DNA of 64,000 nucleotides from Gammaproteobacteria bacterium (GTDB lineage Bacteria; Pseudomonadota; Gammaproteobacteria; CBDBNL01; JAAOII01), in the NCBI GenBank assembly GCA_965209035.1, contig CBDBPY010000001.1, positions 1-64,000 of the forward strand. The letters run 5' to 3'. Shown one piece after another: positions 1 to 64,000 of the stretch (the first letter of the stretch is position 1; the number at the start of each line of letters is the position of its first letter). Below the pieces are notes generated by a model. That model made no database searches and was not told the DNA's origin. It saw only the letters and a list, made by a program, of their open reading frames with translations. A program made the position numbers and the translations under genes.

Positions 1-3000
1 TCGATGACGCTTGTCGTGAAGTAAAACGAAAGCCGTTTTTTCGTCCCCGCCATATTCTCGGCGATTGTCGTCTCGGTTATATCTCCGTCGGCGTTGGGAT
101 ACCTTGCGACAATCCGCCCGCCCGATTGGTCTGGCTGATAAATAAAACAAAGCGCCTTATCTGCGGCCTTCGAATTAATCAACAGCAAAACACCTTCGCC
201 CACAAACCCCGACTGGAAAGTTGCATCGACGACGACCATTCTCGCGGCATAAGACCCGGCCGGAAAGCGATCGATATCAATCCAATTGCCTGTGTCGTCG
301 GAATTGACAACAGGAGTCGGAAAGCGATTTGAAACCCCGAAAGTTTTCGCTTGATCCGTCGCCAGCGCGAGGTTCATCGCCGTCCGCCCCGCCGCCGTTG
401 TGGGGATATTATCGTCCGGCGCGAAGCCCGCGAAAAGCGGGTTTATCTCACCGGCAAAGTTGAAAACGGCGACATCGACAACCCGCGCGTTTTGGAAAAA
501 TTGATGAAGCAACAGCGCGTCGGGCTTCGATACAAAGCCCCATTCGACAAAAGCGGCGATTTGCGCGCGAGTCAAAAACGCCCGATCTTTCGATTCGATA
601 ATCGACGCGGCCGGCACTTGGAAAAGTTCCGACGCGACAAGCGAATCAATCCGTATTGTGCCTCCAAAAAGTTGCCCGCCCACGCCGAAAGCGCGAGTCA
701 AGTTAATCGTGTAAACAACGAAGCCATTGAGCGCGGCGTTCGCGTCCGCAACCTCGATATCCGTTTCTTGCGAATCTTCGGGGGGAAAGAACCGAATGAA
801 GCGCGGATCGAAGTGCGCGGAATTTGGCAACGCGAAAGAAACTCGCCCCATAATTCCGTGAAAAAGATTTTCTGGATTGCCGACCGCATAATCATTTTGG
901 CTGCTCGTCGGCTCGCCCGCGCGAATCAACACCAATCCGGCATACGGCGTTGATTCCGTCGCCGTCGACGAATTCGCCGTGAATACCTCCGCCGCCGCCA
1001 CCAACGCCGCCGGCAACGAAATCGCCGCCGTCGAATGAATCAATCGCAAAATCTCCGGCGATAAATTAGACACATTGACGCGCAACCGCTCCGCCAAAGA
1101 ATAATCGTGCGCGATTGTCGCCGCCTGCAATTGAAAGACGACAATGCCGGAGATAAAAACCGTCGCCCGCGCCCGCACCCGCTCATTGCGGGCCACCGCC
1201 CAAACGCCGTCGGTCGTAAAGTCGTCGGCGGATAAGCGCGCCAATGTCTCGCCGTCGCGGGTCAGCCGCAAAAACTGCCCTTGCGCCAAAGGCGACGACA
1301 AAACGATGAATACCGCGCCGCTATTGGAGTTGCTGATTGATCCGTTGGCCGCGCCAATCGCCACCAGCCCGCCTGCATCGCTGTCGCCGATTTGCCCCGC
1401 GCCTGTCCATAACCAAATATTGAGATCGTCGCCGTCGTCGGAATCGGAATAAATGGTATCGATTTGGCGGGCGATAACGCGCTCCAATTCCGCGCGATTT
1501 TCGCTCGCAATCGCCAAGGCGTTCGTCGCCGTCGCCCGCGCCGTTTCGTCCTCGCCACTGCCGCCGCCAGCATTTTGCGCCGCCGTCAATGCCGCCGCCG
1601 CCGCATTCCGCGCGGTTTGGTCGACCGCATACTTCGCAAAATAAGCGTTCTCGCGCCCAATCAAAGCAACCCTGCGCTCATCGTCGTCAAATTTTATTCC
1701 CGCCGTCGATAACGCCGCGCCGTCAAACGCCGCGTCGCCGCCCGCCACTTCGATATCCCAGGTTTGACCGTCGAGTGTCCAAATCTGACGAGCATCGTTC
1801 TCACTATTCCCAACAACAAAATCGTCGTCGACAAGAGACACATTTACTTGTGAAGATTCGCCTATTTTTACGCCATTGATGAAATACTCGCCAATGCCTG
1901 TCGTGCGATCAACCAAAAACGCAAAATATAAATCCTCCCTCGCATTGATTGATGCCTCGGAATTATCATCTGGAGGGCCAAAAAAAATGCTCTCGTCAGA
2001 AATATAAAGTGTGTATCTGGCTGTCGTAAAATAAAAAAATGTCGGTGACCCATTTTCCCAGGCAAAAACACTCCCCCCCCCCCGAATCGCCCAATACCGC
2101 TTCGATTCCCAATCAATCCCCCTGACACGAATCCCTTCGGCAATATCCGAATCGCCCTCGTTAATCGGCTGATACAAAAGCCGCCCGCTTGAATACGCGG
2201 GCAATGTCGGCGCGCCCTCAATCGTTATGCCGCTGGCAAACTCGCTTGCTTCGCCAACGCTCGAAGCCGCCACGATAACGCCTCGATCGACACCACCGCC
2301 GCCTGCCGCCGCAATAAGCGCGGATATCGCCGTCGCCGTCAAAAAATTAGCGTTCGCCGCCGCGATAAGCGCCGATACTTGCGACTCGTCCAAACCCAAA
2401 TCCAGCCCGTCAATTCTCGCGTTGATTGCGGTTATGTCGCCCGCAAAATCCTCGGCCGCGATTGCCTTCAACGCCTCCACCTGCTCGTCCGAAAATCTTG
2501 TTGCGAAATAAGCCGCCGCCATCGCCGCAAAAACAGCGGGATCGATCGTGCCGCCGCCGCCCGCCGCCGTCAATTCCGCTTTCAGCGCCGCCGACAAATT
2601 ATCGCGCCCGACTTCCACATAAGACCGCATTCGCAACGCAAAATCGGAATCAAGCATTTGCAACCGAAGCAACTTCGGATTCTCTTGAGTCCCCGCGAAA
2701 GAAAGCGTCGTCCGCGTCCGAAACACCGCAAGCGGAAACTGCTGTCCTGATTGATGTGTGTAGAAAGTGGTGATCGGCAACCGCTCAAAATTCGCCGCCG
2801 TAAGCCGCGTCGGTAATCCCGACAAAGAATCAAAAAGAATCGACTCGTTCGCCCGCAACTGCCGATTAAGCCCCAAATACACAGGCGCTCTCTGGTAAAT
2901 CCGAAGTTGCGATTGCCCTATCGTATTAAGACGAAACTCATTGCCGGCCTCGTTTCGGGGTATGAGTTGGCGATCCGCGTCGAAATATGTAAAAATCAAA

Positions 3001-3527
3001 TCCGTCCCCGGATCCGGATTCGTCCCTGACAATGGATTTTCGGTAATCTCTCCCGCCGCAAAATCCGCTATCGCGTCCGTTTTGTTGTAAGCGTCCACCG
3101 CGTAAGCCCGCGTCGCTCCCTCCGTGTCCGCAAACGCCGCGTCAATCAACGCTTGGATTTGCGTTTGGCTGATAAAATGCTCGACCGCAGTATCGATTAA
3201 TGCCTGTATTTGCGGCTCGGTCAAGCCAATATCCGCGAAAAACTCCGCGAAAAACGCCCGAATCTGCTCCTTCGTAAATCCACCCTCGCCGCCTCCTCCT
3301 AAACCATTATCTCCCAACCAAGCGACAAATCTCTCAATCGTTATTTTTTCAAGAGCGCCGCCAATCTCGCCGCCAAATAAAACCAACGATCTGTCCGCCG
3401 CCCCAACTACTTCCGCTCCCGCCCTTAAATCTCGCGCCGTCGCCTTTGGAGTAAAAAGCGGAAATTCGCCGGGACTTGTTTCCGCCTGAATCCTCTCCTC
3501 GAATCCTTGCGTGATAGCGATCGGCAT
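1..3527 (-). CDS. Large tail fibre / receptor-binding-like protein, runs off the left edge (>1175 aa)
   Basis: Translated by hand because it is missing from the ORF track: ATG at 3527 (MPIAITQGFEER...) stays open to position 1. Ala/Gly-rich linkers (GGGG, QIQALID repeats) alternate with beta-rich domains, including a LamG-like YFINGVKIG segment. Confidence 0.7.
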   Translation of the reverse strand, partial: MPIAITQGFEERIQAETSPGEFPLFTPKATARDLRAGAEVVGAADRSLVLFGGEIGGALEKITIERFVAWLGDNGLGGGGEGGFTKEQIRAFFAEFFADIGLTEPQIQALIDTAVEHFISQTQIQALIDAAFADTEGATRAYAVDAYNKTDAIADFAAGEITENPLSGTNPDPGTDLIFTYFDADRQLIPRNEAGNEFRLNTIGQSQLRIYQRAPVYLGLNRQLRANESILFDSLSGLPTRLTAANFERLPITTFYTHQSGQQFPLAVFRTRTTLSFAGTQENPKLLRLQMLDSDFALRMRSYVEVGRDNLSAALKAELTAAGGGGTIDPAVFAAMAAAYFATRFSDEQVEALKAIAAEDFAGDITAINARIDGLDLGLDESQVSALIAAANANFLTATAISALIAAAGGGGVDRGVIVAASSVGEASEFASGITIEGAPTLPAYSSGRLLYQPINEGDSDIAEGIRVRGIDWESKRYWAIRGGGSVFAWENGSPTFFYFTTARYTLYISDESIFFGPPDDNSEASINAREDLYFAFLVDRTTGIGEYFINGVKIGESSQVNVSLVDDDFVVGNSENDARQIWTLDGQTWDIEVAGGDAAFDGAALSTAGIKFDDDERRVALIGRENAYFAKYAVDQTARNAAAAALTAAQNAGGGSGEDETARATATNALAIASENRAELERVIARQIDTIYSDSDDGDDLNIWLWTGAGQIGDSDAGGLVAIGAANGSISNSNSGAVFIVLSSPLAQGQFLRLTRDGETLARLSADDFTTDGVWAVARNERVRARATVFISGIVVFQLQAATIAHDYSLAERLRVNVSNLSPEILRLIHSTAAISLPAALVAAAEVFTANSSTATESTPYAGLVLIRAGEPTSSQNDYAVGNPENLFHGIMGRVSFALPNSAHFDPRFIRFFPPEDSQETDIEVADANAALNGFVVYTINLTRAFGVGGQLFGGTIRIDSLVASELFQVPAASIIESKDRAFLTRAQIAAFVEWGFVSKPDALLLHQFFQNARVVDVAVFNFAGEINPLFAGFAPDDNIPTTAAGRTAMNLALATDQAKTFGVSNRFPTPVVNSDDTGNWIDIDRFPAGSYAARMVVVDATFQSGFVGEGVLLLINSKAADKALCFIYQPDQSGGRIVARYPNADGDITETTIAENMAGTKKRLSFYFTTSVI

Positions 3528-3534
3528 TTTGTTT

Positions 3535-3882
3535 TTAGCGTTGCCCGGCTACCCGCGCGATTGTCGTCGCCTCAATGACGATTTTTTTCGTCAACGCACT
3601 CACGACCACCACGATAAAACGACATTCCAACGGCGCGTAAAACTCCACTTTGTCCCAAGCGTCCGCCGTCCATTCTTTCGCAACCCGCCATTCCGAATCG
3701 CTAAAACCCTGCCGCGCCTGCAACTGCACCTTTGCACCCGCCGTGATTCCCGTTATGCTTATGTCCGCACCCCCCCTCGAAGAGAATTCGGCGAATTCGC
3801 AATCCGCCGATGCCCCGATTGGGACATCTCCACGAAACTGATCCGTTTCGTTAATAGACACAAACCTCGAACTGCCTGCCAT
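3535..3882 (-). CDS. Hypothetical small beta-rich protein, possibly virion-associated
   Basis: ORF between TerL and the tail fibre; ATG 3882 lies 7 nt after a TAAAAT box. Confidence 0.6.
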   Translation of the reverse strand: MAGSSRFVSINETDQFRGDVPIGASADCEFAEFSSRGGADISITGITAGAKVQLQARQGFSDSEWRVAKEWTADAWDKVEFYAPLECRFIVVVVSALTKKIVIEATTIARVAGQR

Positions 3883-3915
3883 AACCCCCATTTTACAACA
3901 TACCCCCGCCGCGAA

Positions 3916-5565
3916 TCAACCGCGAATCAATCCCGATCTTTCGCCCGATCGCCCCCGCAAATGATCCCGAATCCCAACGATTTGACCACCCCCCAAAAAA
4001 CCATTCGCATAAGCGACCGCGAAAATTTCGAACGCCTTCCCCAGATGATTCGCTTCGTCGTGCGGCTGTAATTCCGCAATCACAGCGTCCGAATTCGGCA
4101 AATGCCGCCGCCGCAAAGTGTCCAACGACGACACCAAATCGATCGCCCGATTCGGATCGATCCGAACCCTCTCCATCACATCTTGCATCGCCATAAACGC
4201 CCCCGATTGCTTATTCACAACCGACCTAACCGAAGGCATTGGGCGGGCGGGAACGCCGGCCTTGCGAAAAGCGTCAAGCACGGTAAAGTCCACCTTATCC
4301 GTCAACTTCTGCGCGACGAAGTTTTTCGCCGCGCTGTCGTGCGGCACGAAATTATTAACCAAATTCAGTTTCAAACTCGCCAGCACACTCAAAAAATACG
4401 ACAACCTCTCCCCGCTCGCCCTTACCGCGAAAGGAATATTAAACCACCCGTCGCCGCAATCCTGAACGACAATAAACGCCGTAGAATCCCGCCAGCCCAA
4501 ATCCCAAAACGCCCAACTGCGTAATGTCGACGAAAGCGGTAAATCTTTTATCCGTCCGTCCGCCCGCGCCAGATTCATCTGTTGTAATAACACATAACGC
4601 GCCGGATCGCCGCCGTGCATATCAGCCAGACACCAAGGGTGTTCTTGTATCGCCCTGTCCGTGTTGCCCTGCGCATCCTGTGTCATTCGCTGATTCCACC
4701 ATCGGAATTGCGATTCGCTCACCACAACACCGTGCGCTGTCTCTCTTTTCTCACGAATTTTCACCGCCTCCGGAACCGGGATAATTCGCTTGTCATCATT
4801 CACATTTTGTGTCTTTTGCCACCAATAAGTGGGCGACAAAACCCAAGAATCAGGCGGTATATCTTCAAGTTGGCGCGGCGGATCTTCCAAAACAATCGAT
4901 TTTTTCACCATATCCGCGAAAAGATTCGAAGATCCATAAGGCGTTGTCTCCATCCATAGATAGCCGTATTCCGCCGCCGCCGCGCTCCCATCAACACTCT
5001 CGCGGAATTTCGGCGGAAACCATTCCGCCGTGATTGCCGCCTCCGTCCAAAGCACAACGCTAAATGTTCCACTCCGCGCCGTGCTCGCGCAATCTATCAC
5101 GCCGCCGCTTCGCGGAAAACGAATCGTCTGCTTTGTGATTTCTGGATTTAACATCGAAAAAAATTCGGAGTCACGGGCAATCGCAACGAACCGATTCTGC
5201 ATTGTGTCGATCGCTTTCGGCGCGTTAAAATTAATCACCACCGCCGAAAAATTGCGCTCAATCGCCGCCCGAAACAGCAACCAAATCGCCGCCAGCGTCG
5301 TCATAAAAACCTGCCGCGACTTCAACGATATCAATCTCCGATGCCGGCCAAGAATGTATATCGCCCGCGCGTGGTGCGCGCTTGGCACGAAAGGCCTCAC
5401 TTGCTTTGTCGCAACATCCACGACGCAAAAAGCCCCCGCCCGCAACAACCGCCAAAAAAACCGAAACGGATTCCGCACCCCTTCTGCCAGCCACTCCGAT
5501 TCAAGAGCCGCGAAAATCTCCGCGTCAATCTCCTCGGCCGGCCGGATTGTCTTTTGCTCCATCAT
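3916..5565 (-). CDS. terL: Terminase large subunit
   Basis: Walker A-like LKSRQVFMTT, Walker B VLWTEAA, coupling motif ETTPYG, nuclease motifs FWDLGWRDSTA and FVPHD; start refined to MMEQK. Confidence 0.88.
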   Translation of the reverse strand: MMEQKTIRPAEEIDAEIFAALESEWLAEGVRNPFRFFWRLLRAGAFCVVDVATKQVRPFVPSAHHARAIYILGRHRRLISLKSRQVFMTTLAAIWLLFRAAIERNFSAVVINFNAPKAIDTMQNRFVAIARDSEFFSMLNPEITKQTIRFPRSGGVIDCASTARSGTFSVVLWTEAAITAEWFPPKFRESVDGSAAAAEYGYLWMETTPYGSSNLFADMVKKSIVLEDPPRQLEDIPPDSWVLSPTYWWQKTQNVNDDKRIIPVPEAVKIREKRETAHGVVVSESQFRWWNQRMTQDAQGNTDRAIQEHPWCLADMHGGDPARYVLLQQMNLARADGRIKDLPLSSTLRSWAFWDLGWRDSTAFIVVQDCGDGWFNIPFAVRASGERLSYFLSVLASLKLNLVNNFVPHDSAAKNFVAQKLTDKVDFTVLDAFRKAGVPARPMPSVRSVVNKQSGAFMAMQDVMERVRIDPNRAIDLVSSLDTLRRRHLPNSDAVIAELQPHDEANHLGKAFEIFAVAYANGFLGGGQIVGIRDHLRGRSGERSGLIRG

Positions 5566-6256
5566 CGAGCGGGATTTTATCACCACCGTCAGCCACGAAA
5601 CGGCAAAATATCGGATACCGCATATCATAACGCGACATCCCGCGCGACTCCAACCCCTTCGCCCGACGACGAAGCATCGCCCGATACACATCGCCCGTCG
5701 AACACTCCGCGCACTTGCGCAACGAATTCCAAATCGGTCGTCTCCCGCAATTTACGCATATCGAACCCTCAATCCTCCTTCTGCGGTAAGCAACGCTGTA
5801 AAGATTCATCCTCGTCGCGCACTTCTCACAACGAATTAACGACACGCCGTCACGAATCGCCGGCGCACCGCCGCAACCAATGCATTGCCCCGAATCTTTC
5901 CGCGCGTTGTAGGTTTTCATCACCATTCCTGAAAACCTCCCTCGATTACGCGCGCGATACGCCTTATTGCTCTCCTCTTTACGACGCGCGCAAGGCAAGC
6001 ACAAACGACGACCCTCGCGCGGCGTAGTTCCCCCGCATTTCACGCACAGTCCCGCTTCAATCCTCTTTATCCGAACTTCATTCGCCCGCACCCTGTCGTA
6101 TTCGCGCCACCTCTCCCCACCTCTCTTGTCGAGACAAACCTGACAAGTCCGCTTTCCCAAAACAGCATCACGGCAAAGGCAACGACCGCACAGCCCCAAA
6201 GACCTCGCGTAATCGCGCGACGCTTTCGCGTCCCTTGCCGCCGTTTTCCTACTCAC
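5525..6256 (-). CDS. Basic protein with four tandem CxxC...CxxC zinc-ribbon repeats
   Basis: CGRC/CQVC, CVKC/CLPC, CIGC/CEKC and CVNC/CAEC; GTG start overlaps the upstream TGA (GTGA). Confidence 0.7.
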   Translation of the reverse strand: MSRKTAARDAKASRDYARSLGLCGRCLCRDAVLGKRTCQVCLDKRGGERWREYDRVRANEVRIKRIEAGLCVKCGGTTPREGRRLCLPCARRKEESNKAYRARNRGRFSGMVMKTYNARKDSGQCIGCGGAPAIRDGVSLIRCEKCATRMNLYSVAYRRRRIEGSICVNCGRRPIWNSLRKCAECSTGDVYRAMLRRRAKGLESRGMSRYDMRYPIFCRFVADGGDKIPLDDGAKDNPAGRGD

Positions 6257-7467
6257 AGCGGCAACGGCCGATTCACCCGACCAACCGCCTCCCTGTGCCA
6301 CATCTCCGAACGCGCGTCTAAATCGATCGACACCCATCGCCGGCCAAGCGATTCCGCCGCCGCCGCCGTCGTCCCGCTTCCACCGAACGGATCGAACACC
6401 AAATCCCCCGCCCTCGTCGAAAGCAAAATGCACCTACGCGGCAACTCCGAATTGAAAGCCGCAAAATGCTCGGATCGGTTTTGCGCCGTCGGCATCGACC
6501 AAACATTTCGACAAACCCGAATCGGCGGCTTGGCGCTCCCATCGTGCCTACCTCCCCCCTCTATCCGATAGCGACACGCCCGATCCCTATCCACTCTCGC
6601 CAACTCCGATTTCGTCGGAATCGCCCTCATTCTCGCCGTCCGAACCGACTTTCCAGCCGTCGCTTCCATCGCGCCCAAACTCGTATCCGCGTATTTATGC
6701 TTCGCGCTCCTACCCCTCTTTTCCCGCTCCTGACTCGCCTGCGACACTTCCAGCGCGTAGCCGTCCGCGTCCCAATAATAACGCGGGCATTTCGTCGCCA
6801 ATATAATCACCTCGTATTGGTCGTGCGGGCGATCCGCCTCGCGCGGTTGCCTCGCTTTCTCCTCACCCGTCGCCGCGTCAGTTTTAATCGGCGCGTTGCG
6901 ACGAATCCATTCCGCCCCCAACGGAGTCACCGTCGACTCCGGCGCGGGATTCGTCTTGCTCCAAATTATCTGCGAACGAATTATCCACCCGTCGGCCTGC
7001 AACGCCAACGCAATCCTTTGCGGAATCAAAGTCAACGACTTCGCCCGAATCGTATCGTGCTTACGATCCGTCGGCGCAATCTGCCCCTTTTCGACAACGC
7101 GCGTTTTTTGGCGGCAATAAGTGTCGCCGCCGCCCCGCCGCTTCTCCATCTTTTCAGGATTCGGCGAACCGCTCGCCCCCTTGCCGCGCCAGTAAGAATC
7201 GCCGATATTCCAAAACATCGCCCCATCATCGCGCAACACGCGCCAGCACTCCCCCCAAACTTCCCGCAAAGCGCAAACAAAGCAATCCCCGCACGGCGAC
7301 TCCGCCCGCGCCCACGCCAAACAATCAGGCGAAGATTCCAAACCAATCTCGCTCTCACCGCCCAAGTATCTCCTCAACCCAAAAAACGGCGGCGAAGTGA
7401 TTATTGACTGCACCGAACCCGACCCAATCTCCTTAATTCTCTCGCGCACATCGCCAACCAAAATCAC
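6253..7467 (-). CDS. DNA N4-cytosine/N6-adenine methyltransferase (beta class)
   Basis: ITSPPF catalytic motif, IIWSKTNPAPES, HFAAF and DPFGGSGTT SAM motif; GTGA-coupled start. Confidence 0.92.
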   Translation of the reverse strand: MILVGDVRERIKEIGSGSVQSIITSPPFFGLRRYLGGESEIGLESSPDCLAWARAESPCGDCFVCALREVWGECWRVLRDDGAMFWNIGDSYWRGKGASGSPNPEKMEKRRGGGDTYCRQKTRVVEKGQIAPTDRKHDTIRAKSLTLIPQRIALALQADGWIIRSQIIWSKTNPAPESTVTPLGAEWIRRNAPIKTDAATGEEKARQPREADRPHDQYEVIILATKCPRYYWDADGYALEVSQASQEREKRGRSAKHKYADTSLGAMEATAGKSVRTARMRAIPTKSELARVDRDRACRYRIEGGGRHDGSAKPPIRVCRNVWSMPTAQNRSEHFAAFNSELPRRCILLSTRAGDLVFDPFGGSGTTAAAAESLGRRWVSIDLDARSEMWHREAVGRVNRPLPL

Positions 7468-8123
7468 TTCACACCTCCAAGCGGCAACGACTCGCCCTTC
7501 ACATCCAGGCCGTAATCTCCCGCGCGCGTATGTTTCGCCTTCTCGTTTGGCGCAAACCAGCGAATCTCGCCAACTCCACCAGGCCGCCAGATGAACCACG
7601 CGTGGCAGTGCGCCGAATTGCACTCCGGCCTCAATTCGCCCGCCCAAAAATTAATCCGCTCCGGATACACGCACACTATCGGCGGATGATTTTGGAAAAG
7701 AGAATGACGACCCTTTCCCTCGACAAATTGCACCCTCACCAAAAAACAAATCTCAATATCGGGGTTTTGACTCCGAAACGAATGCGCGTGCCGGCAAAAA
7801 CTCTCCGCAAGCGAAAACGGCGGATTCGTGATAATCCGATTGACACCCGAAGGCATTTCTTTCGCCCGCAGAAAATCAACGCCGCGCTCGCCGAATTCGT
7901 AATCTCCAATATCAGAAGCGATTACATCGCACCCGAATTCGGATAGAACACACGCCATCGCGCCATCGCCGCAGGCCGGCTCCCACACGACATCTCCGGC
8001 GCGCAAGCCGATTAACAGGGCTAACGATCGACTAACCCAAGGCGGCGTAGGATAAAAATCACGCGGGGATACATCTCCCTCCGCTTTCCGCGCGACACAG
8101 CGAGCAGAGCGCGAAACCCTCAT
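7464..8123 (-). CDS. DNA N6-adenine methyltransferase (gamma class)
   Basis: DFYPTP, WEPACGDG and ITNPPF motifs. Confidence 0.88.
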   Translation of the reverse strand: MRVSRSARCVARKAEGDVSPRDFYPTPPWVSRSLALLIGLRAGDVVWEPACGDGAMACVLSEFGCDVIASDIGDYEFGERGVDFLRAKEMPSGVNRIITNPPFSLAESFCRHAHSFRSQNPDIEICFLVRVQFVEGKGRHSLFQNHPPIVCVYPERINFWAGELRPECNSAHCHAWFIWRPGGVGEIRWFAPNEKAKHTRAGDYGLDVKGESLPLGGVK

Positions 8124-8707
8124 TTTTTCGACACAATGACAGCCAATCTCGCCGCCAAACGAATCGAAAAATCACCCGACTTTCCCCCTTTCTCCATATT
8201 CTCCTCGGCCGTAATCCAACGAAGATTACGGACATTCCACCAAGCCAGCAACGACTTATCAAAATCGAAACCGCACGACGCGAAAACCAAACTCCACGGC
8301 GCGATATGGTCGATTTGATACCCCGCAGCCAGCGCGTTAGGGCGGGCAAGCATAATCCTCCTCCACGACTTCATTTGCCGAGCCGTCATTCCGACAAACT
8401 CGTCGTCCTTCGATCCGAGCAAGAGACGATACGCCTTCGAGCGCGAATACTCCTTTCTCTTCCTCTCATCGCCCCAAGACGACTCGCGCTCGCGGCGACG
8501 CGCGAGGTATTCCTCTTTCGATTGCGCCCGACGGCGATTAGCCCTCACCCGACCCTTGTTTGCCGCCCGATACCAACGGTGGTATGCCGCCCATAACGCC
8601 CTCTCTTCCTCGACCCCAAGATCGCGCGCACGGCGCTTTCTCCACAAGCGATGCCTTTCCTGCGACGACTTCGCCGGAAACATAATGTCAAATTGCCCCT
8701 TCATCAC
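8120..8707 (-). CDS. HNH endonuclease
   Basis: YQIDHIAP...NVRNLRWITAEENMEKG; Arg-rich N-terminus. Confidence 0.8.
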   Translation of the reverse strand: MMKGQFDIMFPAKSSQERHRLWRKRRARDLGVEEERALWAAYHRWYRAANKGRVRANRRRAQSKEEYLARRRERESSWGDERKRKEYSRSKAYRLLLGSKDDEFVGMTARQMKSWRRIMLARPNALAAGYQIDHIAPWSLVFASCGFDFDKSLLAWWNVRNLRWITAEENMEKGGKSGDFSIRLAARLAVIVSKK

Positions 8708-9183
8708 GACAGCGCGAACTCCTCGACCGCCGCCAGCAACTCTTCCTTCGATTGATATCTCACTCCCATCTTCCCGCAAAGGCGATAAGCCGAGTCCAAA
8801 GCCCGCGAGAAAAAGTCATCAAACTCCTTCTGCCCCATCGCCGCGTGGCTTATCGAAAGCGGAAAAGGAAGCAAACAGCCATTGACGGGGATTTTGACAA
8901 AATGCCCCGACCCCATTTTTATCATTCCCGACACGATTTCCTTACGCGCCGCCGCGTCCAAAACATTCGCCTCCGCGCCCGCAGGAGTCAAATCCAGTTG
9001 ATCCGCCAGCAACCCGATCAGCGCCCAATACTTCCTCGTCAGGCGATTATCACGCGGAACTCGAACATCGCAAGCGACAACCGCGCCCGCCTTCAATCGC
9101 TCCATCACCTTCTCACCGCTCGCGTCCGTCGGCGCAAGGCGGCGACCGCGCGGCGTTTCAACGACCGCGAAAAATGCTCTCAC
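8704..9183 (-). CDS. DUF1367/NinB-like recombination accessory protein
   Basis: RDNRLTRKYWALI...PLSISHAAMGQKEFDDFF pattern. Confidence 0.7.
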   Translation of the reverse strand: MRAFFAVVETPRGRRLAPTDASGEKVMERLKAGAVVACDVRVPRDNRLTRKYWALIGLLADQLDLTPAGAEANVLDAAARKEIVSGMIKMGSGHFVKIPVNGCLLPFPLSISHAAMGQKEFDDFFSRALDSAYRLCGKMGVRYQSKEELLAAVEEFALS

Positions 9184-9187
9184 GGGA

Positions 9188-9484
9188 TTAATCCGCGATC
9201 TGGATTTTTCGCGTTCTCGTTTCGAGTATGAAGCGCATCGGATAATCGCCCGCCTTCTTCATAACTTCGTCCCGCACGCGATTCCACAGATGCTCTCCAT
9301 ACTCGAAAGAGTGGCGAGCCACCGAAAACAAAGCGCCCGATCCATCGACCACAACCGGCGGGATCGATGCTCCGTCGCCTATCATTACGGTTAACACGCA
9401 GTAATACCGCGTCTCCGTCTCCTTATCGACGACGGATGATTTCGCGCTTCGGGCGCGCGTCGTTTGGGTTTTTTTCTTTTCCAT
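9188..9484 (-). CDS. Hypothetical protein (repeated-leader gene A)
   Basis: ATG GAA start behind the conserved GAGGAAAAATCAAAATG leader. Confidence 0.65.
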   Translation of the reverse strand: MEKKKTQTTRARSAKSSVVDKETETRYYCVLTVMIGDGASIPPVVVDGSGALFSVARHSFEYGEHLWNRVRDEVMKKAGDYPMRFILETRTRKIQIAD

Positions 9485-9559
9485 TTTGATTTTTCCTCGT
9501 TTTGGATTTGTCGCAATGCGCGACAAACATATTTTACACGCCCGAAGACGCGATTTCAA
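9482..9559 (-). promoter_or_regulatory. Sigma70 promoter, hairpin and conserved RBS leader (copy A)
   Basis: TTGAAA-17-TAAAAT, hairpin TTTGTCGC/GCGACAAA, then AAATCCAAAACGAGGAAAAATCAAAATGG. Confidence 0.75.
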
Positions 9560-10040
9560 AATAATTTCCCCCATCCTCGTCTTCGTCGAAAACCTCGACC
9601 ATCGCGTTGCCACCGCCGCGCAAATGACCGGCAAGCGGCGTGTATATTCGAAAATACGCATCGACGGATCTTTGCCCCACAAAATCACCCGCCTGATTAA
9701 ATGCCGCCAGAAGATTCGGCAACAAACAACCCGCCGTGTCTTTTTCGGCGTTGCCCGCGTGGATCAACACATACTCGAAATTCGGCACTTCTCGCAACCA
9801 CAGCATTCCGTAGTGCTTGCCGCCGAACTTCTTCGCGTATCTGCGATTGAACCCCCCAACCGTCCGAAGCGTCAAGAGATACTTACCGGAATCGATTCTC
9901 GTTTCGCCCGACACTTTTATCTCCCGCCGCTCATCCTCGATTCCGAAACAGCGCGCCCGAACTTTTTCTCCCTCCGTTAAAGTCATCACCGACAAAGTCG
10001 ATTGCGACGACGAAGCGATTCGATTGACCTTCAAAATCAT
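9534..10040 (-). CDS. DUF5675 family protein, putative endolysin/peptidase
   Basis: GETRIDSGKY...VPNFEYVLIHAGN...DTAGCLL motif. Confidence 0.8.
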   Translation of the reverse strand: MILKVNRIASSSQSTLSVMTLTEGEKVRARCFGIEDERREIKVSGETRIDSGKYLLTLRTVGGFNRRYAKKFGGKHYGMLWLREVPNFEYVLIHAGNAEKDTAGCLLPNLLAAFNQAGDFVGQRSVDAYFRIYTPLAGHLRGGGNAMVEVFDEDEDGGNYFEIASSGV

Positions 10041-10708
10041 CACAGCGAGTAGTCCTTTATCGAGCGGCTTGCCGCCCAATCGCCAAAATTGTCCCAATAC
10101 GCCTGCGGCGAATCAGGCGAAAGACCGAGATTCGTTATGGTCGAATCGAAGTCCTTAACCGAAGAAAGCCACGCCTGCAACAATCCCAAATCTTTCAACA
10201 CCGGCAGGCGAAACTTTTCGTGCCGCCCCGCTTTCCGAAACGAAAAACCACCAAGCACATCGACCCCGCGCCAAGCCGCGGCCGGCTGGATCGAATCCGG
10301 CTCAAAATTTCTTTCAGACAAAACGCGGAAAATCAAATCCACGCCCGCCTTTTGCTTTTCTTCATCCGCCCCGAAAAGCGCCGTCATCGCCAACTTCGCC
10401 CGCGACGAATAGCCCCAATCGTGCGGATGACCCGCCGGAGCAAACGCCGGCACATCGAAAAACGCCTGAACCATTCCCGGCGGAAAAGACGAACCGTCGC
10501 TTACGAAACCCGGCGGAATCGCCATAAATCTCCGCCTCTCTCCCGAAAGCAATATCTCAACAACGCCAGCCGTCGAATTGTATTTCGCGCAACGCGCCTC
10601 GTCGCGCGACACCCGCGCGCGGATCAACGAATCGTTTGCATCGACGAAACACGGCTTATCGCCGCGAAACCAGCGCGCATTCATAAAGCCGCGAGATTTC
10701 TCACTCAT
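10040..10708 (-). CDS. DUF1353 family protein
   Basis: IPPGFVSDGSSFP...HDWGY...DLIF motif. Confidence 0.75.
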   Translation of the reverse strand: MSEKSRGFMNARWFRGDKPCFVDANDSLIRARVSRDEARCAKYNSTAGVVEILLSGERRRFMAIPPGFVSDGSSFPPGMVQAFFDVPAFAPAGHPHDWGYSSRAKLAMTALFGADEEKQKAGVDLIFRVLSERNFEPDSIQPAAAWRGVDVLGGFSFRKAGRHEKFRLPVLKDLGLLQAWLSSVKDFDSTITNLGLSPDSPQAYWDNFGDWAASRSIKDYSL

Positions 10709-11096
10709 CAACTTTTTCCACCTCGACTTTCGCGCAAAACCGCTGATTCCCAACCACTCGACAAGCCGAACCGCCGCGCCGCCCAATCTCTTCGATTACA
10801 AACGGAACTAAATCGAAAGATTCGAACGGCGAAACAAACTTATCTCGCGCGTCAGCATAACCCTCGTCCTGCTTGCAAAAAACAGCCACAAAACCTCCGC
10901 CGTCGCTCGATTCCGTCGCGCTCGCCGCCTTCGCCCGCAAAACACCGCGCGCCAACGGAGGCAATTTGCAATCCGACTCGACAACCCCCGCCGCCGCGTC
11001 GCCCGCTTTCTCCAAAACGAAACCTCCAGCCGACGAAATATACCCACACGACGGCAGAACCGCCAGCGCGAAAAAAATGAAAAACGACTTAATCAT
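10701..11096 (-). CDS. Lipoprotein in the lysis-type cassette (spanin-like candidate)
   Basis: Signal peptide II MIKSFFIFFALAVLPS|C. Confidence 0.6.
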   Translation of the reverse strand: MIKSFFIFFALAVLPSCGYISSAGGFVLEKAGDAAAGVVESDCKLPPLARGVLRAKAASATESSDGGGFVAVFCKQDEGYADARDKFVSPFESFDLVPFVIEEIGRRGGSACRVVGNQRFCAKVEVEKVDE

Positions 11097-11298
11097 CGCT
11101 TTGCTCCTTGTTATTAACGGCAAGCGGGCCGCGACCGAATCTCAATTCGCGCTCGGCGATTATTTCGGGCGAATCTTCCATTGGCATAACCTTCGGAATT
11201 TCGCCACCACGAATCGCCCGCGCTCGCGCGGCCAAACCAATTGCAATGTCGAAGTGGCTCGCGCCACCCGCCATCGCACATAATTTCTCCGTTGACAT
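11089..11298 (-). CDS. rpoZ: RNA polymerase omega subunit homologue
   Basis: SHFDIAIGLAARARAIRGGEIPKV....DSPEIIAERELRFG aligns by eye with the RpoZ consensus NRFxLVxxAAxRARxxxxGxxPxV....DKPxxIALREIxxG. Confidence 0.72.
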   Translation of the reverse strand: MSTEKLCAMAGGASHFDIAIGLAARARAIRGGEIPKVMPMEDSPEIIAERELRFGRGPLAVNNKEQSDD

Positions 11299-11307
11299 CG
11301 CGGTTTA

Positions 11308-11607
11308 TTATACCGAATAAAAATCCGATTCCGAAACGCCGCGACTCGCGTATTCGCCCTCGCGCGACTCCTCCTCGCAACGATCGCATATGCCAACATC
11401 GACGTATCCGTCGACGGATACCATCGATTCGTCGTCGCCCTCCCAATCCGCTCCCGCGATGATTAGGGTTTTGTCAGCAGGCGCGCCGCAACCGCAAAAA
11501 TCAGCAAGTTGCCGCTTCGCCGCCGCGACGGGCGAAAAATCAGACGGCGATAAACGCCGCATTATTTCGCCGCCGCCGCCTATTGTGATTGACTCGTTGT
11601 CATTCAT
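11308..11607 (-). CDS. Hypothetical acidic protein with CxC...CxxC
   Basis: ORF overlapping the stop of the upstream gene. Confidence 0.55.
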   Translation of the reverse strand: MNDNESITIGGGGEIMRRLSPSDFSPVAAAKRQLADFCGCGAPADKTLIIAGADWEGDDESMVSVDGYVDVGICDRCEEESREGEYASRGVSESDFYSV

Positions 11608-11794
11608 CTTGTGCACTCCAATCCGGTAAAGCCCATCCATCTTCGTCAACTGAATGCCGCGCGCACGCCTTCGCTTGGCAATCAAGCGAACAATAATACG
11701 GGGAGTGCTTATTTCTCCGGTCATCATTCTCCAAAAAGGATTTTTGGAGATTCGACAACTCGAAAGATTTCGAGCATTCTTTACAAGTTTCCAT
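11600..11794 (-). CDS. Small zinc-finger protein
   Basis: METCKEC...YYCSLDC; AAGGA RBS upstream. Confidence 0.6.
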   Translation of the reverse strand: METCKECSKSFELSNLQKSFLENDDRRNKHSPYYCSLDCQAKACARHSVDEDGWALPDWSAQDE

Positions 11795-11822
11795 TCCAGT
11801 TTCCTTTTGTGGTGTGGTGTGA

Positions 11823-12104
11823 TCATTCGTGGAAAAGCATAGCCAAAAACGCAATCGCCGTGGCGAATGCGGAAAGCCACATCGGGGCAAAATGCACCGA
11901 TATGCCAAACGCGACAATAAGCAGCGCTATGCCCTGATCAAGATCGCCATCCCGTATATTCTTCACCGCGCGATTTTTCAGAGATTTTTCTTGGCGACAT
12001 ACGGCTTTGGCTTCCGAATGAATACCTTTCATCATCGAATCGACGGCTTGTATTTCCATCACCATTTTATTGATGGCGTTTTCGCGCTCGTCTTCGGTCA
12101 TCAC
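11823..12104 (-). CDS. Hypothetical membrane protein
   Basis: Coiled N-terminus and two C-terminal hydrophobic segments. Confidence 0.6.
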   Translation of the reverse strand: MMTEDERENAINKMVMEIQAVDSMMKGIHSEAKAVCRQEKSLKNRAVKNIRDGDLDQGIALLIVAFGISVHFAPMWLSAFATAIAFLAMLFHE

Positions 12105-13336
12105 TCGCCCCCCCCCTTTTCGCCGACCTTTTGCGCGCGAAAGTAAACCGACTCCGCGCCCGCCTCCAAACGCGCGCCCGGAACTTTTTCACCCGCCGCC
12201 AAACTCTTGCGGATTCTCGACTCGTCGATCTTACGATATTCCGAAGGAATCAATCCCTCGGCTTCGATCACAACTCTCGCCGGCGGCTTCTTTAATATCG
12301 CCGTTGCGAAATGCCCCAACGCGATATTTTTGACCTTTCCTCCTGTTTGCTCGATGACCCCACCAATCTCCACCGCCAGATTCTCTTTCTGCGCTTCCAT
12401 CGCCTCGACGATAGGCGCGGCGACAGCGGCAAGGCGATCCTTGACCTCCGCTACTCCGGCGTAAATCTCGCCCAAAACCGCGCGATCTTCCGCTTTTCTC
12501 ATATCCAGCCCCGCCACTTTTTGGGCGATACGCAAAGCCGATTGATCGTCCGTCAGCACGGATAAAACGGCGGGCAAACCCTCGCGGCCTTTCTCCAACT
12601 CGCTTTGAACTTTCCACAAATCGACGAAAGCCGGGCGAATGACCCGCAACGCCGAAGCAACCGCCCGCTCGTGCCGCGCGGAATCACGCTCGATCAACAT
12701 CGCCTCGACATCTCCGTTTTTTCGAATGACCGCGAAAATCCCAACATCCGCCCGCGCCAACTCCATCTGCACGGCCACCTGCGCGGCATACCCGTCCTCG
12801 TAGAAATAGCGCTCGATTTTCTCGACCGACTTCGTGGGATATTTAAACTCCACGATCGCGCTCCGCGCCTTCGCCCGATAGACCTTGATAACCTCGCCGT
12901 CGGCGATTTTCTCCTCGACAAGAGCGAAAAATTTTCCGACCGCATCAGGCGTGGCGGAGACCGAGACCAAATCGTCGAGCCGTCCGAACCCCTCATCAAC
13001 AACATCAGTATCCCGCGCAACCCTTTGCGCCGGATACGCAACATCGAATCCCGAAGGAATAAACCAGCCGCCGTCGACTTGCAAGAAAAACCGACCAGAA
13101 TCCCGCAATCCAGCAAAGTCAATCGACTCATCAGCCGAATGAACGGGAAGCATCGCGCGCTTTATATTTTCGTCCGCGAGAATCCCGTCGTCCATCGCCT
13201 TCGTGCGGTAATTCGACTCGCCGCGCGCGATTCGCTCGATCATCCGAAGCCACGCCGACGAACCAACGCCCGCGCGCGATAAAGCGGCGATTTTGCTCGC
13301 TGATAGAGTCGAATTCCAGTTGTCAGGCAGGCTCAC
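12101..13336 (-). CDS. YqaJ-like (lambda-exonuclease family) nuclease fused to a C-terminal Gp157-like domain
   Basis: LSASKI, AMDDG, SATPDA, IVEFKYP and YAAQVAVQM; C-terminal IPSEYRKID...GEKVPGARL; adjacent to recT. Confidence 0.8.
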   Translation of the reverse strand: MSLPDNWNSTLSASKIAALSRAGVGSSAWLRMIERIARGESNYRTKAMDDGILADENIKRAMLPVHSADESIDFAGLRDSGRFFLQVDGGWFIPSGFDVAYPAQRVARDTDVVDEGFGRLDDLVSVSATPDAVGKFFALVEEKIADGEVIKVYRAKARSAIVEFKYPTKSVEKIERYFYEDGYAAQVAVQMELARADVGIFAVIRKNGDVEAMLIERDSARHERAVASALRVIRPAFVDLWKVQSELEKGREGLPAVLSVLTDDQSALRIAQKVAGLDMRKAEDRAVLGEIYAGVAEVKDRLAAVAAPIVEAMEAQKENLAVEIGGVIEQTGGKVKNIALGHFATAILKKPPARVVIEAEGLIPSEYRKIDESRIRKSLAAGEKVPGARLEAGAESVYFRAQKVGEKGGGE

Positions 13337-14547
13337 TTCGCCCCTCCTTTCGCCTGCGCGATTTTTTTCGCCGTCCCGCGAATTCTGCTCGTCAAGGTCG
13401 CGTCGTCCATCTCTCTCGTCAACTCCGAAATACGACCGAAATCGGCGTGATCGCACATATAACGAAGCACCGCCTTTTTCATCTCGTCGTCCAAACCAAT
13501 ATAACCGCAAATCGACTCGACCCGCTCCGTCTCCAAAACATCGACCTTGTCCTGATTCGCCGTCTCCACCGGTTGCTCGTCGATCACCCCCGAAGCAATC
13601 GCCTCCGGCGGCGGCGATTCGACAACAGGAGCGTCGCCCGCGTTGCGAAATTCCACCGGCGGCGCGCTATCCGACTCCGTCGTCCCCGACTCGAAATGAT
13701 TCACCTCCGAACGCTCCACAAAGCCCGAAACCCGATCCCGCATTGCCGACGAAAGAATCGGCAAAACCCACTTTGCAACAGCAAGAACGACCGTCTTCAT
13801 CAGCATATCGCGCGGATGCGAAATCCACATTTTCGCGTTGCGATCGATCCCCGACCGCAATGCCGCCTCGAAGCGTTCGGGCGGAATCTGATACGCGTCG
13901 CATATCATTTTCCGATCGAATTCGAAAAGACCGCAAACGAAGTCATCGCCCAAAATGCCCGGAACGCGCGACTCGATGAACGCGGTTTTTTCCTTGCCGA
14001 ACTTCTTCTTCGCCGCCAAGTCAATCTCCTGCAACCGATCTCGGAACGCTTTCACGAAAGAATCCTGCAACGCAGTTTCCTCGCCGTAAAAATACGAAAC
14101 AAGACGCTGGCCGTTAACGATCCGACGCACCACCGGCTCGAACTTCTCGCCTCTAATCACAAGCGACGGCCTCCCACCAATCACTCCGCCGCGCGCGAAC
14201 AAATCCAGTATCCCGCGAAAAGAAGGGTAAAGCGCGATACTCACCTCGCCCGAATCGACCCAAACGCCCCGATCGTTTTTCTCACGCTTCGAATGCGGAA
14301 TCAAAAAGCAACTCTGATTCGGAACTAATCCGACCGCCGCCGCGTCCCGAACAACTCCCATCGAAGCCGCTCTCGTTTTCGGATTCTCGAACGCCGCCTG
14401 CAATCGCGGGGATTTTTGAATCGCGTCAAATAAACCAAGCGCGAATCGATCCGCCGTCACCCAAGACGGCAGAACATTTTCAACTTCGAGTGAAACCACT
14501 CCCCGAACTTCTTCGGTTGAGCGAACTGTAAGGGCTTTCGTTTTCAT
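13333..14547 (-). CDS. recT: RecT-family single-strand annealing protein
   Basis: TADRF...AAAVGLVP..CFLIP...PSFRGILDL...WISHPRDMLMKTVV pattern. Confidence 0.85.
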   Translation of the reverse strand: MKTKALTVRSTEEVRGVVSLEVENVLPSWVTADRFALGLFDAIQKSPRLQAAFENPKTRAASMGVVRDAAAVGLVPNQSCFLIPHSKREKNDRGVWVDSGEVSIALYPSFRGILDLFARGGVIGGRPSLVIRGEKFEPVVRRIVNGQRLVSYFYGEETALQDSFVKAFRDRLQEIDLAAKKKFGKEKTAFIESRVPGILGDDFVCGLFEFDRKMICDAYQIPPERFEAALRSGIDRNAKMWISHPRDMLMKTVVLAVAKWVLPILSSAMRDRVSGFVERSEVNHFESGTTESDSAPPVEFRNAGDAPVVESPPPEAIASGVIDEQPVETANQDKVDVLETERVESICGYIGLDDEMKKAVLRYMCDHADFGRISELTREMDDATLTSRIRGTAKKIAQAKGGAK

Positions 14548-14674
14548 TTTACCAGCCAAATGGAAGGGAGAAGGGCTGGCTTCTCCCATAGTGTTTTAGC
14601 GTCCCAACCGACGCTCACGACGAACAGATTCGCCGTTGACCGCTATTAAATCACAAAAATTGCGGCAATGTCAA
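14548..14674 (-). promoter_or_regulatory. recT promoter and structured leader with potential pseudoknot
   Basis: TTGACA-18-TTTAAT with TG extension; three hairpins; loop CCAGCC complementary to GGCTGG just before the ATG. Confidence 0.6.
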
Positions 14675-14892
14675 GAGGCAATTTTATCCATTGCCAGCAA
14701 AAATTTGGCGCGTTGCACCGAACACAAATCGCCCTCCTCTTGCGCCGCCTTGATTGCCATCGCCGAATTATCGTAAGGATCTTGATTTACAAGGCCGGTT
14801 ATGGGGTTAATCCAATGCCACTTGCCGCGATGTTGAATCAGAATCACAACGCCCTCGTCCTTTGTGCGGTCGGCCGCGGCGACGGCTTTCAT
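14671..14892 (-). CDS. Hypothetical protein
   Basis: Start coupled to the upstream stop (TGATG). Confidence 0.55.
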   Translation of the reverse strand: MKAVAAADRTKDEGVVILIQHRGKWHWINPITGLVNQDPYDNSAMAIKAAQEEGDLCSVQRAKFLLAMDKIAS

Positions 14893-15494
14893 CACTCGAT
14901 TCGGTTTTCGGGGGCGAGATAACGCCCAAAATCCCAAGGACTCGATACGAAGCCGCAATTCGTTTTTTTGTGGGCGCGGGCGAGCGCGTGTTGGTGCGCG
15001 CGCACCGAAAGGGAGATCGGCGGAATAATCTCGGTGAATTCGAACGGAAAATACGGCTCGAAAGCGGGCGTGAACAATACCCCCACCTTCGGCTTGCTGA
15101 TCGGCGGCATCCCGTCTTGGCGGTAAATTTTTGCCGACCAAGTAAAATTCCAGCGATACCAGTTTTTCATCACGCTCATAGAGACGCGGTCGAAATCCGG
15201 TTTGCGCGCCGCCACAACGGAATCCAAAATCACAGCGGCAACGAAAGTGTCCGGCGCAAAGCCCTCGCTCGCCAGCGCGATGTCCTCGCTTGCCACCGCG
15301 ATTCTATCTTCCCGCCGCGAATGAATCAAAACGCCGCCGCGAAAAGGGGGCTTGGTGGGGGCGACGATGAAGTTTAAATGCTCGAAAAGAATCTGCGCCG
15401 CCATCGACGCGGCGACCGAAACGGCGCGCAAGCCGTTTTTGTCTCCACGCTTCGGGTGCGGAAAATCATCGGGGTAAGGCGCTCGGAAAATCAT
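14892..15494 (-). CDS. Divergent ASCH-like domain protein
   Basis: RAVSVAASMAAQIL...PPFRGGVLIHS resembles ASCH ALSI.QPWA.LI...YRG.LLIHA. Confidence 0.5.
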   Translation of the reverse strand: MIFRAPYPDDFPHPKRGDKNGLRAVSVAASMAAQILFEHLNFIVAPTKPPFRGGVLIHSRREDRIAVASEDIALASEGFAPDTFVAAVILDSVVAARKPDFDRVSMSVMKNWYRWNFTWSAKIYRQDGMPPISKPKVGVLFTPAFEPYFPFEFTEIIPPISLSVRAHQHALARAHKKTNCGFVSSPWDFGRYLAPENRIE

Positions 15495-15495
15495 A

Positions 15496-16491
15496 TCACT
15501 CGCCCCTTTTCTCTTGATCGCGTAAAACCCGATGCCACCCTTCACCGTTCTCTTTCGCGTGGCGCAAAACCAAAACCGCCGAATGCAAAGATTCGAAATC
15601 CCGCACAAGCACTTTCACCAAGCGATCGACGCGATCGTCGACGGCGGCGGGGCTATTATCCACCTCGAAATCGGCATCGACCTCATTGAGGACATTGCGA
15701 ATGAAAAATGTCGCCTTACGGACATTGGAATCTATCATTCGCTCTTTTTCTTTTTGGGCTTCGCTGGAAATCGGTATTCGTCTCGCTCCCGAAACGCGCA
15801 TCGATTCCGTCGAGGCGGGATCGCGTCGGGGGTTTTTCAGGATTTTCAAGGAGCGATGAGGATTGCCGTTTTTGTCTCTCACCGTCCGCAACTCAACCAT
15901 ATCGCCGACCGCCGCCGACAGGTTGTTGTCGTTGGTGAAGGCGTATGGGATAAAAATCCAGTTGTTCTTGCAGGCGAGATCAAACGATCTCTCATTATCC
16001 CTTCGTTCTGCGGGATTCTCGACAAGCACCACGAAATAATCATCGTCGTAATAAATCCGAATGCCATTACGCATAGAGAATCGATCAAAAATTTTCTCGT
16101 CGCCGCGCGAAGTATCAGTGTCCGCGACGGCGGCTCTCTTTTCAGTCCGTTTCGGCACGGCTGGCCCCCCAAAAACGGCGGGTGTTTTCGGCACGGCGGC
16201 CCCACAAAAAGCGTCGGGTTTTTTCGGCGCGTAGGATTGTGTCGAAAACCCGACAGGCCTCCCAATTTTATCGACCATAACCCTGTCCCCAATGGAGGGT
16301 CGAAAACCATACCAATAAATCAAGCCGCTTCCGTTTTTGCGTATTTCGATGTTCCCGTGATAGAAGTGGGAGGGGCGATACTCCGAACTCAAGATAGAGC
16401 GAATGATTAAATCGCTGTCAAAATGAATGGTGTGGTGCAGGTCGGCGGGGCCTGCGTCGGGGGCCGGCGGGGGGGTTGGGGTTTTTTCCAT
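15496..16491 (-). CDS. Hypothetical protein (repeated-leader gene B)
   Basis: MEKTPT... start behind the conserved leader; short internal repeat FCGAAVPK/FGGPAVPK. Confidence 0.7.
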   Translation of the reverse strand: MEKTPTPPPAPDAGPADLHHTIHFDSDLIIRSILSSEYRPSHFYHGNIEIRKNGSGLIYWYGFRPSIGDRVMVDKIGRPVGFSTQSYAPKKPDAFCGAAVPKTPAVFGGPAVPKRTEKRAAVADTDTSRGDEKIFDRFSMRNGIRIYYDDDYFVVLVENPAERRDNERSFDLACKNNWIFIPYAFTNDNNLSAAVGDMVELRTVRDKNGNPHRSLKILKNPRRDPASTESMRVSGARRIPISSEAQKEKERMIDSNVRKATFFIRNVLNEVDADFEVDNSPAAVDDRVDRLVKVLVRDFESLHSAVLVLRHAKENGEGWHRVLRDQEKRGE

Positions 16492-16570
16492 TTTTCGATT
16501 CCTCGTTTTGGATTTGGAGACAAATCGCCTCCATTGATTACGATTATAACCCAACTTATCTTTCAATCAA
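16489..16570 (-). promoter_or_regulatory. Promoter, hairpin and conserved RBS leader (copy B)
   Basis: TTGATT-16-TATAAT, hairpin TGGAGGC/GTCTCCA, AATCCAAAACGAGGAATCGAAAAATGG. Confidence 0.7.
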
Positions 16571-16881
16571 AACTTCTTCACGCGCGTGCAATGTCAGCAA
16601 GATTATCCCCGACTCAACCACGATCCTATTTTTTCGCCGCCGCGAACGACGCTCCACCAAAAATCCCACATTCACCCCTCCCACAAAAAATCCGCCCACG
16701 CTCCTATCTCCTTGCCGGCGCAAATAATAACCCGATGAAAATTCCGCCGAAAACCCAAATCCCAAATCAATCCCTCTTCCTCCCCTCTCCACCAAAATCG
16801 ATTCCTCGCATTCACGCGCGCGGAATTTAATCTTAACCGGCGCGCGCGATACCGCCGTCTTGAAATGAAACGGCGCGTCTC

Positions 16882-17574
16882 CTATTCGGGCTTTAAATCC
16901 GAATGCCTCGCAACCCATTCGATCTCTTCCTTGCTAAGCACTTCGCCCTTTACGAACTTGTCTATTCTTGCAAGTTCCTCTTTTGTGAAGCCCTCATCTT
17001 GCTCCGCCGACGGATTTTCCACATCTCCGCCGTCGCCCGGCGAATCCGAATCCTTAAATTTCTGGAGATCCTTCTTCTTCGGCTTTTCCTCTTTCTCTTC
17101 CTCTTTTTTCTCCTCTTTTTTCTCTGGCATCGCCGCCGCTTCCTCATACCACTTTTCAAAACCGCCTCCTTGCGGTAATGTCCCATTCCCATCCCAAAAA
17201 TCATTGACGACCGATTGCGCTTTATTCACTACACGAACATAATTCGGATTCTCTTCGTGATTTTTTTGCGCCGTCGCCACCGCCCGCTTCAAATCCTGCG
17301 ACGACGGATTCTCGCTTTGCAACAGACCGTCTTTTTTCAACGCCCGAACAACCGACATCGTCAAAAAATTTTCCGTCGCCGCTTCCGCATTCGCTCGCGC
17401 TTTTGCCACTCGCTCGGACTCCGATTTTTCCGCCCCCAATTGGAGTATCTCTTCGTCCAAAGACGACATCTCCCGTTGGTAGTCCGCCTCCGTTATCTCC
17501 CCCCGATCGAGTTTCTTCGACAGATCGCTCCGATCCGAAGTTATATCTTGTTGTGTCCGTTGTTTCTTGGCCAT
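16882..17574 (-). CDS. Highly charged protein downstream of the portal (scaffold/internal protein candidate)
   Basis: AAGGAG RBS; Glu/Lys-rich sequence. Confidence 0.65.
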   Translation of the reverse strand: MAKKQRTQQDITSDRSDLSKKLDRGEITEADYQREMSSLDEEILQLGAEKSESERVAKARANAEAATENFLTMSVVRALKKDGLLQSENPSSQDLKRAVATAQKNHEENPNYVRVVNKAQSVVNDFWDGNGTLPQGGGFEKWYEEAAAMPEKKEEKKEEEKEEKPKKKDLQKFKDSDSPGDGGDVENPSAEQDEGFTKEELARIDKFVKGEVLSKEEIEWVARHSDLKPE

Positions 17575-17590
17575 TTTAACACTCCTTGTT

Positions 17591-19828
17591 TCATTGGCTT
17601 TGTTGCAAAGAATCGGGATCGATTCCCCGACTCCTCAAAAATTCCCTCAATTGAGACAGCCTCTCATTCAAGTTATTAATCGTCTCCCTCTCGTCTCCCC
17701 CCCCCATTTTTTCTTGGCCATCTCTCCCAACGACGCTCGCCTTCGCCATATCCAACATCGCCCCCGCCTCGTCTCTCTTCGCTTTCGCCTCCATACCCGC
17801 AACCTCCGCCTCCGCACCCGCAACCGCTATTTGCGACTGCTGTTGCGCCTGTTGCGCCTGCGCCTGCTCTCTCTTCTCTCTTTCTTTCCTCTCATCCGCG
17901 CTCAAAACCGTCTTCGGAATCGGAATCCCCATCTCGTCCAAAATCTCGATCATCGTCCGCCGAAATTGCTCCGAATTAGGCAATCCAATATGACGAACAA
18001 TCTCCGGCATCATCGCCGCCATTATCGCCGGATCTAATTTTTGCAACATCGTCATCATTATCGTCACCGCCTCTTTTTGCAGCGAAGCCGGCCGCTTGTC
18101 CGCCACAATCCGAAAGCGCGCCTTAAACCGATCGATCTTTACATCGTTCTCCCCGCGCACAAAACTTATCTTGCCGTCCGACGAAGGCAAAGAATCATAT
18201 CCCACCACCCCCGAAAACGACTGCGAATTCGATAAAATCCTCTCGAATAACGACTCAATCGCCGAATCCGTATGCTCGATCAATTCGCTCAAAACCGCCG
18301 CCGCCGATTCTTTCTCCTCCGCAAGCGCCACGCCGCTCCGCGCCGTTGCGTCTTGACCCGTCACGCTCGCCGATATTCCTCCGTTCTCCCTAGCCAAATC
18401 CCACAGCCGCGAAAAAACATTAGATAACCATTCCACGATCCTATCCGGCGGCGTGATCTCCGTCGCGTCCGGCGGCCCAAAAATCAAAAAAATAGGATTC
18501 ACCTGCGATGCCTGCTCTCGCAAATCTTCCGCATACTTCTTTATGTCGCTCCCATACTCGTTCCTAAACTGCTCGTCTTGCGACAGCAAATCCACCGACA
18601 TTTTTATCGACCGCGACGACATACCAACCATCAGCGTCCGCAATGTCAGATTAAGCGCCCTTTCCAATCCCTTGCGAAAACGCACTATCGGCGAAAACGC
18701 CCTCCCCGTTCGATCCTTACGCGCGAAAACAAAACGCGAAAACGGAATCCGATTGTGCGGATACAAATGTCGAGCGCCACCGATCAATATCATCCCCGAA
18801 AAACCTCGATCCGTTATAAATTCCTGCCGCAAACAAACCCGACGATTCCCAATCCATTGGTAAAACCACACCTCCCCGTGATTCACCAATTCTCTCGCCG
18901 TCCCCGAATGCTCCCATTCATCATAATACCTCCGCGAATTTCCCGCCAAACCCTCATCCAAATAACCCCCCGATTCGCCACCATACAAATCGGAATCAAC
19001 CGACACATCCACATCAAATCCGTACGCGTATTTCCTCAACATTTCAAGCGCTTTCACCTCACCCCCCGCCTTCCGAGCAATTATGCTCGCCAGTGTCCGC
19101 ATATCTTTGCCCGCCACCCAAAATAAATATCGCGCGCGATCTATCCCCGGACTCGTGTCGCGCGAATCGCAAAAAACCTGCCGCCAATCGACCTGATCTA
19201 TCACCCACTCCAAACCGCCTGTGTCGGGATCGTATTTCAGTCCATCACGCAAAAATGACTCACCGCTCTTTACGCATTGCCTCATCGCCTGATTCCTCTT
19301 CTCCTTAAAATCAGTCATATCCGAAATGTGCTTTATCCGCGTGTCAAACTCCCCCGCCGCCGCCGTCGCGTCCGCCTCCTCGTTGTCCCCAAACGGAGAC
19401 ACCCCCGCCGGATACACCCGACCCTCAATCTCACGCGAATTTGCCATCCCCACAACCCTCTCCACCGTTTGCCGAATCGTCCTCACAGTCATATCCCGCA
19501 AATGCGGCGCTTTCTCCGTCAACGGATCGTCAAACTCTAATTCACCATCCGCAATCCGCGAATCTTCGTCCATCTCCCACCTGTGCCGCAAATTAACTTG
19601 CCTCTCCATTCTCAACCACGACAGCAATCGCGCACCCAACTTCGGACGATCCGCATTCGCAACTTTCTCCGCCTCATCCACCAAATCCTCCCAATCATCA
19701 AAAGAACTCCTCCTGTTTTCAACCGCCTGCTCTTCTCCCATCTCCCAACCCGCCTCCACCGGCGGGTATTTTTTTTCAATCGGACTCTTTCTACCCTTCT
19801 TTTCAACCTTCTTTTCACGACGCATCAT
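17591..19828 (-). CDS. Portal protein (P22/933W-like)
   Basis: VDWRQVFCDS..DRARYLF, YPHNRIPF, GQDATARSGVAL and a C-terminal Q/A-rich barrel helix. Confidence 0.85.
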   Translation of the reverse strand: MMRREKKVEKKGRKSPIEKKYPPVEAGWEMGEEQAVENRRSSFDDWEDLVDEAEKVANADRPKLGARLLSWLRMERQVNLRHRWEMDEDSRIADGELEFDDPLTEKAPHLRDMTVRTIRQTVERVVGMANSREIEGRVYPAGVSPFGDNEEADATAAAGEFDTRIKHISDMTDFKEKRNQAMRQCVKSGESFLRDGLKYDPDTGGLEWVIDQVDWRQVFCDSRDTSPGIDRARYLFWVAGKDMRTLASIIARKAGGEVKALEMLRKYAYGFDVDVSVDSDLYGGESGGYLDEGLAGNSRRYYDEWEHSGTARELVNHGEVWFYQWIGNRRVCLRQEFITDRGFSGMILIGGARHLYPHNRIPFSRFVFARKDRTGRAFSPIVRFRKGLERALNLTLRTLMVGMSSRSIKMSVDLLSQDEQFRNEYGSDIKKYAEDLREQASQVNPIFLIFGPPDATEITPPDRIVEWLSNVFSRLWDLARENGGISASVTGQDATARSGVALAEEKESAAAVLSELIEHTDSAIESLFERILSNSQSFSGVVGYDSLPSSDGKISFVRGENDVKIDRFKARFRIVADKRPASLQKEAVTIMMTMLQKLDPAIMAAMMPEIVRHIGLPNSEQFRRTMIEILDEMGIPIPKTVLSADERKEREKREQAQAQQAQQQSQIAVAGAEAEVAGMEAKAKRDEAGAMLDMAKASVVGRDGQEKMGGGDERETINNLNERLSQLREFLRSRGIDPDSLQQSQ

Positions 19829-20409
19829 CTCTCAACCCCCTCTTCGTATTCTCTCGAATCAAGCCCCACCTCATTCAGACGACCCAACGAATCAACTTCA
19901 ACACCCCTCGAATCCAACAATCCGCTCGTCGTCTGCATCGCGCCCGAAGCCCGCACCGGTAAACGCGCCTCATTCATCAATCGACTCAATTCCTGAGACC
20001 TCTTCATCATCCCCTCGCAAAACTCTTCCAGCGCCAGCCCCAACGCCGTCGTGTGCAAGCGCGGCGGCTCTAACCCCATCGATCTCGCTATTTCCAACAG
20101 CAAATCATCAACCCTATGATTGCCAAAAACATCTCGCGCCCTCTTTTTCGACAATATCATCAACGCCCGCTTCGGAACAAACATCGATCTACGATACCCC
20201 TTACGCGCAATCAAACAACCTTCCTCCGATTTGCCCCCAGCGCCCCTCGTATTAAACTGCACGGCCACCTTGATATCGAAACCCCTCGAAAAAATTCCAC
20301 AATCTCGCAACCACGCCAAACCCAAATCATTCCCGAAAATCCTGATCCCTACGCCGGGCGGAATCCGACAATCCCCCTCGACCGAACCCCCCGCCTTCGT
20401 CATCCTCAT
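19825..20409 (-). CDS. Hypothetical protein
   Basis: ORF coupled to the portal start; codon bias matches neighbours. Confidence 0.6.
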   Translation of the reverse strand: MRMTKAGGSVEGDCRIPPGVGIRIFGNDLGLAWLRDCGIFSRGFDIKVAVQFNTRGAGGKSEEGCLIARKGYRRSMFVPKRALMILSKKRARDVFGNHRVDDLLLEIARSMGLEPPRLHTTALGLALEEFCEGMMKRSQELSRLMNEARLPVRASGAMQTTSGLLDSRGVEVDSLGRLNEVGLDSREYEEGVER

Positions 20410-20466
20410 AACGATAACGACCGACCCTCAGCAGAAAGTCCACCTATAACGCCAACGAAACGATTA

Positions 20467-20670
20467 CTACCCGCCACGACGAATCATTTTGTTCACCACT
20501 TCAATGACATCATCCATCGTCGCCCCCTCTCCAATCTCCTCAATCGGATTTTTCACCCGCGCGTCCACCCGCGCCCTCTCATTCTGCTCCAACACCTTCG
20601 TCGCCGTCGCCACCTCTTCAGGCGACGGACGAAACGGCAAAACACGCGGCGCTCGAATCATTTCATCCAT
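20467..20670 (-). CDS. Hypothetical small protein
   Basis: ATG 6 nt after GTGATATAAT; ATMDDVIEVVNKMI resembles small tail-associated proteins. Confidence 0.55.
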   Translation of the reverse strand: MDEMIRAPRVLPFRPSPEEVATATKVLEQNERARVDARVKNPIEEIGEGATMDDVIEVVNKMIRRGG

Positions 20671-20713
20671 TCGACGATTATATCACCCCATCAGTCAGTT
20701 CGAAATCCACAAC

Positions 20714-22354
20714 TCACCTATTACCGGAATGGATATTCTTTAAACTTCTCGCCACATCCGATATCGATATCTCCTCCAACGACACATTGCCCTCCACAAC
20801 CGCCGACACAATATCACGCTTTCTTTTCTGCGGCAAAGCCGTCTCCTCCGAATCCCTCGGATTAATAAGTCGCCTGATAACACTACCCCCTGCTGATATC
20901 ACGCTCACATCCAAATCATTCTCCGCCACCCGCAAGCCGCCGTCTATGCCCGACTCGAATTCCTCCGCCGCTCCCAACGACGAATACATCAATCCCCCCA
21001 ACCCCAACGGATTCACTCGCCGCGAAACCGACTCCGAACCCAATCCTTTCCATCTCACCCTCAACTTGCTGTGCGTCTCCTTCGCCGGCAACCTGTTGTC
21101 CCTCCACCTCCAACGCATTCGCTTATACCCCGAACCCTCGCTCATTCGATACACCGAACGACCACGCAAGCCATAAACACTTCCTCCCCACGACATAAAT
21201 TGCAGCCAATCACCCGACAAAGTCGTTATCTCACCGCCCGCCTCAAAATCCATCATCCACGCCTTGCCCGCCCCCAACGCCCAATACTCACTCTCACGAC
21301 CGCCAGCGGATAACGGCAAATACGCCCCGAATGTCTCCCGATCAAATTGCTCCATCGTCCGTAAGCCCGAACGAATCCCCACTATCCCCGTCCGCGAAGG
21401 ATACAGCAAATCCCCCCCCACTCGCGCCACCCCGCCCGGCGCAACGCACGGATACGATATCTCCGTCTCTCTACGAACCACCGATTGCGGTATATCACCC
21501 GACAGAACCTGCGGCGGCAATCCATCCACAAAAATCAAAATCTCCGACGCATACTCCTCCGCCCCTATCACACCTCCACGAACACGAACGAAAAATGAAC
21601 TCGGAAACTCACCCGGAAAATCCGTCTCCGAAAGAAACAATCCCTCACTCGTCGACACCACCAACCAACCATTCGGATGCAACGAAACATCCAACGCCTT
21701 CATATCCGACGGCCTCGCCAAATCCTGCGTCGAACGCAATCGACCCGTTTCACCCAAACTCCTCACCACCCCAACACCAATCAACGGCGAAAACGAACCA
21801 ACCTCACCCCAAAAACCAGCCCCTAATCTATGATAAACAACCGCCGCCACAATGTCCTCTTCTTCTATCCCCTCCGGCGGCGAAAACGAAAACGAAAATA
21901 TCGACCCCGCCCTCGCATCGGCCGAAATCACCTGCAACGAACCCTCCTCTCCCCACCTGTTCCTCCACGACAAACCAAAAGAATGACGAAACTCCTCTCC
22001 CGCACCCCCCTCGTGCGAAACCGAAAAATCACCCTCCGGACGACTTATCGGCAACGAACCGGATGAACCGCCCGCGCCGAAAAACTTCAACCTCCCCTCC
22101 TCCACATAAAACACCCGATCCCCAAACGACACCGGACGAACCCTGTTTGACACCCCCGAAAAACCATCGGGCGTAGGGCAGAAATATCTCTTTTCACCCT
22201 CCAAACCGCTCACAAACAACGCCTCCCGCAACGGCGAAACACTCCGCGAACGAAACACGCAATCAATCGCTTCCACCGCCGCACCCAACGGCAGATTCGT
22301 CGACGCTATCTTCGGAAAAATCCCCCTGAAATGCCTCACCGATAGCGTTGTCAT
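20714..22354 (-). CDS. Tail nozzle / head-stabilisation protein (933W-like)
   Basis: N-terminal FRGIFPKI...LP..AAV.AIDC.F pattern; beta-propeller-like repeats. Confidence 0.7.
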   Translation of the reverse strand: MTTLSVRHFRGIFPKIASTNLPLGAAVEAIDCVFRSRSVSPLREALFVSGLEGEKRYFCPTPDGFSGVSNRVRPVSFGDRVFYVEEGRLKFFGAGGSSGSLPISRPEGDFSVSHEGGAGEEFRHSFGLSWRNRWGEEGSLQVISADARAGSIFSFSFSPPEGIEEEDIVAAVVYHRLGAGFWGEVGSFSPLIGVGVVRSLGETGRLRSTQDLARPSDMKALDVSLHPNGWLVVSTSEGLFLSETDFPGEFPSSFFVRVRGGVIGAEEYASEILIFVDGLPPQVLSGDIPQSVVRRETEISYPCVAPGGVARVGGDLLYPSRTGIVGIRSGLRTMEQFDRETFGAYLPLSAGGRESEYWALGAGKAWMMDFEAGGEITTLSGDWLQFMSWGGSVYGLRGRSVYRMSEGSGYKRMRWRWRDNRLPAKETHSKLRVRWKGLGSESVSRRVNPLGLGGLMYSSLGAAEEFESGIDGGLRVAENDLDVSVISAGGSVIRRLINPRDSEETALPQKRKRDIVSAVVEGNVSLEEISISDVARSLKNIHSGNR

Positions 22355-23406
22355 CAGCGCACCTCCACTCTCAACTCCGCGTCATAACGCGAAAACGCCG
22401 ACCACACCCGATAAATCACACCGCAGTTATTCACCGTATCCCTCTCAATCAGACCCAACAGCACATTGTCATCCTCATAATCCGCGTTGAGCCACTCGAA
22501 ACCGCTCACCGAACCAACCGGAATCCAAAGGAAGATATACGAATCCCGATCGTCCGAACCAATCGAAATAACACTCCCCGACTTCACCGAACCCCGCCGA
22601 ACCAAATCACCCTCCGATGATCCCGACTCATCGTCGCTACGACCATAAATAATCTCCACCTCCGACGACCCCGAATCACGACCCACATCCCCGTCAAGAC
22701 GACTTTGCAAATACTCCTCTCTCGTTCTCCCACGACCCAACACCGTCCCCGCCGTGTCAAGCGACGGACGATCAATCGGCAACAAGCGATGAAACTGCCG
22801 CGAATAAAATTCGGGAGTCATCCGACGATCACCGTAATACATCGAACCCCCAATCTCCCCCAACTTCCACAACACGCACAAAATTAACGCCTGCTCGTTC
22901 GCCTCATATATCGCATCGTCAATCTCTCCGTCAAGCGGAATCCGACGATACGACACCAACAAATCACCAGGCACACGGCGCGATAAACTCGCCTCCCAAA
23001 ACCAATCACCTCCTATCTGTATCCGACGACGCGACACCAACAGCGACTTCAACGAATCATCCCCGCAAAACCTCTCCGGCCGCAACCAAATCCCCGAATC
23101 ACGATCCAAACGACCCCCCTGCAACTCACCATCCGTCCAATACGAACCGCGCCAAAAATCGACCAAGTGCAAAAGAACATCGTCCTCAAACAAACCCGCC
23201 CCAAAATAAAACGACGAATCATTGCGACGCGCCGGAAAACCACTCGCCCCTTTCGCAAGAACTTGCTCGTAAATCGGAACGCCCTGCACCTTCTCATAGT
23301 GCCGTATCGCCCGCTTCGCCGCCGACTCCAAAAAAGCCATCGGCGCATCCGGCCTCGTGAAAGGCCGCACCGCCGACGCCAAGCGACTAATCGTCGTCAC
23401 ACTCAA
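22354..23406 (-). CDS. Head-tail adaptor-like protein
   Basis: N-terminal VRPF..PDAP..FLE.A.KRA pattern and position before the nozzle gene. Confidence 0.55.
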   Translation of the reverse strand: MSVTTISRLASAVRPFTRPDAPMAFLESAAKRAIRHYEKVQGVPIYEQVLAKGASGFPARRNDSSFYFGAGLFEDDVLLHLVDFWRGSYWTDGELQGGRLDRDSGIWLRPERFCGDDSLKSLLVSRRRIQIGGDWFWEASLSRRVPGDLLVSYRRIPLDGEIDDAIYEANEQALILCVLWKLGEIGGSMYYGDRRMTPEFYSRQFHRLLPIDRPSLDTAGTVLGRGRTREEYLQSRLDGDVGRDSGSSEVEIIYGRSDDESGSSEGDLVRRGSVKSGSVISIGSDDRDSYIFLWIPVGSVSGFEWLNADYEDDNVLLGLIERDTVNNCGVIYRVWSAFSRYDAELRVEVR

Positions 23407-23801
23407 ACTCTCCCCGATTGAGAATCTTCCCCAATCTGTTGCGCCGTCTCCGGCCTCGCCCCCGATTGATTAATCCTCTCCGCGCGGCGAACCGTCGCGT
23501 CAAGCAACTTCGGCAAGTATTGTAAATGCATCGGAATCTCCGATTCCAATAGCCGCGTCCGCGAATCCTTACCCTCTTCCACTTCCTCTCCCGCAGGCGG
23601 CAAGCGCAAACCATTGAACCATCCGTCCGCCCCCTCCATCTCAAAAATACAAATCGGCGACGCGCCGATTAATGTCAAGCCAGCATTGCGGACATCCGCC
23701 ACAATCGAATCGTCGCTGTTGGCGACTTCTTCGATTCCGTCGTCATCAACAGCATCCCGCACCTTCGCGCGAACATCGCCAATAATCTCCCGCAATCTCA
23801 T
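23403..23801 (-). CDS. Head-completion/adaptor-like protein
   Basis: MRLREIIGDVRAKVRD...SDD.IV..V.NA pattern and synteny. Confidence 0.5.
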   Translation of the reverse strand: MRLREIIGDVRAKVRDAVDDDGIEEVANSDDSIVADVRNAGLTLIGASPICIFEMEGADGWFNGLRLPPAGEEVEEGKDSRTRLLESEIPMHLQYLPKLLDATVRRAERINQSGARPETAQQIGEDSQSGRV

Positions 23802-23968
23802 AGCCAAGAGATTATACCCGCCGCCGCGCTCTTATTTGCGCGGGCAGGGCTTTTTTTTGCCTTTTTTGCTCTTCTTCATCATCGCTTCTTCGCCGCCGGC
23901 TTTTTGCCGCTCGACGAATTCCGACGAGTCGGATTGCAACCAATACGAAAATATCGTATCTGGCAGAT

Positions 23969-24169
23969 TCACTTCTTCCGACCCTGACCCTTCGCGCGAG
24001 ACGCAAGAAAATCTTTCGCCTCTTTCTGAGTCAACTGAACGCTGATATGCATCGAGCCGCTGAACTTCTCCGGCTTCGGATATGACATCACGCGACACGC
24101 CTTAACCGCCGGCTTCTTCGCCGCCGGCTTCTTGCCGCCCGACGACTTCATCGACTTCATCGACTTCAC
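23969..24169 (-). CDS. Small very basic protein (KKPAAKK)
   Basis: GTGA-coupled start; histone-H1-like motif. Confidence 0.55.
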   Translation of the reverse strand: MKSMKSMKSSGGKKPAAKKPAVKACRVMSYPKPEKFSGSMHISVQLTQKEAKDFLASRAKGQGRKK

Positions 24170-24726
24170 TTCTTCCGACCCCGACCCGTAATCGAAATCT
24201 CCGCGTTATCCAACGCCTCACGCAACGGCTTCGCGCGACCCGGCATACTCCGACGGCCCCAATTGTAAACCGAAATCAACAACTCATTGTTGCCATCCTC
24301 AATCTGCGTTTCCGCCCACGACCGCATTTCCACTTCCGACATCAGAAATATCTCACGATATTCCACCACCGGCTCGTCTCCGTCCTCCAACTCTTTCCAA
24401 GCCGCCTGACGACCCTTCTGCGACGACTTCTCCTGATTCTCACGAAACCACTCAACCGCCCTTTCGTTGTCGACATTCGCCACCATCGCGCCGCTCGAAT
24501 TCATCTCGAAACGCGCAATATACACCTCTCCACCCCCAATCGGGATTTCATAACTCGAACTCGCTTGAGACCCCTGCGTCGAAGCCAAAACGAAACGAAC
24601 CACTTGCGGGGATTCCTCCTCCACAGGCGACTCATTGCCATCAACCGGCGGCTTCGGCTTCGGCTTCGAAGGCGGATTCGTTTTCGGATCTTTCTTCATC
24701 TCTCTCCCCTTATTCCGACGCGACAA
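24166..24726 (-). CDS. Hypothetical protein in the head module
   Basis: ORF with matching codon bias. Confidence 0.6.
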   Translation of the reverse strand: MSRRNKGREMKKDPKTNPPSKPKPKPPVDGNESPVEEESPQVVRFVLASTQGSQASSSYEIPIGGGEVYIARFEMNSSGAMVANVDNERAVEWFRENQEKSSQKGRQAAWKELEDGDEPVVEYREIFLMSEVEMRSWAETQIEDGNNELLISVYNWGRRSMPGRAKPLREALDNAEISITGRGRKK

Positions 24727-25168
24727 TAATCACCACGCGCAACACCGCATCGCTTCCCGGAGCCGCGCCAAACCGCAAACGCAAAATACGACTCTTGCCG
24801 TCATCGCTACGCCGAATAACGCCCCCCACGCTTTTCGTCTTTTTGCCTGCAACATCCGCCGCATTAAACAGCGCCGACTCCGAATTCGAAGTCGTGACCG
24901 CCGCCGTTTTGCCCGTAAGAGGCGGCGCAATCTCGAATTTGTGGCCATCACCCGTAAGCGTCCCATCATTCGTCGCAACGAGAATTTCCGCAACCGATAT
25001 GCGCGGTTGCAATACCACCAAATCCACATAGTCCCCCGCCGCCAGATCCGTCCCGCCGTTTTGCGACTTCAAATTCGCCAGCGAAATGCTCAGTCGGGGG
25101 CGCGCCATAAGCCCCCCCAAATCCGTAATAGCCGGCGCAGAACTGCCGACTAATTCCAAGTTTGCCAT
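24710..25168 (-). CDS. Capsid-associated (decoration/cement-like) protein
   Basis: Strong CAGGAG RBS, directly downstream of the MCP, beta-rich. Confidence 0.6.
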   Translation of the reverse strand: MANLELVGSSAPAITDLGGLMARPRLSISLANLKSQNGGTDLAAGDYVDLVVLQPRISVAEILVATNDGTLTGDGHKFEIAPPLTGKTAAVTTSNSESALFNAADVAGKKTKSVGGVIRRSDDGKSRILRLRFGAAPGSDAVLRVVIIVASE

Positions 25169-25192
25169 CGTTTTGACTCCTGTTGTTGTAGG

Positions 25193-26611
25193 TTAAAGGT
25201 CGTTCGGGCCGCGTGTGCCGGAATAGGACATATCGACGCGCATTACGCCCGGCGTGAACTTTCTCAAATCGCCCGCCGAATCCCGAACGCCGCCCGGAAT
25301 CGACAAACCATCCTTGTAGTCGTAGCGCGGAATCGTCGCGCCCGCGATCGTGTCCGCAACCAAGATCGCCTGCTTGCCCTTCGCCTGACTTTCCATCCGA
25401 ATCTGCCAGTCCATTCCGCCCTTCACATCCTTGTATTGCTCGACCAAACGGCCGCGGAAACGAATATCGCGCTTGTCCTGACGCTGACCGTAAACGATCG
25501 CTTTCTGCCCGAAAAACGGACACATCGCCACGCGAGTCGTCCCCGCCGTGCCGCCCCAACGCTTCGGAAACGAACCCCGATGCGGCACAACCAAAACATT
25601 GCCGATCTTGCCTACATCGTGCGTCTCGAAAACTTTCCCAAGAGAACCCGCCGCCGCAAGCATATAGTCCGACCAACTATTGTCGCCCAACTCGTTCGAC
25701 AAATCGAATAGCGCCTCTTCCGGCACGATCAACATATAGTCCGCGCCACCCTTCATTCCTTGCGGAGTCCGAAACATCGGGCGTTCGAAATCCCAATTCC
25801 AAGTTTCCTGAGTCAACCCCGAAACCGAGCTCGACAACCGACGCAGAAACGACAGATTCAACCGATGACTAACCGAAGTCCCCGATGCCCCAACGCCAAA
25901 TCCGCCCGCCGCATAATACTCCGCTCCCACCTCCGGCCGTTGCATTATGTTCCACGCAGGCGCGGCGCTTGCGTTGTCCGACCAGTCGGGAGTCGACCAA
26001 GCCGCAATTGCCATCTCCGGCGGCTTAAATTCATTCGCGTCGCGCAACGATTGATATCGCTGAACATCTCCCGTGTCCAACTCGACGAAACAATTCATCC
26101 GCGCCGCGCCGCGCTCACCCGCCCAAACCAACATCAGGTATTCGCACCAGAATTTATCCATCCAGCCCATCATTTGATCCAGCGCGTCCATCGCTTGATC
26201 CATATTCACAAGATCGGCACGCAAACGATCATTGATCAACTCGTCAGGAGCATTAATCTCCACCATCGACAGATCAAAACTCGTCAACGCCGTCAAATTC
26301 GGCGCTTTGCGAGTATCCGCTCTCTCCAACGGGCCCCCTTTCGGAGAAGGAATGTCCGCGTCCGCTATGCGCGGAAACTTGAAAATACCGCGAAATCTTT
26401 CCGCCTTCTGATCGAAGGTCGTCAAACGCGCGATCGGCGTTTCGCACCTCTGGCTGATATCCGTAATCGGAGTAATCAGACCCAAATCCCGCAAGTAATT
26501 GGGATCGCGTCCGCTTGGGCGGCGGTTGCGTTGCACCATTCCCCATATCGTGCGGGCGAGCGGGCTTCCTACTTGAAAAGCGGCATTGCCGCCAGAATTT
26601 ACACTTGGCAT
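25193..26611 (-). CDS. Major capsid protein (DUF4043/N4-gp56-like, divergent)
   Basis: YMLIVPEEALFDL...W...AA...F....GKIGNVLV...FFGQKAIVYG pattern; TGATACAAT promoter at 26668-26676. Confidence 0.75.
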   Translation of the reverse strand: MPSVNSGGNAAFQVGSPLARTIWGMVQRNRRPSGRDPNYLRDLGLITPITDISQRCETPIARLTTFDQKAERFRGIFKFPRIADADIPSPKGGPLERADTRKAPNLTALTSFDLSMVEINAPDELINDRLRADLVNMDQAMDALDQMMGWMDKFWCEYLMLVWAGERGAARMNCFVELDTGDVQRYQSLRDANEFKPPEMAIAAWSTPDWSDNASAAPAWNIMQRPEVGAEYYAAGGFGVGASGTSVSHRLNLSFLRRLSSSVSGLTQETWNWDFERPMFRTPQGMKGGADYMLIVPEEALFDLSNELGDNSWSDYMLAAAGSLGKVFETHDVGKIGNVLVVPHRGSFPKRWGGTAGTTRVAMCPFFGQKAIVYGQRQDKRDIRFRGRLVEQYKDVKGGMDWQIRMESQAKGKQAILVADTIAGATIPRYDYKDGLSIPGGVRDSAGDLRKFTPGVMRVDMSYSGTRGPNDL

Positions 26612-26703
26612 TTCCCCAATCCTTTTTTCGTCGGAGAAAATCGCACATATCCTAGGCGATAAATATGATTGTATCAAAGAAAAATCAAAAATGCAAATCG
26701 AAA

Positions 26704-27459
26704 CTATCGACCGCTATTCATCCTTTTCAACCACCTCCTCTCACGATTGACGCGCAACCGAATCGGGAGTTCTACAAAATCCCCGATCGAATCGAAACGC
26801 TCCACTTTCTCCAAGCGCGCCGAATCGTTTTTATGTTGCGCCGCCTTCAACGCAAAAAACGCTTCCGCTCCCTGAAAACGAGTCGCGCAACCGCGCCCCA
26901 ACACATACTTGAAAAAATCAAGCGCCCCACCCTCAACAGGCAAACGGAAAACGCCGCGCTTCCCTTTCCTTACATCGTGCAAAGCGCTCCCTCTCACCAC
27001 CCTGCGTAAATATCCCGCTCCCTCCTCCCATACACCATCGACACAAACCACAAAACACGGAAAACCAGCCCGCTCGCGCGACCACGAAACCCGTATCTCT
27101 TGCTCCCACCTCGACAACCTCTCGCTCACCCCCGAAGCGTAATCCTTCGGCAACTCCAATAACGGCATAATCCGACGACGCAACTCCACCGAATCCTCAC
27201 CCCCCATCATTCTCACCATCGCCGAACAAGCGTTCCGAAGCGGGCGAAGCAACGACGACTTCTCCCCCCGATGACAATCCGCGCAAAACGGCGCAAGATC
27301 CAGCAAATCGTCAGAACGACGACCACCATACATAACAGTATGGTCTATCTCAACCGGCCTCTTGCCGCAAATCAAGCACGGAAAATCCCAAGCGCCAGCC
27401 CGCTTTAAGACCTCCCTTACTTTTGGCAACAGCGGGCGCGAAAGCCCCAAACCGCTCAT
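26704..27459 (-). CDS. HNH/Ref-like zinc-binding nuclease-domain protein
   Basis: CLICG...EIDH...APFCADCHR. Confidence 0.6.
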   Translation of the reverse strand: MSGLGLSRPLLPKVREVLKRAGAWDFPCLICGKRPVEIDHTVMYGGRRSDDLLDLAPFCADCHRGEKSSLLRPLRNACSAMVRMMGGEDSVELRRRIMPLLELPKDYASGVSERLSRWEQEIRVSWSRERAGFPCFVVCVDGVWEEGAGYLRRVVRGSALHDVRKGKRGVFRLPVEGGALDFFKYVLGRGCATRFQGAEAFFALKAAQHKNDSARLEKVERFDSIGDFVELPIRLRVNRERRWLKRMNSGR

Positions 27460-28586
27460 CGAGCGCGGGCTTTTTTCGCGGGCTTTTTTGCCGCCTTGCG
27501 CGACGCTTTTTTGGCCGGCTTCTTCGCCGACAAACCCTCCGTCACCGGGCGATTTGAACGCAAATCGCTCATATCAGGATCGACCCTTTTGCTCGCCGCT
27601 TTCTTCGCCGCCGCAACCGGCTTTTTGAGATTGTCGACAATACCCTGCCCGCGGTCGTCTCTCGACCGACGAATTGCTTGCGCCCACTTTTTGCCTTCAC
27701 GGTTGGCGCGCCCCGCTTTCACCAATCCAGAAACCGCCCGCACCGCCGCTTTGCCAGCCTTGTAAGCAGCCCCGCCGCCCACCATAAACGCCGCGTCAAT
27801 AACCGCGCCCGGCCCCAACCCGACCTCGCGCCGCGTTTTTTTCTTATAATCCTCCCATTCCCGAACAACGCGCGGATTCGACTTCGGCTCATTCCCCCCC
27901 GCCGAAACTCGGCGCGGCGACGAACCATATTCTCCACCAGACGGATAGCCAACTTCCGCCCGCTTTTTCGCCGCTGTTTTTTTCGCCGCCGGCTTCTTCG
28001 CCGCCGGCTTTATCGCGGGCGAAGAGCCATACTCTCCTCCTTTGGGATAACCAATAACACGCCCCGACGACGGATAACCCACCTTCGGCTTGACCCGCTT
28101 TTTCGCGGGCGTTTTCGCCGCCATAGGAACAGGCCTCGATTTCGAACCTTTCGCTGGCATAGGAACAGGACTCGCTTTCGCCCCCGCCCTCGCAGGCATC
28201 GTCGAGTATCCCGACGGACGCGGCGACGGACGCGGCGACGGAGACGGAGACGGACGCGGAGTCAATGTCTTCGCCCCCGCCTTCCGCGAACGATCATCCG
28301 CCGCCGCGCTCCGCGATCTCGCGCTCGGCGAACCGCCGCGAACGAACGAATCCCCCGCCAACATATCACGAATGCTTACCGCTTCCGCCCTATTCTTTTT
28401 CGCCTTATTCTCCGCCTGCAATTGCTTCGCAGTCAAAAAATCAGGCGGCGAAAACGCCTTGTCGCTTTGAGCAAGGCGATCCCTCTTTTTTTTCGGCGCG
28501 TCCTTACGACCCGCACTCGGCGCATAACCCGCAGGGCGGGGCGAATACGCCCTGCCGCTACTACCAAGACGGCTATTACGCTTCAT
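27456..28586 (-). CDS. Histone-H1-like very basic low-complexity protein
   Basis: KPAAKKPAAKKTAAKKR, SPSPSPRPSPRPS, duplicated GYP.GGEYGSSP and PVPM.AK. Confidence 0.65.
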   Translation of the reverse strand: MKRNSRLGSSGRAYSPRPAGYAPSAGRKDAPKKKRDRLAQSDKAFSPPDFLTAKQLQAENKAKKNRAEAVSIRDMLAGDSFVRGGSPSARSRSAAADDRSRKAGAKTLTPRPSPSPSPRPSPRPSGYSTMPARAGAKASPVPMPAKGSKSRPVPMAAKTPAKKRVKPKVGYPSSGRVIGYPKGGEYGSSPAIKPAAKKPAAKKTAAKKRAEVGYPSGGEYGSSPRRVSAGGNEPKSNPRVVREWEDYKKKTRREVGLGPGAVIDAAFMVGGGAAYKAGKAAVRAVSGLVKAGRANREGKKWAQAIRRSRDDRGQGIVDNLKKPVAAAKKAASKRVDPDMSDLRSNRPVTEGLSAKKPAKKASRKAAKKPAKKARAR

Positions 28587-28981
28587 TTTGCGACCCCCGA
28601 CAAAACACGCTCGAATGCCTCACCCGGACGATCCCTTTGGCACACAAAAACCGCCACCGGCAACTTAAAACGCGCCACAAAATCCGCCGCGCGTTGCGCC
28701 GCCTTTCGCGTCTTTTTCTCGATCTTCCCCCTCGCCGTGCCATACAATATCACCGCCGCCTGAAAACCCTCCGCCTTCGACGGCGACACAAGCGCGTCCA
28801 GCGCGTCGCATACCGCTTCAATGCCCGACTTTTCCGTATACGCAAGCCGTATCTCCGCTATCACACCCGCTTCGCGGTTGTATATGTCGACCCTGTTCCC
28901 CGGCTTCACCAGATAACCCCGCTTCGTTTCCGACGCGCTTATCGCTTGCGCGATTTTTTGTTCCACTTTTTTCATTTGCAT
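28583..28981 (-). CDS. Hypothetical protein, possible degenerate PD-(D/E)xK fold
   Basis: RVDI...IAEI...EAV.DAL...AAVILY pattern. Confidence 0.5.
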   Translation of the reverse strand: MQMKKVEQKIAQAISASETKRGYLVKPGNRVDIYNREAGVIAEIRLAYTEKSGIEAVCDALDALVSPSKAEGFQAAVILYGTARGKIEKKTRKAAQRAADFVARFKLPVAVFVCQRDRPGEAFERVLSGVAK

Positions 28982-29511
28982 TGTCCTCGCCCAAGAAGGC
29001 AGTCCAGTTTAATACTCTCCGCTTCGTCAAACGAAAGCCCCCAACGAATCTTTGTCCTCACCCACAAAATCGCATACTCCTCCCAAAAAAGACGATTCGT
29101 CGGCATCCATTTCGACGGATCACGATCTCCCTTGCTCCGATTCGAACTCGACGAAACCGCTATCAGATTCTTTTCGTCATTCCGAAACTCCCTTTTTTTC
29201 GCGGCGGCGAAAGAACTCGCCCCGCTCTCGTGCGCCTCTCCCAAAGGCACTATGTGGTCTATGTCAAGGCGCAACGGATTCGAAAATGTCAAGCCCGTAT
29301 ACGGATCGAACCACTTGCCGCGCGAAACCCTGCATTTGTCCTCGCCCGAAAACGAAACCGGAATAAGCGAATCCCGAATCAGTATCTCCTGCCGCGTGTT
29401 TTGGCAATCGCCATCAGCGTCAATCCAACGACCATAATCCGCGCGACGATAATCGCCGGCGAAAGAAACCGACGAAAAAAGAAACACAAACGCCAAAAGC
29501 CGAAAAAGCAT
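28972..29511 (-). CDS. Secreted HNH nuclease (DUF1524-like)
   Basis: Signal peptide MLFRLLAFVFLFSSVSFA; WIDADGDCQNTR, LDIDHIVPL, NLIAVSSSSNRSKGD. Confidence 0.85.
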   Translation of the reverse strand: MLFRLLAFVFLFSSVSFAGDYRRADYGRWIDADGDCQNTRQEILIRDSLIPVSFSGEDKCRVSRGKWFDPYTGLTFSNPLRLDIDHIVPLGEAHESGASSFAAAKKREFRNDEKNLIAVSSSSNRSKGDRDPSKWMPTNRLFWEEYAILWVRTKIRWGLSFDEAESIKLDCLLGRGQCK

Positions 29512-29559
29512 TTTGGCGATGATACAACAAATCACGCCTTCTTCAAAAACCGGCGCGGG

Positions 29560-30036
29560 TTATCGGCGCAATTCATAAATGCCAGCCGAAACTCCTTTCG
29601 CTTTTTGCGTCGCCTCGATGAAATTGAAGCGATCGATATAAAACCGCGTCATCGGATCTTTCGCTATGAAAATTATGCCCCCTCTGATTTGCGCGGCAAT
29701 CATATGCGACCACTCGTCGCCGTCATCCTCCATTATCCACATACGAAAGAGCGAATACTTTCGCGTCGCGGGGATTTTCAGATTATTCGAACTACGAAAA
29801 AGCAGGCTGTTGCGGCGACCCATATGACTGATTCTTATCGAAGCATTACCCGCGCGGCGCAACCTCTTTTTCATCGTCGCGTATTTCACCCCCGACACCA
29901 CCGCACAAGCGGTTATCAGGCAACAATGCCACTTCCACCAGCCGCCCTCGCGCTTTTCGCGCAGGTAAAACTCGTGCTTCCTCTCCCCGCCGTTCGCGGC
30001 GCGCGGCGGCAAATCTTCCATCGGAGAAATTTTCAC
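29560..30036 (-). CDS. Hypothetical protein, possibly papain/C39-like
   Basis: CCLITACAVVSG..Y and downstream SHMIA...DP. Confidence 0.45.
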   Translation of the reverse strand: MKISPMEDLPPRAANGGERKHEFYLREKREGGWWKWHCCLITACAVVSGVKYATMKKRLRRAGNASIRISHMGRRNSLLFRSSNNLKIPATRKYSLFRMWIMEDDGDEWSHMIAAQIRGGIIFIAKDPMTRFYIDRFNFIEATQKAKGVSAGIYELRR

Positions 30037-30899
30037 AACCCCCCCAATATCCCCTTAACAAAATGCCTCCAATCAAAAAGAGGAAACTCCCTTATCGCCA
30101 AATCAGACGGAAACTCTTTTATGTCTCCACCCTTGCTCGATTTCAACGCGACGACACCGACATTAACAGCGCGAGTCCCCAACTGCTTCACAAAAATAGC
30201 AGGAGGATTTCGGAGACCGCGCAAATCTCCAATCAAATCACGAAACCAATTCGCATCGCACTCCCTCGCCTTGCGGCCGGATTCGCCCCCCATAATCACC
30301 CAATTTATTCCGTTTTTCTTGCCACGCCCCAAGGCAACCCGTTCCCTGACGAAATGCTCCCTGAGACCGCCAATATCAATCCTACCCAACATCGGCTCAA
30401 CCGACAAAAAACGCACCGGAGCCTCGCACTCCGTCCCCGCCAAAATCGGAATCCTTTCATCCGCCCTTTCCTGATCCTCCACCGAAACACCCAACCAAAT
30501 GTTTCGCGCGTTCCTCCAACCCCGACTCTCCATCACCTCCCGCATCCGTTCGACCCGCTTCGTCAAAATCAGAAAATCAAGACGATGACATTCCTTAATC
30601 AACTGAAGAACTTTATCCAAGCGTTTCGCACCCGCCTTATCCCAGAACAAATCCGTCATCGACGACAAAAACACCCGGGCGCGACCAACCCCCGTCTTGC
30701 CGTGAAGACGACGAATCAAATCGTAGGCATTCGGCTTATCGACGATCGGGCACTTTTTCGAGTATCCCTTGATTTCGGGCGTGAAGCGAGTCGCTATGTC
30801 GGCGGCGTAGCAATTCGCACAGCCCGGCGACACCAATTGGCAACCCCACCAAGGGTTAAATGTGGCATCGCACCACTCGATCGAAGTTTTGTCTCCCAT
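30033..30899 (-). CDS. DUF5131 (phage Gp37/Gp68) family protein
   Basis: IEWCDATFNPWWGC..VSPGCANCYA, SMTDLF, LTKR, FLSVEPML, WVIMGGESG. Confidence 0.92.
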   Translation of the reverse strand: MGDKTSIEWCDATFNPWWGCQLVSPGCANCYAADIATRFTPEIKGYSKKCPIVDKPNAYDLIRRLHGKTGVGRARVFLSSMTDLFWDKAGAKRLDKVLQLIKECHRLDFLILTKRVERMREVMESRGWRNARNIWLGVSVEDQERADERIPILAGTECEAPVRFLSVEPMLGRIDIGGLREHFVRERVALGRGKKNGINWVIMGGESGRKARECDANWFRDLIGDLRGLRNPPAIFVKQLGTRAVNVGVVALKSSKGGDIKEFPSDLAIREFPLFDWRHFVKGILGGL

Positions 30900-31405
30900 T
30901 ACAAAGACCCCTTCGACTCAGGCAGTCTTTTTTTAATCTTGGCGAGATTTTGCTTTGTATCAAGCACCATCACCGCCGCCGCCCGCGAATAAGTTTTCGC
31001 TTGACCCATCAGAATCTCCGCTTCGCAAATATCCGCTTCGCTGAGATCTTTCCTCGATTCCATTATCTCCCGCACTTTACCCAACAGCAACTTGACATTC
31101 AATATAATCGAACCGCCAATCTGCAATGAGCCTTCGAAGACGCAAAGCGGATCTATTGACGGGCCTGTGCTGGTCGTTTTGACAAATACAACGACATCGC
31201 TGACTTTGTTGGCACGCTCGCGTCCGAAAAGTTGCCGGTAAAGATCGACAGCATTTTCGCGCGCTATATCGTGCTCGTTGTTGGAATCGCTGAGCCATCC
31301 CAACGAATTGTGAAGCGCAAAAATTCGGTTTTTGCGCCTTTTTTTGCTGCAACAGTCATCCATTACAACGACTCCGTCGGCGGCTTTGTTGGGGGTTTTT
31401 TCCAT
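30899..31405 (-). CDS. Hypothetical protein (repeated-leader gene C)
   Basis: MEKTPN... behind the conserved leader. Confidence 0.65.
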   Translation of the reverse strand: MEKTPNKAADGVVVMDDCCSKKRRKNRIFALHNSLGWLSDSNNEHDIARENAVDLYRQLFGRERANKVSDVVVFVKTTSTGPSIDPLCVFEGSLQIGGSIILNVKLLLGKVREIMESRKDLSEADICEAEILMGQAKTYSRAAAVMVLDTKQNLAKIKKRLPESKGSL

Positions 31406-31491
31406 TTTGATTTTTCCTCGTTTTGGATTTTTCGACGATCAGAATATCGTCGCTGATTGGCAATTCTACCCGAAAAAGAAAGACAAGTCAA
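31403..31491 (-). promoter_or_regulatory. Promoter, hairpin and conserved RBS leader (copy C)
   Basis: TTGACT-17-TAGAAT, hairpin CGACGAT/ATCGTCG, AAATCCAAAACGAGGAAAAATCAAAATGG. Confidence 0.78.
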
Positions 31492-31500
31492 GCTAAAAAA

Positions 31501-31821
31501 TCAACCCTTTCGATCCAACGCTTTCCCAATCCATTCGATCGCTTTTCCATTTTGCACCTGCCGCGAAGTCACCCACAGCACCCGATAACCAAGACCCAAC
31601 GCCAACGCCATCTTTTCGCAGTTGCTCTCGTATGTCGTCCCTCTCGTGTGCGCGCCGCGAATATAAACGCCTCCTTGCACTTCCACCATTAAATCACTGT
31701 CAATGACGAAGTCCGCCAAAAAACGGCGCGACGGGATAAACCGAACTTGTTGCTCGAACCTGTAGTTTTTCTCTTTCAAATGCACGGCGAGCAGTTGCTC
31801 TATCGGGGATATTTTTGACAT
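31501..31821 (-). CDS. Vsr/DUF559-like PD-(D/E)xK endonuclease (resolvase candidate)
   Basis: RF.PSRRFLADF...VEVQGG...GAH.R...CEK...LGYRVL. Confidence 0.8.
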   Translation of the reverse strand: MSKISPIEQLLAVHLKEKNYRFEQQVRFIPSRRFLADFVIDSDLMVEVQGGVYIRGAHTRGTTYESNCEKMALALGLGYRVLWVTSRQVQNGKAIEWIGKALDRKG

Positions 31822-32100
31822 TTTCGCAAATTATACCGGCATCTTAAAAATCTATTCTTCTTCCTTTATAAGAAGCGTCCGAACTCGAAACAATCCAGTC
31901 GAAAGTCAAGCGCGTAATGTCCGAAACTCGAAACCTCGAATGGCAAGCGGTTGATATCGGCGGCGGGATTTTCTCCCACTGTCGGAATCAGAGTAAATCA
32001 GACAAAAAAGGCGATTGATTACGACCCAAAAAAGCCGAAAATCAACCGCCGTCGAGCGTAGTCGAAAAGATGATTCCCGCCGTCGGCGGGGTTTTGGGGA

Positions 32101-33135
32101 TTATACGAAAGCGCGCGGATCGTTGCGCCAACCAGAATCGAAACTATCCCGCCACTCGGATATAAGCGTGAAAAGACGACGCGCCACGCGACGACCAATC
32201 GATCCAACAGCCAACAATAAATCCCGCACATTCCAAATCCTTAACTCCCAATTCGAAACGCGACCGGGCTTTTTCGGCATCGTCGAAAAGAACTCCATCA
32301 GCACCGCCGCGAGCCGTCTTGTCCCTTGCGTGTTGAGTGTTCTCGCAAATCGGCGCGCTGTCCGGCGACGCGATATATCGTATGTGGAAGCGCCCAGATG
32401 AGGAATCGCCACGGCCGCGATAAGCCCCGATTTATCCGCCACCCTGACGGCGTTTCGAATCGTTTGCAATGAAACGGCATCGCCGAAAAAACGCGAAAGA
32501 TAAACAATCCAATCCGAAGCCGATTGCGGCGCGCGACGAACGCCGTATCCGCCCTCGACGATGATTACAGCCAAAGCCGCCTCGCCGTAATTCAACGCCG
32601 TCCCCGCCGCGCCAAACTTCCTGAAACCAGCAATATGCGAGCGAAGCCGGTTATTTGGGAGCGTTTTGGAGAAAATGTCCCCCTGCGCTACCGAAGCGAC
32701 GAACGAACCCGACGGGCGGCGCGGTTTATCCGTCTCCCCCCTCGATTCCTCTCGCCTGCCGTTTTTCATAGAATTGCCGCCGCACCCCCAAGTCGGGCAA
32801 CCCCCAAACTTCTCCCATTCCTCACGACGCGAAGCCGTATTGCACCTCTCGCACAAAACAGGCGGATCTTTCGCGTCCAACGCCGCGCGATTCTTTATCG
32901 CGCGCTCAATCCTCTCTTGCCTCGGCAACGGAATCGCCGGCTTTTCTTCGGCTGATTTCGGATTGCTCTCCTCCTCCGCCTGCATTTTATTCACACCAAA
33001 CCGAATCCACTCCGGCGTGTGGGGCGTGAAAGGGTTTTTCCCCGTAGGCGATATGGAATCGACATCGGGTTTTTTGGGCGGCGCTTGATTCAACGCCGCT
33101 TCCAGTTGCGATCTGTATTCCTCTTTCGTCGGCAT
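32101..33135 (-). CDS. Zinc-ribbon and winged-helix protein (replication-initiator candidate)
   Basis: CERC...CPTWGC; LSRFFG..VSLQTIRNAVR..DKSGLI HTH-like segment. Confidence 0.5.
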   Translation of the reverse strand: MPTKEEYRSQLEAALNQAPPKKPDVDSISPTGKNPFTPHTPEWIRFGVNKMQAEEESNPKSAEEKPAIPLPRQERIERAIKNRAALDAKDPPVLCERCNTASRREEWEKFGGCPTWGCGGNSMKNGRREESRGETDKPRRPSGSFVASVAQGDIFSKTLPNNRLRSHIAGFRKFGAAGTALNYGEAALAVIIVEGGYGVRRAPQSASDWIVYLSRFFGDAVSLQTIRNAVRVADKSGLIAAVAIPHLGASTYDISRRRTARRFARTLNTQGTRRLAAVLMEFFSTMPKKPGRVSNWELRIWNVRDLLLAVGSIGRRVARRLFTLISEWRDSFDSGWRNDPRAFV

Positions 33136-33323
33136 CAGCCCTTTTGCTCCGCCCACTCGGAATTGTGGATTTCGTTGGCGCGGCAAGTCACGCAAAGCAC
33201 CCAACGCCCCACATTCTTAATCACGCGGGGGCGAACTCGGCAGTGGGAGCAATTCTGGCGACCGCAACCGCCGCAAGTTTCCACCCCAACGCCGCGACCG
33301 CACAATTCGCATTTTTCAGGCAT
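33135..33323 (-). CDS. Small Cys-rich zinc-finger protein
   Basis: Four CxxC motifs; coupled start and stop. Confidence 0.6.
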   Translation of the reverse strand: MPEKCELCGRGVGVETCGGCGRQNCSHCRVRPRVIKNVGRWVLCVTCRANEIHNSEWAEQKG

Positions 33324-33607
33324 TACTCCTCGTCCGCCTTCTCGTCCCCGCTAAAAGTCATTTCGGTTGCAGTGGCTTCGCCCACGCCACTATCGCGGCA
33401 ATGGGCGATAAAATCCCTTACCGCAATAAGAAGACCCATCAGCACATATCGCCTAATCCCCAAATCAGGGGTGAAAGACCAACCGTCGTCGAGATGAAGA
33501 ATCAACTCTCCAACTCGAAAAGAGCGAACCACTCCATCCGACACCATCTCCGATGCCGAAATGCTCCATCTCGTTTTTCCGCCAATAGGCGAAAACTTGT
33601 AATCCAC
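33323..33607 (-). CDS. Hypothetical protein
   Basis: GGAG RBS, coupled to the next gene. Confidence 0.55.
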   Translation of the reverse strand: MDYKFSPIGGKTRWSISASEMVSDGVVRSFRVGELILHLDDGWSFTPDLGIRRYVLMGLLIAVRDFIAHCRDSGVGEATATEMTFSGDEKADEE

Positions 33608-33623
33608 TTGCGCGTCTCCGGTT

Positions 33624-33727
33624 AAAAGAAAAACCCTCTACTTGCCAGCAAGCGCGTAGAGGGTTAATCAATCAAACCTGTTGCCTGCTGGAAATTTGAT
33701 TATACACGCCGAAACCCAAAAAGTCAA
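33624..33727 (-). promoter_or_regulatory. Promoter followed by a leader terminator (attenuator-like)
   Basis: TTGACT-17-TATAAT; stem AACCCTCTAC/GTAGAGGGTT plus U-tract about 30 nt downstream. Confidence 0.7.
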
Positions 33728-33783
33728 ACGAAAAGGAAAGTATCATTCGCAAACCGCGAATGATAGTTTTCGGCGATAAACTA

Positions 33784-33963
33784 TCATTCGGCAACCAGCG
33801 GAATATCCCTCAATCGCGCGAACCGACGCGCCGCGTATTTCGACGCAAACACCAGCGGATTCCCCAATCCGTCTCGACGATCGACACCTTCGCCAGATCG
33901 CAAAACCCAACGCGGCGCGCCATTCTTTTCGTCCCCTATCCGAACGCTTTGGTATTCCGCCAT
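33784..33963 (-). CDS. Hypothetical small protein
   Basis: ATG 6 nt after TATAAT. Confidence 0.55.
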   Translation of the reverse strand: MAEYQSVRIGDEKNGAPRWVLRSGEGVDRRDGLGNPLVFASKYAARRFARLRDIPLVAE

Positions 33964-33970
33964 CACCAAA

Positions 33971-34258
33971 TTATACACGCGCGCAAATGTCGCTCGACGA
34001 TATCACATCACCATCAAGCATAAACCCCTTCTCTTTCGCCTTTTCCACCGCTCCCTTTATCGCCTCTCTCTCCGTCTCCGCTCCGGTCATTTGCCCCGCC
34101 ACTCTCCAACCGATAAAAATCTCCGCGCGGTAAGAATCCCCCAAGCCGTAATTCGTCCGATACACCGATATATCGCCGACCTTCTTGCCCTCTCGTAAAA
34201 TCTCTCGGAAATGCAGGCGAACCGAAGCGCGCGGAATGCTGGCCAGTTTTCTTTTCAT
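33971..34258 (-). CDS. Hypothetical protein
   Basis: GGAGG RBS and ATGA coupling. Confidence 0.6.
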   Translation of the reverse strand: MKRKLASIPRASVRLHFREILREGKKVGDISVYRTNYGLGDSYRAEIFIGWRVAGQMTGAETEREAIKGAVEKAKEKGFMLDGDVISSSDICARV

Positions 34259-34343
34259 CGCCGATTCCTCCACATAATCCAATCCCTCTCCCACTCGTCG
34301 CGCTCACGCTCGCCGCCTTCTTTTCCGCCAAGCGTCAACGGCC

Positions 34344-34514
34344 TCACGCCAACCTCCCAAAAAACTCGGCCGCAAGCAAAGCAATGCCGATAAATAAAGA
34401 ACCCAACACAGGGCGGATTCGTTTTTGACGGGGCGTTTCTGCGGCTTCGATAAACCAATTCGTAAGCGTGCAAACCCACACTCCGACAACAACTCCCCAA
34501 AAAGCGTCGGTCAT
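34344..34514 (-). CDS. 56-aa two-TM membrane protein (not in ORF track)
   Basis: MTDAFWGVVVGVWVCTL...VLGSLFIGIALLAAEFFGRLA; ATGA coupling. Confidence 0.55.
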   Translation of the reverse strand: MTDAFWGVVVGVWVCTLTNWFIEAAETPRQKRIRPVLGSLFIGIALLAAEFFGRLA

Positions 34515-34681
34515 TTATCGCCCCCTTTCACGGCAGGCATATCGCTCAAATCCGACACGCCATAAATCTGCGAAAGCACCGAACGAATCCGAACCTTGCG
34601 GCCGGCCGGCACTTTCGGCAATCCGCCCGACGGCGGATAACGCCAACCCGGCCGCTCGCTTTTTTTAGCGGCGGCTTTCAT
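34511..34681 (-). CDS. 56-aa basic protein (not in ORF track)
   Basis: MKAAAKKSERPGW...; TGATG coupling to the upstream gene. Confidence 0.5.
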   Translation of the reverse strand: MKAAAKKSERPGWRYPPSGGLPKVPAGRKVRIRSVLSQIYGVSDLSDMPAVKGGDK

Positions 34682-35007
34682 CAAAACACATCATTAAGTT
34701 CGAACCACCAAGAGCCGCCGCGCTCCTGCCGAAAAAACAGCCCCATCGCGTAGACATTGTCCGTCATCGCGTCCATCAAATCCTCATTGCCGCTCCACCC
34801 GCCGGTTGCGAGGTAGCGGCATTTGATTTCTTCGCCGTGCTTCTCCACCACGACATCTTTGATTGCGTCGGGGTAATACCAAGCGTCGCACACGTGGTCA
34901 ATCAAGACGCTCCGCTTCTCGCCTTTCGCGGGCTTCCAGTCGCGGATTCGTTGCAGTGTCTCCGGCGTGGGATATCCGTCCCGATCAAATTCGGCGGCTT
35001 CCATCAC
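34681..35007 (-). CDS. Conserved phage hypothetical protein (TGGWSGNE motif)
   Basis: DGYPT..TL..I..W...LATGGWSGNE...RGG. Confidence 0.7.
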   Translation of the reverse strand: MMEAAEFDRDGYPTPETLQRIRDWKPAKGEKRSVLIDHVCDAWYYPDAIKDVVVEKHGEEIKCRYLATGGWSGNEDLMDAMTDNVYAMGLFFRQERGGSWWFELNDVF

Positions 35008-35489
35008 TCTCGATCCTCCTCTTCCTTAAGGATACGGGATATCTCGTTGGCAATGCCTTCCAGAAGATGCTTCGTCTTGTCGCCCGACTCGAAGTTGTGG
35101 GCGGCGAAAACCCGAAACTGATTCGCAATCGTGCTAAACAATAAATAATGAATCCGCTCAATCCCCCGATTGCTTTCTTCCATCGCGTCGATCCTTTCGC
35201 CCACCTCGTCGAATCCGCCAAGTTGACGCAACTTGGCGTTGATAGCGTTTTCGACTCTCATCGCCATATTGAGACGCGTTTTGAAGTCCGTTCTGATCCC
35301 GACTTTATCAAGCCCCGACATCATTTTTTCGACCGCTTTTGAACTGGCGGCAAAGCGGGCTTCGGAAACCGCATCGGCGATTATTTTTTCGGCGAGCGCG
35401 ATCCCTTCGGATTTGACATCGAATGCCAAATCGAAAACATCTTTCTCGGCGGCATCGGCGACACCTTTATTTTGTTTTTGATTTTCCAT
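35004..35489 (-). CDS. Hypothetical coiled-coil protein (repeated-leader gene F)
   Basis: MENQK... behind an ACGAGGAATCGAAAAATGG leader. Confidence 0.65.
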   Translation of the reverse strand: MENQKQNKGVADAAEKDVFDLAFDVKSEGIALAEKIIADAVSEARFAASSKAVEKMMSGLDKVGIRTDFKTRLNMAMRVENAINAKLRQLGGFDEVGERIDAMEESNRGIERIHYLLFSTIANQFRVFAAHNFESGDKTKHLLEGIANEISRILKEEEDRE

Positions 35490-35612
35490 TTTTCGATTCC
35501 TCGTTTTTGATTTGGATTTTGTCGGGCGGTCGGCAAATCAGCGGAAAAAAAACCGCACCCTCACCAAACCGACCGCCCGGGAGGAAAGTAAGGGTGGCTA
35601 AATTGTATCACA
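35487..35612 (-). promoter_or_regulatory. Extended -10 promoter and long structured leader (copy F)
   Basis: GTGATACAAT; two interleaved stems and a U8 tract; conserved RBS. Confidence 0.65.
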
Positions 35613-35672
35613 GGGCAACCGTCTTCCTTTATCACAGCGCGGGCGGCTTATGGGCGGATTCGAGTGCCATCG

Positions 35673-37286
35673 TCAATAAACGCCGTATATTTTTTGGATG
35701 GAGGGGCGATTTTCTGCGTCGGGAACAACCCGAAAATCAAAGGTGGTTTCGTTCACATAATAAATACTGGTCGAGGAATCAGCCCGCGGCTCGATGGCTG
35801 ATATGCCACATCCATCGTTGATGAACGAAACCACCAACCCCGCCACATTAATATAATTTACCCTCTCAAACCCGCAAACATAGAGCCAAGTAAAGTCCGA
35901 AAAATTGTGGCCATCGGCAATCTGGACTCCACTTTGGGCGGTTGCTTGATTTCCGCTCCACAACTCCACCGTCCCTTTTCTGGCTATGCTATCCCAAACC
36001 GCCGCTCCTTCCGTTGCGTCGGTGCAAACATACAACACCGCCCCAAACCGCCAAATATCTCCAACTCTCACATTCGCCGTTTCGTCGTCCGTCTCCGTCG
36101 GCGCGCGCGCCACCGAATACACCCGATTAATTTGTCTCCCCCCAATCGACAACTCCCCACGCAACGACATATAATCCGCTCCAACCGACCCCGTCAATAC
36201 ACTGCCCGATAATATGTCTCCACCATATCTCACCCCCGCGCCTACCGTTATCAACACCCGACGCAAATACTCTCTCCATTCCACTATCGTTTGTTCGAAC
36301 GCCGGCAACCTCGCCCATATCCCCCCTCCTACACGATATATCAACACCGACGACCACGACACAAACACCTCTCCCGTGTCTGGAATCACGCGAGTCCCCG
36401 AACCCAAATCTATCGTCATCTCCTCACCCTCCGATAACGAACCCACCGCCGCAACCTCCTCAATCGTCAATCGCAACGCCTTCCCTATCGCTTGCGGCAA
36501 CGACGACACCATCAATATCTCCGTCCCCGTAATCTGCGGATACACCAACGCCCCCCTAAAACCACCATACAACGGGTAATTCTCCGACGGCAACTCCACC
36601 GAACCAACCGAAAAAGACCCCGCCCCCACCGACACCACCAACGCCAACGGGCCGTCGTCCTCCACCACATCAGGCGACCTCTCTTCCGTCGTCAAATCTC
36701 TCCGATACAATACCTTGTCTTCGCCGTCAAATAAACGACCCGCTTCACCTTCCCGCTTCAAACTCGACCCCGTCTCACCCGACCGCAAATCAATCTCCCT
36801 CGCCGACACCCTCTTATACGGCTTTTCCGACGAACCCAACGAAACCTCCGACTCCCCCTTCGGATTCAAATCAAATCTCACTTCCCCCCTCGCTATATCC
36901 AAATCCGATCCGCGCGGCGCAAAAACTATCACCAACCGAACCGAACCGCCATCATCACGCGATAACGACGACGCGGCAAACCATTCTCCACCCGGCGGCC
37001 TCTGACCCGAAATATCCCTCTCCAACATCAAAGTCAATCCCAATATGCCCGTGACTCTCACCCTCTCTCTCCACTCCAAATATACCCCTTCCGCTATCCC
37101 ATCTCCCGCCTCATTCAATTCTCCACCCCTCACCTTACGATACAATATCGTCCCCGAAATATGCTCCCCCTCCGGCACTGACGCAGGCAACCCCGACGCG
37201 CTCTCCAACAACACCTCAACACGATCCCCCGACAATCTCCCCGAAATTATCCCTATCGCGTTGTCTATGAAAATCGGCCTTGTCAT
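35673..37286 (-). CDS. Tail fibre/spike protein
   Basis: N-terminal IFIDNA motif; APTETDD...VGDIW...YVCTDATEGAAVW fibre motif. Confidence 0.7.
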   Translation of the reverse strand: MTRPIFIDNAIGIISGRLSGDRVEVLLESASGLPASVPEGEHISGTILYRKVRGGELNEAGDGIAEGVYLEWRERVRVTGILGLTLMLERDISGQRPPGGEWFAASSLSRDDGGSVRLVIVFAPRGSDLDIARGEVRFDLNPKGESEVSLGSSEKPYKRVSAREIDLRSGETGSSLKREGEAGRLFDGEDKVLYRRDLTTEERSPDVVEDDGPLALVVSVGAGSFSVGSVELPSENYPLYGGFRGALVYPQITGTEILMVSSLPQAIGKALRLTIEEVAAVGSLSEGEEMTIDLGSGTRVIPDTGEVFVSWSSVLIYRVGGGIWARLPAFEQTIVEWREYLRRVLITVGAGVRYGGDILSGSVLTGSVGADYMSLRGELSIGGRQINRVYSVARAPTETDDETANVRVGDIWRFGAVLYVCTDATEGAAVWDSIARKGTVELWSGNQATAQSGVQIADGHNFSDFTWLYVCGFERVNYINVAGLVVSFINDGCGISAIEPRADSSTSIYYVNETTFDFRVVPDAENRPSIQKIYGVY

Positions 37287-40153
37287 TCTTCCCTTGTATC
37301 CTCGTCTTCCAACTGCTTCGAAACCCAAATCCTCGCCGCGTGAAACAACTTATCACCCTCACGACCCCTTAACGGCTTCGTCCCGCTTTGCGCCGTCGCC
37401 CGCGCCAATCCCGAAAGCATATTCTCCAATCCCTTCAACTTGCGCTTATTCGATGCCCTTTCCACAAAATTAGTCCCCGCCATTACGGTAGGCCAAAGCC
37501 CGCCCGTTCTCCTCGCCGCCATCGCATACATCCTCGCCGACATACTCGCCACCGATTGCCCCGTCTGATTCGATATCCCATTCATCAAACGACCCACCAC
37601 CTCCTGCGGCGACATACCCCCTAAATCCACCTTCGCCGCCTGCTTCGGAAACGACTTAACCGCCTTCCACGCCAACGCAACATCGTCCAAACGCTTCATC
37701 ATCTCCACCCCCTCTTTGTCCGTCTCTATCAACTTCCGACAATTGCTGTTCCCCACGCAATCCACGAAATTTTTCATCGAAAATTGTCCGTTCTTCCCAT
37801 AAAACATCTCCCTCGCACCCGCCGACCGCAACCACTCATTGCCCCCCTTTGTCCGCGACACCTCCTTTACAAACGAATCCACCTCAACCCCGTTACGACC
37901 TTTCAATTCCCTCAAAAACGAACTAAATCCATCGCCCGAAAAACGCTTTCCCAAAACACTCGCCGCCAACCGATCGTCTATCTTTGACAATAAACCATCC
38001 GGCAAACGATGACTTGTCTCCGAAGTGTTATCCAAAAATCTCCTCGCCTTCGCCAGCAACCTGTCCGCCGGCACTTTCTCACCCTGCGCCGTCAATCTCT
38101 GCAAAAATACATCCGCCACCACATCGTCAAGTTTCTCCAAATCCGCCCTCGTCGTTTTTGTCTTCCCGCTTTTTATCAACCCCCGCAACGCGTTATAACG
38201 ATCCACTTTAACCGACTCCGTCCTCGCCCCGAAAAGTTTATCCGCAATATCCCCCACCGACAACTGCCTATTTTTTCCGCCCCGCGTCGTCTCCAAAACA
38301 ATGTCCCTCCTATTCGCATACCCTCTCCAACTTTTATTCAAACGACCAAACGCCTGCACCGCCGCTTCTCCACCCTCTTGCTTCATCAACGCATCGTCAA
38401 TCCGACCCTGTATCGCCCTAATCCCCGTGTCGATATCATTCCTCGCCGCCACATCCGTTCTCGCCGTCCGTATTCTCGCCGCCTTCAACGCCCGAACCGC
38501 TTGCGTCGCCTCGCGTAAAGTCAACTCCCCATCATCCACCCCGTCCAAAATCGCCGCAATCCTTTTTGTCTCCTTCGGCAATAAACGAACCCTGTTATTC
38601 GGCGATAACCAATACTCACCCACGCCGTCGCCCGCCTTCATCGCCTCTTTCGCCAACGAACCCAACTTCGTCGCCGTCTCCGCACCCCCCGCTTTCACCT
38701 CACGATTCAATATGTCCTTTATCCCATCGACCGCCGTGTCCCCCCAACGATCCTCCAATCCCGATAACCTATCCGACCACCTCTGCGAAAACGCCGACCT
38801 CGCCGCATTCGACGAATCAACAACCGCCTCTTTCAATTTCCCGCTCGCATCTTTCAATTCATAATTCGGCGGCGCAACAGGTTTAATATTATCCCGAACA
38901 TTTTCCGCCGCGCCGCGCGTCGCTTCTTTTGCCCGATTCACATCAGACGCAAAACCTCCCTCCTTCTTCGCCGCCTTACCCAAATCACTGAGCATTTCTT
39001 GACTCAACGACGATCTATTCTTCGCCGCCAAATTATCCTGCATCGAACCATTCTTAATCACTCTCCCCGCAAAAACACCCGGATTGCCAGTATGCCCAAC
39101 CGCATCCGCCAAACGAATACCCTCCTGACCCTCACGCGCGATTATCTCTCTACCACCTTCACCAATCGCGTCCTCCACCTTACCACCAAAACCGCCTCCC
39201 CTCGCATTCGATAACCGCTTGAGAAAGTAATTCAATCCCAACCCACCCGCAAGCGGAATCGCCGCCCCAAGCGCCGCCCGACCCTGCAAACTGGAATTAA
39301 ATTCATCCGCCGTTTGTCCGTTTCTCTCCCCCGTCGCCAATCCAATCGCGCCCGCACCCGCCGCCGTCGGATACGCCTTGTGATTCCAAATCGTATCCAT
39401 CGCTCCCTTAAATCCACCCCTCGCCTGCGGAAAAACTCCTCCTCCACCCGCACCCAACGCATTGCCTAACCTGCCCGGAATCATCGACGCCAACGGCGCG
39501 GCCATTTTCCCAACAATCTTCGCCCCCGCCCCAAAACTCGCCATATCACCAACAACTTGCGCCGCCGCAATCTTCCTTATCTGATCGTCCGAAAAGTTTT
39601 CCAGCGGTTGCCCACCCGTCGCCCTCATCATTCTCTCAAACGCCGCCTCGCCCGCACCCAAATTGTCATATTGACCCGGCTTACCCTCCGTCGGCCCGCC
39701 CCAAAATCCAACCGGCGTAGAAGTAGCCAAATCCGCATTGTCCTGACGAATCCCTCCACCCCCCGCGTGCGTCGCCACAAAACGACCCTTGCCCTCACGA
39801 CTCACCCATCGAATCATTCCCGTCTTTTCCGCCACCCGCAACTGATTCTTTAATTCATTCGCCCTCTCTTTTCTCGTCGCCCTCTTTTTTCCATTACCCG
39901 CATTCGCGTCCGCAACATCAAACGCCCGCTGGCGAATGCTCGCAAGCGTCGAATTCGTTATGCTTTCCTCGTCCTCCCCAAACGCCATATTCACCAAACC
40001 ACCGCCCATATTCGCGCCCAAAACCGTCGGGCCCAACAATAATCGACCCACGCCGCGCCGCACCATCTCCCCCGTCGCATCCGCATTCGACGCTCCCCCT
40101 CTCTCTTGCGGCGGTTGGAGGTTTTGCGGGCGATGATTTCCAGTGTTTTGCAT
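37283..40153 (-). CDS. DNA ejection (internal virion) protein
   Basis: 956 aa, Gly/Ala-rich hydrophobic N-terminal half and helical C-terminal half; podovirus ejection-module synteny. Confidence 0.6.
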   Translation of the reverse strand: MQNTGNHRPQNLQPPQERGGASNADATGEMVRRGVGRLLLGPTVLGANMGGGLVNMAFGEDEESITNSTLASIRQRAFDVADANAGNGKKRATRKERANELKNQLRVAEKTGMIRWVSREGKGRFVATHAGGGGIRQDNADLATSTPVGFWGGPTEGKPGQYDNLGAGEAAFERMMRATGGQPLENFSDDQIRKIAAAQVVGDMASFGAGAKIVGKMAAPLASMIPGRLGNALGAGGGGVFPQARGGFKGAMDTIWNHKAYPTAAGAGAIGLATGERNGQTADEFNSSLQGRAALGAAIPLAGGLGLNYFLKRLSNARGGGFGGKVEDAIGEGGREIIAREGQEGIRLADAVGHTGNPGVFAGRVIKNGSMQDNLAAKNRSSLSQEMLSDLGKAAKKEGGFASDVNRAKEATRGAAENVRDNIKPVAPPNYELKDASGKLKEAVVDSSNAARSAFSQRWSDRLSGLEDRWGDTAVDGIKDILNREVKAGGAETATKLGSLAKEAMKAGDGVGEYWLSPNNRVRLLPKETKRIAAILDGVDDGELTLREATQAVRALKAARIRTARTDVAARNDIDTGIRAIQGRIDDALMKQEGGEAAVQAFGRLNKSWRGYANRRDIVLETTRGGKNRQLSVGDIADKLFGARTESVKVDRYNALRGLIKSGKTKTTRADLEKLDDVVADVFLQRLTAQGEKVPADRLLAKARRFLDNTSETSHRLPDGLLSKIDDRLAASVLGKRFSGDGFSSFLRELKGRNGVEVDSFVKEVSRTKGGNEWLRSAGAREMFYGKNGQFSMKNFVDCVGNSNCRKLIETDKEGVEMMKRLDDVALAWKAVKSFPKQAAKVDLGGMSPQEVVGRLMNGISNQTGQSVASMSARMYAMAARRTGGLWPTVMAGTNFVERASNKRKLKGLENMLSGLARATAQSGTKPLRGREGDKLFHAARIWVSKQLEDEDTREE

Positions 40154-41781
40154 TACGCCGAAGTCCCTTCGTCATCTTCAAAATCAGGAGGCAAACCCAT
40201 CAAATCACCAACCGCGTCTTCAAGATTTCTTTCCGTCGCACCCCCCGTAATACTCCCCGCAGGCAAACTACCAGCAGGAACTAAATTACTACCCCCCAAA
40301 TTACGCGAAACATTACCCCCTTGCTGTAATCCCTCCACATCACCCGCCAAGTTAAGAAGTTGATTACGGCGAGACAACGCCCTGTCCGTGTAGTAAAACT
40401 TCCTGTGTTTTGTTATCGTCGAATTGTTTTCGTCCGTCTCCTCAATTCCTCTCCTCAACATATTGCGCGCCCGCTCCCCCGCCATATAGAAAATCGACAA
40501 CAAATCTGCCTGCTGTGTCGGGCCCAATTTTCCTAAAACCCATTCATTGATAACGGCATCATAACCTCTCTGAGCGATCCAACCATATCGCGTCAAAAGC
40601 GCGTCATAATATATCTTATGACCGCTTCCAAATCCACCATTACCGATCCTGTCCAATTGCGATATTACTTTCGAAATGCTCGCCTTGTTAAAATTTGTTC
40701 CTGTCTGTGGGATTCCCTCTTTTATCTCGGATTCGAAATAATCCCTTACGCGCTCCATTTTCGTTTTGTCGCCCGCCGGCTGAGACAATATCGATTTTAA
40801 TGCATCGATTCTTGGCCTCGTAAGCATTTGCCCCATAGCCGCCTCAATCTGATTCAATCCGTCCTCGGCCGCTTTCGTGTCATCTCGAATCTTCTCCGGA
40901 AAATCAAAACGATGAACCCTCGCAATTTGCGTTTTGCTTCCATCTGGATTTTTTTCTTCTTCGATCGTCGCGTATCCGTTCTCAATCGGGCCGTAATTCG
41001 CCGCTTGCTCCTCTGCTTTTTTCCCCGTAAAGACGCGATAAGGAGTCCTTGGCGAATCCGGCAACAAATGCGATATAGCGCCAGCCGTAGCCCCCTCTTG
41101 TTGGGCGGAAGGAGTATATCCCTGCGCCGCCGCATCTTCGCTGTAAGAACGCGCCAGCGCCCTCGCCGTATCTCCCCTCTCCCGATGATCGGAAGGAGAC
41201 GCTTCGCGGTTAAAAGGGTATTCAATGCCTCCTCCAAATCCGCCAATAGGAATAACCTGCCCCGTTCTTGGATCAAAAGCAATCGCGCTTTCTCCTCCAT
41301 CTTCGGGATTGTCAATCGTATTAAACTGAAACTTCGGCGAAGCGCCCAACGGCAATCCTTTAAGCGCGTCCAAAACTTCGGGATTCAAACCACCCTCCGG
41401 CAAGTGCGGCACATAACCCGCCACCGATGCAGGCAACCCATTCCCGTCGCCCTGTTGCGCCCTAAACGCCTTCAACGCCGCCTCTTGCCCCGCCCGCTCC
41501 TGTTCTCTCTGCTCCGCCGCAAGCGCGTCCGCCTCATTATGACGGCGCATATTATGCTCCGTTGTTTCCTGATTCAAACCAAAATTATCCCTTTGCAAAC
41601 CAAACGCTTCCTGCCTCAACCCAAAATCCCTCTCCGAACGCCTCTTTTGCGCTTCAACTTGCTCCCTTTGCAACGCAAATACCCTGTCCCTGTGCGCCCT
41701 CTCCTCCGCCCTATCACGACGAACCTGCGCAAGCGCGCGATCGTCTTCCAATGCGTTAAAAAATCCCGTCGCAAACGCCAT
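40153..41781 (-). CDS. DNA ejection (internal virion) protein
   Basis: MAFATGF, Q/R/E coiled N-terminus. Confidence 0.55.
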   Translation of the reverse strand: MAFATGFFNALEDDRALAQVRRDRAEERAHRDRVFALQREQVEAQKRRSERDFGLRQEAFGLQRDNFGLNQETTEHNMRRHNEADALAAEQREQERAGQEAALKAFRAQQGDGNGLPASVAGYVPHLPEGGLNPEVLDALKGLPLGASPKFQFNTIDNPEDGGESAIAFDPRTGQVIPIGGFGGGIEYPFNREASPSDHRERGDTARALARSYSEDAAAQGYTPSAQQEGATAGAISHLLPDSPRTPYRVFTGKKAEEQAANYGPIENGYATIEEEKNPDGSKTQIARVHRFDFPEKIRDDTKAAEDGLNQIEAAMGQMLTRPRIDALKSILSQPAGDKTKMERVRDYFESEIKEGIPQTGTNFNKASISKVISQLDRIGNGGFGSGHKIYYDALLTRYGWIAQRGYDAVINEWVLGKLGPTQQADLLSIFYMAGERARNMLRRGIEETDENNSTITKHRKFYYTDRALSRRNQLLNLAGDVEGLQQGGNVSRNLGGSNLVPAGSLPAGSITGGATERNLEDAVGDLMGLPPDFEDDEGTSA

Positions 41782-42692
41782 CAGCCGAAAACATCCTGAT
41801 AGTCCTGATCGGCGTTTGTCCCGCCACCGCCGCCAAAACCTCCAAAACCGCCGCCTCCGAGTCCTTGAAGAGCATTAAAACCCTGAAGACCAAACTTACC
41901 CAACTTAAACAAGTTGCCCCCTATCGCCCCTTGCCGCGCATTGTCCGCCTGATGCTTCTGCATCTGCATTTGATACAACTGCCCCAATATCCCCGCCGAC
42001 TGACCGTAATTCGACGATGCCGCATTACTCAACGGCAACCCCGACGCATAAATATCGGCTATCCCCATCGGAGTCCTCCTCGTCGATTCCGCTATCATCT
42101 CTTGGATCTGCGGAATCCTACCCGCCGCCTGATATTCCCTGTCCTGCAATCCCAACGACATCGGCAACAACATCCTCCGAATGTCCTCTCCACGATTCCT
42201 CTCCCTCGTCCAAGCGTCATTCACTATCCCACCCGAAGCCGAACCCAAACGGCCTATGTCGTCCTCCGATATCTCATCCGAACCCAAACCCCGCGCCGAA
42301 CGACCCGCACGAAACGCATTCAAAAAATTGCCAATCCCACTCCGCGCCGAATCTTGCGCCCTCAATCTCTCCTCATTCAAACGACCCGGCGAACCCGCCA
42401 AATGCGCCTCGTCCCCAACACGATTTATTATCGGCTCAAACCTCGACGCAAAACCCCTCGCCCTCTCCAAATGACTCCCCGCTTCACCCTTAAAATCCCG
42501 CAAATCCCTCGTCAAACCAAGCGATTCCGGCACATAACGATTCACCGCGTTTCTCGCCTGCGGCAAAAAATCTTGACTGAAAATACCCTTCCATTGATCA
42601 CCCAAACCCTCTATGTTTGTCGCCGACCTTTGAACACCGGGCGGCGGCGCTGGCGCTTTCTTTCCACCCAATAAATTCGACAAAAATCCCAT
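41781..42692 (-). CDS. DNA transfer/pilot protein (gp7-like)
   Basis: MGFLSNLLGGKKAPAPPP, Gly-rich C-terminus. Confidence 0.6.
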   Translation of the reverse strand: MGFLSNLLGGKKAPAPPPGVQRSATNIEGLGDQWKGIFSQDFLPQARNAVNRYVPESLGLTRDLRDFKGEAGSHLERARGFASRFEPIINRVGDEAHLAGSPGRLNEERLRAQDSARSGIGNFLNAFRAGRSARGLGSDEISEDDIGRLGSASGGIVNDAWTRERNRGEDIRRMLLPMSLGLQDREYQAAGRIPQIQEMIAESTRRTPMGIADIYASGLPLSNAASSNYGQSAGILGQLYQMQMQKHQADNARQGAIGGNLFKLGKFGLQGFNALQGLGGGGFGGFGGGGGTNADQDYQDVFG

Positions 42693-42786
42693 CCCTTACC
42701 TCATTCCCAAAAAAACCGCGCCCCCGTCGGCGCGCTTCCGAATCAAACCAAAGCAATCACTTGCCATCACTCCCATATTATCACAT

Positions 42787-43671
42787 TCAACCCCCTTTGT
42801 CATCTCCGTCATCCACAGAAGCCGACACAATCCTTTGCAAATTCGGCGACGCGCGACGCAAACAACAATCACCTCCAAGCGCACATCCACCCTCACCCTT
42901 CGCCGCCGACATACCCGCCAAATATGCCTCCCTCGCGTCCCCCGGTATAACCACCGGGGCGTTGTTTATGTAAATCATCACCGTCCCCAAATTAGCCGCC
43001 TTACTCAACGCTATAAACGCCCTCGTCTCGTCCGCTATCGAAGCGTCATCAACCTCACCCATCGCAATATCACCCTGACGCATAATCGATAACCTCAACA
43101 ACGACTCCGCCATCGTCCCAAAATCTTGCCGCCACTTCGCAAACTCAGGCAAACACAATATATGATGAATATGATTCTTGATTGTCCCCACCGCCAAATC
43201 CTTGTTCTCCGGCACCGCCTCGTAATACGCCTCAATCGGAGTCAACTCCGGATTCTCCGACATCACCCGACACATCGCATACGCCCTGTTGCTCCACATC
43301 GACTCACTGCACAAACGACGCTTCAAAAATTTCTGACCCTTCGAATTGTCCCTCTTGCTTAAACAATCAGTGCAAAGCGTCGCCGTCCCAAATTTCTGTG
43401 AAGGCGTTCTGCACTTGCTCTTAACCCCGCATTTTTCGCAAACGAAAAAACGAATCCCTTTACTCTGATTCCTGAAAGCCTTCGTCCCTTCATTCTCAAC
43501 CACCCCGCACTTCTTTTTCGCCAACTCATTCGCTCTCCTCATCACCTCCTTCTCGTCATTCGGATTTTTTTTGATCCCTGCGTCTATTTCTTTCAACTGC
43601 TCGCCACCCGGATTACCGGCCGGCTTCTTCGCCGCCCCTCTTCCTGTTGGCTTGGCGGGGGGTTTTGGCAT
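42787..43671 (-). CDS. Terminase small subunit-like protein with zinc ribbon
   Basis: TPIEAYYEA...TIKNHIHHILCLPEF resembles the TerS HTH; CEKC...CTDC. Confidence 0.4.
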   Translation of the reverse strand: MPKPPAKPTGRGAAKKPAGNPGGEQLKEIDAGIKKNPNDEKEVMRRANELAKKKCGVVENEGTKAFRNQSKGIRFFVCEKCGVKSKCRTPSQKFGTATLCTDCLSKRDNSKGQKFLKRRLCSESMWSNRAYAMCRVMSENPELTPIEAYYEAVPENKDLAVGTIKNHIHHILCLPEFAKWRQDFGTMAESLLRLSIMRQGDIAMGEVDDASIADETRAFIALSKAANLGTVMIYINNAPVVIPGDAREAYLAGMSAAKGEGGCALGGDCCLRRASPNLQRIVSASVDDGDDKGG

Positions 43672-46600
43672 TATTCTTCCCCGACCTGATTGCCCGCCGC
43701 CGACATTTGCTCGCCAGTGTCGGCGTTGATAATCAAAAGCGGATCTTCAAGCGCGAGCGAAGTATGGGCGCTTTCAATTCCGCTTTCCTCGTCGCTCTTT
43801 CCAATGTCTGGAAAAATAACAGCATCGTGGCCATTACCCAACGCTTCATTAATCAAAGAATCCTGCCGACCACGCCCGCCGCTCTGATATAGCGTTCCCG
43901 TGTCCTCCCAAAACAATTGCAACGCCGCGCGTTTTTTCTGCTCGTCCGTGCGCTCTCTTTCATCGTCGCTGTTGCCGTCGTCGTCATCGATCGCGCTATC
44001 GTCATCGATCCCGCTGTTCTCTCTCTCTTCCCTGTCGTAATCCGATTCATAATCGGAAACTTCGTCTCCGTATTCCGACAACGCCCACTCTTTCAGCCAC
44101 GGCGGCGGGTCTATCGGGCCAAAAGTTCCATCATCACGCACTCCCTCAAACAAATCTCCAATCACCAACGGATTTTTCGCCGCAATGCGAGCGCGAATCA
44201 AACGCTTGCCATACATCGTCTCCCCGCCCGGTGTCGATGAAAAATAAAAATGGCTGGCAGTTTTTGTTTTCCGAATATCAAAATCGGGAAACTCCTCGTT
44301 GGTGCGATGATTCCAAATCTCATTGGAAAGCGGCGCATATTTCAACCGCGGATCGAGATTGGGATTATATTTTCCGTTCTCATCGATCGCCTTTTTCGGC
44401 GGCGGAATCGAAAACACCAACCCCCCCGACACTCCTCCCATCTCCCTAATCTTTCTCGCGCGACCACCCGACAAATCCTCTATCTTCACATCACCCCTCA
44501 ATACCCGCGAAAATAAATCCGCCGCCTCGTCCGCCGACGACAATCCCTCCCTCCTCAACCAACCCGACAAACGACGCAAAAATCTCATTATCCTCGATAT
44601 TATCCCGTCCCCTCCCTTCCTATGCCAATCCTGTATCGCGTATCCAAACGCCTCCTCTTCCTCCAACCACGACCAATCGCTTACACCCGGATTCCTGCTC
44701 TTCGTCTCCTCCACGCTCCTTTTTATATCTGCACCGTATCGCTTCTTCCACTCCGGCATCATCTCCTCCACCCTCTCCCTATCACGACCCGACAAATGCT
44801 CGTAGAACACGTGCCCTATCTCGTGCGCCAGCGTCGACATCGCCTCCTCTTCACCCTCCGATGATTCCAAATCCAACGCTATCTTTATCACCCGCGCCGC
44901 CGGATCGAATGACCCACCTCCACGACCCCCATCGCTCTGTATCCGTAAATCCAATCCGAAAGAATCCCTCATCCCCGAACCCTCAAAAAATTCATTCAAA
45001 CGACCCGCGATACGCAACGACTCTCTCTTTTTCTTCGGATCAATCGCTTCCACCGCGTCCTTCCATCTCTCCACCCCGCCGTGCGCCGCATACACCTCCG
45101 CTTTCCCCGAATCGCTCATACTCCGAACCACATTCGGATACTCCGCCAAAATCACCTTTGCCGGCAAGCGCGCTTCAACACGCTCTCCCACCACAACCGA
45201 TCCGTCTCCGTCGGCCGTGGCGAAAAAAACAGGCGCGGCATCCGTAAATCGACGACGCTCCCGCGCGGTGTAATTGTCTCTGCTCGGAATCGAATACCGT
45301 TCATCCGACGGCCACTTTTTCCTAAACCAGCGATTCGCATATCTGATTTTCGCCATCTCCTCCTTTATCATTTTGACAGCATATTTTTCTGTCTTTTTCG
45401 CATCCGATTTCAACTCCCTAATCTCCGATTTCGAATAATCCTCTTCCTCTAATAATCGGTCGTATTCGTCCTCCAACATACTCCTCCATTCGCTCGCATA
45501 TTCAAGCAACTCTTGGAATTTGTCTCGAAGTTTGGCTGTGATTTTGTTAATCTGATCTTCATCTGGAACGATTTCGGGATATCCACCCGCGCCGTCGTAT
45601 TCCAAAAGTTTTGTATCAGCGAGATTATGGAAATAATCTCTTGGAAAAATACCCCGAACTTGCGATCTCCAACCATTCTCGATCCAAATTTTCCTTATAT
45701 TTATCACCCCATCCTCCAACTCTCCCAATTTTTTCGCGCCCTCATCTGTTACTTCCCAAAACGGCTTATCCCCGATTACCCCTCGCGGAATCGAAAACCT
45801 CTCAACACCACCCGAACCCAACAGCCGAACCAATCCCGACTTCATCTCCAAAATCCTCATCACCGAACCGCGCGACTTCGAACGACCCCACACCTTACGA
45901 CCATTCCTCATCAACTCCCAACCATCTCCCAAAAACGACAAATCCGATTCCACCGCCGTCGCCCCCGGATCAATCTTGTAATAACGCGACGCGCCCGAAC
46001 CCACCGACGATATCCTCATCGTCTCAAATATCGCCGTCTCTCCGTTATCCACACCCTTCATCAACTCCTCCGCGCTCATCGACAAACCCGTATCCTTACC
46101 AGACATCATCTCCCTCGCCGCCGACTCCATCTTGCCGCGCAACCACACTCCCACAAACGTCTCCCCTCCCCTCGTTGTAAATTGCCTCAATCGCAACGAC
46201 GAATCCGATCCCGACACCCCCGGCGTTTTCTTTTTCAATCTCTTCCACTGCCGCAATGTGTCGCCACCAAACGGAATCACCAACTTGCGCGAAACCGCAA
46301 ACGACTTCGACTCCATCCTCTCCGACCACGCCTCCTTAAATATCTTGTCCCCCGACTTGTATTCGCCCGCCCTCATCGGTAAATTCTTGCCCCCGTCCTT
46401 CCCTTTTTTCAATCTCTCAATCTCACCCTCCGAATACTCACGAAACGACTCCCTCCCATCAGGCGACACTATCCTCACCGCGTCCACCACCGTGTTATCC
46501 ACTCCGGCCATCTGCGGCCGGCGATAATATCCCGTCACATCTCTCTCCCACACCACCACCGCCACCGGATTTCCCAATCGATTCACAGCGAAAAAATACG

Positions 46601-49600
46601 ACTCCTCCGACTTGTTCCCGCCAATCGAATCGCCGCTTATCCGACTCATTATATCCTCCATCGATATCGTCGCGCGACGGCTTTTCATCACCACCTCCCG
46701 AAATTCAAAATCATCCACCGACACCGATTCCCCCGCTTCAATCATATCCGCCGACTCTTTCACTATCCCCTCCGAATAACGCCCTATCCTCTTATCCATT
46801 TCAATCAATCTTTCTCGCTCCCGCAATACCGTCCCCACAAAATCCGTCCGATTAAACGCCGTCGCCAACCGATTCAACTCATCAGACCCCCTATCCCTCG
46901 TCATCTCCAATCTCTCTTTCAACCACACCAAACGACGATAATCGTATATCGCCGTCTCGTCTTTCTCGTTCCGATTCTTTTTCGACTCCGCCCTGTCGCT
47001 TTTCTTTTTCAATTCCTTCTCTTCATCCATCAACGACAACTCCTTTTCCCATCCCCGCACCATCGGCGAACTCTTCGATATCGGCAAAAACTTCACCCGA
47101 TTCATCACCTTGTCAAACGCCGGATATGTCTCCTTATCCACCCCGAAATCATAGCCCAAATAATAAAAAATTCCACGATTCGACATCAACACATTCTTAA
47201 CCGCCTCGTTCCCATATTTGTCAAACATATCAAAACCCGACAAAAAATCCATTCCCTCCGTGTATCCCTTACCGCTCGCGCGAGTCACTCCTCCCATCTC
47301 TCTCAACTTCGACAACATCGCACCCATAAATCTCGCCTCCGTCGGATCATTCGAAACATAAGGAATCACCCGATGCGGCTTCGTAGATTGCCTTACACGA
47401 TTGCTCCGACCCAACCCCTGCGTCGCCGCCACCACCTGCCAACCGAAATCAATCGGAATGTGCGCCACCTTGCGACTCCTCACCGGCGAATCAGCGGCCT
47501 CACCCGGCAACCCCTCTCCAAATATCGTCTCCCTCGGATCGTCCCCAAGATTCAAACCCGTCGCGCCGGCGCGCGAAATTATCAAAACCTTCTTCGTGTT
47601 TATCGAATCCTCCCCCTTCGCGTTCTTACCCCAACCCCTTCTCCACAACGACATATCCTCCTTATTCGCCTTGCCTGAACGCTTCGCCACACCGCCCAAC
47701 AACTTACCATTCGCGTCAAACCTCAACATCGCCGAACGACCCGTCACCTCGCCCACCATATCACCCAAATTGCCCCGAATAATGTCTAACGGCGGCAACG
47801 GAATCCCTATCCTCTTTATCAACGACAACGCCTCCTCCCTTTCCTCGTATAGTTTCGGATCTACAAGCGACACCAAAAATGTCTTCGCGTTGATAAAATG
47901 AACGAGAGGATCAAAATCAAGCGTTCCCGCCGAACGCTTCCTTTCCTTTATCTCTCCCTTATTGTCCTTTATCGCCGGAAAAAATAACCTCACCTTCCCC
48001 GAATCCGTCAATACCTTCTCCGCCTCCACTTGCCTATAACCCCTGCCCTTTTCCGACACCGTGTAAAACTTCGTCTCCAACGACACCGATCCGTCCTTGC
48101 CAGCCACCGCGTGCTTCTTCTCAATCGGAAAAATCGCCCTCACCACATTTTCAAACGCTATCGTCGGGTTGTGATCGAACACTTCCGATATGTCGTCCCC
48201 CTCCGACAACGCCCGCAACATCGACTTCTTCAAATCCGCCTCTCCCGTCGAATCACCCTGCAAAATCACACGCATACCCTTTTTCAACATCTCCCTCACC
48301 AACCCCCCCGACTTCGGCGCAATGTGCGGCAACTTCGATTCAATCTCCAACGCCTTCTGTATCCGCGTAAATAACCCGAAAATCGCCGACCGACGAACAC
48401 CTCGATTTGCGTCCGCCTTTCTCATCTTTTCCTTTTCAATCCCCGCCGCCCACAATTGACTCTCGCTCGCTTCCTCCACCGCCCAAAATATATCCAACAT
48501 CAACTCCCCCGCCCTCTCACTCTTCAATTGCATTCTATCGTCCAATTCTATCGGATACGCCTCGTTCTCAATCCCAAACTCGCTCTGTTGCAACGACGAA
48601 AATACACCCCTCTCTTTCGCTCCCAACGCTATCCCTTCCCCTATCCCTTGCCGCGAACCCTCGTCCGATGAAACCTCACGCATTATCTCGTCCGCCGTCT
48701 CAAATGGATACTCATCACCCACCCCAAACAAGCCAAGACGCGATAAATGACCCAACGAATTCACATTCTTAATCGCCGTCCCCGATAAATATAAAACCCG
48801 CGCCCGCGGATGCCTCATCAAAAATCTCTCCATCAACTTCGCCCGCGCCGAACCCTTCAACTTCCTACCCTCTTCTTTCTCCTCTCCCAAATTACTCACC
48901 AAATGCGACTCGTCCAGCACGATTACCCCATCATAATCATTTCCCATCATCCGATTCAATTGCTCGTATCTCGCGCTCGTCTTGAACGCCGACCCCCTCG
49001 CACCCACCGAAAACGCCTCGTAAGTCAATGCGTAAAAACCATTCTCCACCACCCCCAAATCAGCGTCCGCTTTCTTGTCCCCAACCCTGATATACGACTC
49101 CCCGCTTATCGCTCCCACCGCGCTCAAATCGTCCGCCGCTTGATCTATAACCTCACGCGGCGCAAACATCACCGCCCTCTTTTGTTTCGACACTCTCATA
49201 ACCTCCCTCGCCACCAAACCCGCCAACCTCGTCTTTCCCAAACCCACACCCCAACCCGCCAAATAACCGCCGCGAACCTCAACGCTATCACCGTCCGGCA
49301 TTCCCTCCTCTCCCTTAAATTCATTCCTCAACTTCACCAATCTATCAAACGCGTCCAGCGCCTGCAATCCAATCGCCGCCTGATAATCATAAACCTGCGA
49401 TAAATCACCCCCTATCCTCGACGATTCCGCAACCAACGGCGGCATTACTCCCGCCATATTCATCGTCTCAACTATATCCGCATTCTTCGGCTTTTCCGTC
49501 GCGCCGGATATCTGATCCAACGACACTATGCTCGTCGGATCGAAACTCACAAACGAACCCTCACCCGATAAATCCCTCTGCACCCTCCTCGCCTTTGCCA

Positions 49601-52600
49601 CTTTTGCCGTCGACGATTTCTCAACCGACACCAACGGCCGCGAAACCAAAATACCATTCCCCGACCACGATAAACCATCGAAAAATCTCGCAAACACCTT
49701 ATTCACCGACGGATCTATCTCACCACCATCTCCCAGCCCAACCGAATCCTCTATCCCCCTATCCGCCAGCATCGCCGACACATAACCCGCAAAATAATCC
49801 CCCATCGCCTCCACCAACGGCTTATCCAACGCCTTCACACTCGCAACCACCTTTTCCACCTCACCCAATCCTATATCCCTGCCCCCATTCAACATCAACG
49901 ACGACAACCAACTACGCGACAAACCATATCCCGACGATAAATCTCCCACATCTCCAAAAGCCCCGCCCAATTTCAATCCCGACTTCGGCGCGCCCACCGC
50001 CGCCGCCAAATCGTGCAAGCCCACATACAATTTCCTGATCTCTTCCTTTCTTTCTCCAACCTTCATCAAACCCTTGCCCACGAAAAATTTCCTCCAATCG
50101 CTAAATCCAATCCATTCATCAATCAACTTCGCCGCGTCAGCGCCGTCAGGTATTTCCGTAGCCGATACATCCGGCGCGCCGACAAGCGACGGGCCCTCTA
50201 TTTCACCCAAATCCCCCTCATCAACGCCTTCGATTCTTTTTGCGTCCTCATCCGTCTTATCCTCCCCCACAACCCCCAAATCCAACCCCTCGCCGCGCGA
50301 ATCGCTCTTATCCTCATCTACCCCCTCATCCTCCACCAATTCGGCTAAAACGCCCTCTTTTGCAGGAGATTCCTCAACAATCGGTTTTGTCTCCTCCTTC
50401 ACCATAACCTCTCCTCTACTCTCAACCTCGCTCGCCGCCGACACCATCTCTTCATTCCCCGCCCGATAACCCAATTTCTTCATCACCACATCTCCCTTTC
50501 CCCCTCCTTTCTCAAAAACCAACACCCGAAAATCAAACTTTGCCCCCATCGACCAGTAATGCGAGCCGTCAAATAGCAGATTCGCCCGCAAGTCATCTCC
50601 CCACTTCTCAAATAATTCTCTGCCCGAATCCTTATCAGAACGCAAGGAATGACCCACTATCGCCACCATACGACCTCCATCACGCAACGACTCCAATCCC
50701 CTATCCAACATTCCAGCCGCTATCCCTGCATCGGGCGCGCGACGACTTGGCAAATCCGCCGAACGCGAAAACGGCGGATTCATAAAAACCACATCAAACC
50801 CCTCTCCACCCATCACTTTCTTAAATTCTCCCTTCGCCGATAACTGATCCTCCGGGCTTATTTCAATCTCCGATCCCGCCGGCAACACCGCACGCAAAAA
50901 TCCCGCCCTTTGCTCGTCGTATTCGTTTGCGTAAATCTTGCTCCCCGATAAAAATACCGCCAATCCCCCTGTCCCCGCCGTCGGCTCAAATGACTTTTCT
51001 CCCTTCCTCGCATTCGCCAATAAACCGCCCAAAAAAGCAATTCGCGGCGGCGTAGAATACGCCTGCATCGACTTCTTGTCCGCCGTCGTCTCCGTTTGCC
51101 GCGGCAACAAATCCTCCAAAATCCCCACCGCACCCATCTGATTCCTCGCCGCCGACCAATCCACTTCGCCCGCCGCGTCCCTCGGTATTGCCGTCAAACC
51201 CATATCCAGCAAATATCTATTCACCCCCGCCTCCAACGACTCCCACAAATCACGCGAATTTAAACCGACCGCACCCGCCGAATTCATACGATTATCCAAG
51301 TCCACCCTGTTCGATATCGGATTCTGATCCCTCATCGCTCCCGACACAACCTGATATGCCGCAGTCATCGACTCAATCATCGACTCCGGCGCATCTCTCA
51401 TCTCCTCCAACCCTTTCTCCTCCTCATAAATCCCCGAATTCAACGCCGCCCTCGCCCTCGCCGCAAATCCCGACATCGCCCCCTCCCATACATCAACCGA
51501 CGACATCTCAATCAACAAATCCGACATCTCGTCAACCGATAACGACCACGCCAAAAACGCAGGCCCGCCGCCCCTCTTACCGCGCGGCTCGAATATCCTC
51601 TTACCCCTCCATTTCGGAATCGAGTATTCCCCCGATCTCCACTGCTCCCTATTCATCGCCCAAAAATCACGCACAACGCCGCGCAACCCACCGCCGCGCC
51701 CGAACACCCACTCCGACACGCTCGCCGAATCTCGCAATTCCAACATAGCCGAATTGTCATCAACCGCAGGCGTTTCGCCGGCCACCTCCACATCTCCCTC
51801 GTCCGGCGCCACCGGCAAATCTTTCGCAAGTGTTTCATCCACTTCGACCTCCGACTCCTCCGACCGCGACGATTCGTTATCCGACAAAACCTTTTCCTCC
51901 TGATTCTTTACCCCGCCCGTCCAAACTTCAATCGGATTAAACTCTCCCTCCTCATAACCAACCACCCCATCTTCACCAGATCCAATATGAAACGATCGCT
52001 TTCTTTCCTCTTTTTCTTCCTCCCGACTAGTATACGATACCTCACCCGAATAATACTTCGGCTTAACCACCACCAACATATCTTCCGCGATAAACGATAT
52101 CGCCTCCAACCCATTCAAAAACACATCGACCTCCGACTTTCCACGCGCTTTCGCCAACTCTCCAATCGCCCGCAAATATCTCGCGTCGACATAAACATCA
52201 GCCCTTTCGTATTCTATCCGCGCCGTTCCCCACTCCATTTTTGGCTTCGAATCTTTATTCTCTCGACGATCCTCTTTCTTAATGCCAATAAGATACCTCG
52301 TATCCTGCACGAAACGCGCCGTCGCCTTTTTCGGAATAACCCGCTCGATTTCTTCCTGATTGTAAAAAGCCACATCGAAATCAACTTCCCCGTTTTTCCG
52401 AAACATAAAACCATCATCCGGCGCGCCGTCCAATGTAGGAATACCAGACACCAACGCCATCGCCTGTTCGTCCGTTGCAACCGCCCGCCCAGCCACGAAA
52501 TATATGCCGCCAAGACTCATTTTTTTCAAATCGCCCTTATTATCAGCCGAAAACAAAAACATCGCCCGCCGCGTCTTTTCGTTCGCCTTGTCCGCCTCCA

Positions 52601-55600
52601 CCGCCGCCGATAGACGCGCACCCTTGTCCGCGTTATCAATCTCCTCTTGCTCTCGCTCGCTCCACATATTCCGTCCGTCGCTCTCCACATTGTCGTCGCC
52701 GCCCTCGGTTTTCTCCTCATTCTCCTCGATCGACTCGATCGACTCGATCGGCTCGCCTGATATCATCTTTTTCCAATCCTCAACCGGCCGAAAATCACCC
52801 CAATTTATCTCAACGAGCAACTTGATAGCCCCCGACTTATTTATATTGTCATCGCTTTGCACCATATCTCCCAACGCCTTGTTGCCCGAAAAAATAAACA
52901 CGCGGTGGTATTCTTCTCTCGCCCGCTCGATTTTTCCCTGCTCGTAAAAACCTATCTTGCTGATATATCCCCACCCCTCATCTCCCACCAAATCATACAC
53001 CATCCGCAAACTACGCGAATCCAACGCAAAAAACTCTTTGCCATCTTCTCCCACAAACGAATAAACATCATTGCCAACCTCTATTTTTCCGTTCAAACCA
53101 ACCTTTACTTTTCCTTCCAACGAAGGCAATCTAAACCTAAACACCGCGCTTTTAACGAAATCCGAATACGAATCAACGCCCTTTTCTCCCGCCTCAAATT
53201 CACCAAGCGTTGCGTCGCCGCGAACACCAACCGAAACTTTCGGATTACTCCTGCTCCCCGACAACTTTATCGTCAAACCGCCTTGCCGCTCGCCATCGAA
53301 GTAATCGTTATCCATATCCATTTTCGGCAACCCGCCAACAGCCGCGTTTGATCCCCCATATCTCGCCCAAGCCAAACCGCCCAACTCATCGAAAAAATCA
53401 TCGGTGTGGCTTATCTCCCAATCACGCGAAAAAGGAGTCAATCGCTTTCGCGCTGACGCAACTTCGGGTTTTAATATGAAGGCGATCGCCTGTTTTCTTT
53501 TAATGCCTGCCTTCGTTTTAGGCGGCTCTTCCTCATCTTTCGCCTTCTCCTCCGCCGACTCCTCTTTCACCGTCTCCTCCGCCGGCGCAACCGGCGGCGC
53601 AACCGATTCCGACACGATTACCCGCTTCTTCCCTCGCTTCTCCACTTTGAGACCAATCGCCTCCGCAACCGCTCCATCAGTTTGCTCGAACGCCACTCCC
53701 CGATTTTTCAAGTAAGACCAAAATTCCTTTTCTTCTCTCCCCTCAAAATTCGGAAGCACAGCCGCCGCATATTTAACCGCCGCCGCATTCGCCTCCTCAA
53801 TCGACCCCGAAAAATTCGCAATCGCCATCGCGCGATTTATCACATCTTCGCCTGCGCCATCATAACCCTGCGCCGACAGCAAATCCAACCACTCCGACCT
53901 CTCCGGCTTTCTTCCCTCCGAATCCAACACCGCGCCGATCGCCTCGTCCCGGCCATCCTCGACATATTCCGTTGCGGCGAGATCGTCGCTCGCCCCGTCC
54001 CCCAATTTATCGATTCTTTGATATTCCGCCAAAAATTCCTTAGCCTCATTCGAATCTGTGGTATTATCGGGCTGGATTTTCGCTTCGCGCCCACCTCCTT
54101 CTCCATCTCCTCGCGAAGTGGAAATCCCTTTTTTCCCCTTAACAATCCTCCCCGACGCTCTCGCGCCGCGCGCCTTGTCCGTCGCCTCCAAAATCGAATC
54201 CAACGCCTTCGCGCCAGTATCTCCCACGCTTTCCGCAAACTGCCGCAATGCCTCCTCGCCGCCCCTTCTCGCTTTGACGAACGCCCGACCCGCCGCCGCC
54301 AATCCCTCGTCGCCCCCAAATTCTTCCCGCGCCGCGTCCGTTGCCGAACCCAATTTTTCATCCACTCGGCGATACTTTTTCGCTCTCCAAACCGCGTGTC
54401 GAGGATGAACGCGGAAACTCGGCGGAACATAGCGACCATCACTAGCCGCCGCCAACTCCGCCCAATCACTCTCGATTTCAATCATCATCGATTCCAACCG
54501 CTCCAATCTCCCCGCCTTTTTCTCCCCTCCGCCTTTTTTCTCCGCCGCGCGAGCCGTTGCCCTATTTTTCACGCCTGCAACCGCCGATTCACCCGATCTC
54601 AATTCGCCCGATAATTTTTCATATCCCTCGATATTCGAGCGCAATCTCTCATCAATCGATTCCATTCCCGACGGCGGGCGACGCGAATCCAACAACCCCG
54701 ACACCAATCCCCGCGCACTGGCCGGAATCGCCGCCAAACCCTTTTTTACATAATCCGGCGCAACTTTCACAATCGCCGCCTCGACATCTTTCACACCACC
54801 AGACCAATTTTCCCCAAGTTGCGATTGCAGACCAGCCACAAAATTTCCGCCGCCGTCCTCACTTTTTCGATCCATCGCCGCAACCGCCGCCGCAAGCGAT
54901 TCCCGCGCCACGTCCGCCGTCGCACCCGGAACATAACCCATCGCCTCCTTGTCCGTCATCGAACTCGGCTTCGCGCCCGACAAAAGCGCGCCGCGTATCG
55001 CCGTCGCCAACTCCGCCGCCGCCCGCTCGTCCGCCCCGCTCGCAATCGCCTCGGCCGACAATTCACCAGCAATATCGCCGGCCCTCGAAACGCGCAACGC
55101 CGCATCCGTCGTTCCCCTTTTCGCCGCCCTCTCCGCTCTCTTATCCCCCAACCGCTTCGCCGCCTTCGCGCCCAAGCCAACGCCCGCCGACACAACCTCC
55201 GCGCTCGCGCCACCGCCCAAACCCCCTGCAAAACCCGCCGTCGCAGAAATCGCAATCTCCTCCGCCGTCGGAAAATCACCAGCCGCAACCGCCCCCGCAA
55301 ACAATTCCGCCGTCTCCTCCGCCGCTTCCTGCCCGGGCTCGAACAAAATCCCCGTCGCTCCACGTGAAACAGCAGGGTAAATTCTACCGCCAAGACCACC
55401 TAAAACCGCCCCCGCTCCGCCGCCAAGAGCCCAAGCAAGAGGCAGGCGCCTGCTTATCTCCGCTTCTCCAACTCCCGCAGTCCTCAATCTTTCCCTCGCT
55501 TCGTCGGCACTAAACGCACCAGACAAAGCACCACCAAAAGTTGCCGCTCCTCCCGCCGGAGACGACAACGCCGTTCCCGCTTTTTGTAGCGCCGTTCCCT

Positions 55601-56210
55601 TTTTCGCCAACGATAAAGCCGCTCCTGCACCGCGAATCGCACCAATTCCAGCGATAGAAAACGGCAAACTTCCAACGCCTTGACCGAGCGCATACTTAAA
55701 ATGATTCGGATTGATCCCACCATCCTCAAAAAACGGCCTCGCCTTCTGCCCCGCCGTATGTGCGTCTTCCTCGACAACATCAACTCCGTCCCCAAATGCC
55801 GCATCGTAAAAATCTTTCGGCAAAGCCAAACCTCTCTTGACTCCCTCACCAAAACTTTCTTTTCCCGATTCCAATAATTCAATGTCTCCCCATCCGCCGT
55901 TTCCATTAGACGGACTCACACCAACAACATCAAATCCGTCGTCCCTGTCCACGATCCCCCAAACCACATTTACCCCTTTCGCATCCGCGAAATCAACTAT
56001 TGCTTGGCCAGTATTCGCGTTTATCGGGATTATAGGTATATTTTTTGCGTCATCGGCGATATCAAGCCGGAATCCGTCGAGCCCGCTCCGCAACTTTGGC
56101 TTTGCTCGCCTTCGACCGCCTGCGGAATATCGATTCCGGATATCACTGGCGATTTGAGGAGCGCTTTGAGACAAGTCAATCGGGGTAATCGGTTCGGGCA
56201 TAAAATTCAT
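43671..56210 (-). CDS. Giant polyvalent DarB-like virion protein (N6-MTase, Strawberry-notch SF2 helicase, metallopeptidase, ADP-ribosyltransferase-like)
   Basis: EPTAGTG/FMNPPF; GWGVGLGKTR, LDESH, YLSGT, SRAGATGLNL, QGLGRSNR; LAHEIGH; NHRT..F..FD...FYFSS...KNPL...GHDAVIF. True start possibly ATG 56201. Confidence 0.88.
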   Translation of the reverse strand: MNFMPEPITPIDLSQSAPQIASDIRNRYSAGGRRRAKPKLRSGLDGFRLDIADDAKNIPIIPINANTGQAIVDFADAKGVNVVWGIVDRDDGFDVVGVSPSNGNGGWGDIELLESGKESFGEGVKRGLALPKDFYDAAFGDGVDVVEEDAHTAGQKARPFFEDGGINPNHFKYALGQGVGSLPFSIAGIGAIRGAGAALSLAKKGTALQKAGTALSSPAGGAATFGGALSGAFSADEARERLRTAGVGEAEISRRLPLAWALGGGAGAVLGGLGGRIYPAVSRGATGILFEPGQEAAEETAELFAGAVAAGDFPTAEEIAISATAGFAGGLGGGASAEVVSAGVGLGAKAAKRLGDKRAERAAKRGTTDAALRVSRAGDIAGELSAEAIASGADERAAAELATAIRGALLSGAKPSSMTDKEAMGYVPGATADVARESLAAAVAAMDRKSEDGGGNFVAGLQSQLGENWSGGVKDVEAAIVKVAPDYVKKGLAAIPASARGLVSGLLDSRRPPSGMESIDERLRSNIEGYEKLSGELRSGESAVAGVKNRATARAAEKKGGGEKKAGRLERLESMMIEIESDWAELAAASDGRYVPPSFRVHPRHAVWRAKKYRRVDEKLGSATDAAREEFGGDEGLAAAGRAFVKARRGGEEALRQFAESVGDTGAKALDSILEATDKARGARASGRIVKGKKGISTSRGDGEGGGREAKIQPDNTTDSNEAKEFLAEYQRIDKLGDGASDDLAATEYVEDGRDEAIGAVLDSEGRKPERSEWLDLLSAQGYDGAGEDVINRAMAIANFSGSIEEANAAAVKYAAAVLPNFEGREEKEFWSYLKNRGVAFEQTDGAVAEAIGLKVEKRGKKRVIVSESVAPPVAPAEETVKEESAEEKAKDEEEPPKTKAGIKRKQAIAFILKPEVASARKRLTPFSRDWEISHTDDFFDELGGLAWARYGGSNAAVGGLPKMDMDNDYFDGERQGGLTIKLSGSRSNPKVSVGVRGDATLGEFEAGEKGVDSYSDFVKSAVFRFRLPSLEGKVKVGLNGKIEVGNDVYSFVGEDGKEFFALDSRSLRMVYDLVGDEGWGYISKIGFYEQGKIERAREEYHRVFIFSGNKALGDMVQSDDNINKSGAIKLLVEINWGDFRPVEDWKKMISGEPIESIESIEENEEKTEGGDDNVESDGRNMWSEREQEEIDNADKGARLSAAVEADKANEKTRRAMFLFSADNKGDLKKMSLGGIYFVAGRAVATDEQAMALVSGIPTLDGAPDDGFMFRKNGEVDFDVAFYNQEEIERVIPKKATARFVQDTRYLIGIKKEDRRENKDSKPKMEWGTARIEYERADVYVDARYLRAIGELAKARGKSEVDVFLNGLEAISFIAEDMLVVVKPKYYSGEVSYTSREEEKEERKRSFHIGSGEDGVVGYEEGEFNPIEVWTGGVKNQEEKVLSDNESSRSEESEVEVDETLAKDLPVAPDEGDVEVAGETPAVDDNSAMLELRDSASVSEWVFGRGGGLRGVVRDFWAMNREQWRSGEYSIPKWRGKRIFEPRGKRGGGPAFLAWSLSVDEMSDLLIEMSSVDVWEGAMSGFAARARAALNSGIYEEEKGLEEMRDAPESMIESMTAAYQVVSGAMRDQNPISNRVDLDNRMNSAGAVGLNSRDLWESLEAGVNRYLLDMGLTAIPRDAAGEVDWSAARNQMGAVGILEDLLPRQTETTADKKSMQAYSTPPRIAFLGGLLANARKGEKSFEPTAGTGGLAVFLSGSKIYANEYDEQRAGFLRAVLPAGSEIEISPEDQLSAKGEFKKVMGGEGFDVVFMNPPFSRSADLPSRRAPDAGIAAGMLDRGLESLRDGGRMVAIVGHSLRSDKDSGRELFEKWGDDLRANLLFDGSHYWSMGAKFDFRVLVFEKGGGKGDVVMKKLGYRAGNEEMVSAASEVESRGEVMVKEETKPIVEESPAKEGVLAELVEDEGVDEDKSDSRGEGLDLGVVGEDKTDEDAKRIEGVDEGDLGEIEGPSLVGAPDVSATEIPDGADAAKLIDEWIGFSDWRKFFVGKGLMKVGERKEEIRKLYVGLHDLAAAVGAPKSGLKLGGAFGDVGDLSSGYGLSRSWLSSLMLNGGRDIGLGEVEKVVASVKALDKPLVEAMGDYFAGYVSAMLADRGIEDSVGLGDGGEIDPSVNKVFARFFDGLSWSGNGILVSRPLVSVEKSSTAKVAKARRVQRDLSGEGSFVSFDPTSIVSLDQISGATEKPKNADIVETMNMAGVMPPLVAESSRIGGDLSQVYDYQAAIGLQALDAFDRLVKLRNEFKGEEGMPDGDSVEVRGGYLAGWGVGLGKTRLAGLVAREVMRVSKQKRAVMFAPREVIDQAADDLSAVGAISGESYIRVGDKKADADLGVVENGFYALTYEAFSVGARGSAFKTSARYEQLNRMMGNDYDGVIVLDESHLVSNLGEEKEEGRKLKGSARAKLMERFLMRHPRARVLYLSGTAIKNVNSLGHLSRLGLFGVGDEYPFETADEIMREVSSDEGSRQGIGEGIALGAKERGVFSSLQQSEFGIENEAYPIELDDRMQLKSERAGELMLDIFWAVEEASESQLWAAGIEKEKMRKADANRGVRRSAIFGLFTRIQKALEIESKLPHIAPKSGGLVREMLKKGMRVILQGDSTGEADLKKSMLRALSEGDDISEVFDHNPTIAFENVVRAIFPIEKKHAVAGKDGSVSLETKFYTVSEKGRGYRQVEAEKVLTDSGKVRLFFPAIKDNKGEIKERKRSAGTLDFDPLVHFINAKTFLVSLVDPKLYEEREEALSLIKRIGIPLPPLDIIRGNLGDMVGEVTGRSAMLRFDANGKLLGGVAKRSGKANKEDMSLWRRGWGKNAKGEDSINTKKVLIISRAGATGLNLGDDPRETIFGEGLPGEAADSPVRSRKVAHIPIDFGWQVVAATQGLGRSNRVRQSTKPHRVIPYVSNDPTEARFMGAMLSKLREMGGVTRASGKGYTEGMDFLSGFDMFDKYGNEAVKNVLMSNRGIFYYLGYDFGVDKETYPAFDKVMNRVKFLPISKSSPMVRGWEKELSLMDEEKELKKKSDRAESKKNRNEKDETAIYDYRRLVWLKERLEMTRDRGSDELNRLATAFNRTDFVGTVLRERERLIEMDKRIGRYSEGIVKESADMIEAGESVSVDDFEFREVVMKSRRATISMEDIMSRISGDSIGGNKSEESYFFAVNRLGNPVAVVVWERDVTGYYRRPQMAGVDNTVVDAVRIVSPDGRESFREYSEGEIERLKKGKDGGKNLPMRAGEYKSGDKIFKEAWSERMESKSFAVSRKLVIPFGGDTLRQWKRLKKKTPGVSGSDSSLRLRQFTTRGGETFVGVWLRGKMESAAREMMSGKDTGLSMSAEELMKGVDNGETAIFETMRISSVGSGASRYYKIDPGATAVESDLSFLGDGWELMRNGRKVWGRSKSRGSVMRILEMKSGLVRLLGSGGVERFSIPRGVIGDKPFWEVTDEGAKKLGELEDGVINIRKIWIENGWRSQVRGIFPRDYFHNLADTKLLEYDGAGGYPEIVPDEDQINKITAKLRDKFQELLEYASEWRSMLEDEYDRLLEEEDYSKSEIRELKSDAKKTEKYAVKMIKEEMAKIRYANRWFRKKWPSDERYSIPSRDNYTARERRRFTDAAPVFFATADGDGSVVVGERVEARLPAKVILAEYPNVVRSMSDSGKAEVYAAHGGVERWKDAVEAIDPKKKRESLRIAGRLNEFFEGSGMRDSFGLDLRIQSDGGRGGGSFDPAARVIKIALDLESSEGEEEAMSTLAHEIGHVFYEHLSGRDRERVEEMMPEWKKRYGADIKRSVEETKSRNPGVSDWSWLEEEEAFGYAIQDWHRKGGDGIISRIMRFLRRLSGWLRREGLSSADEAADLFSRVLRGDVKIEDLSGGRARKIREMGGVSGGLVFSIPPPKKAIDENGKYNPNLDPRLKYAPLSNEIWNHRTNEEFPDFDIRKTKTASHFYFSSTPGGETMYGKRLIRARIAAKNPLVIGDLFEGVRDDGTFGPIDPPPWLKEWALSEYGDEVSDYESDYDREERENSGIDDDSAIDDDDGNSDDERERTDEQKKRAALQLFWEDTGTLYQSGGRGRQDSLINEALGNGHDAVIFPDIGKSDEESGIESAHTSLALEDPLLIINADTGEQMSAAGNQVGEE

Positions 56211-56236
56211 TTTACCATTAGTAGGGCGCGTATATG

Positions 56237-56263
56237 AAAAAATCCCCCGCCGGAGCGGGGGGA
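56237..56263 (-). terminator. Intrinsic terminator
   Basis: ATCCCCCGC-TCCG-GCGGGGGAT-TTTTT. Confidence 0.75.
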
Positions 56264-56282
56264 TGGGGGGGAGAGATGCGGA

Positions 56283-56579
56283 TTAGAAGCGGTGATACCC
56301 GGCCGCGGCGGCGCGGTGTCGGGCTTCCCATCGATCGGGATGGGAGCGCATAGCACGGGCGCCAACTTCCACGCAAGTATCGCCGGAGTGAGAGCCGGTC
56401 TCGATTTTCGCCGGAAAACCGCACTTGATGCAAGCGAGCAATTCGCTCGAAAAAGTATTTGTCCCATTTTCAGCGCCGCCGTGGGATAGGGTGCAAAGAT
56501 CGCCCCCGCACTTCGGGCATTCGCCCGAATACACCATCTTGCGTTGCTGGTCCCAGTTTTGGGCTTTTTGATTTTTCAT
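56283..56579 (-). CDS. Zinc-ribbon protein (ACUGGAA-leader gene G)
   Basis: CPKC...CIKC. Confidence 0.65.
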   Translation of the reverse strand: MKNQKAQNWDQQRKMVYSGECPKCGGDLCTLSHGGAENGTNTFSSELLACIKCGFPAKIETGSHSGDTCVEVGARAMRSHPDRWEARHRAAAAGYHRF

Positions 56580-56700
56580 TTTTGTTTTCCAGTTTTGGAT
56601 TTGTCCTCCCAACTTCCAGTCGTCGGGATTCGACAACTCTATTATATCATACAACGCCAAAAATAAAAAACCCCCCGCCTACGAAGCCGCAAGCGGGGGG
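56577..56700 (-). promoter_or_regulatory. Terminator, extended -10 promoter and ACUGGAA hairpin leader (copy G)
   Basis: CCCCCCGC..GCGGGGGG-TTTTTT; TGATATAAT; hairpin 56602-56635. Confidence 0.7.
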
Positions 56701-56721
56701 AGAGGAGAGGGGCGGTCGCAA

Positions 56722-57138
56722 TCAGTCCGAATCCATAAAGACCTTTTCATCTACGCGACAACCGCAACCGCCGCAAACAATTTCATCGCCTTTATCGACA
56801 TCCGGGTTGTATCCGGTGGTCTGGTGTCTCCGCCAAAATCGAGTGTGGCCGCACCCGCTACACCACTGCTTGTTATTTTCGAACATAACTTTGGCCGTGA
56901 TTGGGCTTGCGCGGGGGTCGGGCGCGGCGGCTGTGTCGGTTGGGGGGTAGTGATCCCAATGCGCGCCGGCATCGATACTTAATCCCAAGTCATTGATTGC
57001 CGCAATTGCTTTTATGGCAATCTCTCGCTGTGTCGGAAAGGCGCGGCAAGCCGCCTCCTCGCAAATGCGACTCAGCACACATTCGGCCTTTCGAACGATC
57101 TCGCGCTCGTTGTCGCTGATGATGATTTGATTTGTCAT
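56722..57138 (-). CDS. Hypothetical protein with C-terminal zinc ribbon (leader gene I)
   Basis: CSGC...CGGC. Confidence 0.65.
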   Translation of the reverse strand: MTNQIIISDNEREIVRKAECVLSRICEEAACRAFPTQREIAIKAIAAINDLGLSIDAGAHWDHYPPTDTAAAPDPRASPITAKVMFENNKQWCSGCGHTRFWRRHQTTGYNPDVDKGDEIVCGGCGCRVDEKVFMDSD

Positions 57139-57250
57139 TGGTGTTTCCAGTGTTTGATGTCCCGCCAGATTCCAGTTCCAGCAGTCGACAACTCCATTAT
57201 ATCACAAAGAGACAAAAATAAAAAACGCGGCGACACACTTACCGCCGCGT
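57136..57250 (-). promoter_or_regulatory. Terminator, extended -10 promoter and ACUGGAA hairpin leader (copy I)
   Basis: ACGCGGCG..CGCCGCGT-TTTTT; GTGATATAAT; hairpin 57158-57190. Confidence 0.7.
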
Positions 57251-57268
57251 CCCCCGTTGGTGATTTTA

Positions 57269-57949
57269 TCAGGGCAGAGATATTGTCTCGTCCCCACTCT
57301 CAATCGCGGAGCGGCTTATAATTTTGCCGTCTTTTACCACGATTATGATATCTTGCACCCCATCCGAATTATATCGATTAGGCAAATGCTCATAAGCGGC
57401 GGTAGCGAATCCGCCAAGTTCGTCATCGTCCAACTCTTTCGATATCGATTCCCCCCACACATTCCCCAATTCCCCCACCTTTTCCAGTTTGTCGATCTTG
57501 GAAAAGAGCGCCGATAATTTTTCGATTCTGCCGCTTTCGTGATCTCCGGCATCGGCCTTATCGGTTTCGAAAAAGCAATCATCTCCGCCATTCTCGATTT
57601 TCTCGTCGACGACCTGCTCGTAGCATTCGCCGCCGGCGATTGCGTTTTTAGCAATTTCGGATATCTCGCTCCAAACATCGGCGCGCGCTTGTATCCAAAA
57701 ACGGATAACTTGGATTCTCGTCGGCATCTGCCCCAAAAGAACGCCGCGATTTACGAAAACGCCATCAATGTGGGAGGGATAAACGGAGAATATCATCGGC
57801 GCGATAGCCAACAGCGCGGCGGATTCGGAGTCGGCGACGATGAAGCCGAGCGCGGCCGTGGCGACCGCCAATAACGCGGCGACGGCAACGGCGATAAATC
57901 CGCTTTCCGAATCATCGTTGCCGTCGCCGCGAGGATGATCAGCGATCAT
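57269..57949 (-). CDS. Membrane-anchored hypothetical protein
   Basis: ATGA coupling; N-terminal GFIAVAVAALL...AALLAIAP module. Confidence 0.65.
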   Translation of the reverse strand: MIADHPRGDGNDDSESGFIAVAVAALLAVATAALGFIVADSESAALLAIAPMIFSVYPSHIDGVFVNRGVLLGQMPTRIQVIRFWIQARADVWSEISEIAKNAIAGGECYEQVVDEKIENGGDDCFFETDKADAGDHESGRIEKLSALFSKIDKLEKVGELGNVWGESISKELDDDELGGFATAAYEHLPNRYNSDGVQDIIIVVKDGKIISRSAIESGDETISLP

Positions 57950-59325
57950 CGATTCCCGCACTCTTGGAGTGTTTTGATATTTTTGGAGTGTCCGCGCTTT
58001 AACGCTTCGGTTTCCGTAATACCAAGCAAACCCGCAACCCTTGAAGCGTTTTTGTGCTCCAATTTGACATGTCTAAAGTTCCATCTCGCAAGGACGGGAG
58101 ACAAGTGGCCGTATTTCGAGATCTTATATGTGCGAATCTCTATATCATCGTAGTCGCGGCGAATCAACATATTAAATAAATTGTGGAAGCGGTCTCCACG
58201 CTTTATCGCCGAAATCTCCCAAGCCGCTGATTCGCGGTTATTCCTGCCGCCATAGCAACAGCCGCAATCATAGACAAGTTCGACTTCAAATCCGGCTTCT
58301 TTCGCCGCGTTGGTGATGAAGTCAATGACTTCGTCGGGTTTGGTGGCGGCGGCAAGCGGCGCAACCGCCAGCAACGCGGCAACGCTGTCAATCCCAAATC
58401 CCGCGACGATGAAGCCGATTACGCCCGCCGCGACCGACAGCAATGCGGCGACGGCGATGCCGATGAAGCCGTGTGGGGCGCGGCTGGCGCGGAAAAGTTG
58501 GGCCGCTGGCGAAACCCATGCGTAATCTTCGGAAACGCCCCACCAGCCGCCATAATCATCTCGCGATTCTTTCCTCTCCACATAAAAGGAAATCATCTCG
58601 TCGCGGGCATTGTCAGGGCTACCCCAACAAGCAATTTTCGCGCCGATTTTTCGCGCCGCCACATCATTCCAAGCGCGGAACAAAATGCCGTGATTCGCTT
58701 TCCCAACCGAAACTCGATAGAGCGAATACTTTGCCGCGATAGACGGTTGCGACGGGCAATACCCTTTGTTGACATGCCAACCCTCTATCGGGCGATACAT
58801 CGGAAGCGGTGCCCGCTTGCCTGCTTTTGCCAGTGCAGCAGGCGCGACTGCCGCCAGCGCGAACGACGCCAGATCGATCGCCAAATCGATGACGAACGCG
58901 CCCGCCACCAGCACACAACCGATCGCCGCGCACATCAGCGCGAGCGCAACAAAATCGACATTCCCGCGTTGCGCGGCGCGCTCGACGGTCTCCGCTTTGG
59001 GCGGGGTTTCCGACGACCGCGAGGGCGCGTCGTAGTCGCCGGCATCTCCAAGTTTTTGTTCCTGATTGAACAGATACGCAGAGTCGACAATCTTCGGCAA
59101 ATCGCCGTGAAGCGTCACCAATTGTTTCTCCAAAGACGAATAACGGCGATCGCCGGCTCTAATGCCGCGCATACGATAGAACACAGCGCAGTCACGGACA
59201 GCGTGAAGAATAATGGCAATGCGCCGCTTGTGCGCAACAATCTGGCGATTGTTGATCTTGCCGATATTGGCAAGGGGATATTCGCGGGCGGTGCGGCCTT
59301 GCCGCGTGTTGCTTTGATTTTCCAT
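57946..59325 (-). CDS. Modular hypothetical protein with two internal hydrophobic modules (leader gene H)
   Basis: MENQS... start; soluble domains separated by two related hydrophobic hairpins. Confidence 0.7.
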   Translation of the reverse strand: MENQSNTRQGRTAREYPLANIGKINNRQIVAHKRRIAIILHAVRDCAVFYRMRGIRAGDRRYSSLEKQLVTLHGDLPKIVDSAYLFNQEQKLGDAGDYDAPSRSSETPPKAETVERAAQRGNVDFVALALMCAAIGCVLVAGAFVIDLAIDLASFALAAVAPAALAKAGKRAPLPMYRPIEGWHVNKGYCPSQPSIAAKYSLYRVSVGKANHGILFRAWNDVAARKIGAKIACWGSPDNARDEMISFYVERKESRDDYGGWWGVSEDYAWVSPAAQLFRASRAPHGFIGIAVAALLSVAAGVIGFIVAGFGIDSVAALLAVAPLAAATKPDEVIDFITNAAKEAGFEVELVYDCGCCYGGRNNRESAAWEISAIKRGDRFHNLFNMLIRRDYDDIEIRTYKISKYGHLSPVLARWNFRHVKLEHKNASRVAGLLGITETEALKRGHSKNIKTLQECGNR

Positions 59326-59461
59326 TTTTGCTTTCCAGTTGTTTTGGATTTGTCCTCCCGATTTTCCAGTTTCGGGATTCGACATTTTCATTATACTCGC
59401 ACCAAAACAAAAAGTCAAATCGAAAAAAACCGCCGAATCCTATAGCAAAAATCGGCGGGTT
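59323..59461 (-). promoter_or_regulatory. Terminator, promoter and ACUGGAA hairpin leader (copy H)
   Basis: CCGCCGA..TCGGCGG-TTTTTTT; TTGACT-17-TATAAT; hairpin 59351-59384. Confidence 0.72.
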
Positions 59462-59568
59462 GAAAAGAATGCCGGAATCTCACCGGCTACGAATTTTCGG
59501 GCTGGAAATCCCACGGCCTCGTTGCCGCTCGGAGCGCGCGCTCCAGTGCTTACTACTCCTTTTTCGTC

Positions 59569-59604
59569 GTTTCAATCCACCCCCGCCCTGCGGCGAGGAA
59601 AAAC
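59569..59604 (-). CRISPR. Solitary CRISPR repeat-like unit, type I-C-like
   Basis: GTTTTTCCTCGCCGCAGGGCGGGGGTGGATTGAAAC: 8-bp hairpin followed by the 11-nt TGGATTGAAAC handle typical of I-C repeats; intergenic. Confidence 0.7.
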
Positions 59605-59713
59605 GCGCCAAAACATTAATCACGCCGCCGAAAAAACATAATCGATAAAATCGAATGCGAGATCGAAAGCGAAAGCGAAAGCCGCCAGAGTCAAGCGCGG
59701 CTTGTTTCGCTTG

Positions 59714-59926
59714 TCATTTTTCGGTATCCGATTCGGTATCCGATTCGGGTTTTTTAGGGGCGATGAAAATAAGGGTATAAACAACCCCCGCTCCCACCAG
59801 CGCAACGCTACCTGATACAACCAGAGCAAACGCAAAAAGGTCGGCGGATAGCCGCCTTAAACCATCCAAAGCAACAGACCCCGCGATTACCGCAAAGAAT
59901 CCGATTCCTGATCTTGATATTTTCAT
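59714..59926 (-). CDS. Small membrane protein
   Basis: Two hydrophobic segments; ATGA coupling. Confidence 0.55.
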   Translation of the reverse strand: MKISRSGIGFFAVIAGSVALDGLRRLSADLFAFALVVSGSVALVGAGVVYTLIFIAPKKPESDTESDTEK

Positions 59927-60096
59927 CGCGCACCCCCGACAAAATCAGGGCATAGCGACGGCGGCGGGCTTGCAACGCGGCAGAATTTGTCGACGGCGAG
60001 CGAGTCAAGCCACGATACAAGAGCGAATGCGAAAAATATCGCAAGCACGGCGCAACAAAGCGCGACCGCGATCGATTCTTTTTTCGTCCGCTTCAT
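59923..60096 (-). CDS. Small single-TM protein
   Basis: MKRTKKESIAVALCCAVLAIFFAFALV; ATGA coupling. Confidence 0.55.
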   Translation of the reverse strand: MKRTKKESIAVALCCAVLAIFFAFALVSWLDSLAVDKFCRVASPPPSLCPDFVGGAR

Positions 60097-60281
60097 CTCG
60101 GCAACCCCTCGCCAGCAAAAACGCGGCAAATGCTTCCACGATGATCGACAAACCAAGATTTGGGAGCAGGGCGCGGCGGGTTTCGCGCGTCATCGATCAA
60201 CGCCTTAAACGATGTCATCGCTTCGCCGATTGTCTCGTCGGCATCTACCGATTCGGGTTTTGTGTTGGGGTTTTTTTCCAT
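60093..60281 (-). CDS. Small hypothetical protein (repeated-leader gene D)
   Basis: MEKNPN... behind the conserved leader. Confidence 0.6.
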   Translation of the reverse strand: MEKNPNTKPESVDADETIGEAMTSFKALIDDARNPPRPAPKSWFVDHRGSICRVFAGEGLPR

Positions 60282-60365
60282 TTTGATTTTCCTCATTTTT
60301 GGATTTTTCGACGATCGGAATATCGCCGTTATTGAGATTTTACACCCAAAAAAAAGACAAGTCAA
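60279..60365 (-). promoter_or_regulatory. Promoter, hairpin and conserved RBS leader (copy D)
   Basis: TTGACT-17-TAAAAT, hairpin CGGCGAT/ATCGTCG, AAATCCAAAAATGAGGAAAATCAAAATGG. Confidence 0.78.
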
Positions 60366-60403
60366 GCCCCCTCTTACACCATTCCTCGTGATATAATAAA
60401 TGC

Positions 60404-60528
60404 ATTGTCGTAAGGCCGATAAAGCGGTGAATTTCCATTTCATCTCCTCTCGGTGGATTAATTGATTCGGGGCGGTTTTCTTGCGATAACCCGATTAAAA
60501 AGAGACGGCTTCGGCCGTCTCTTTTTTT
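60404..60528 (+). ncRNA. Candidate ~125-nt small RNA with anti-SD loop
   Basis: Plus-strand GTGATATAAT at 60388-60397; terminator GAGACGGC-TTCG-GCCGTCTC-T7 at 60502-60528; folds with closing stem TTGTCGTAAGG/TCTTGCGATAA. Confidence 0.65.
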
Positions 60529-60542
60529 GATCCGCGCGGCGG

Positions 60543-60821
60543 TCATCGTTTCGGCGCGCGCGGTCGTTTTTTGGCGGCTCGCTCGCGCGGCATAAACACT
60601 ATGCGCCATTCGTCGCCGACACGCTCGCATTCGACGAAAATATCCACCTTAAACCCCAACTTTTTCGCCGCCGCTTTAAGTAATCCATCGCAACCTTTCA
60701 GCATACTGACAAAATCGCTCGCTATTATGCCGCCGTCGGCGCGCCCGCTTTTGAAAACAAGCACCATTTTTTCGCCTTCCTGTAAGCAGGCGGCGGCTTC
60801 GCGGGGGGTCGGTAAACTCAT
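60543..60821 (-). CDS. Hypothetical protein
   Basis: ATGA-coupled ORF. Confidence 0.55.
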   Translation of the reverse strand: MSLPTPREAAACLQEGEKMVLVFKSGRADGGIIASDFVSMLKGCDGLLKAAAKKLGFKVDIFVECERVGDEWRIVFMPRERAAKKRPRAPKR

Positions 60822-61036
60822 CGATCACCCTTGCGGATTTTGTCGGAATTGATGAGGACTTTTAACGGCAGAATCGCGGCATCGATCCGCTGAACGGCGA
60901 TAGCGTCGCCTTTTTTGTCGGCGCTCCTGCGCTCGAATTTCATCGCGTCCAGCGCCGCGACCAACTTATTGGCGGTTATTTGGTCGAGAGTGTGAATCCT
61001 TTTTATTTCAAAAATGGTCGGGGTTGTGGCTTTCAT
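60818..61036 (-). CDS. Hypothetical protein
   Basis: TGATG-coupled ORF. Confidence 0.55.
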   Translation of the reverse strand: MKATTPTIFEIKRIHTLDQITANKLVAALDAMKFERRSADKKGDAIAVQRIDAAILPLKVLINSDKIRKGDR

Positions 61037-61242
61037 CAGCCAAACGCCCATACCGCGAGTGCGGCAACGGCAATTCCCAATGCAAGAAGAGACGAGTTAA
61101 ATATAACTCCTACTATCCCGCAAAGTTTTTCCAGATCCGGAATGATTTTTTCATTCCGATATCTCAAAAGATGACAAGCAACGATGAGAGAAGTAATCAT
61201 CGAGCCGATTAAAAGCCCGATGAAGAAAATCAAACCGCTCAC
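61036..61242 (-). CDS. Small two-TM membrane protein
   Basis: Two hydrophobic helices; GTGA coupling. Confidence 0.55.
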   Translation of the reverse strand: MSGLIFFIGLLIGSMITSLIVACHLLRYRNEKIIPDLEKLCGIVGVIFNSSLLALGIAVAALAVWAFG

Positions 61243-61676
61243 TCTTGCCCCTCGATTTGCGCCGACGATCCCACGACAGAGTTATACGCCGCGTCGTGCC
61301 GATCGCCCGCCGTCGCCTTGCGGATAACTTCCTTTGGAAAAATTTCGATGAAAAAACTTCCGCCGATAACACCCCGACAAAATATATCCGGAGACAACTC
61401 TCCATTATCTCTAATTGCGCTGACGGTCATCAGCGGGCCGCCCGACTTCAGGCAGACAACATCGCCCGCCTTAAATTTGTCGGCTTGTGATAACACAAAA
61501 CGATCGCCCACTTTGAGCGGACACTTGCACCAAATATATCCAACGCCGCCGCCAAGATTTTTCGCATTTGGCGCGGGATAAACGGCAGAGTCGTATTCGG
61601 CGACGAGTTCTTGAATGTAGAGGATTTTTCCTTCTACATCGTGATAGGCCAAATAGCCGTTAGGGTTGCTTTCCAT
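61239..61676 (-). CDS. YodC/DUF2158-domain protein (repeated-leader gene E)
   Basis: FKAGDVVCLKSGGPLMTV. Confidence 0.7.
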   Translation of the reverse strand: MESNPNGYLAYHDVEGKILYIQELVAEYDSAVYPAPNAKNLGGGVGYIWCKCPLKVGDRFVLSQADKFKAGDVVCLKSGGPLMTVSAIRDNGELSPDIFCRGVIGGSFFIEIFPKEVIRKATAGDRHDAAYNSVVGSSAQIEGQE

Positions 61677-61760
61677 TTTGATTTTTCCTCGTTTTGGATT
61701 TTTGGAGATCCAGCGCCTCCATTTATTTTCGATTATACGCTCTTTTCGTCCGTTTTTCGA
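61674..61760 (-). promoter_or_regulatory. Promoter, hairpin and conserved RBS leader (copy E)
   Basis: TCGAAA-17-TATAAT, hairpin TGGAGG/TCTCCA, AAATCCAAAACGAGGAAAAATCAAAATGG. Confidence 0.72.
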
Positions 61761-62116
61761 GTCCGCGATTTCGGGTCGCGCGGCGGGATTTTATCGAGGA
61801 TTGATTCCAAAATCGCCTCCATTTTTTTGATTTCTTTCTTGACTTCCTCGATCTCTTCGTGCGCCGATTTTGTGGAATCTCGCAATTTCTTGATTACGCC
61901 GTTCGCTCCTCTAAGCCAAGGCAACATAAATACAAGCCGCCAGCCCTGCGACAACGAAAACCCAACGCCCCAAACTATCGCCAGCGCGACGGCGATTGCG
62001 AGAATCGCCCGCAACGCCGGAAACGGCGAAAGGACGGCAAATAAATCCTCGAACGCCATAATAAGGCGGTCGATAATATCCAAAGCAAATTGCTCGTTCG
62101 GCGTTTCGTCTCTCAC
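61733..62116 (-). CDS. Membrane protein with coiled-coil C-terminus (holin-like candidate)
   Basis: TM segment followed by a charged coiled coil. Confidence 0.55.
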   Translation of the reverse strand: MRDETPNEQFALDIIDRLIMAFEDLFAVLSPFPALRAILAIAVALAIVWGVGFSLSQGWRLVFMLPWLRGANGVIKKLRDSTKSAHEEIEEVKKEIKKMEAILESILDKIPPRDPKSRTRKTDEKSV

Positions 62117-62264
62117 AGCCAATCCCCTGCTTCATCGCGGCGGCGATTTCTGATCGATTCCTCCAATCCCAAATCCAGCGCGTCGCCTTGCGGATAGCGT
62201 TCTGGAATAAAGAGCTTGCGCGGCTTGCAGTCCCTTTTTTGTAGCCAATGGCGGTGCGCTCTAT

Positions 62265-62312
62265 CCGCTTCGCTTTCCGCTTCGCTTTCCGCTTCGCTTT
62301 CCGCTTCGCTTT
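62265..62312. repeat. Tandem repeat (CCGCTTCGCTTT)x4
   Basis: Four exact 12-bp copies abutting the mini-array. Confidence 0.95.
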
Positions 62313-62410
62313 GTAATAAACCTGCGCCTGCCCGCAATCCACAACTATATCGTCGGCGGAGCGGTGCGATGAGAGATTTTAATAAACCTGTGCCTGCCGC
62401 AATCCACAAC
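62310..62410 (-). CRISPR. Mini CRISPR array, type II-C-like: repeat(35)-spacer(30)-repeat(36)
   Basis: GTTGTGGATTGCGGCAGGCACAGGTTTATTAAAAT (62376-62410), spacer 62346-62375, GTTGTGGATTGCGGGCAGGCGCAGGTTTATTACAAA (62310-62345). Confidence 0.75.
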
Positions 62411-62422
62411 TGTTGCATCGTT

Positions 62423-62527
62423 TTATCGCCCGAAAACCTTTTTGATTTTGTCGATTGCGTTCGCCCACAAAATGACAATCGCCAACAAGAGCGTGCCGAA
62501 AACCCCTTTGACGGATTGCAGGTTCAC
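62423..62527 (-). CDS. 34-aa single-TM peptide
   Basis: GTGA-coupled to the Tad1-like gene; VFGTLLLAIVILWANA. Confidence 0.45.
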   Translation of the reverse strand: MNLQSVKGVFGTLLLAIVILWANAIDKIKKVFGR

Positions 62528-63018
62528 CGCTCCAACTTGCCTTCCACGCCGCGCTTTACGCGGTCGCGGCGGCGGCTCGCAAGGGCTTCGATTGCTTCCT
62601 TTGCCTTTTCGATCGCAAGCGCGTTTTCGTCGCAAGCGAATTTTCCGTCTTGGAAAATTTTAACCGGCGCAATAGCGGCGGCGATAAGGGCTTCGGGCGT
62701 TATGCCGTTGAGTTGCGGGTCTTTGTCGGGCGTGATATTGCCTTGCCGCGCGACAACTCGATCGAGCAGGTCGATGGTGAATTTTTGGATTTTGACAATA
62801 TCGTCGCGCGACGAATTTGAGGGGTTATTCGCAATGAAGGCAAGGGCATCAGCATCCGAAAGATACGCCTTGTCTGGCGGCAAAATGAAAAAATCGATTT
62901 TGTCGCCGCCGGGTTCTCCTTCGGCAACAGCCGAATAAAATCCGATAATCCGCGCGTTGGCGGGGGAGACGGCGCGATGGTCGCTGATTATGGAGAGGTG
63001 GAGAGGGAGGTTTGCCAT
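62524..63018 (-). CDS. Tad1/Acb2-family anti-defence sponge-like protein
   Basis: GEPGG...NGITPEALI...FQDGKFACDENALA....EA...L..RR.DR..RGVEG matches the Tad1 helical hairpin (FQAGPF..RENA.AL..EEA..W..RR..DR..R.V.G). Confidence 0.75.
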   Translation of the reverse strand: MANLPLHLSIISDHRAVSPANARIIGFYSAVAEGEPGGDKIDFFILPPDKAYLSDADALAFIANNPSNSSRDDIVKIQKFTIDLLDRVVARQGNITPDKDPQLNGITPEALIAAAIAPVKIFQDGKFACDENALAIEKAKEAIEALASRRRDRVKRGVEGKLER

Positions 63019-63036
63019 TTTTGACTCCTGTGTTGT

Positions 63037-64000
63037 TTATTCGCTCGGCGGGATTTCGTCGGCGGGCGCTTCGGCGGGCGCTTCGGCGGCTTCCAATCGC
63101 AAGACGAGTCCGTTCGCTCCTTGCGAGGGCGTAATGTCGGCTGTGCCAGGGGCTATGGTAGCGGCGGCGATTCGCGCGATCTCGGAATTGTCGCCCGCGT
63201 CGAGAATCACAGCGATTTGCGCCGTGTGATTCTCGATTCGAATCCAAGTCGCGCCGCCTGCGCCGACGGGCGAGGCGATGGAAACGCCGCGCTCGAAACT
63301 TGGCGCGCACAGGTGGGCTTCGGAATGGATATCGCCGCTCGCGTCGATGGCGAAAATGTCGGCTGGAATGCCGAAAGAATTGGAATCTTCGGCGACGGTG
63401 ATAGTCGCGCCGCCGCTTTTTGCGATGACATTGATTCCAACTGCGGCATCAAGCGCCCACGCTTCGGCGGCGGCTTCGGCGGCTCCGGTCTGGTCGGCGA
63501 AAGTATCGTATTCGCTGTAATTCGTTCGGGAACGCTCGCGGCGAATGACTCCAAGAACATACTCCGCGCTCCCTGTGGCGGCTTTGATTGCGGTAATCAG
63601 CGGCGCAATGTCGGATTCGCAAATGGCGCGCGCTTTGTGTCCGGCGTGAGTCCGCTCGGCAATAGCGAGGATTCGATCGGCGACGAAAGGGGTGAAACGG
63701 AATAAATCCGAACTGGCGGGGAGATTGTGATTTACTCCCACATTGTCGATTGCGGCGATGAGCGCGAGCATAATGCGGGCGTGAAACGCGCTGTGCTTGG
63801 CGTTGCTGTTCTCCCGCGCGGCGCGATGTTCTTCGCTCCCGCCGTGCGCCAAACGCGCGAGGATTCCTGCGCGCCGTGCGCTTCCGATTCGGGCGTTTTC
63901 GTCCGCGTCGGTTCGTGCGAAAAGATGACGCTCGATTTTGGATTGCGACAATCGCGGAACGATTTGGCCTGTCGGCAAGCCCGCTTCGTCGAAAGTCAAG
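63037..64000 (-). CDS. C-terminal part of a large virion/tail-fibre-like protein entering from the right edge
   Basis: Frame is open to the window edge; Ala-rich, with codon usage like the 1-3527 ORF. Confidence 0.6.
   Translation of the reverse strand, partial: LTFDEAGLPTGQIVPRLSQSKIERHLFARTDADENARIGSARRAGILARLAHGGSEEHRAARENSNAKHSAFHARIMLALIAAIDNVGVNHNLPASSDLFRFTPFVADRILAIAERTHAGHKARAICESDIAPLITAIKAATGSAEYVLGVIRRERSRTNYSEYDTFADQTGAAEAAAEAWALDAAVGINVIAKSGGATITVAEDSNSFGIPADIFAIDASGDIHSEAHLCAPSFERGVSIASPVGAGGATWIRIENHTAQIAVILDAGDNSEIARIAAATIAPGTADITPSQGANGLVLRLEAAEAPAEAPADEIPPSE

What the first reader, a model, noticed from the sequence alone, without database searches (positions are those of the whole stretch)
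62346..62375. Mini-array spacer is antisense to codons for YIVGGAVR, the CCA-adding enzyme signature
Seen: the plus strand of the spacer reads TAT ATC GTC GGC GGA GCG GTG CGA = Y-I-V-G-G-A-V-R over exactly the 24 nt next to the downstream repeat. The match breaks in the 6 nt right after the -10 box, which II-C crRNAs do not transcribe. Established: Y(L/I)VGGAVRD is the N-terminal motif of class II tRNA nucleotidyltransferases and poly(A) polymerases. Inference: hijacked Cas9 is aimed at the 5' end of a cca/pcnB-type gene of the host (shut-off or repression) or of a competing phage. Coincidence is possible.
Basis: partly seen in the sequence, partly recalled or inferred. Interest (0 to 1): 0.85.

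Follow-up and report, generated by a model that had tools for sequence, protein, structure and literature searches.

The report
Phage mini-CRISPR array, cca-like guide
A 66-kb phage carries a one-spacer copy of a Cas9-type CRISPR array that also occurs, full-sized, in another organism of the same sample, and its 24-base guide is the exact antisense of the codons for YIVGGAVR, the signature of CCA-adding/poly(A) polymerase genes, but no exact target was found.

Summary
On the + strand, 62346-62369 reads TAT ATC GTC GGC GGA GCG GTG CGA, which is YIVGGAVR. It lies in a 30-nt spacer between two about 35-nt direct repeats on a complete 65.7-kb phage contig (C2).

The decisive new evidence came from public runs of the source sample. 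They hold contigs in which this same repeat flanks at least 8 other spacers of about 30 nt. These contigs are 2.5-4 times deeper than the phage in one run. The phage unit is therefore a true mini-CRISPR array.

The full repeat is 36 nt and ends in TACAAT. It resembles repeats next to cas9-cas1-cas2 loci in the same bacterial class, matching 19 of its first 20 nt to one of them. The upstream phage repeat is degenerate but keeps a -10-like box. The downstream repeat is intact. The motif fills exactly the 24 nt that a Neisseria-type II-C crRNA would carry.

Two limits remain:
- The co-assembled chromosome (C1) has no Cas9 and not this repeat; it has a Cas12a-type array. Its cca gene matches only 21/24, with two mismatches in the PAM-proximal six.
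- No exact protospacer exists in three large collections. The best matches are 23/24, all in cca/pcnB-type genes of unrelated bacteria.

The target family is plausible, but the target itself is unknown. This is a new variant of a known kind.

The parts
62376..62410 (-). Upstream repeat of the mini-array. It is degenerate, with a 1-nt deletion and 2 substitutions relative to the downstream repeat. On the minus strand it reads GTTGTGGATTGCGGCAGGCACAGGTTTATTAAAAT and ends in the -10-like hexamer TAAAAT. Its proposed role is promoter only.
   Evidence: Base 62376 is assigned to the repeat because all 8 other spacers in the sample end in A before the repeat. Its RNA fold is no better than shuffles.
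62370..62375 (-). Promoter-proximal 6 nt of the spacer (minus strand CTCTCA). They do not continue the nucleotidyltransferase motif. Under the II-C model they lie upstream of the transcription start.
   Evidence: In all 14 bacterial matches, 5-7 of the 7 bases after the 24-mer differ.
62346..62369 (-). 24-nt guide part of the spacer. The minus strand reads TCGCACCGCTCCGCCGACGATATA. The + strand reads YIVGGAVR.
   Evidence: Near matches occur only in cca/pcnB-type genes.
62310..62345 (-). Downstream repeat. Bases 62311-62345 (35 nt) show no variant letters against the repeat of a multi-spacer array present in the same sample. The 36th base is A here, where the array has T (TACAAA instead of TACAAT). 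This is the part that would pair with a tracrRNA.
   Evidence: tables 2, 3, 5c. Resemblance to repeats beside cas9 genes.
62261..62308 (.). Four tandem copies of a 12-nt unit directly after the downstream repeat. Function unknown.
   Evidence: (D1)
62116..62424 (-). 309-nt module holding the mini-array, the tandem repeats and a 145-nt tail. One low-depth contig of run X1 skips it. By my reading of the sequence, the junction fuses the 34-codon upstream ORF in frame to the next gene.
   Evidence: table 5 (depth 3.1 against about 16; one contig, side 30, so weak)
59569..59604 (-). Solitary copy of a second, type I-like CRISPR repeat (GTTTTTCCTCGCCGCAGGGCGGGGGTGGATTGAAAC). It forms an 8-bp hairpin with a free tail. 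It is a candidate RNA anti-CRISPR or crRNA-like RNA.
   Evidence: The matching array repeat is seen in the sample (table 7).
61796..61824 (.). Phage stretch that, in a contig of run X3, stands between two copies of that type I-like repeat. It is therefore a spacer against this phage in some organism of the sample.
   Evidence: table 7 (loose ends at 61795 and 61825) and table 2 (extra depth in bins 61670-61903)

Best explanation
This is a virus-borne mini-CRISPR array of the Cas9 (II-C-like) kind. It sits on a complete 65.7-kb phage that has no cas genes.

Proposed working (inferred):
1. The degenerate upstream repeat serves only as a promoter, through its -10-like box TAAAAT.
2. Transcription starts about 6-7 nt into the 30-nt spacer.
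3. The RNA then carries a 24-nt guide followed by the intact downstream repeat.
4. That repeat pairs with the tracrRNA of the true host and loads onto its Cas9.

The true host is an organism of the same sample that carries a long array with the identical repeat. It is not the chromosome C1 that shares the assembly with the phage.

The guide is the exact antisense of the YIVGGAVR codons of a class II nucleotidyltransferase gene (cca/pcnB family). The phage therefore most likely aims the host's Cas9 at such a gene. That gene could lie on a competing phage or plasmid, which is the usual use of viral mini-arrays. It could also be the host's own copy. The actual target was not found.

Shown: the array is genuine, the repeat family fits, the motif is exact, and near matches fall in this gene family. 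Inferred: the promoter, the transcription start, loading on Cas9, and any effect on a target.
For: (1) C2 is a phage. It has a terminase large subunit, a portal, an internal virion protein, and RecT-like and Gam-like proteins. The contig ends overlap by 7 nt and a long ORF closes across the junction.

(2) One search shows the repeat in real arrays. The repeat bin has depth 13,262 against about 84-125 for the phage flanks in run X3, and 150 against about 16 in run X1. Seven different spacers in X3 lie between two copies of the repeat, at depths 405, 276, 262, 250, 244, 62 and 4. One more lies in X4, which belongs to another study.

(3) Of 20 Cas9 loci fetched from the same class, 18 have an array. 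Nine of these 18 arrays read GTTGTGA... at one end and ...TTA(C/T)A(C/A)T(C) at the other. The closest repeat, G310 (locus L067), shares 19 of the first 20 nt and 26 of 36 overall. It sits in a cas9-cas1-cas2-array locus.

(4) The pattern of decay fits the model. The upstream repeat is mutated in its body but keeps a -10-like hexamer. The downstream repeat shows no variant letters against the array's repeat over 35 nt.

(5) The motif occupies exactly the 24 nt next to the downstream repeat. The natural NmeCas9 guide is 24 nt. II-C repeats hold promoters that start transcription inside spacers.

(6) The chance of the exact 8-mer in a 30-mer is about 2e-9.

(7) The degenerate scans expect about 0.1 random hits in genome contigs (my calculation). 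They gave 8 hits, and the metagenome scan gave 6. All 14 are followed by Asp and lie in nucleotidyltransferase-like context.

(8) The phage also carries a solitary copy of a second CRISPR repeat from the same sample. It is itself hit by a spacer of that second array. So it does live with CRISPR-bearing hosts.
Against: - No exact protospacer was found in IMG/VR, 185,579 species genomes or JGI metagenomes. The best matches are 23/24, in scattered phyla.
- blastn against 50,697 phages and 72,556 plasmids gave nothing with an E-value below 0.2.
- The last 6 nt of the spacer match no nucleotidyltransferase gene. The spacer is therefore not a plain copy of such a gene.
- No Cas9, tracrRNA or anti-repeat exists in the assembly. 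The Cas9 of the presumed host was never seen.
- The repeat was not found by exact or gapped pattern in genome contigs, metagenome contigs or viral contigs.
- The consensus scan did not call a promoter in the upstream repeat. There is no extended -10 TG and the -35 is weak.
- My degenerate patterns varied only at third codon positions. A one-mismatch protospacer in an unrelated gene would have been missed in the large collections.
- None of the 8 array spacers seen matches the window.
Confidence: 0.55

Rival explanations
1. Decoy or counter-defence RNA. The unit was captured from the host's array. It works mainly by occupying Cas9 and tracrRNA, or by silencing a cas or defence promoter through partial pairing. 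This would resemble the viral crRNA-like RNAs (Cracr, vsgRNA) and the solitary-repeat RNA anti-CRISPRs. On this reading the cca-like content of the spacer is a passenger.
For: - The phage carries a second CRISPR-derived element, a solitary type I-like repeat. That is the form described for RNA anti-CRISPRs (abstract in the listing; review passages).
- Phages are reported to hijack Cas proteins with crRNA-like RNAs in order to silence cas genes.
- No exact target for the guide was found.
- The spacer is not a full 30-nt copy of any nucleotidyltransferase gene.
Against: - A passenger spacer would have no reason to keep exactly the 24 transcribed bases in frame with the motif while the 6 untranscribed bases differ.
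- No PAM-proximal seed of 11 nt or more occurs in 535 kb of Cas9 loci of relatives. The true host's locus could not be tested.
- The reported type II viral regulators derive from tracr-L, not from repeat-spacer-repeat units (discussion passage).
Confidence: 0.22
2. Coincidence. The spacer was taken from some unrelated phage or plasmid sequence and happens to translate as YIVGGAVR in one of six frames.
For: - All six frames of the spacer except the motif frame are open.
- The match stops at a stop codon where every real gene seen has Asp or Asn.
- No exact target was found.
- The scan that produced this finding read very many windows, so rare coincidences are expected somewhere.
Against: - The probability is about 2e-9 per spacer for the exact 8-mer.
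- In 2.24 Mb read in six frames, even a loose form of the motif occurs only in the two real genes and here.
- The motif is flush with the repeat-proximal end, at the natural guide length.
Confidence: 0.12
3. The target is the cca gene of the co-assembled chromosome C1, and the effect is host shut-off or repression in that bacterium.
For: C1 cca begins MKAKRYIVGGAVRD. It matches the guide at 21/24, and all three differences are synonymous. It is the only place in C1 within 3 mismatches. Across the 40 relatives searched there was one other hit within 3 mismatches, in G039; I did not examine its gene context.
Against: - C1 has no Cas9. It has only a Cas12a-type array (88 repeats) and one Cas1.
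- C1 has no copy of the phage's repeat.
- Two mismatches lie at positions 3 and 6 from the PAM-proximal end.
- Unrelated bacteria match better, at 23/24.
- None of the 85 C1 spacers matches C2. blastn finds no shared DNA between C1 and C2.
Confidence: 0.04
4. Not an RNA element at all. The repeats would lie inside a 101-codon minus-strand ORF (ATG 62418 to TGA 62113) whose stop overlaps the next gene's GTG start.
For: The ORF is open. There is a GTGA overlap at 62113-62116. The 3' parts of the two repeats are 66 nt apart, so they are in frame.
Against: - The identical repeat flanks unrelated spacers in other contigs of the sample.
- The two copies are read in different frames over their first 14 nt.
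- The codon-usage score of the repeat part is negative, at -0.25 per codon.
- The ORF has no Pfam hit.
Confidence: 0.03

Closest known systems
Virus-borne mini-CRISPR arrays (Medvedeva et al. 2019, PMC6858448: abstract in the search listing only; review PMC11656645: passages read)
   Same: One or two spacers lie between repeats identical to those of a host array. The virus has no cas genes. The idea is that the virus borrows the host's Cas proteins.
   Different: The published cases mostly aim at related viruses, and the validated one is archaeal. Here the repeat is Cas9-type with a promoter-in-repeat layout, the upstream repeat is decayed to a promoter, and the guide looks like a housekeeping-family gene. 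No related-virus target was found.
Neisseria meningitidis type II-C CRISPR, with processing-independent crRNAs (Zhang et al. 2013: paper not held; content taken from review PMC5965381 and bioRxiv 10.1101/172650, passages read)
   Same: The repeat is 36 nt and ends in a -10-like TACAAT. Spacers are 30 nt. The guide is 24 nt. The repeat family is found beside cas9-cas1-cas2.
   Different: The element sits on a phage, without cas9 or tracrRNA. There is no extended -10 TG. The transcription start was not measured.
CRISPR spacers of huge phages that target host transcription and translation genes (Al-Shayeb et al. 2020, PMC7162821: passages read)
   Same: A phage-encoded spacer is aimed at a core host gene (sigma-70, glycyl-tRNA synthetase). 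Some of those phages have host-like repeats and may use the host's Cas proteins.
   Different: Those matches were to bacteria of the same sample, with at most 1 mismatch. Here no such match could be shown. This phage is 66 kb, not huge, and has a single spacer.
Viral crRNA-like regulators (Cracr; vsgRNA for type II) and RNA anti-CRISPRs (Racr) (bioRxiv 10.1101/2024.10.29.618823: outline, section 7 and passages read; PMC10651486: abstract in the listing only)
   Same: Phage RNAs built from CRISPR repeats capture host Cas proteins. The solitary type I-like repeat at 59569-59604 has the Racr form.
   Different: Cracr RNAs pair partially with cas or toxin promoters and were catalogued for types I and V-A. 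The type II examples derive from tracr-L. Here a full-length 24-nt guide resembles a nucleotidyltransferase gene.

Membership tests
Virus-borne mini-CRISPR array | Repeat-spacer-repeat unit on a viral genome | tested here: met
   Two repeats and one 30-nt spacer. Phage hallmark genes are present on the contig.
Virus-borne mini-CRISPR array | Repeat identical or nearly identical to that of a cellular CRISPR array the virus meets | tested here: met
   The 35-nt downstream repeat shows no variant letters against contigs carrying 8 other spacers in runs of the same sample and of one other study. The carrier organism is unknown.
Virus-borne mini-CRISPR array | No effector or adaptation genes on the virus | tested here: met
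   The Cas9 model finds nothing on C2. The Cas1 model hits only C1. The 10 largest unexplained ORFs have no PADLOC or Pfam hit. The smaller ORFs were not all scanned.
Virus-borne mini-CRISPR array | Spacer matches a target (usually a related virus) | tested here: not met
   No exact match was found. The best is 23/24, in bacterial cca/pcnB-type genes. The phage and plasmid collections gave nothing significant.
Type II-C CRISPR array | 36-nt repeats and 30-nt spacers of the family found beside cas9-cas1-cas2 | tested here: met
   Similarity: 9 of the 18 Cas9-adjacent arrays share both termini, and the best shares 19 of the first 20 nt. That locus is cas9-cas1-cas2-array.
Type II-C CRISPR array | cas9 and tracrRNA in the same cell | tested here: not met
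   Not met in the assembly: no Cas9 and no anti-repeat. For the true host this is not testable with these tools.
Type II-C CRISPR array | Promoter inside each repeat, with transcription starting in the spacer | tested here: inconclusive
   The -10-like hexamers TACAAT (array) and TAAAAT (phage upstream repeat) are present. The consensus scan called no promoter there. No RNA data are available.
Cracr / crRNA-like regulator | PAM-proximal pairing of 9 bp or more to a cas or toxin promoter of the host | not testable with these tools
   The host locus is not in hand. In 535 kb of Cas9 loci of relatives there is no seed of 11 nt or more, and 10-nt seeds occur at the chance rate.
Racr (solitary repeat unit), for 59569-59604 only | Single copy of a host-like repeat on a virus, folding like the repeat | tested here: met
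   One copy in the window. It has 2 mismatches in 35 nt to the array repeat seen in the sample. The hairpin has z = -2.9. Activity was not tested.

The most novel reading that the evidence does not exclude
The phage reprogrammes its host's Cas9 with a 24-nt guide laid on the most conserved catalytic-motif codons of the host's CCA-adding enzyme or poly(A) polymerase. The guide is antisense to the mRNA. It could therefore act as a roadblock on the coding strand, or through the PAM-independent RNA cleavage reported for II-C Cas9 (passage). The effect would be to shut down tRNA 3'-end repair or RNA polyadenylation during infection. Placing the guide on an invariant motif would keep it effective across host strains.
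Probability: 0.13. Interest if true: 0.85.

Novelty: new variant of a known kind. Interest (0 to 1): 0.62.

Why it matters
Viral mini-arrays are known mainly as weapons between related viruses. RNA decoys are known as anti-CRISPRs. This case adds three points.

1. A Cas9-type mini-array in which the upstream repeat has decayed into a bare promoter, while the guide and the tracr-pairing repeat are kept. That is a natural minimal guide-RNA gene.
2. A guide whose only recognisable relatives are genes of a core RNA-maturation enzyme family.
3. The same phage also carries a solitary repeat of a second CRISPR type, and that second system already targets it.

If the target proves to be the host's own cca or pcnB, it would be a clear example of a small phage using borrowed Cas9 to control host RNA metabolism. 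The finding also shows that the phage contig was probably assembled together with the wrong chromosome. This matters for host assignment.

Tried and rejected
- Repeat searches. Exact or gapped patterns found nothing in viral contigs, genome contigs or metagenome contigs. Searches with up to 3 mismatches found nothing in 40 relatives or in the 12 genomes of G310's family.
- Protospacer in 5 Cas9-bearing genomes: 0 within 3 mismatches.
- Relatives of the phage. None came from one neighbouring protein in IMG/VR, 3.5 kb of DNA against 50,697 phages, or the portal protein against the same phages. In 400 genomes of the class the portal gave only one weak hit, E 1.7e-9. No comparative test of the locus was therefore possible.
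- Host link by spacers. None of the 85 C1 Cas12a-type spacers matches C2. None of 706 spacers from 18 Cas9-adjacent arrays of relatives matches C1 or C2 beyond 16-20 nt. None of the 8 sample spacers matches the window. Three of them have no exact 24-nt match in IMG/VR, so no PAM could be derived.
- The type I-like repeat was not found in 400 genomes of the class.
- The codon-usage test of the 101-codon ORF was weakly discriminating.
- Rfam and tRNA scans of the window found nothing.
- Neighbouring small ORFs have no informative family.
- C2 has no nucleotidyltransferase gene, so a self-target is excluded. The C1 pcnB-like gene matches only 16/24.
- Expression: no RNA holder listed. Run X5 held none of the stretch.
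- Not used: structure prediction, complex prediction, the search for homologous proteins and the search of protein representatives. No protein question was decisive.
- Paper supplements were not asked for. The supplementary tables of Al-Shayeb 2020 and of the Cracr preprint may list comparable host-gene-targeting or type II cases that I could not see.
Full report
WHAT IS THERE

The window is the first 64,000 bases of a 65,717-bp contig (C2, GC 54%). C2 shares a two-contig assembly with a 2.18-Mb chromosome (C1, GC 49%).

C2 is a phage. Nearly all long ORFs lie on the minus strand. PHROG profiles identify a large terminase, a portal, an internal virion protein, RecT-like and Gam-like proteins, and a DNA methyltransferase. 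The contig ends share 7 bases and a 1,185-codon frame closes across the junction, so the genome is probably complete. The phage has no detectable relatives in 50,697 deposited phage genomes, by DNA or by portal protein.

At 62311-62345 and 62377-62410 there are two direct repeats. The second has one base deleted and two substituted. Between them lies TATATCGTCGGCGGAGCGGTGCGATGAGAG(A). The first 24 bases translate on the + strand as YIVGGAVR, followed by a stop.

IS IT A CRISPR UNIT?

The assembly gives no support by itself:
- C1 has no copy of the repeat.
- The Cas9 model finds no Cas9 (one 22.6-bit HNH-like hit, below the 100-bit cut-off).
- The only CRISPR system in C1 is a pair of arrays with 88 repeats ending in ...AATTTCTACTGTTGTAGAT, next to a Cas1 gene. 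I recognise that repeat ending from recall as the Cas12a type. I did not run a Cas12a model.
- None of the 85 spacers of those arrays matches C2.

The answer came from public sequencing runs. Three runs of one sample hold 94-96% of the sampled words of the stretch. Laying their contigs on 60500-64000 gave these results:
- The bin that contains the repeat has depth 13,262 in run X3, against about 84-125 for the phage on either side. In run X1 it is 150 against about 16.
- Contigs run from the end of the repeat, through 28-31 other letters, back into the start of the repeat. Seven such spacers appear in X3, at depths 405, 276, 262, 250, 244, 62 and 4. One more appears in X4, a run of a different study.
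- Further loose ends at 62311 and 62345-62348 look like more spacers.
- All eight spacers end in A on the + strand.

From this I conclude that the real repeat is 36 nt. On the minus strand it reads GTTGTGGATTGCGGGCAGGCGCAGGTTTATTACAAT. Spacers are 30 nt.

The ratio of array depth to phage depth differs strongly between X1 and X3. The array therefore sits on a replicon other than the phage. A genuine multi-spacer array with this repeat lives beside the phage in the sample, and the phage carries a one-spacer copy of it.

WHICH TYPE?

I searched the Cas9 model in 400 genomes of the class to which C1 belongs. Thirty-seven have a Cas9 above cut-off, including one of the same family as C1. I fetched 20 of these loci, and 18 hold an array.
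- Nine of the 18 repeats read GTTGTGA... at one end and ...TTA(C/T)A(C/A)T(C) at the other. All are 36-37 nt long, with spacers of about 30 nt.
- The closest repeat, in genome G310 (locus L067), shares 19 of its first 20 bases with the phage repeat and 26 of 36 overall.
- In G310 the array follows directly on cas9, cas1 and cas2, with no room for a fourth gene. This is the minimal II-C layout.

The phage repeat therefore belongs to a repeat family that goes with II-C-like Cas9 loci in this class. The Cas9 of the actual carrier was never seen, so the type rests on repeat likeness only.

HOW THE UNIT IS BUILT

In the Neisseria II-C system, promoters lie inside the repeats and transcription starts within the spacers (review passages). 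The natural guide is 24 nt (preprint passages).

Read on the minus strand, the phage unit fits this layout in three ways that I could check in the sequence:
1. The upstream repeat is damaged in its body (a deleted G, and G to A). It still ends in the -10-like hexamer TAAAAT. Its only remaining use would be as a promoter.
2. The downstream repeat is the part that would pair with a tracrRNA. It shows no variant letters against the array's repeat over 35 nt, and only its last base differs (TACAAA for TACAAT). That change would weaken a read-out promoter, as is usual for a terminal repeat.
3. The nucleotidyltransferase motif fills exactly the 24 bases next to the downstream repeat. The six bases next to the -10 box do not continue it.

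Against this, the simple promoter scan did not call the site, there is no TG before the hexamer, and no RNA data exist.

WHAT THE GUIDE RESEMBLES

Chance is a poor explanation for the motif. The probability is about 2e-9 per 30-mer under the phage's base composition. In six-frame translation of the whole 2.24-Mb assembly, even the loose pattern [ILV]VGG[ACS][VIL]R occurs only in the cca gene, in a pcnB-like gene and in this spacer.

Scans of the large collections could use only exact or IUPAC patterns. I allowed variation at third codon positions.
- In 185,579 species genomes there were 8 hits, 4 with one mismatch and 4 with two.
- In JGI metagenomes there were 6 hits, 4 with one mismatch and 2 with two.
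- In IMG/VR the exact 24-mer was absent. A looser pattern gave 10 hits with 3-5 mismatches.
- The exact 24-mer is covered by all these patterns and occurs nowhere.

By construction every hit encodes YIVGGAVR. What is not built in is the context. All 14 bacterial hits lie in long open frames, continue with Asp, and show cca- or pcnB-like context. Nine of the 10 viral hits continue with Asp or Asn in such a context.

The hits come from Spirochaetaceae, Anaerolineae, Caldilineaceae, cyanobacteria, Methylophilus, Hydrogenophaga, Rhodocyclaceae and others. A 23/24 match therefore says 'this gene family', not 'this organism'.

An unconstrained blastn of the 30-mer against deposited phages ranked six annotated CCA tRNA nucleotidyltransferase genes first by coverage. 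Their E-values are about 2, and nothing was significant. The plasmid search was the same.

In none of the 14 bacterial hits do the bases after the 24-mer match: 5-7 of 7 differ.

THE CO-ASSEMBLED CHROMOSOME IS NOT THE TARGET

The cca gene of C1 starts MKAKRYIVGGAVRDKLLG. It matches at 21/24, and the three differences are synonymous. They lie at positions 3, 6 and 15 counted from the PAM-proximal end, so two are in the PAM-proximal six.

C1 lacks Cas9 and the repeat, it shares no DNA with C2, and unrelated bacteria match better. I conclude that C1 is neither the host that supplies Cas9 nor a privileged target. The phage contig probably stands in this assembly by co-occurrence.

A SECOND CRISPR ELEMENT AND A HOST LINK

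Loose ends show a contig of X3 in which the phage stretch 61796-61824 stands between two copies of a different repeat (GTTTTCCCTCGCCGCAAGGCGGGGGTGGATTGAAA...). That is a spacer against this phage in a type I-like array of some organism of the sample. I call it I-C-like only from recall of such repeats.

That repeat is absent from C1. Its one near copy in the assembly lies on the phage itself, at 59569-59604 on the minus strand, with 2 mismatches in 35 nt. It folds into an 8-bp hairpin with a free tail.

A solitary host-like repeat on a virus is the form described for RNA anti-CRISPRs (listing abstract; review passages). The phage therefore carries two CRISPR-derived RNA elements, and one of the two matching systems is seen to target it. 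This strengthens the reading that it lives in a CRISPR-rich host that is not C1. It also keeps open the rival reading that the mini-array is chiefly a counter-defence device.

RIVALS

- The 101-codon ORF that runs through the repeats is rejected, because the repeat is shared with real arrays.
- Coincidence is unlikely but cannot be excluded without the true protospacer.
- A decoy or regulator function (Cracr- or vsgRNA-like) is the main rival. It does not explain why exactly the 24 transcribed bases keep the motif.

WHAT IS KNOWN

Three kinds of element are already in print:
- Viral mini-arrays with host-identical repeats that target related viruses (listing).
- Phage CRISPR spacers against host sigma-70 and glycyl-tRNA synthetase genes.
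- Phage crRNA-like RNAs that silence cas genes.

My four literature searches did not turn up a Cas9-type viral mini-array with a nucleotidyltransferase-like guide. I did not search specifically for 'cca' or 'nucleotidyltransferase' together with 'spacer', and supplements were closed. I therefore claim only a new variant of a known kind.

VERDICT

- Observation: confirmed.
- Interpretation: partly supported. The hijack design and the target family are plausible. The target, the host and the effect are unknown, and the chromosome in the assembly is excluded as the Cas9 source.

Noticed in passing
window 59569-59604 (- strand): A solitary copy of a type I-like CRISPR repeat, with a strong hairpin. 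It matches (33 of 35) a repeat seen in an array of the same sample. It is a candidate RNA anti-CRISPR or crRNA-like RNA. A terminator-like hairpin follows at about 59487-59471 (-).
   Followed up: partly
window 61796-61824: In run X3 this phage stretch stands between two copies of the type I-like repeat. Some organism of the sample therefore carries a spacer against this phage. That organism is not C1.
   Followed up: partly
window 62116-62424: One low-depth contig of run X1 (depth 3 against about 16) skips these 309 nt. By my reading, the junction fuses the 34-codon membrane-like ORF (GTG 62527 to TAA 62423) in frame to the next gene (GTG 62116). The mini-array module may therefore be an insertion that split a gene. 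The evidence is weak: one contig.
   Followed up: no
G000:C1:1956422-1963278: C1 carries two arrays with 88 repeats of a Cas12a-type repeat, next to Cas1 at 1955076-1955852. One spacer (1959405-1959436) matches C1 itself 32/32 at 2062514-2062545, which may be a self-target or a prophage.
   Followed up: no
window 43671-56210 (- strand): A single 4,179-codon ORF takes up a fifth of the phage genome. It was not scanned against any library. The 10 largest other unexplained ORFs have no Pfam or PADLOC hit, and most long ORFs have no PHROG hit.
   Followed up: no
window 60264-60311 and 61659-61706: A 48-nt block is repeated at 81% identity. On the minus strand it spans a ribosome-binding site and the first codons of two small genes. 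Contigs of runs X1, X3 and X4 break there.
   Followed up: no
L062 (G001:C1:745000-751700): A genome of the same family as C1 has a 1,290-codon Cas9 and an array of at least 102 repeats. The repeat begins like the phage's and ends in TTAAAAT. II-C-like systems therefore occur in this family, although C1 lacks one.
   Followed up: partly
window 62261-62308: Four tandem copies of a 12-nt unit lie directly after the downstream repeat. No explanation.
   Followed up: no
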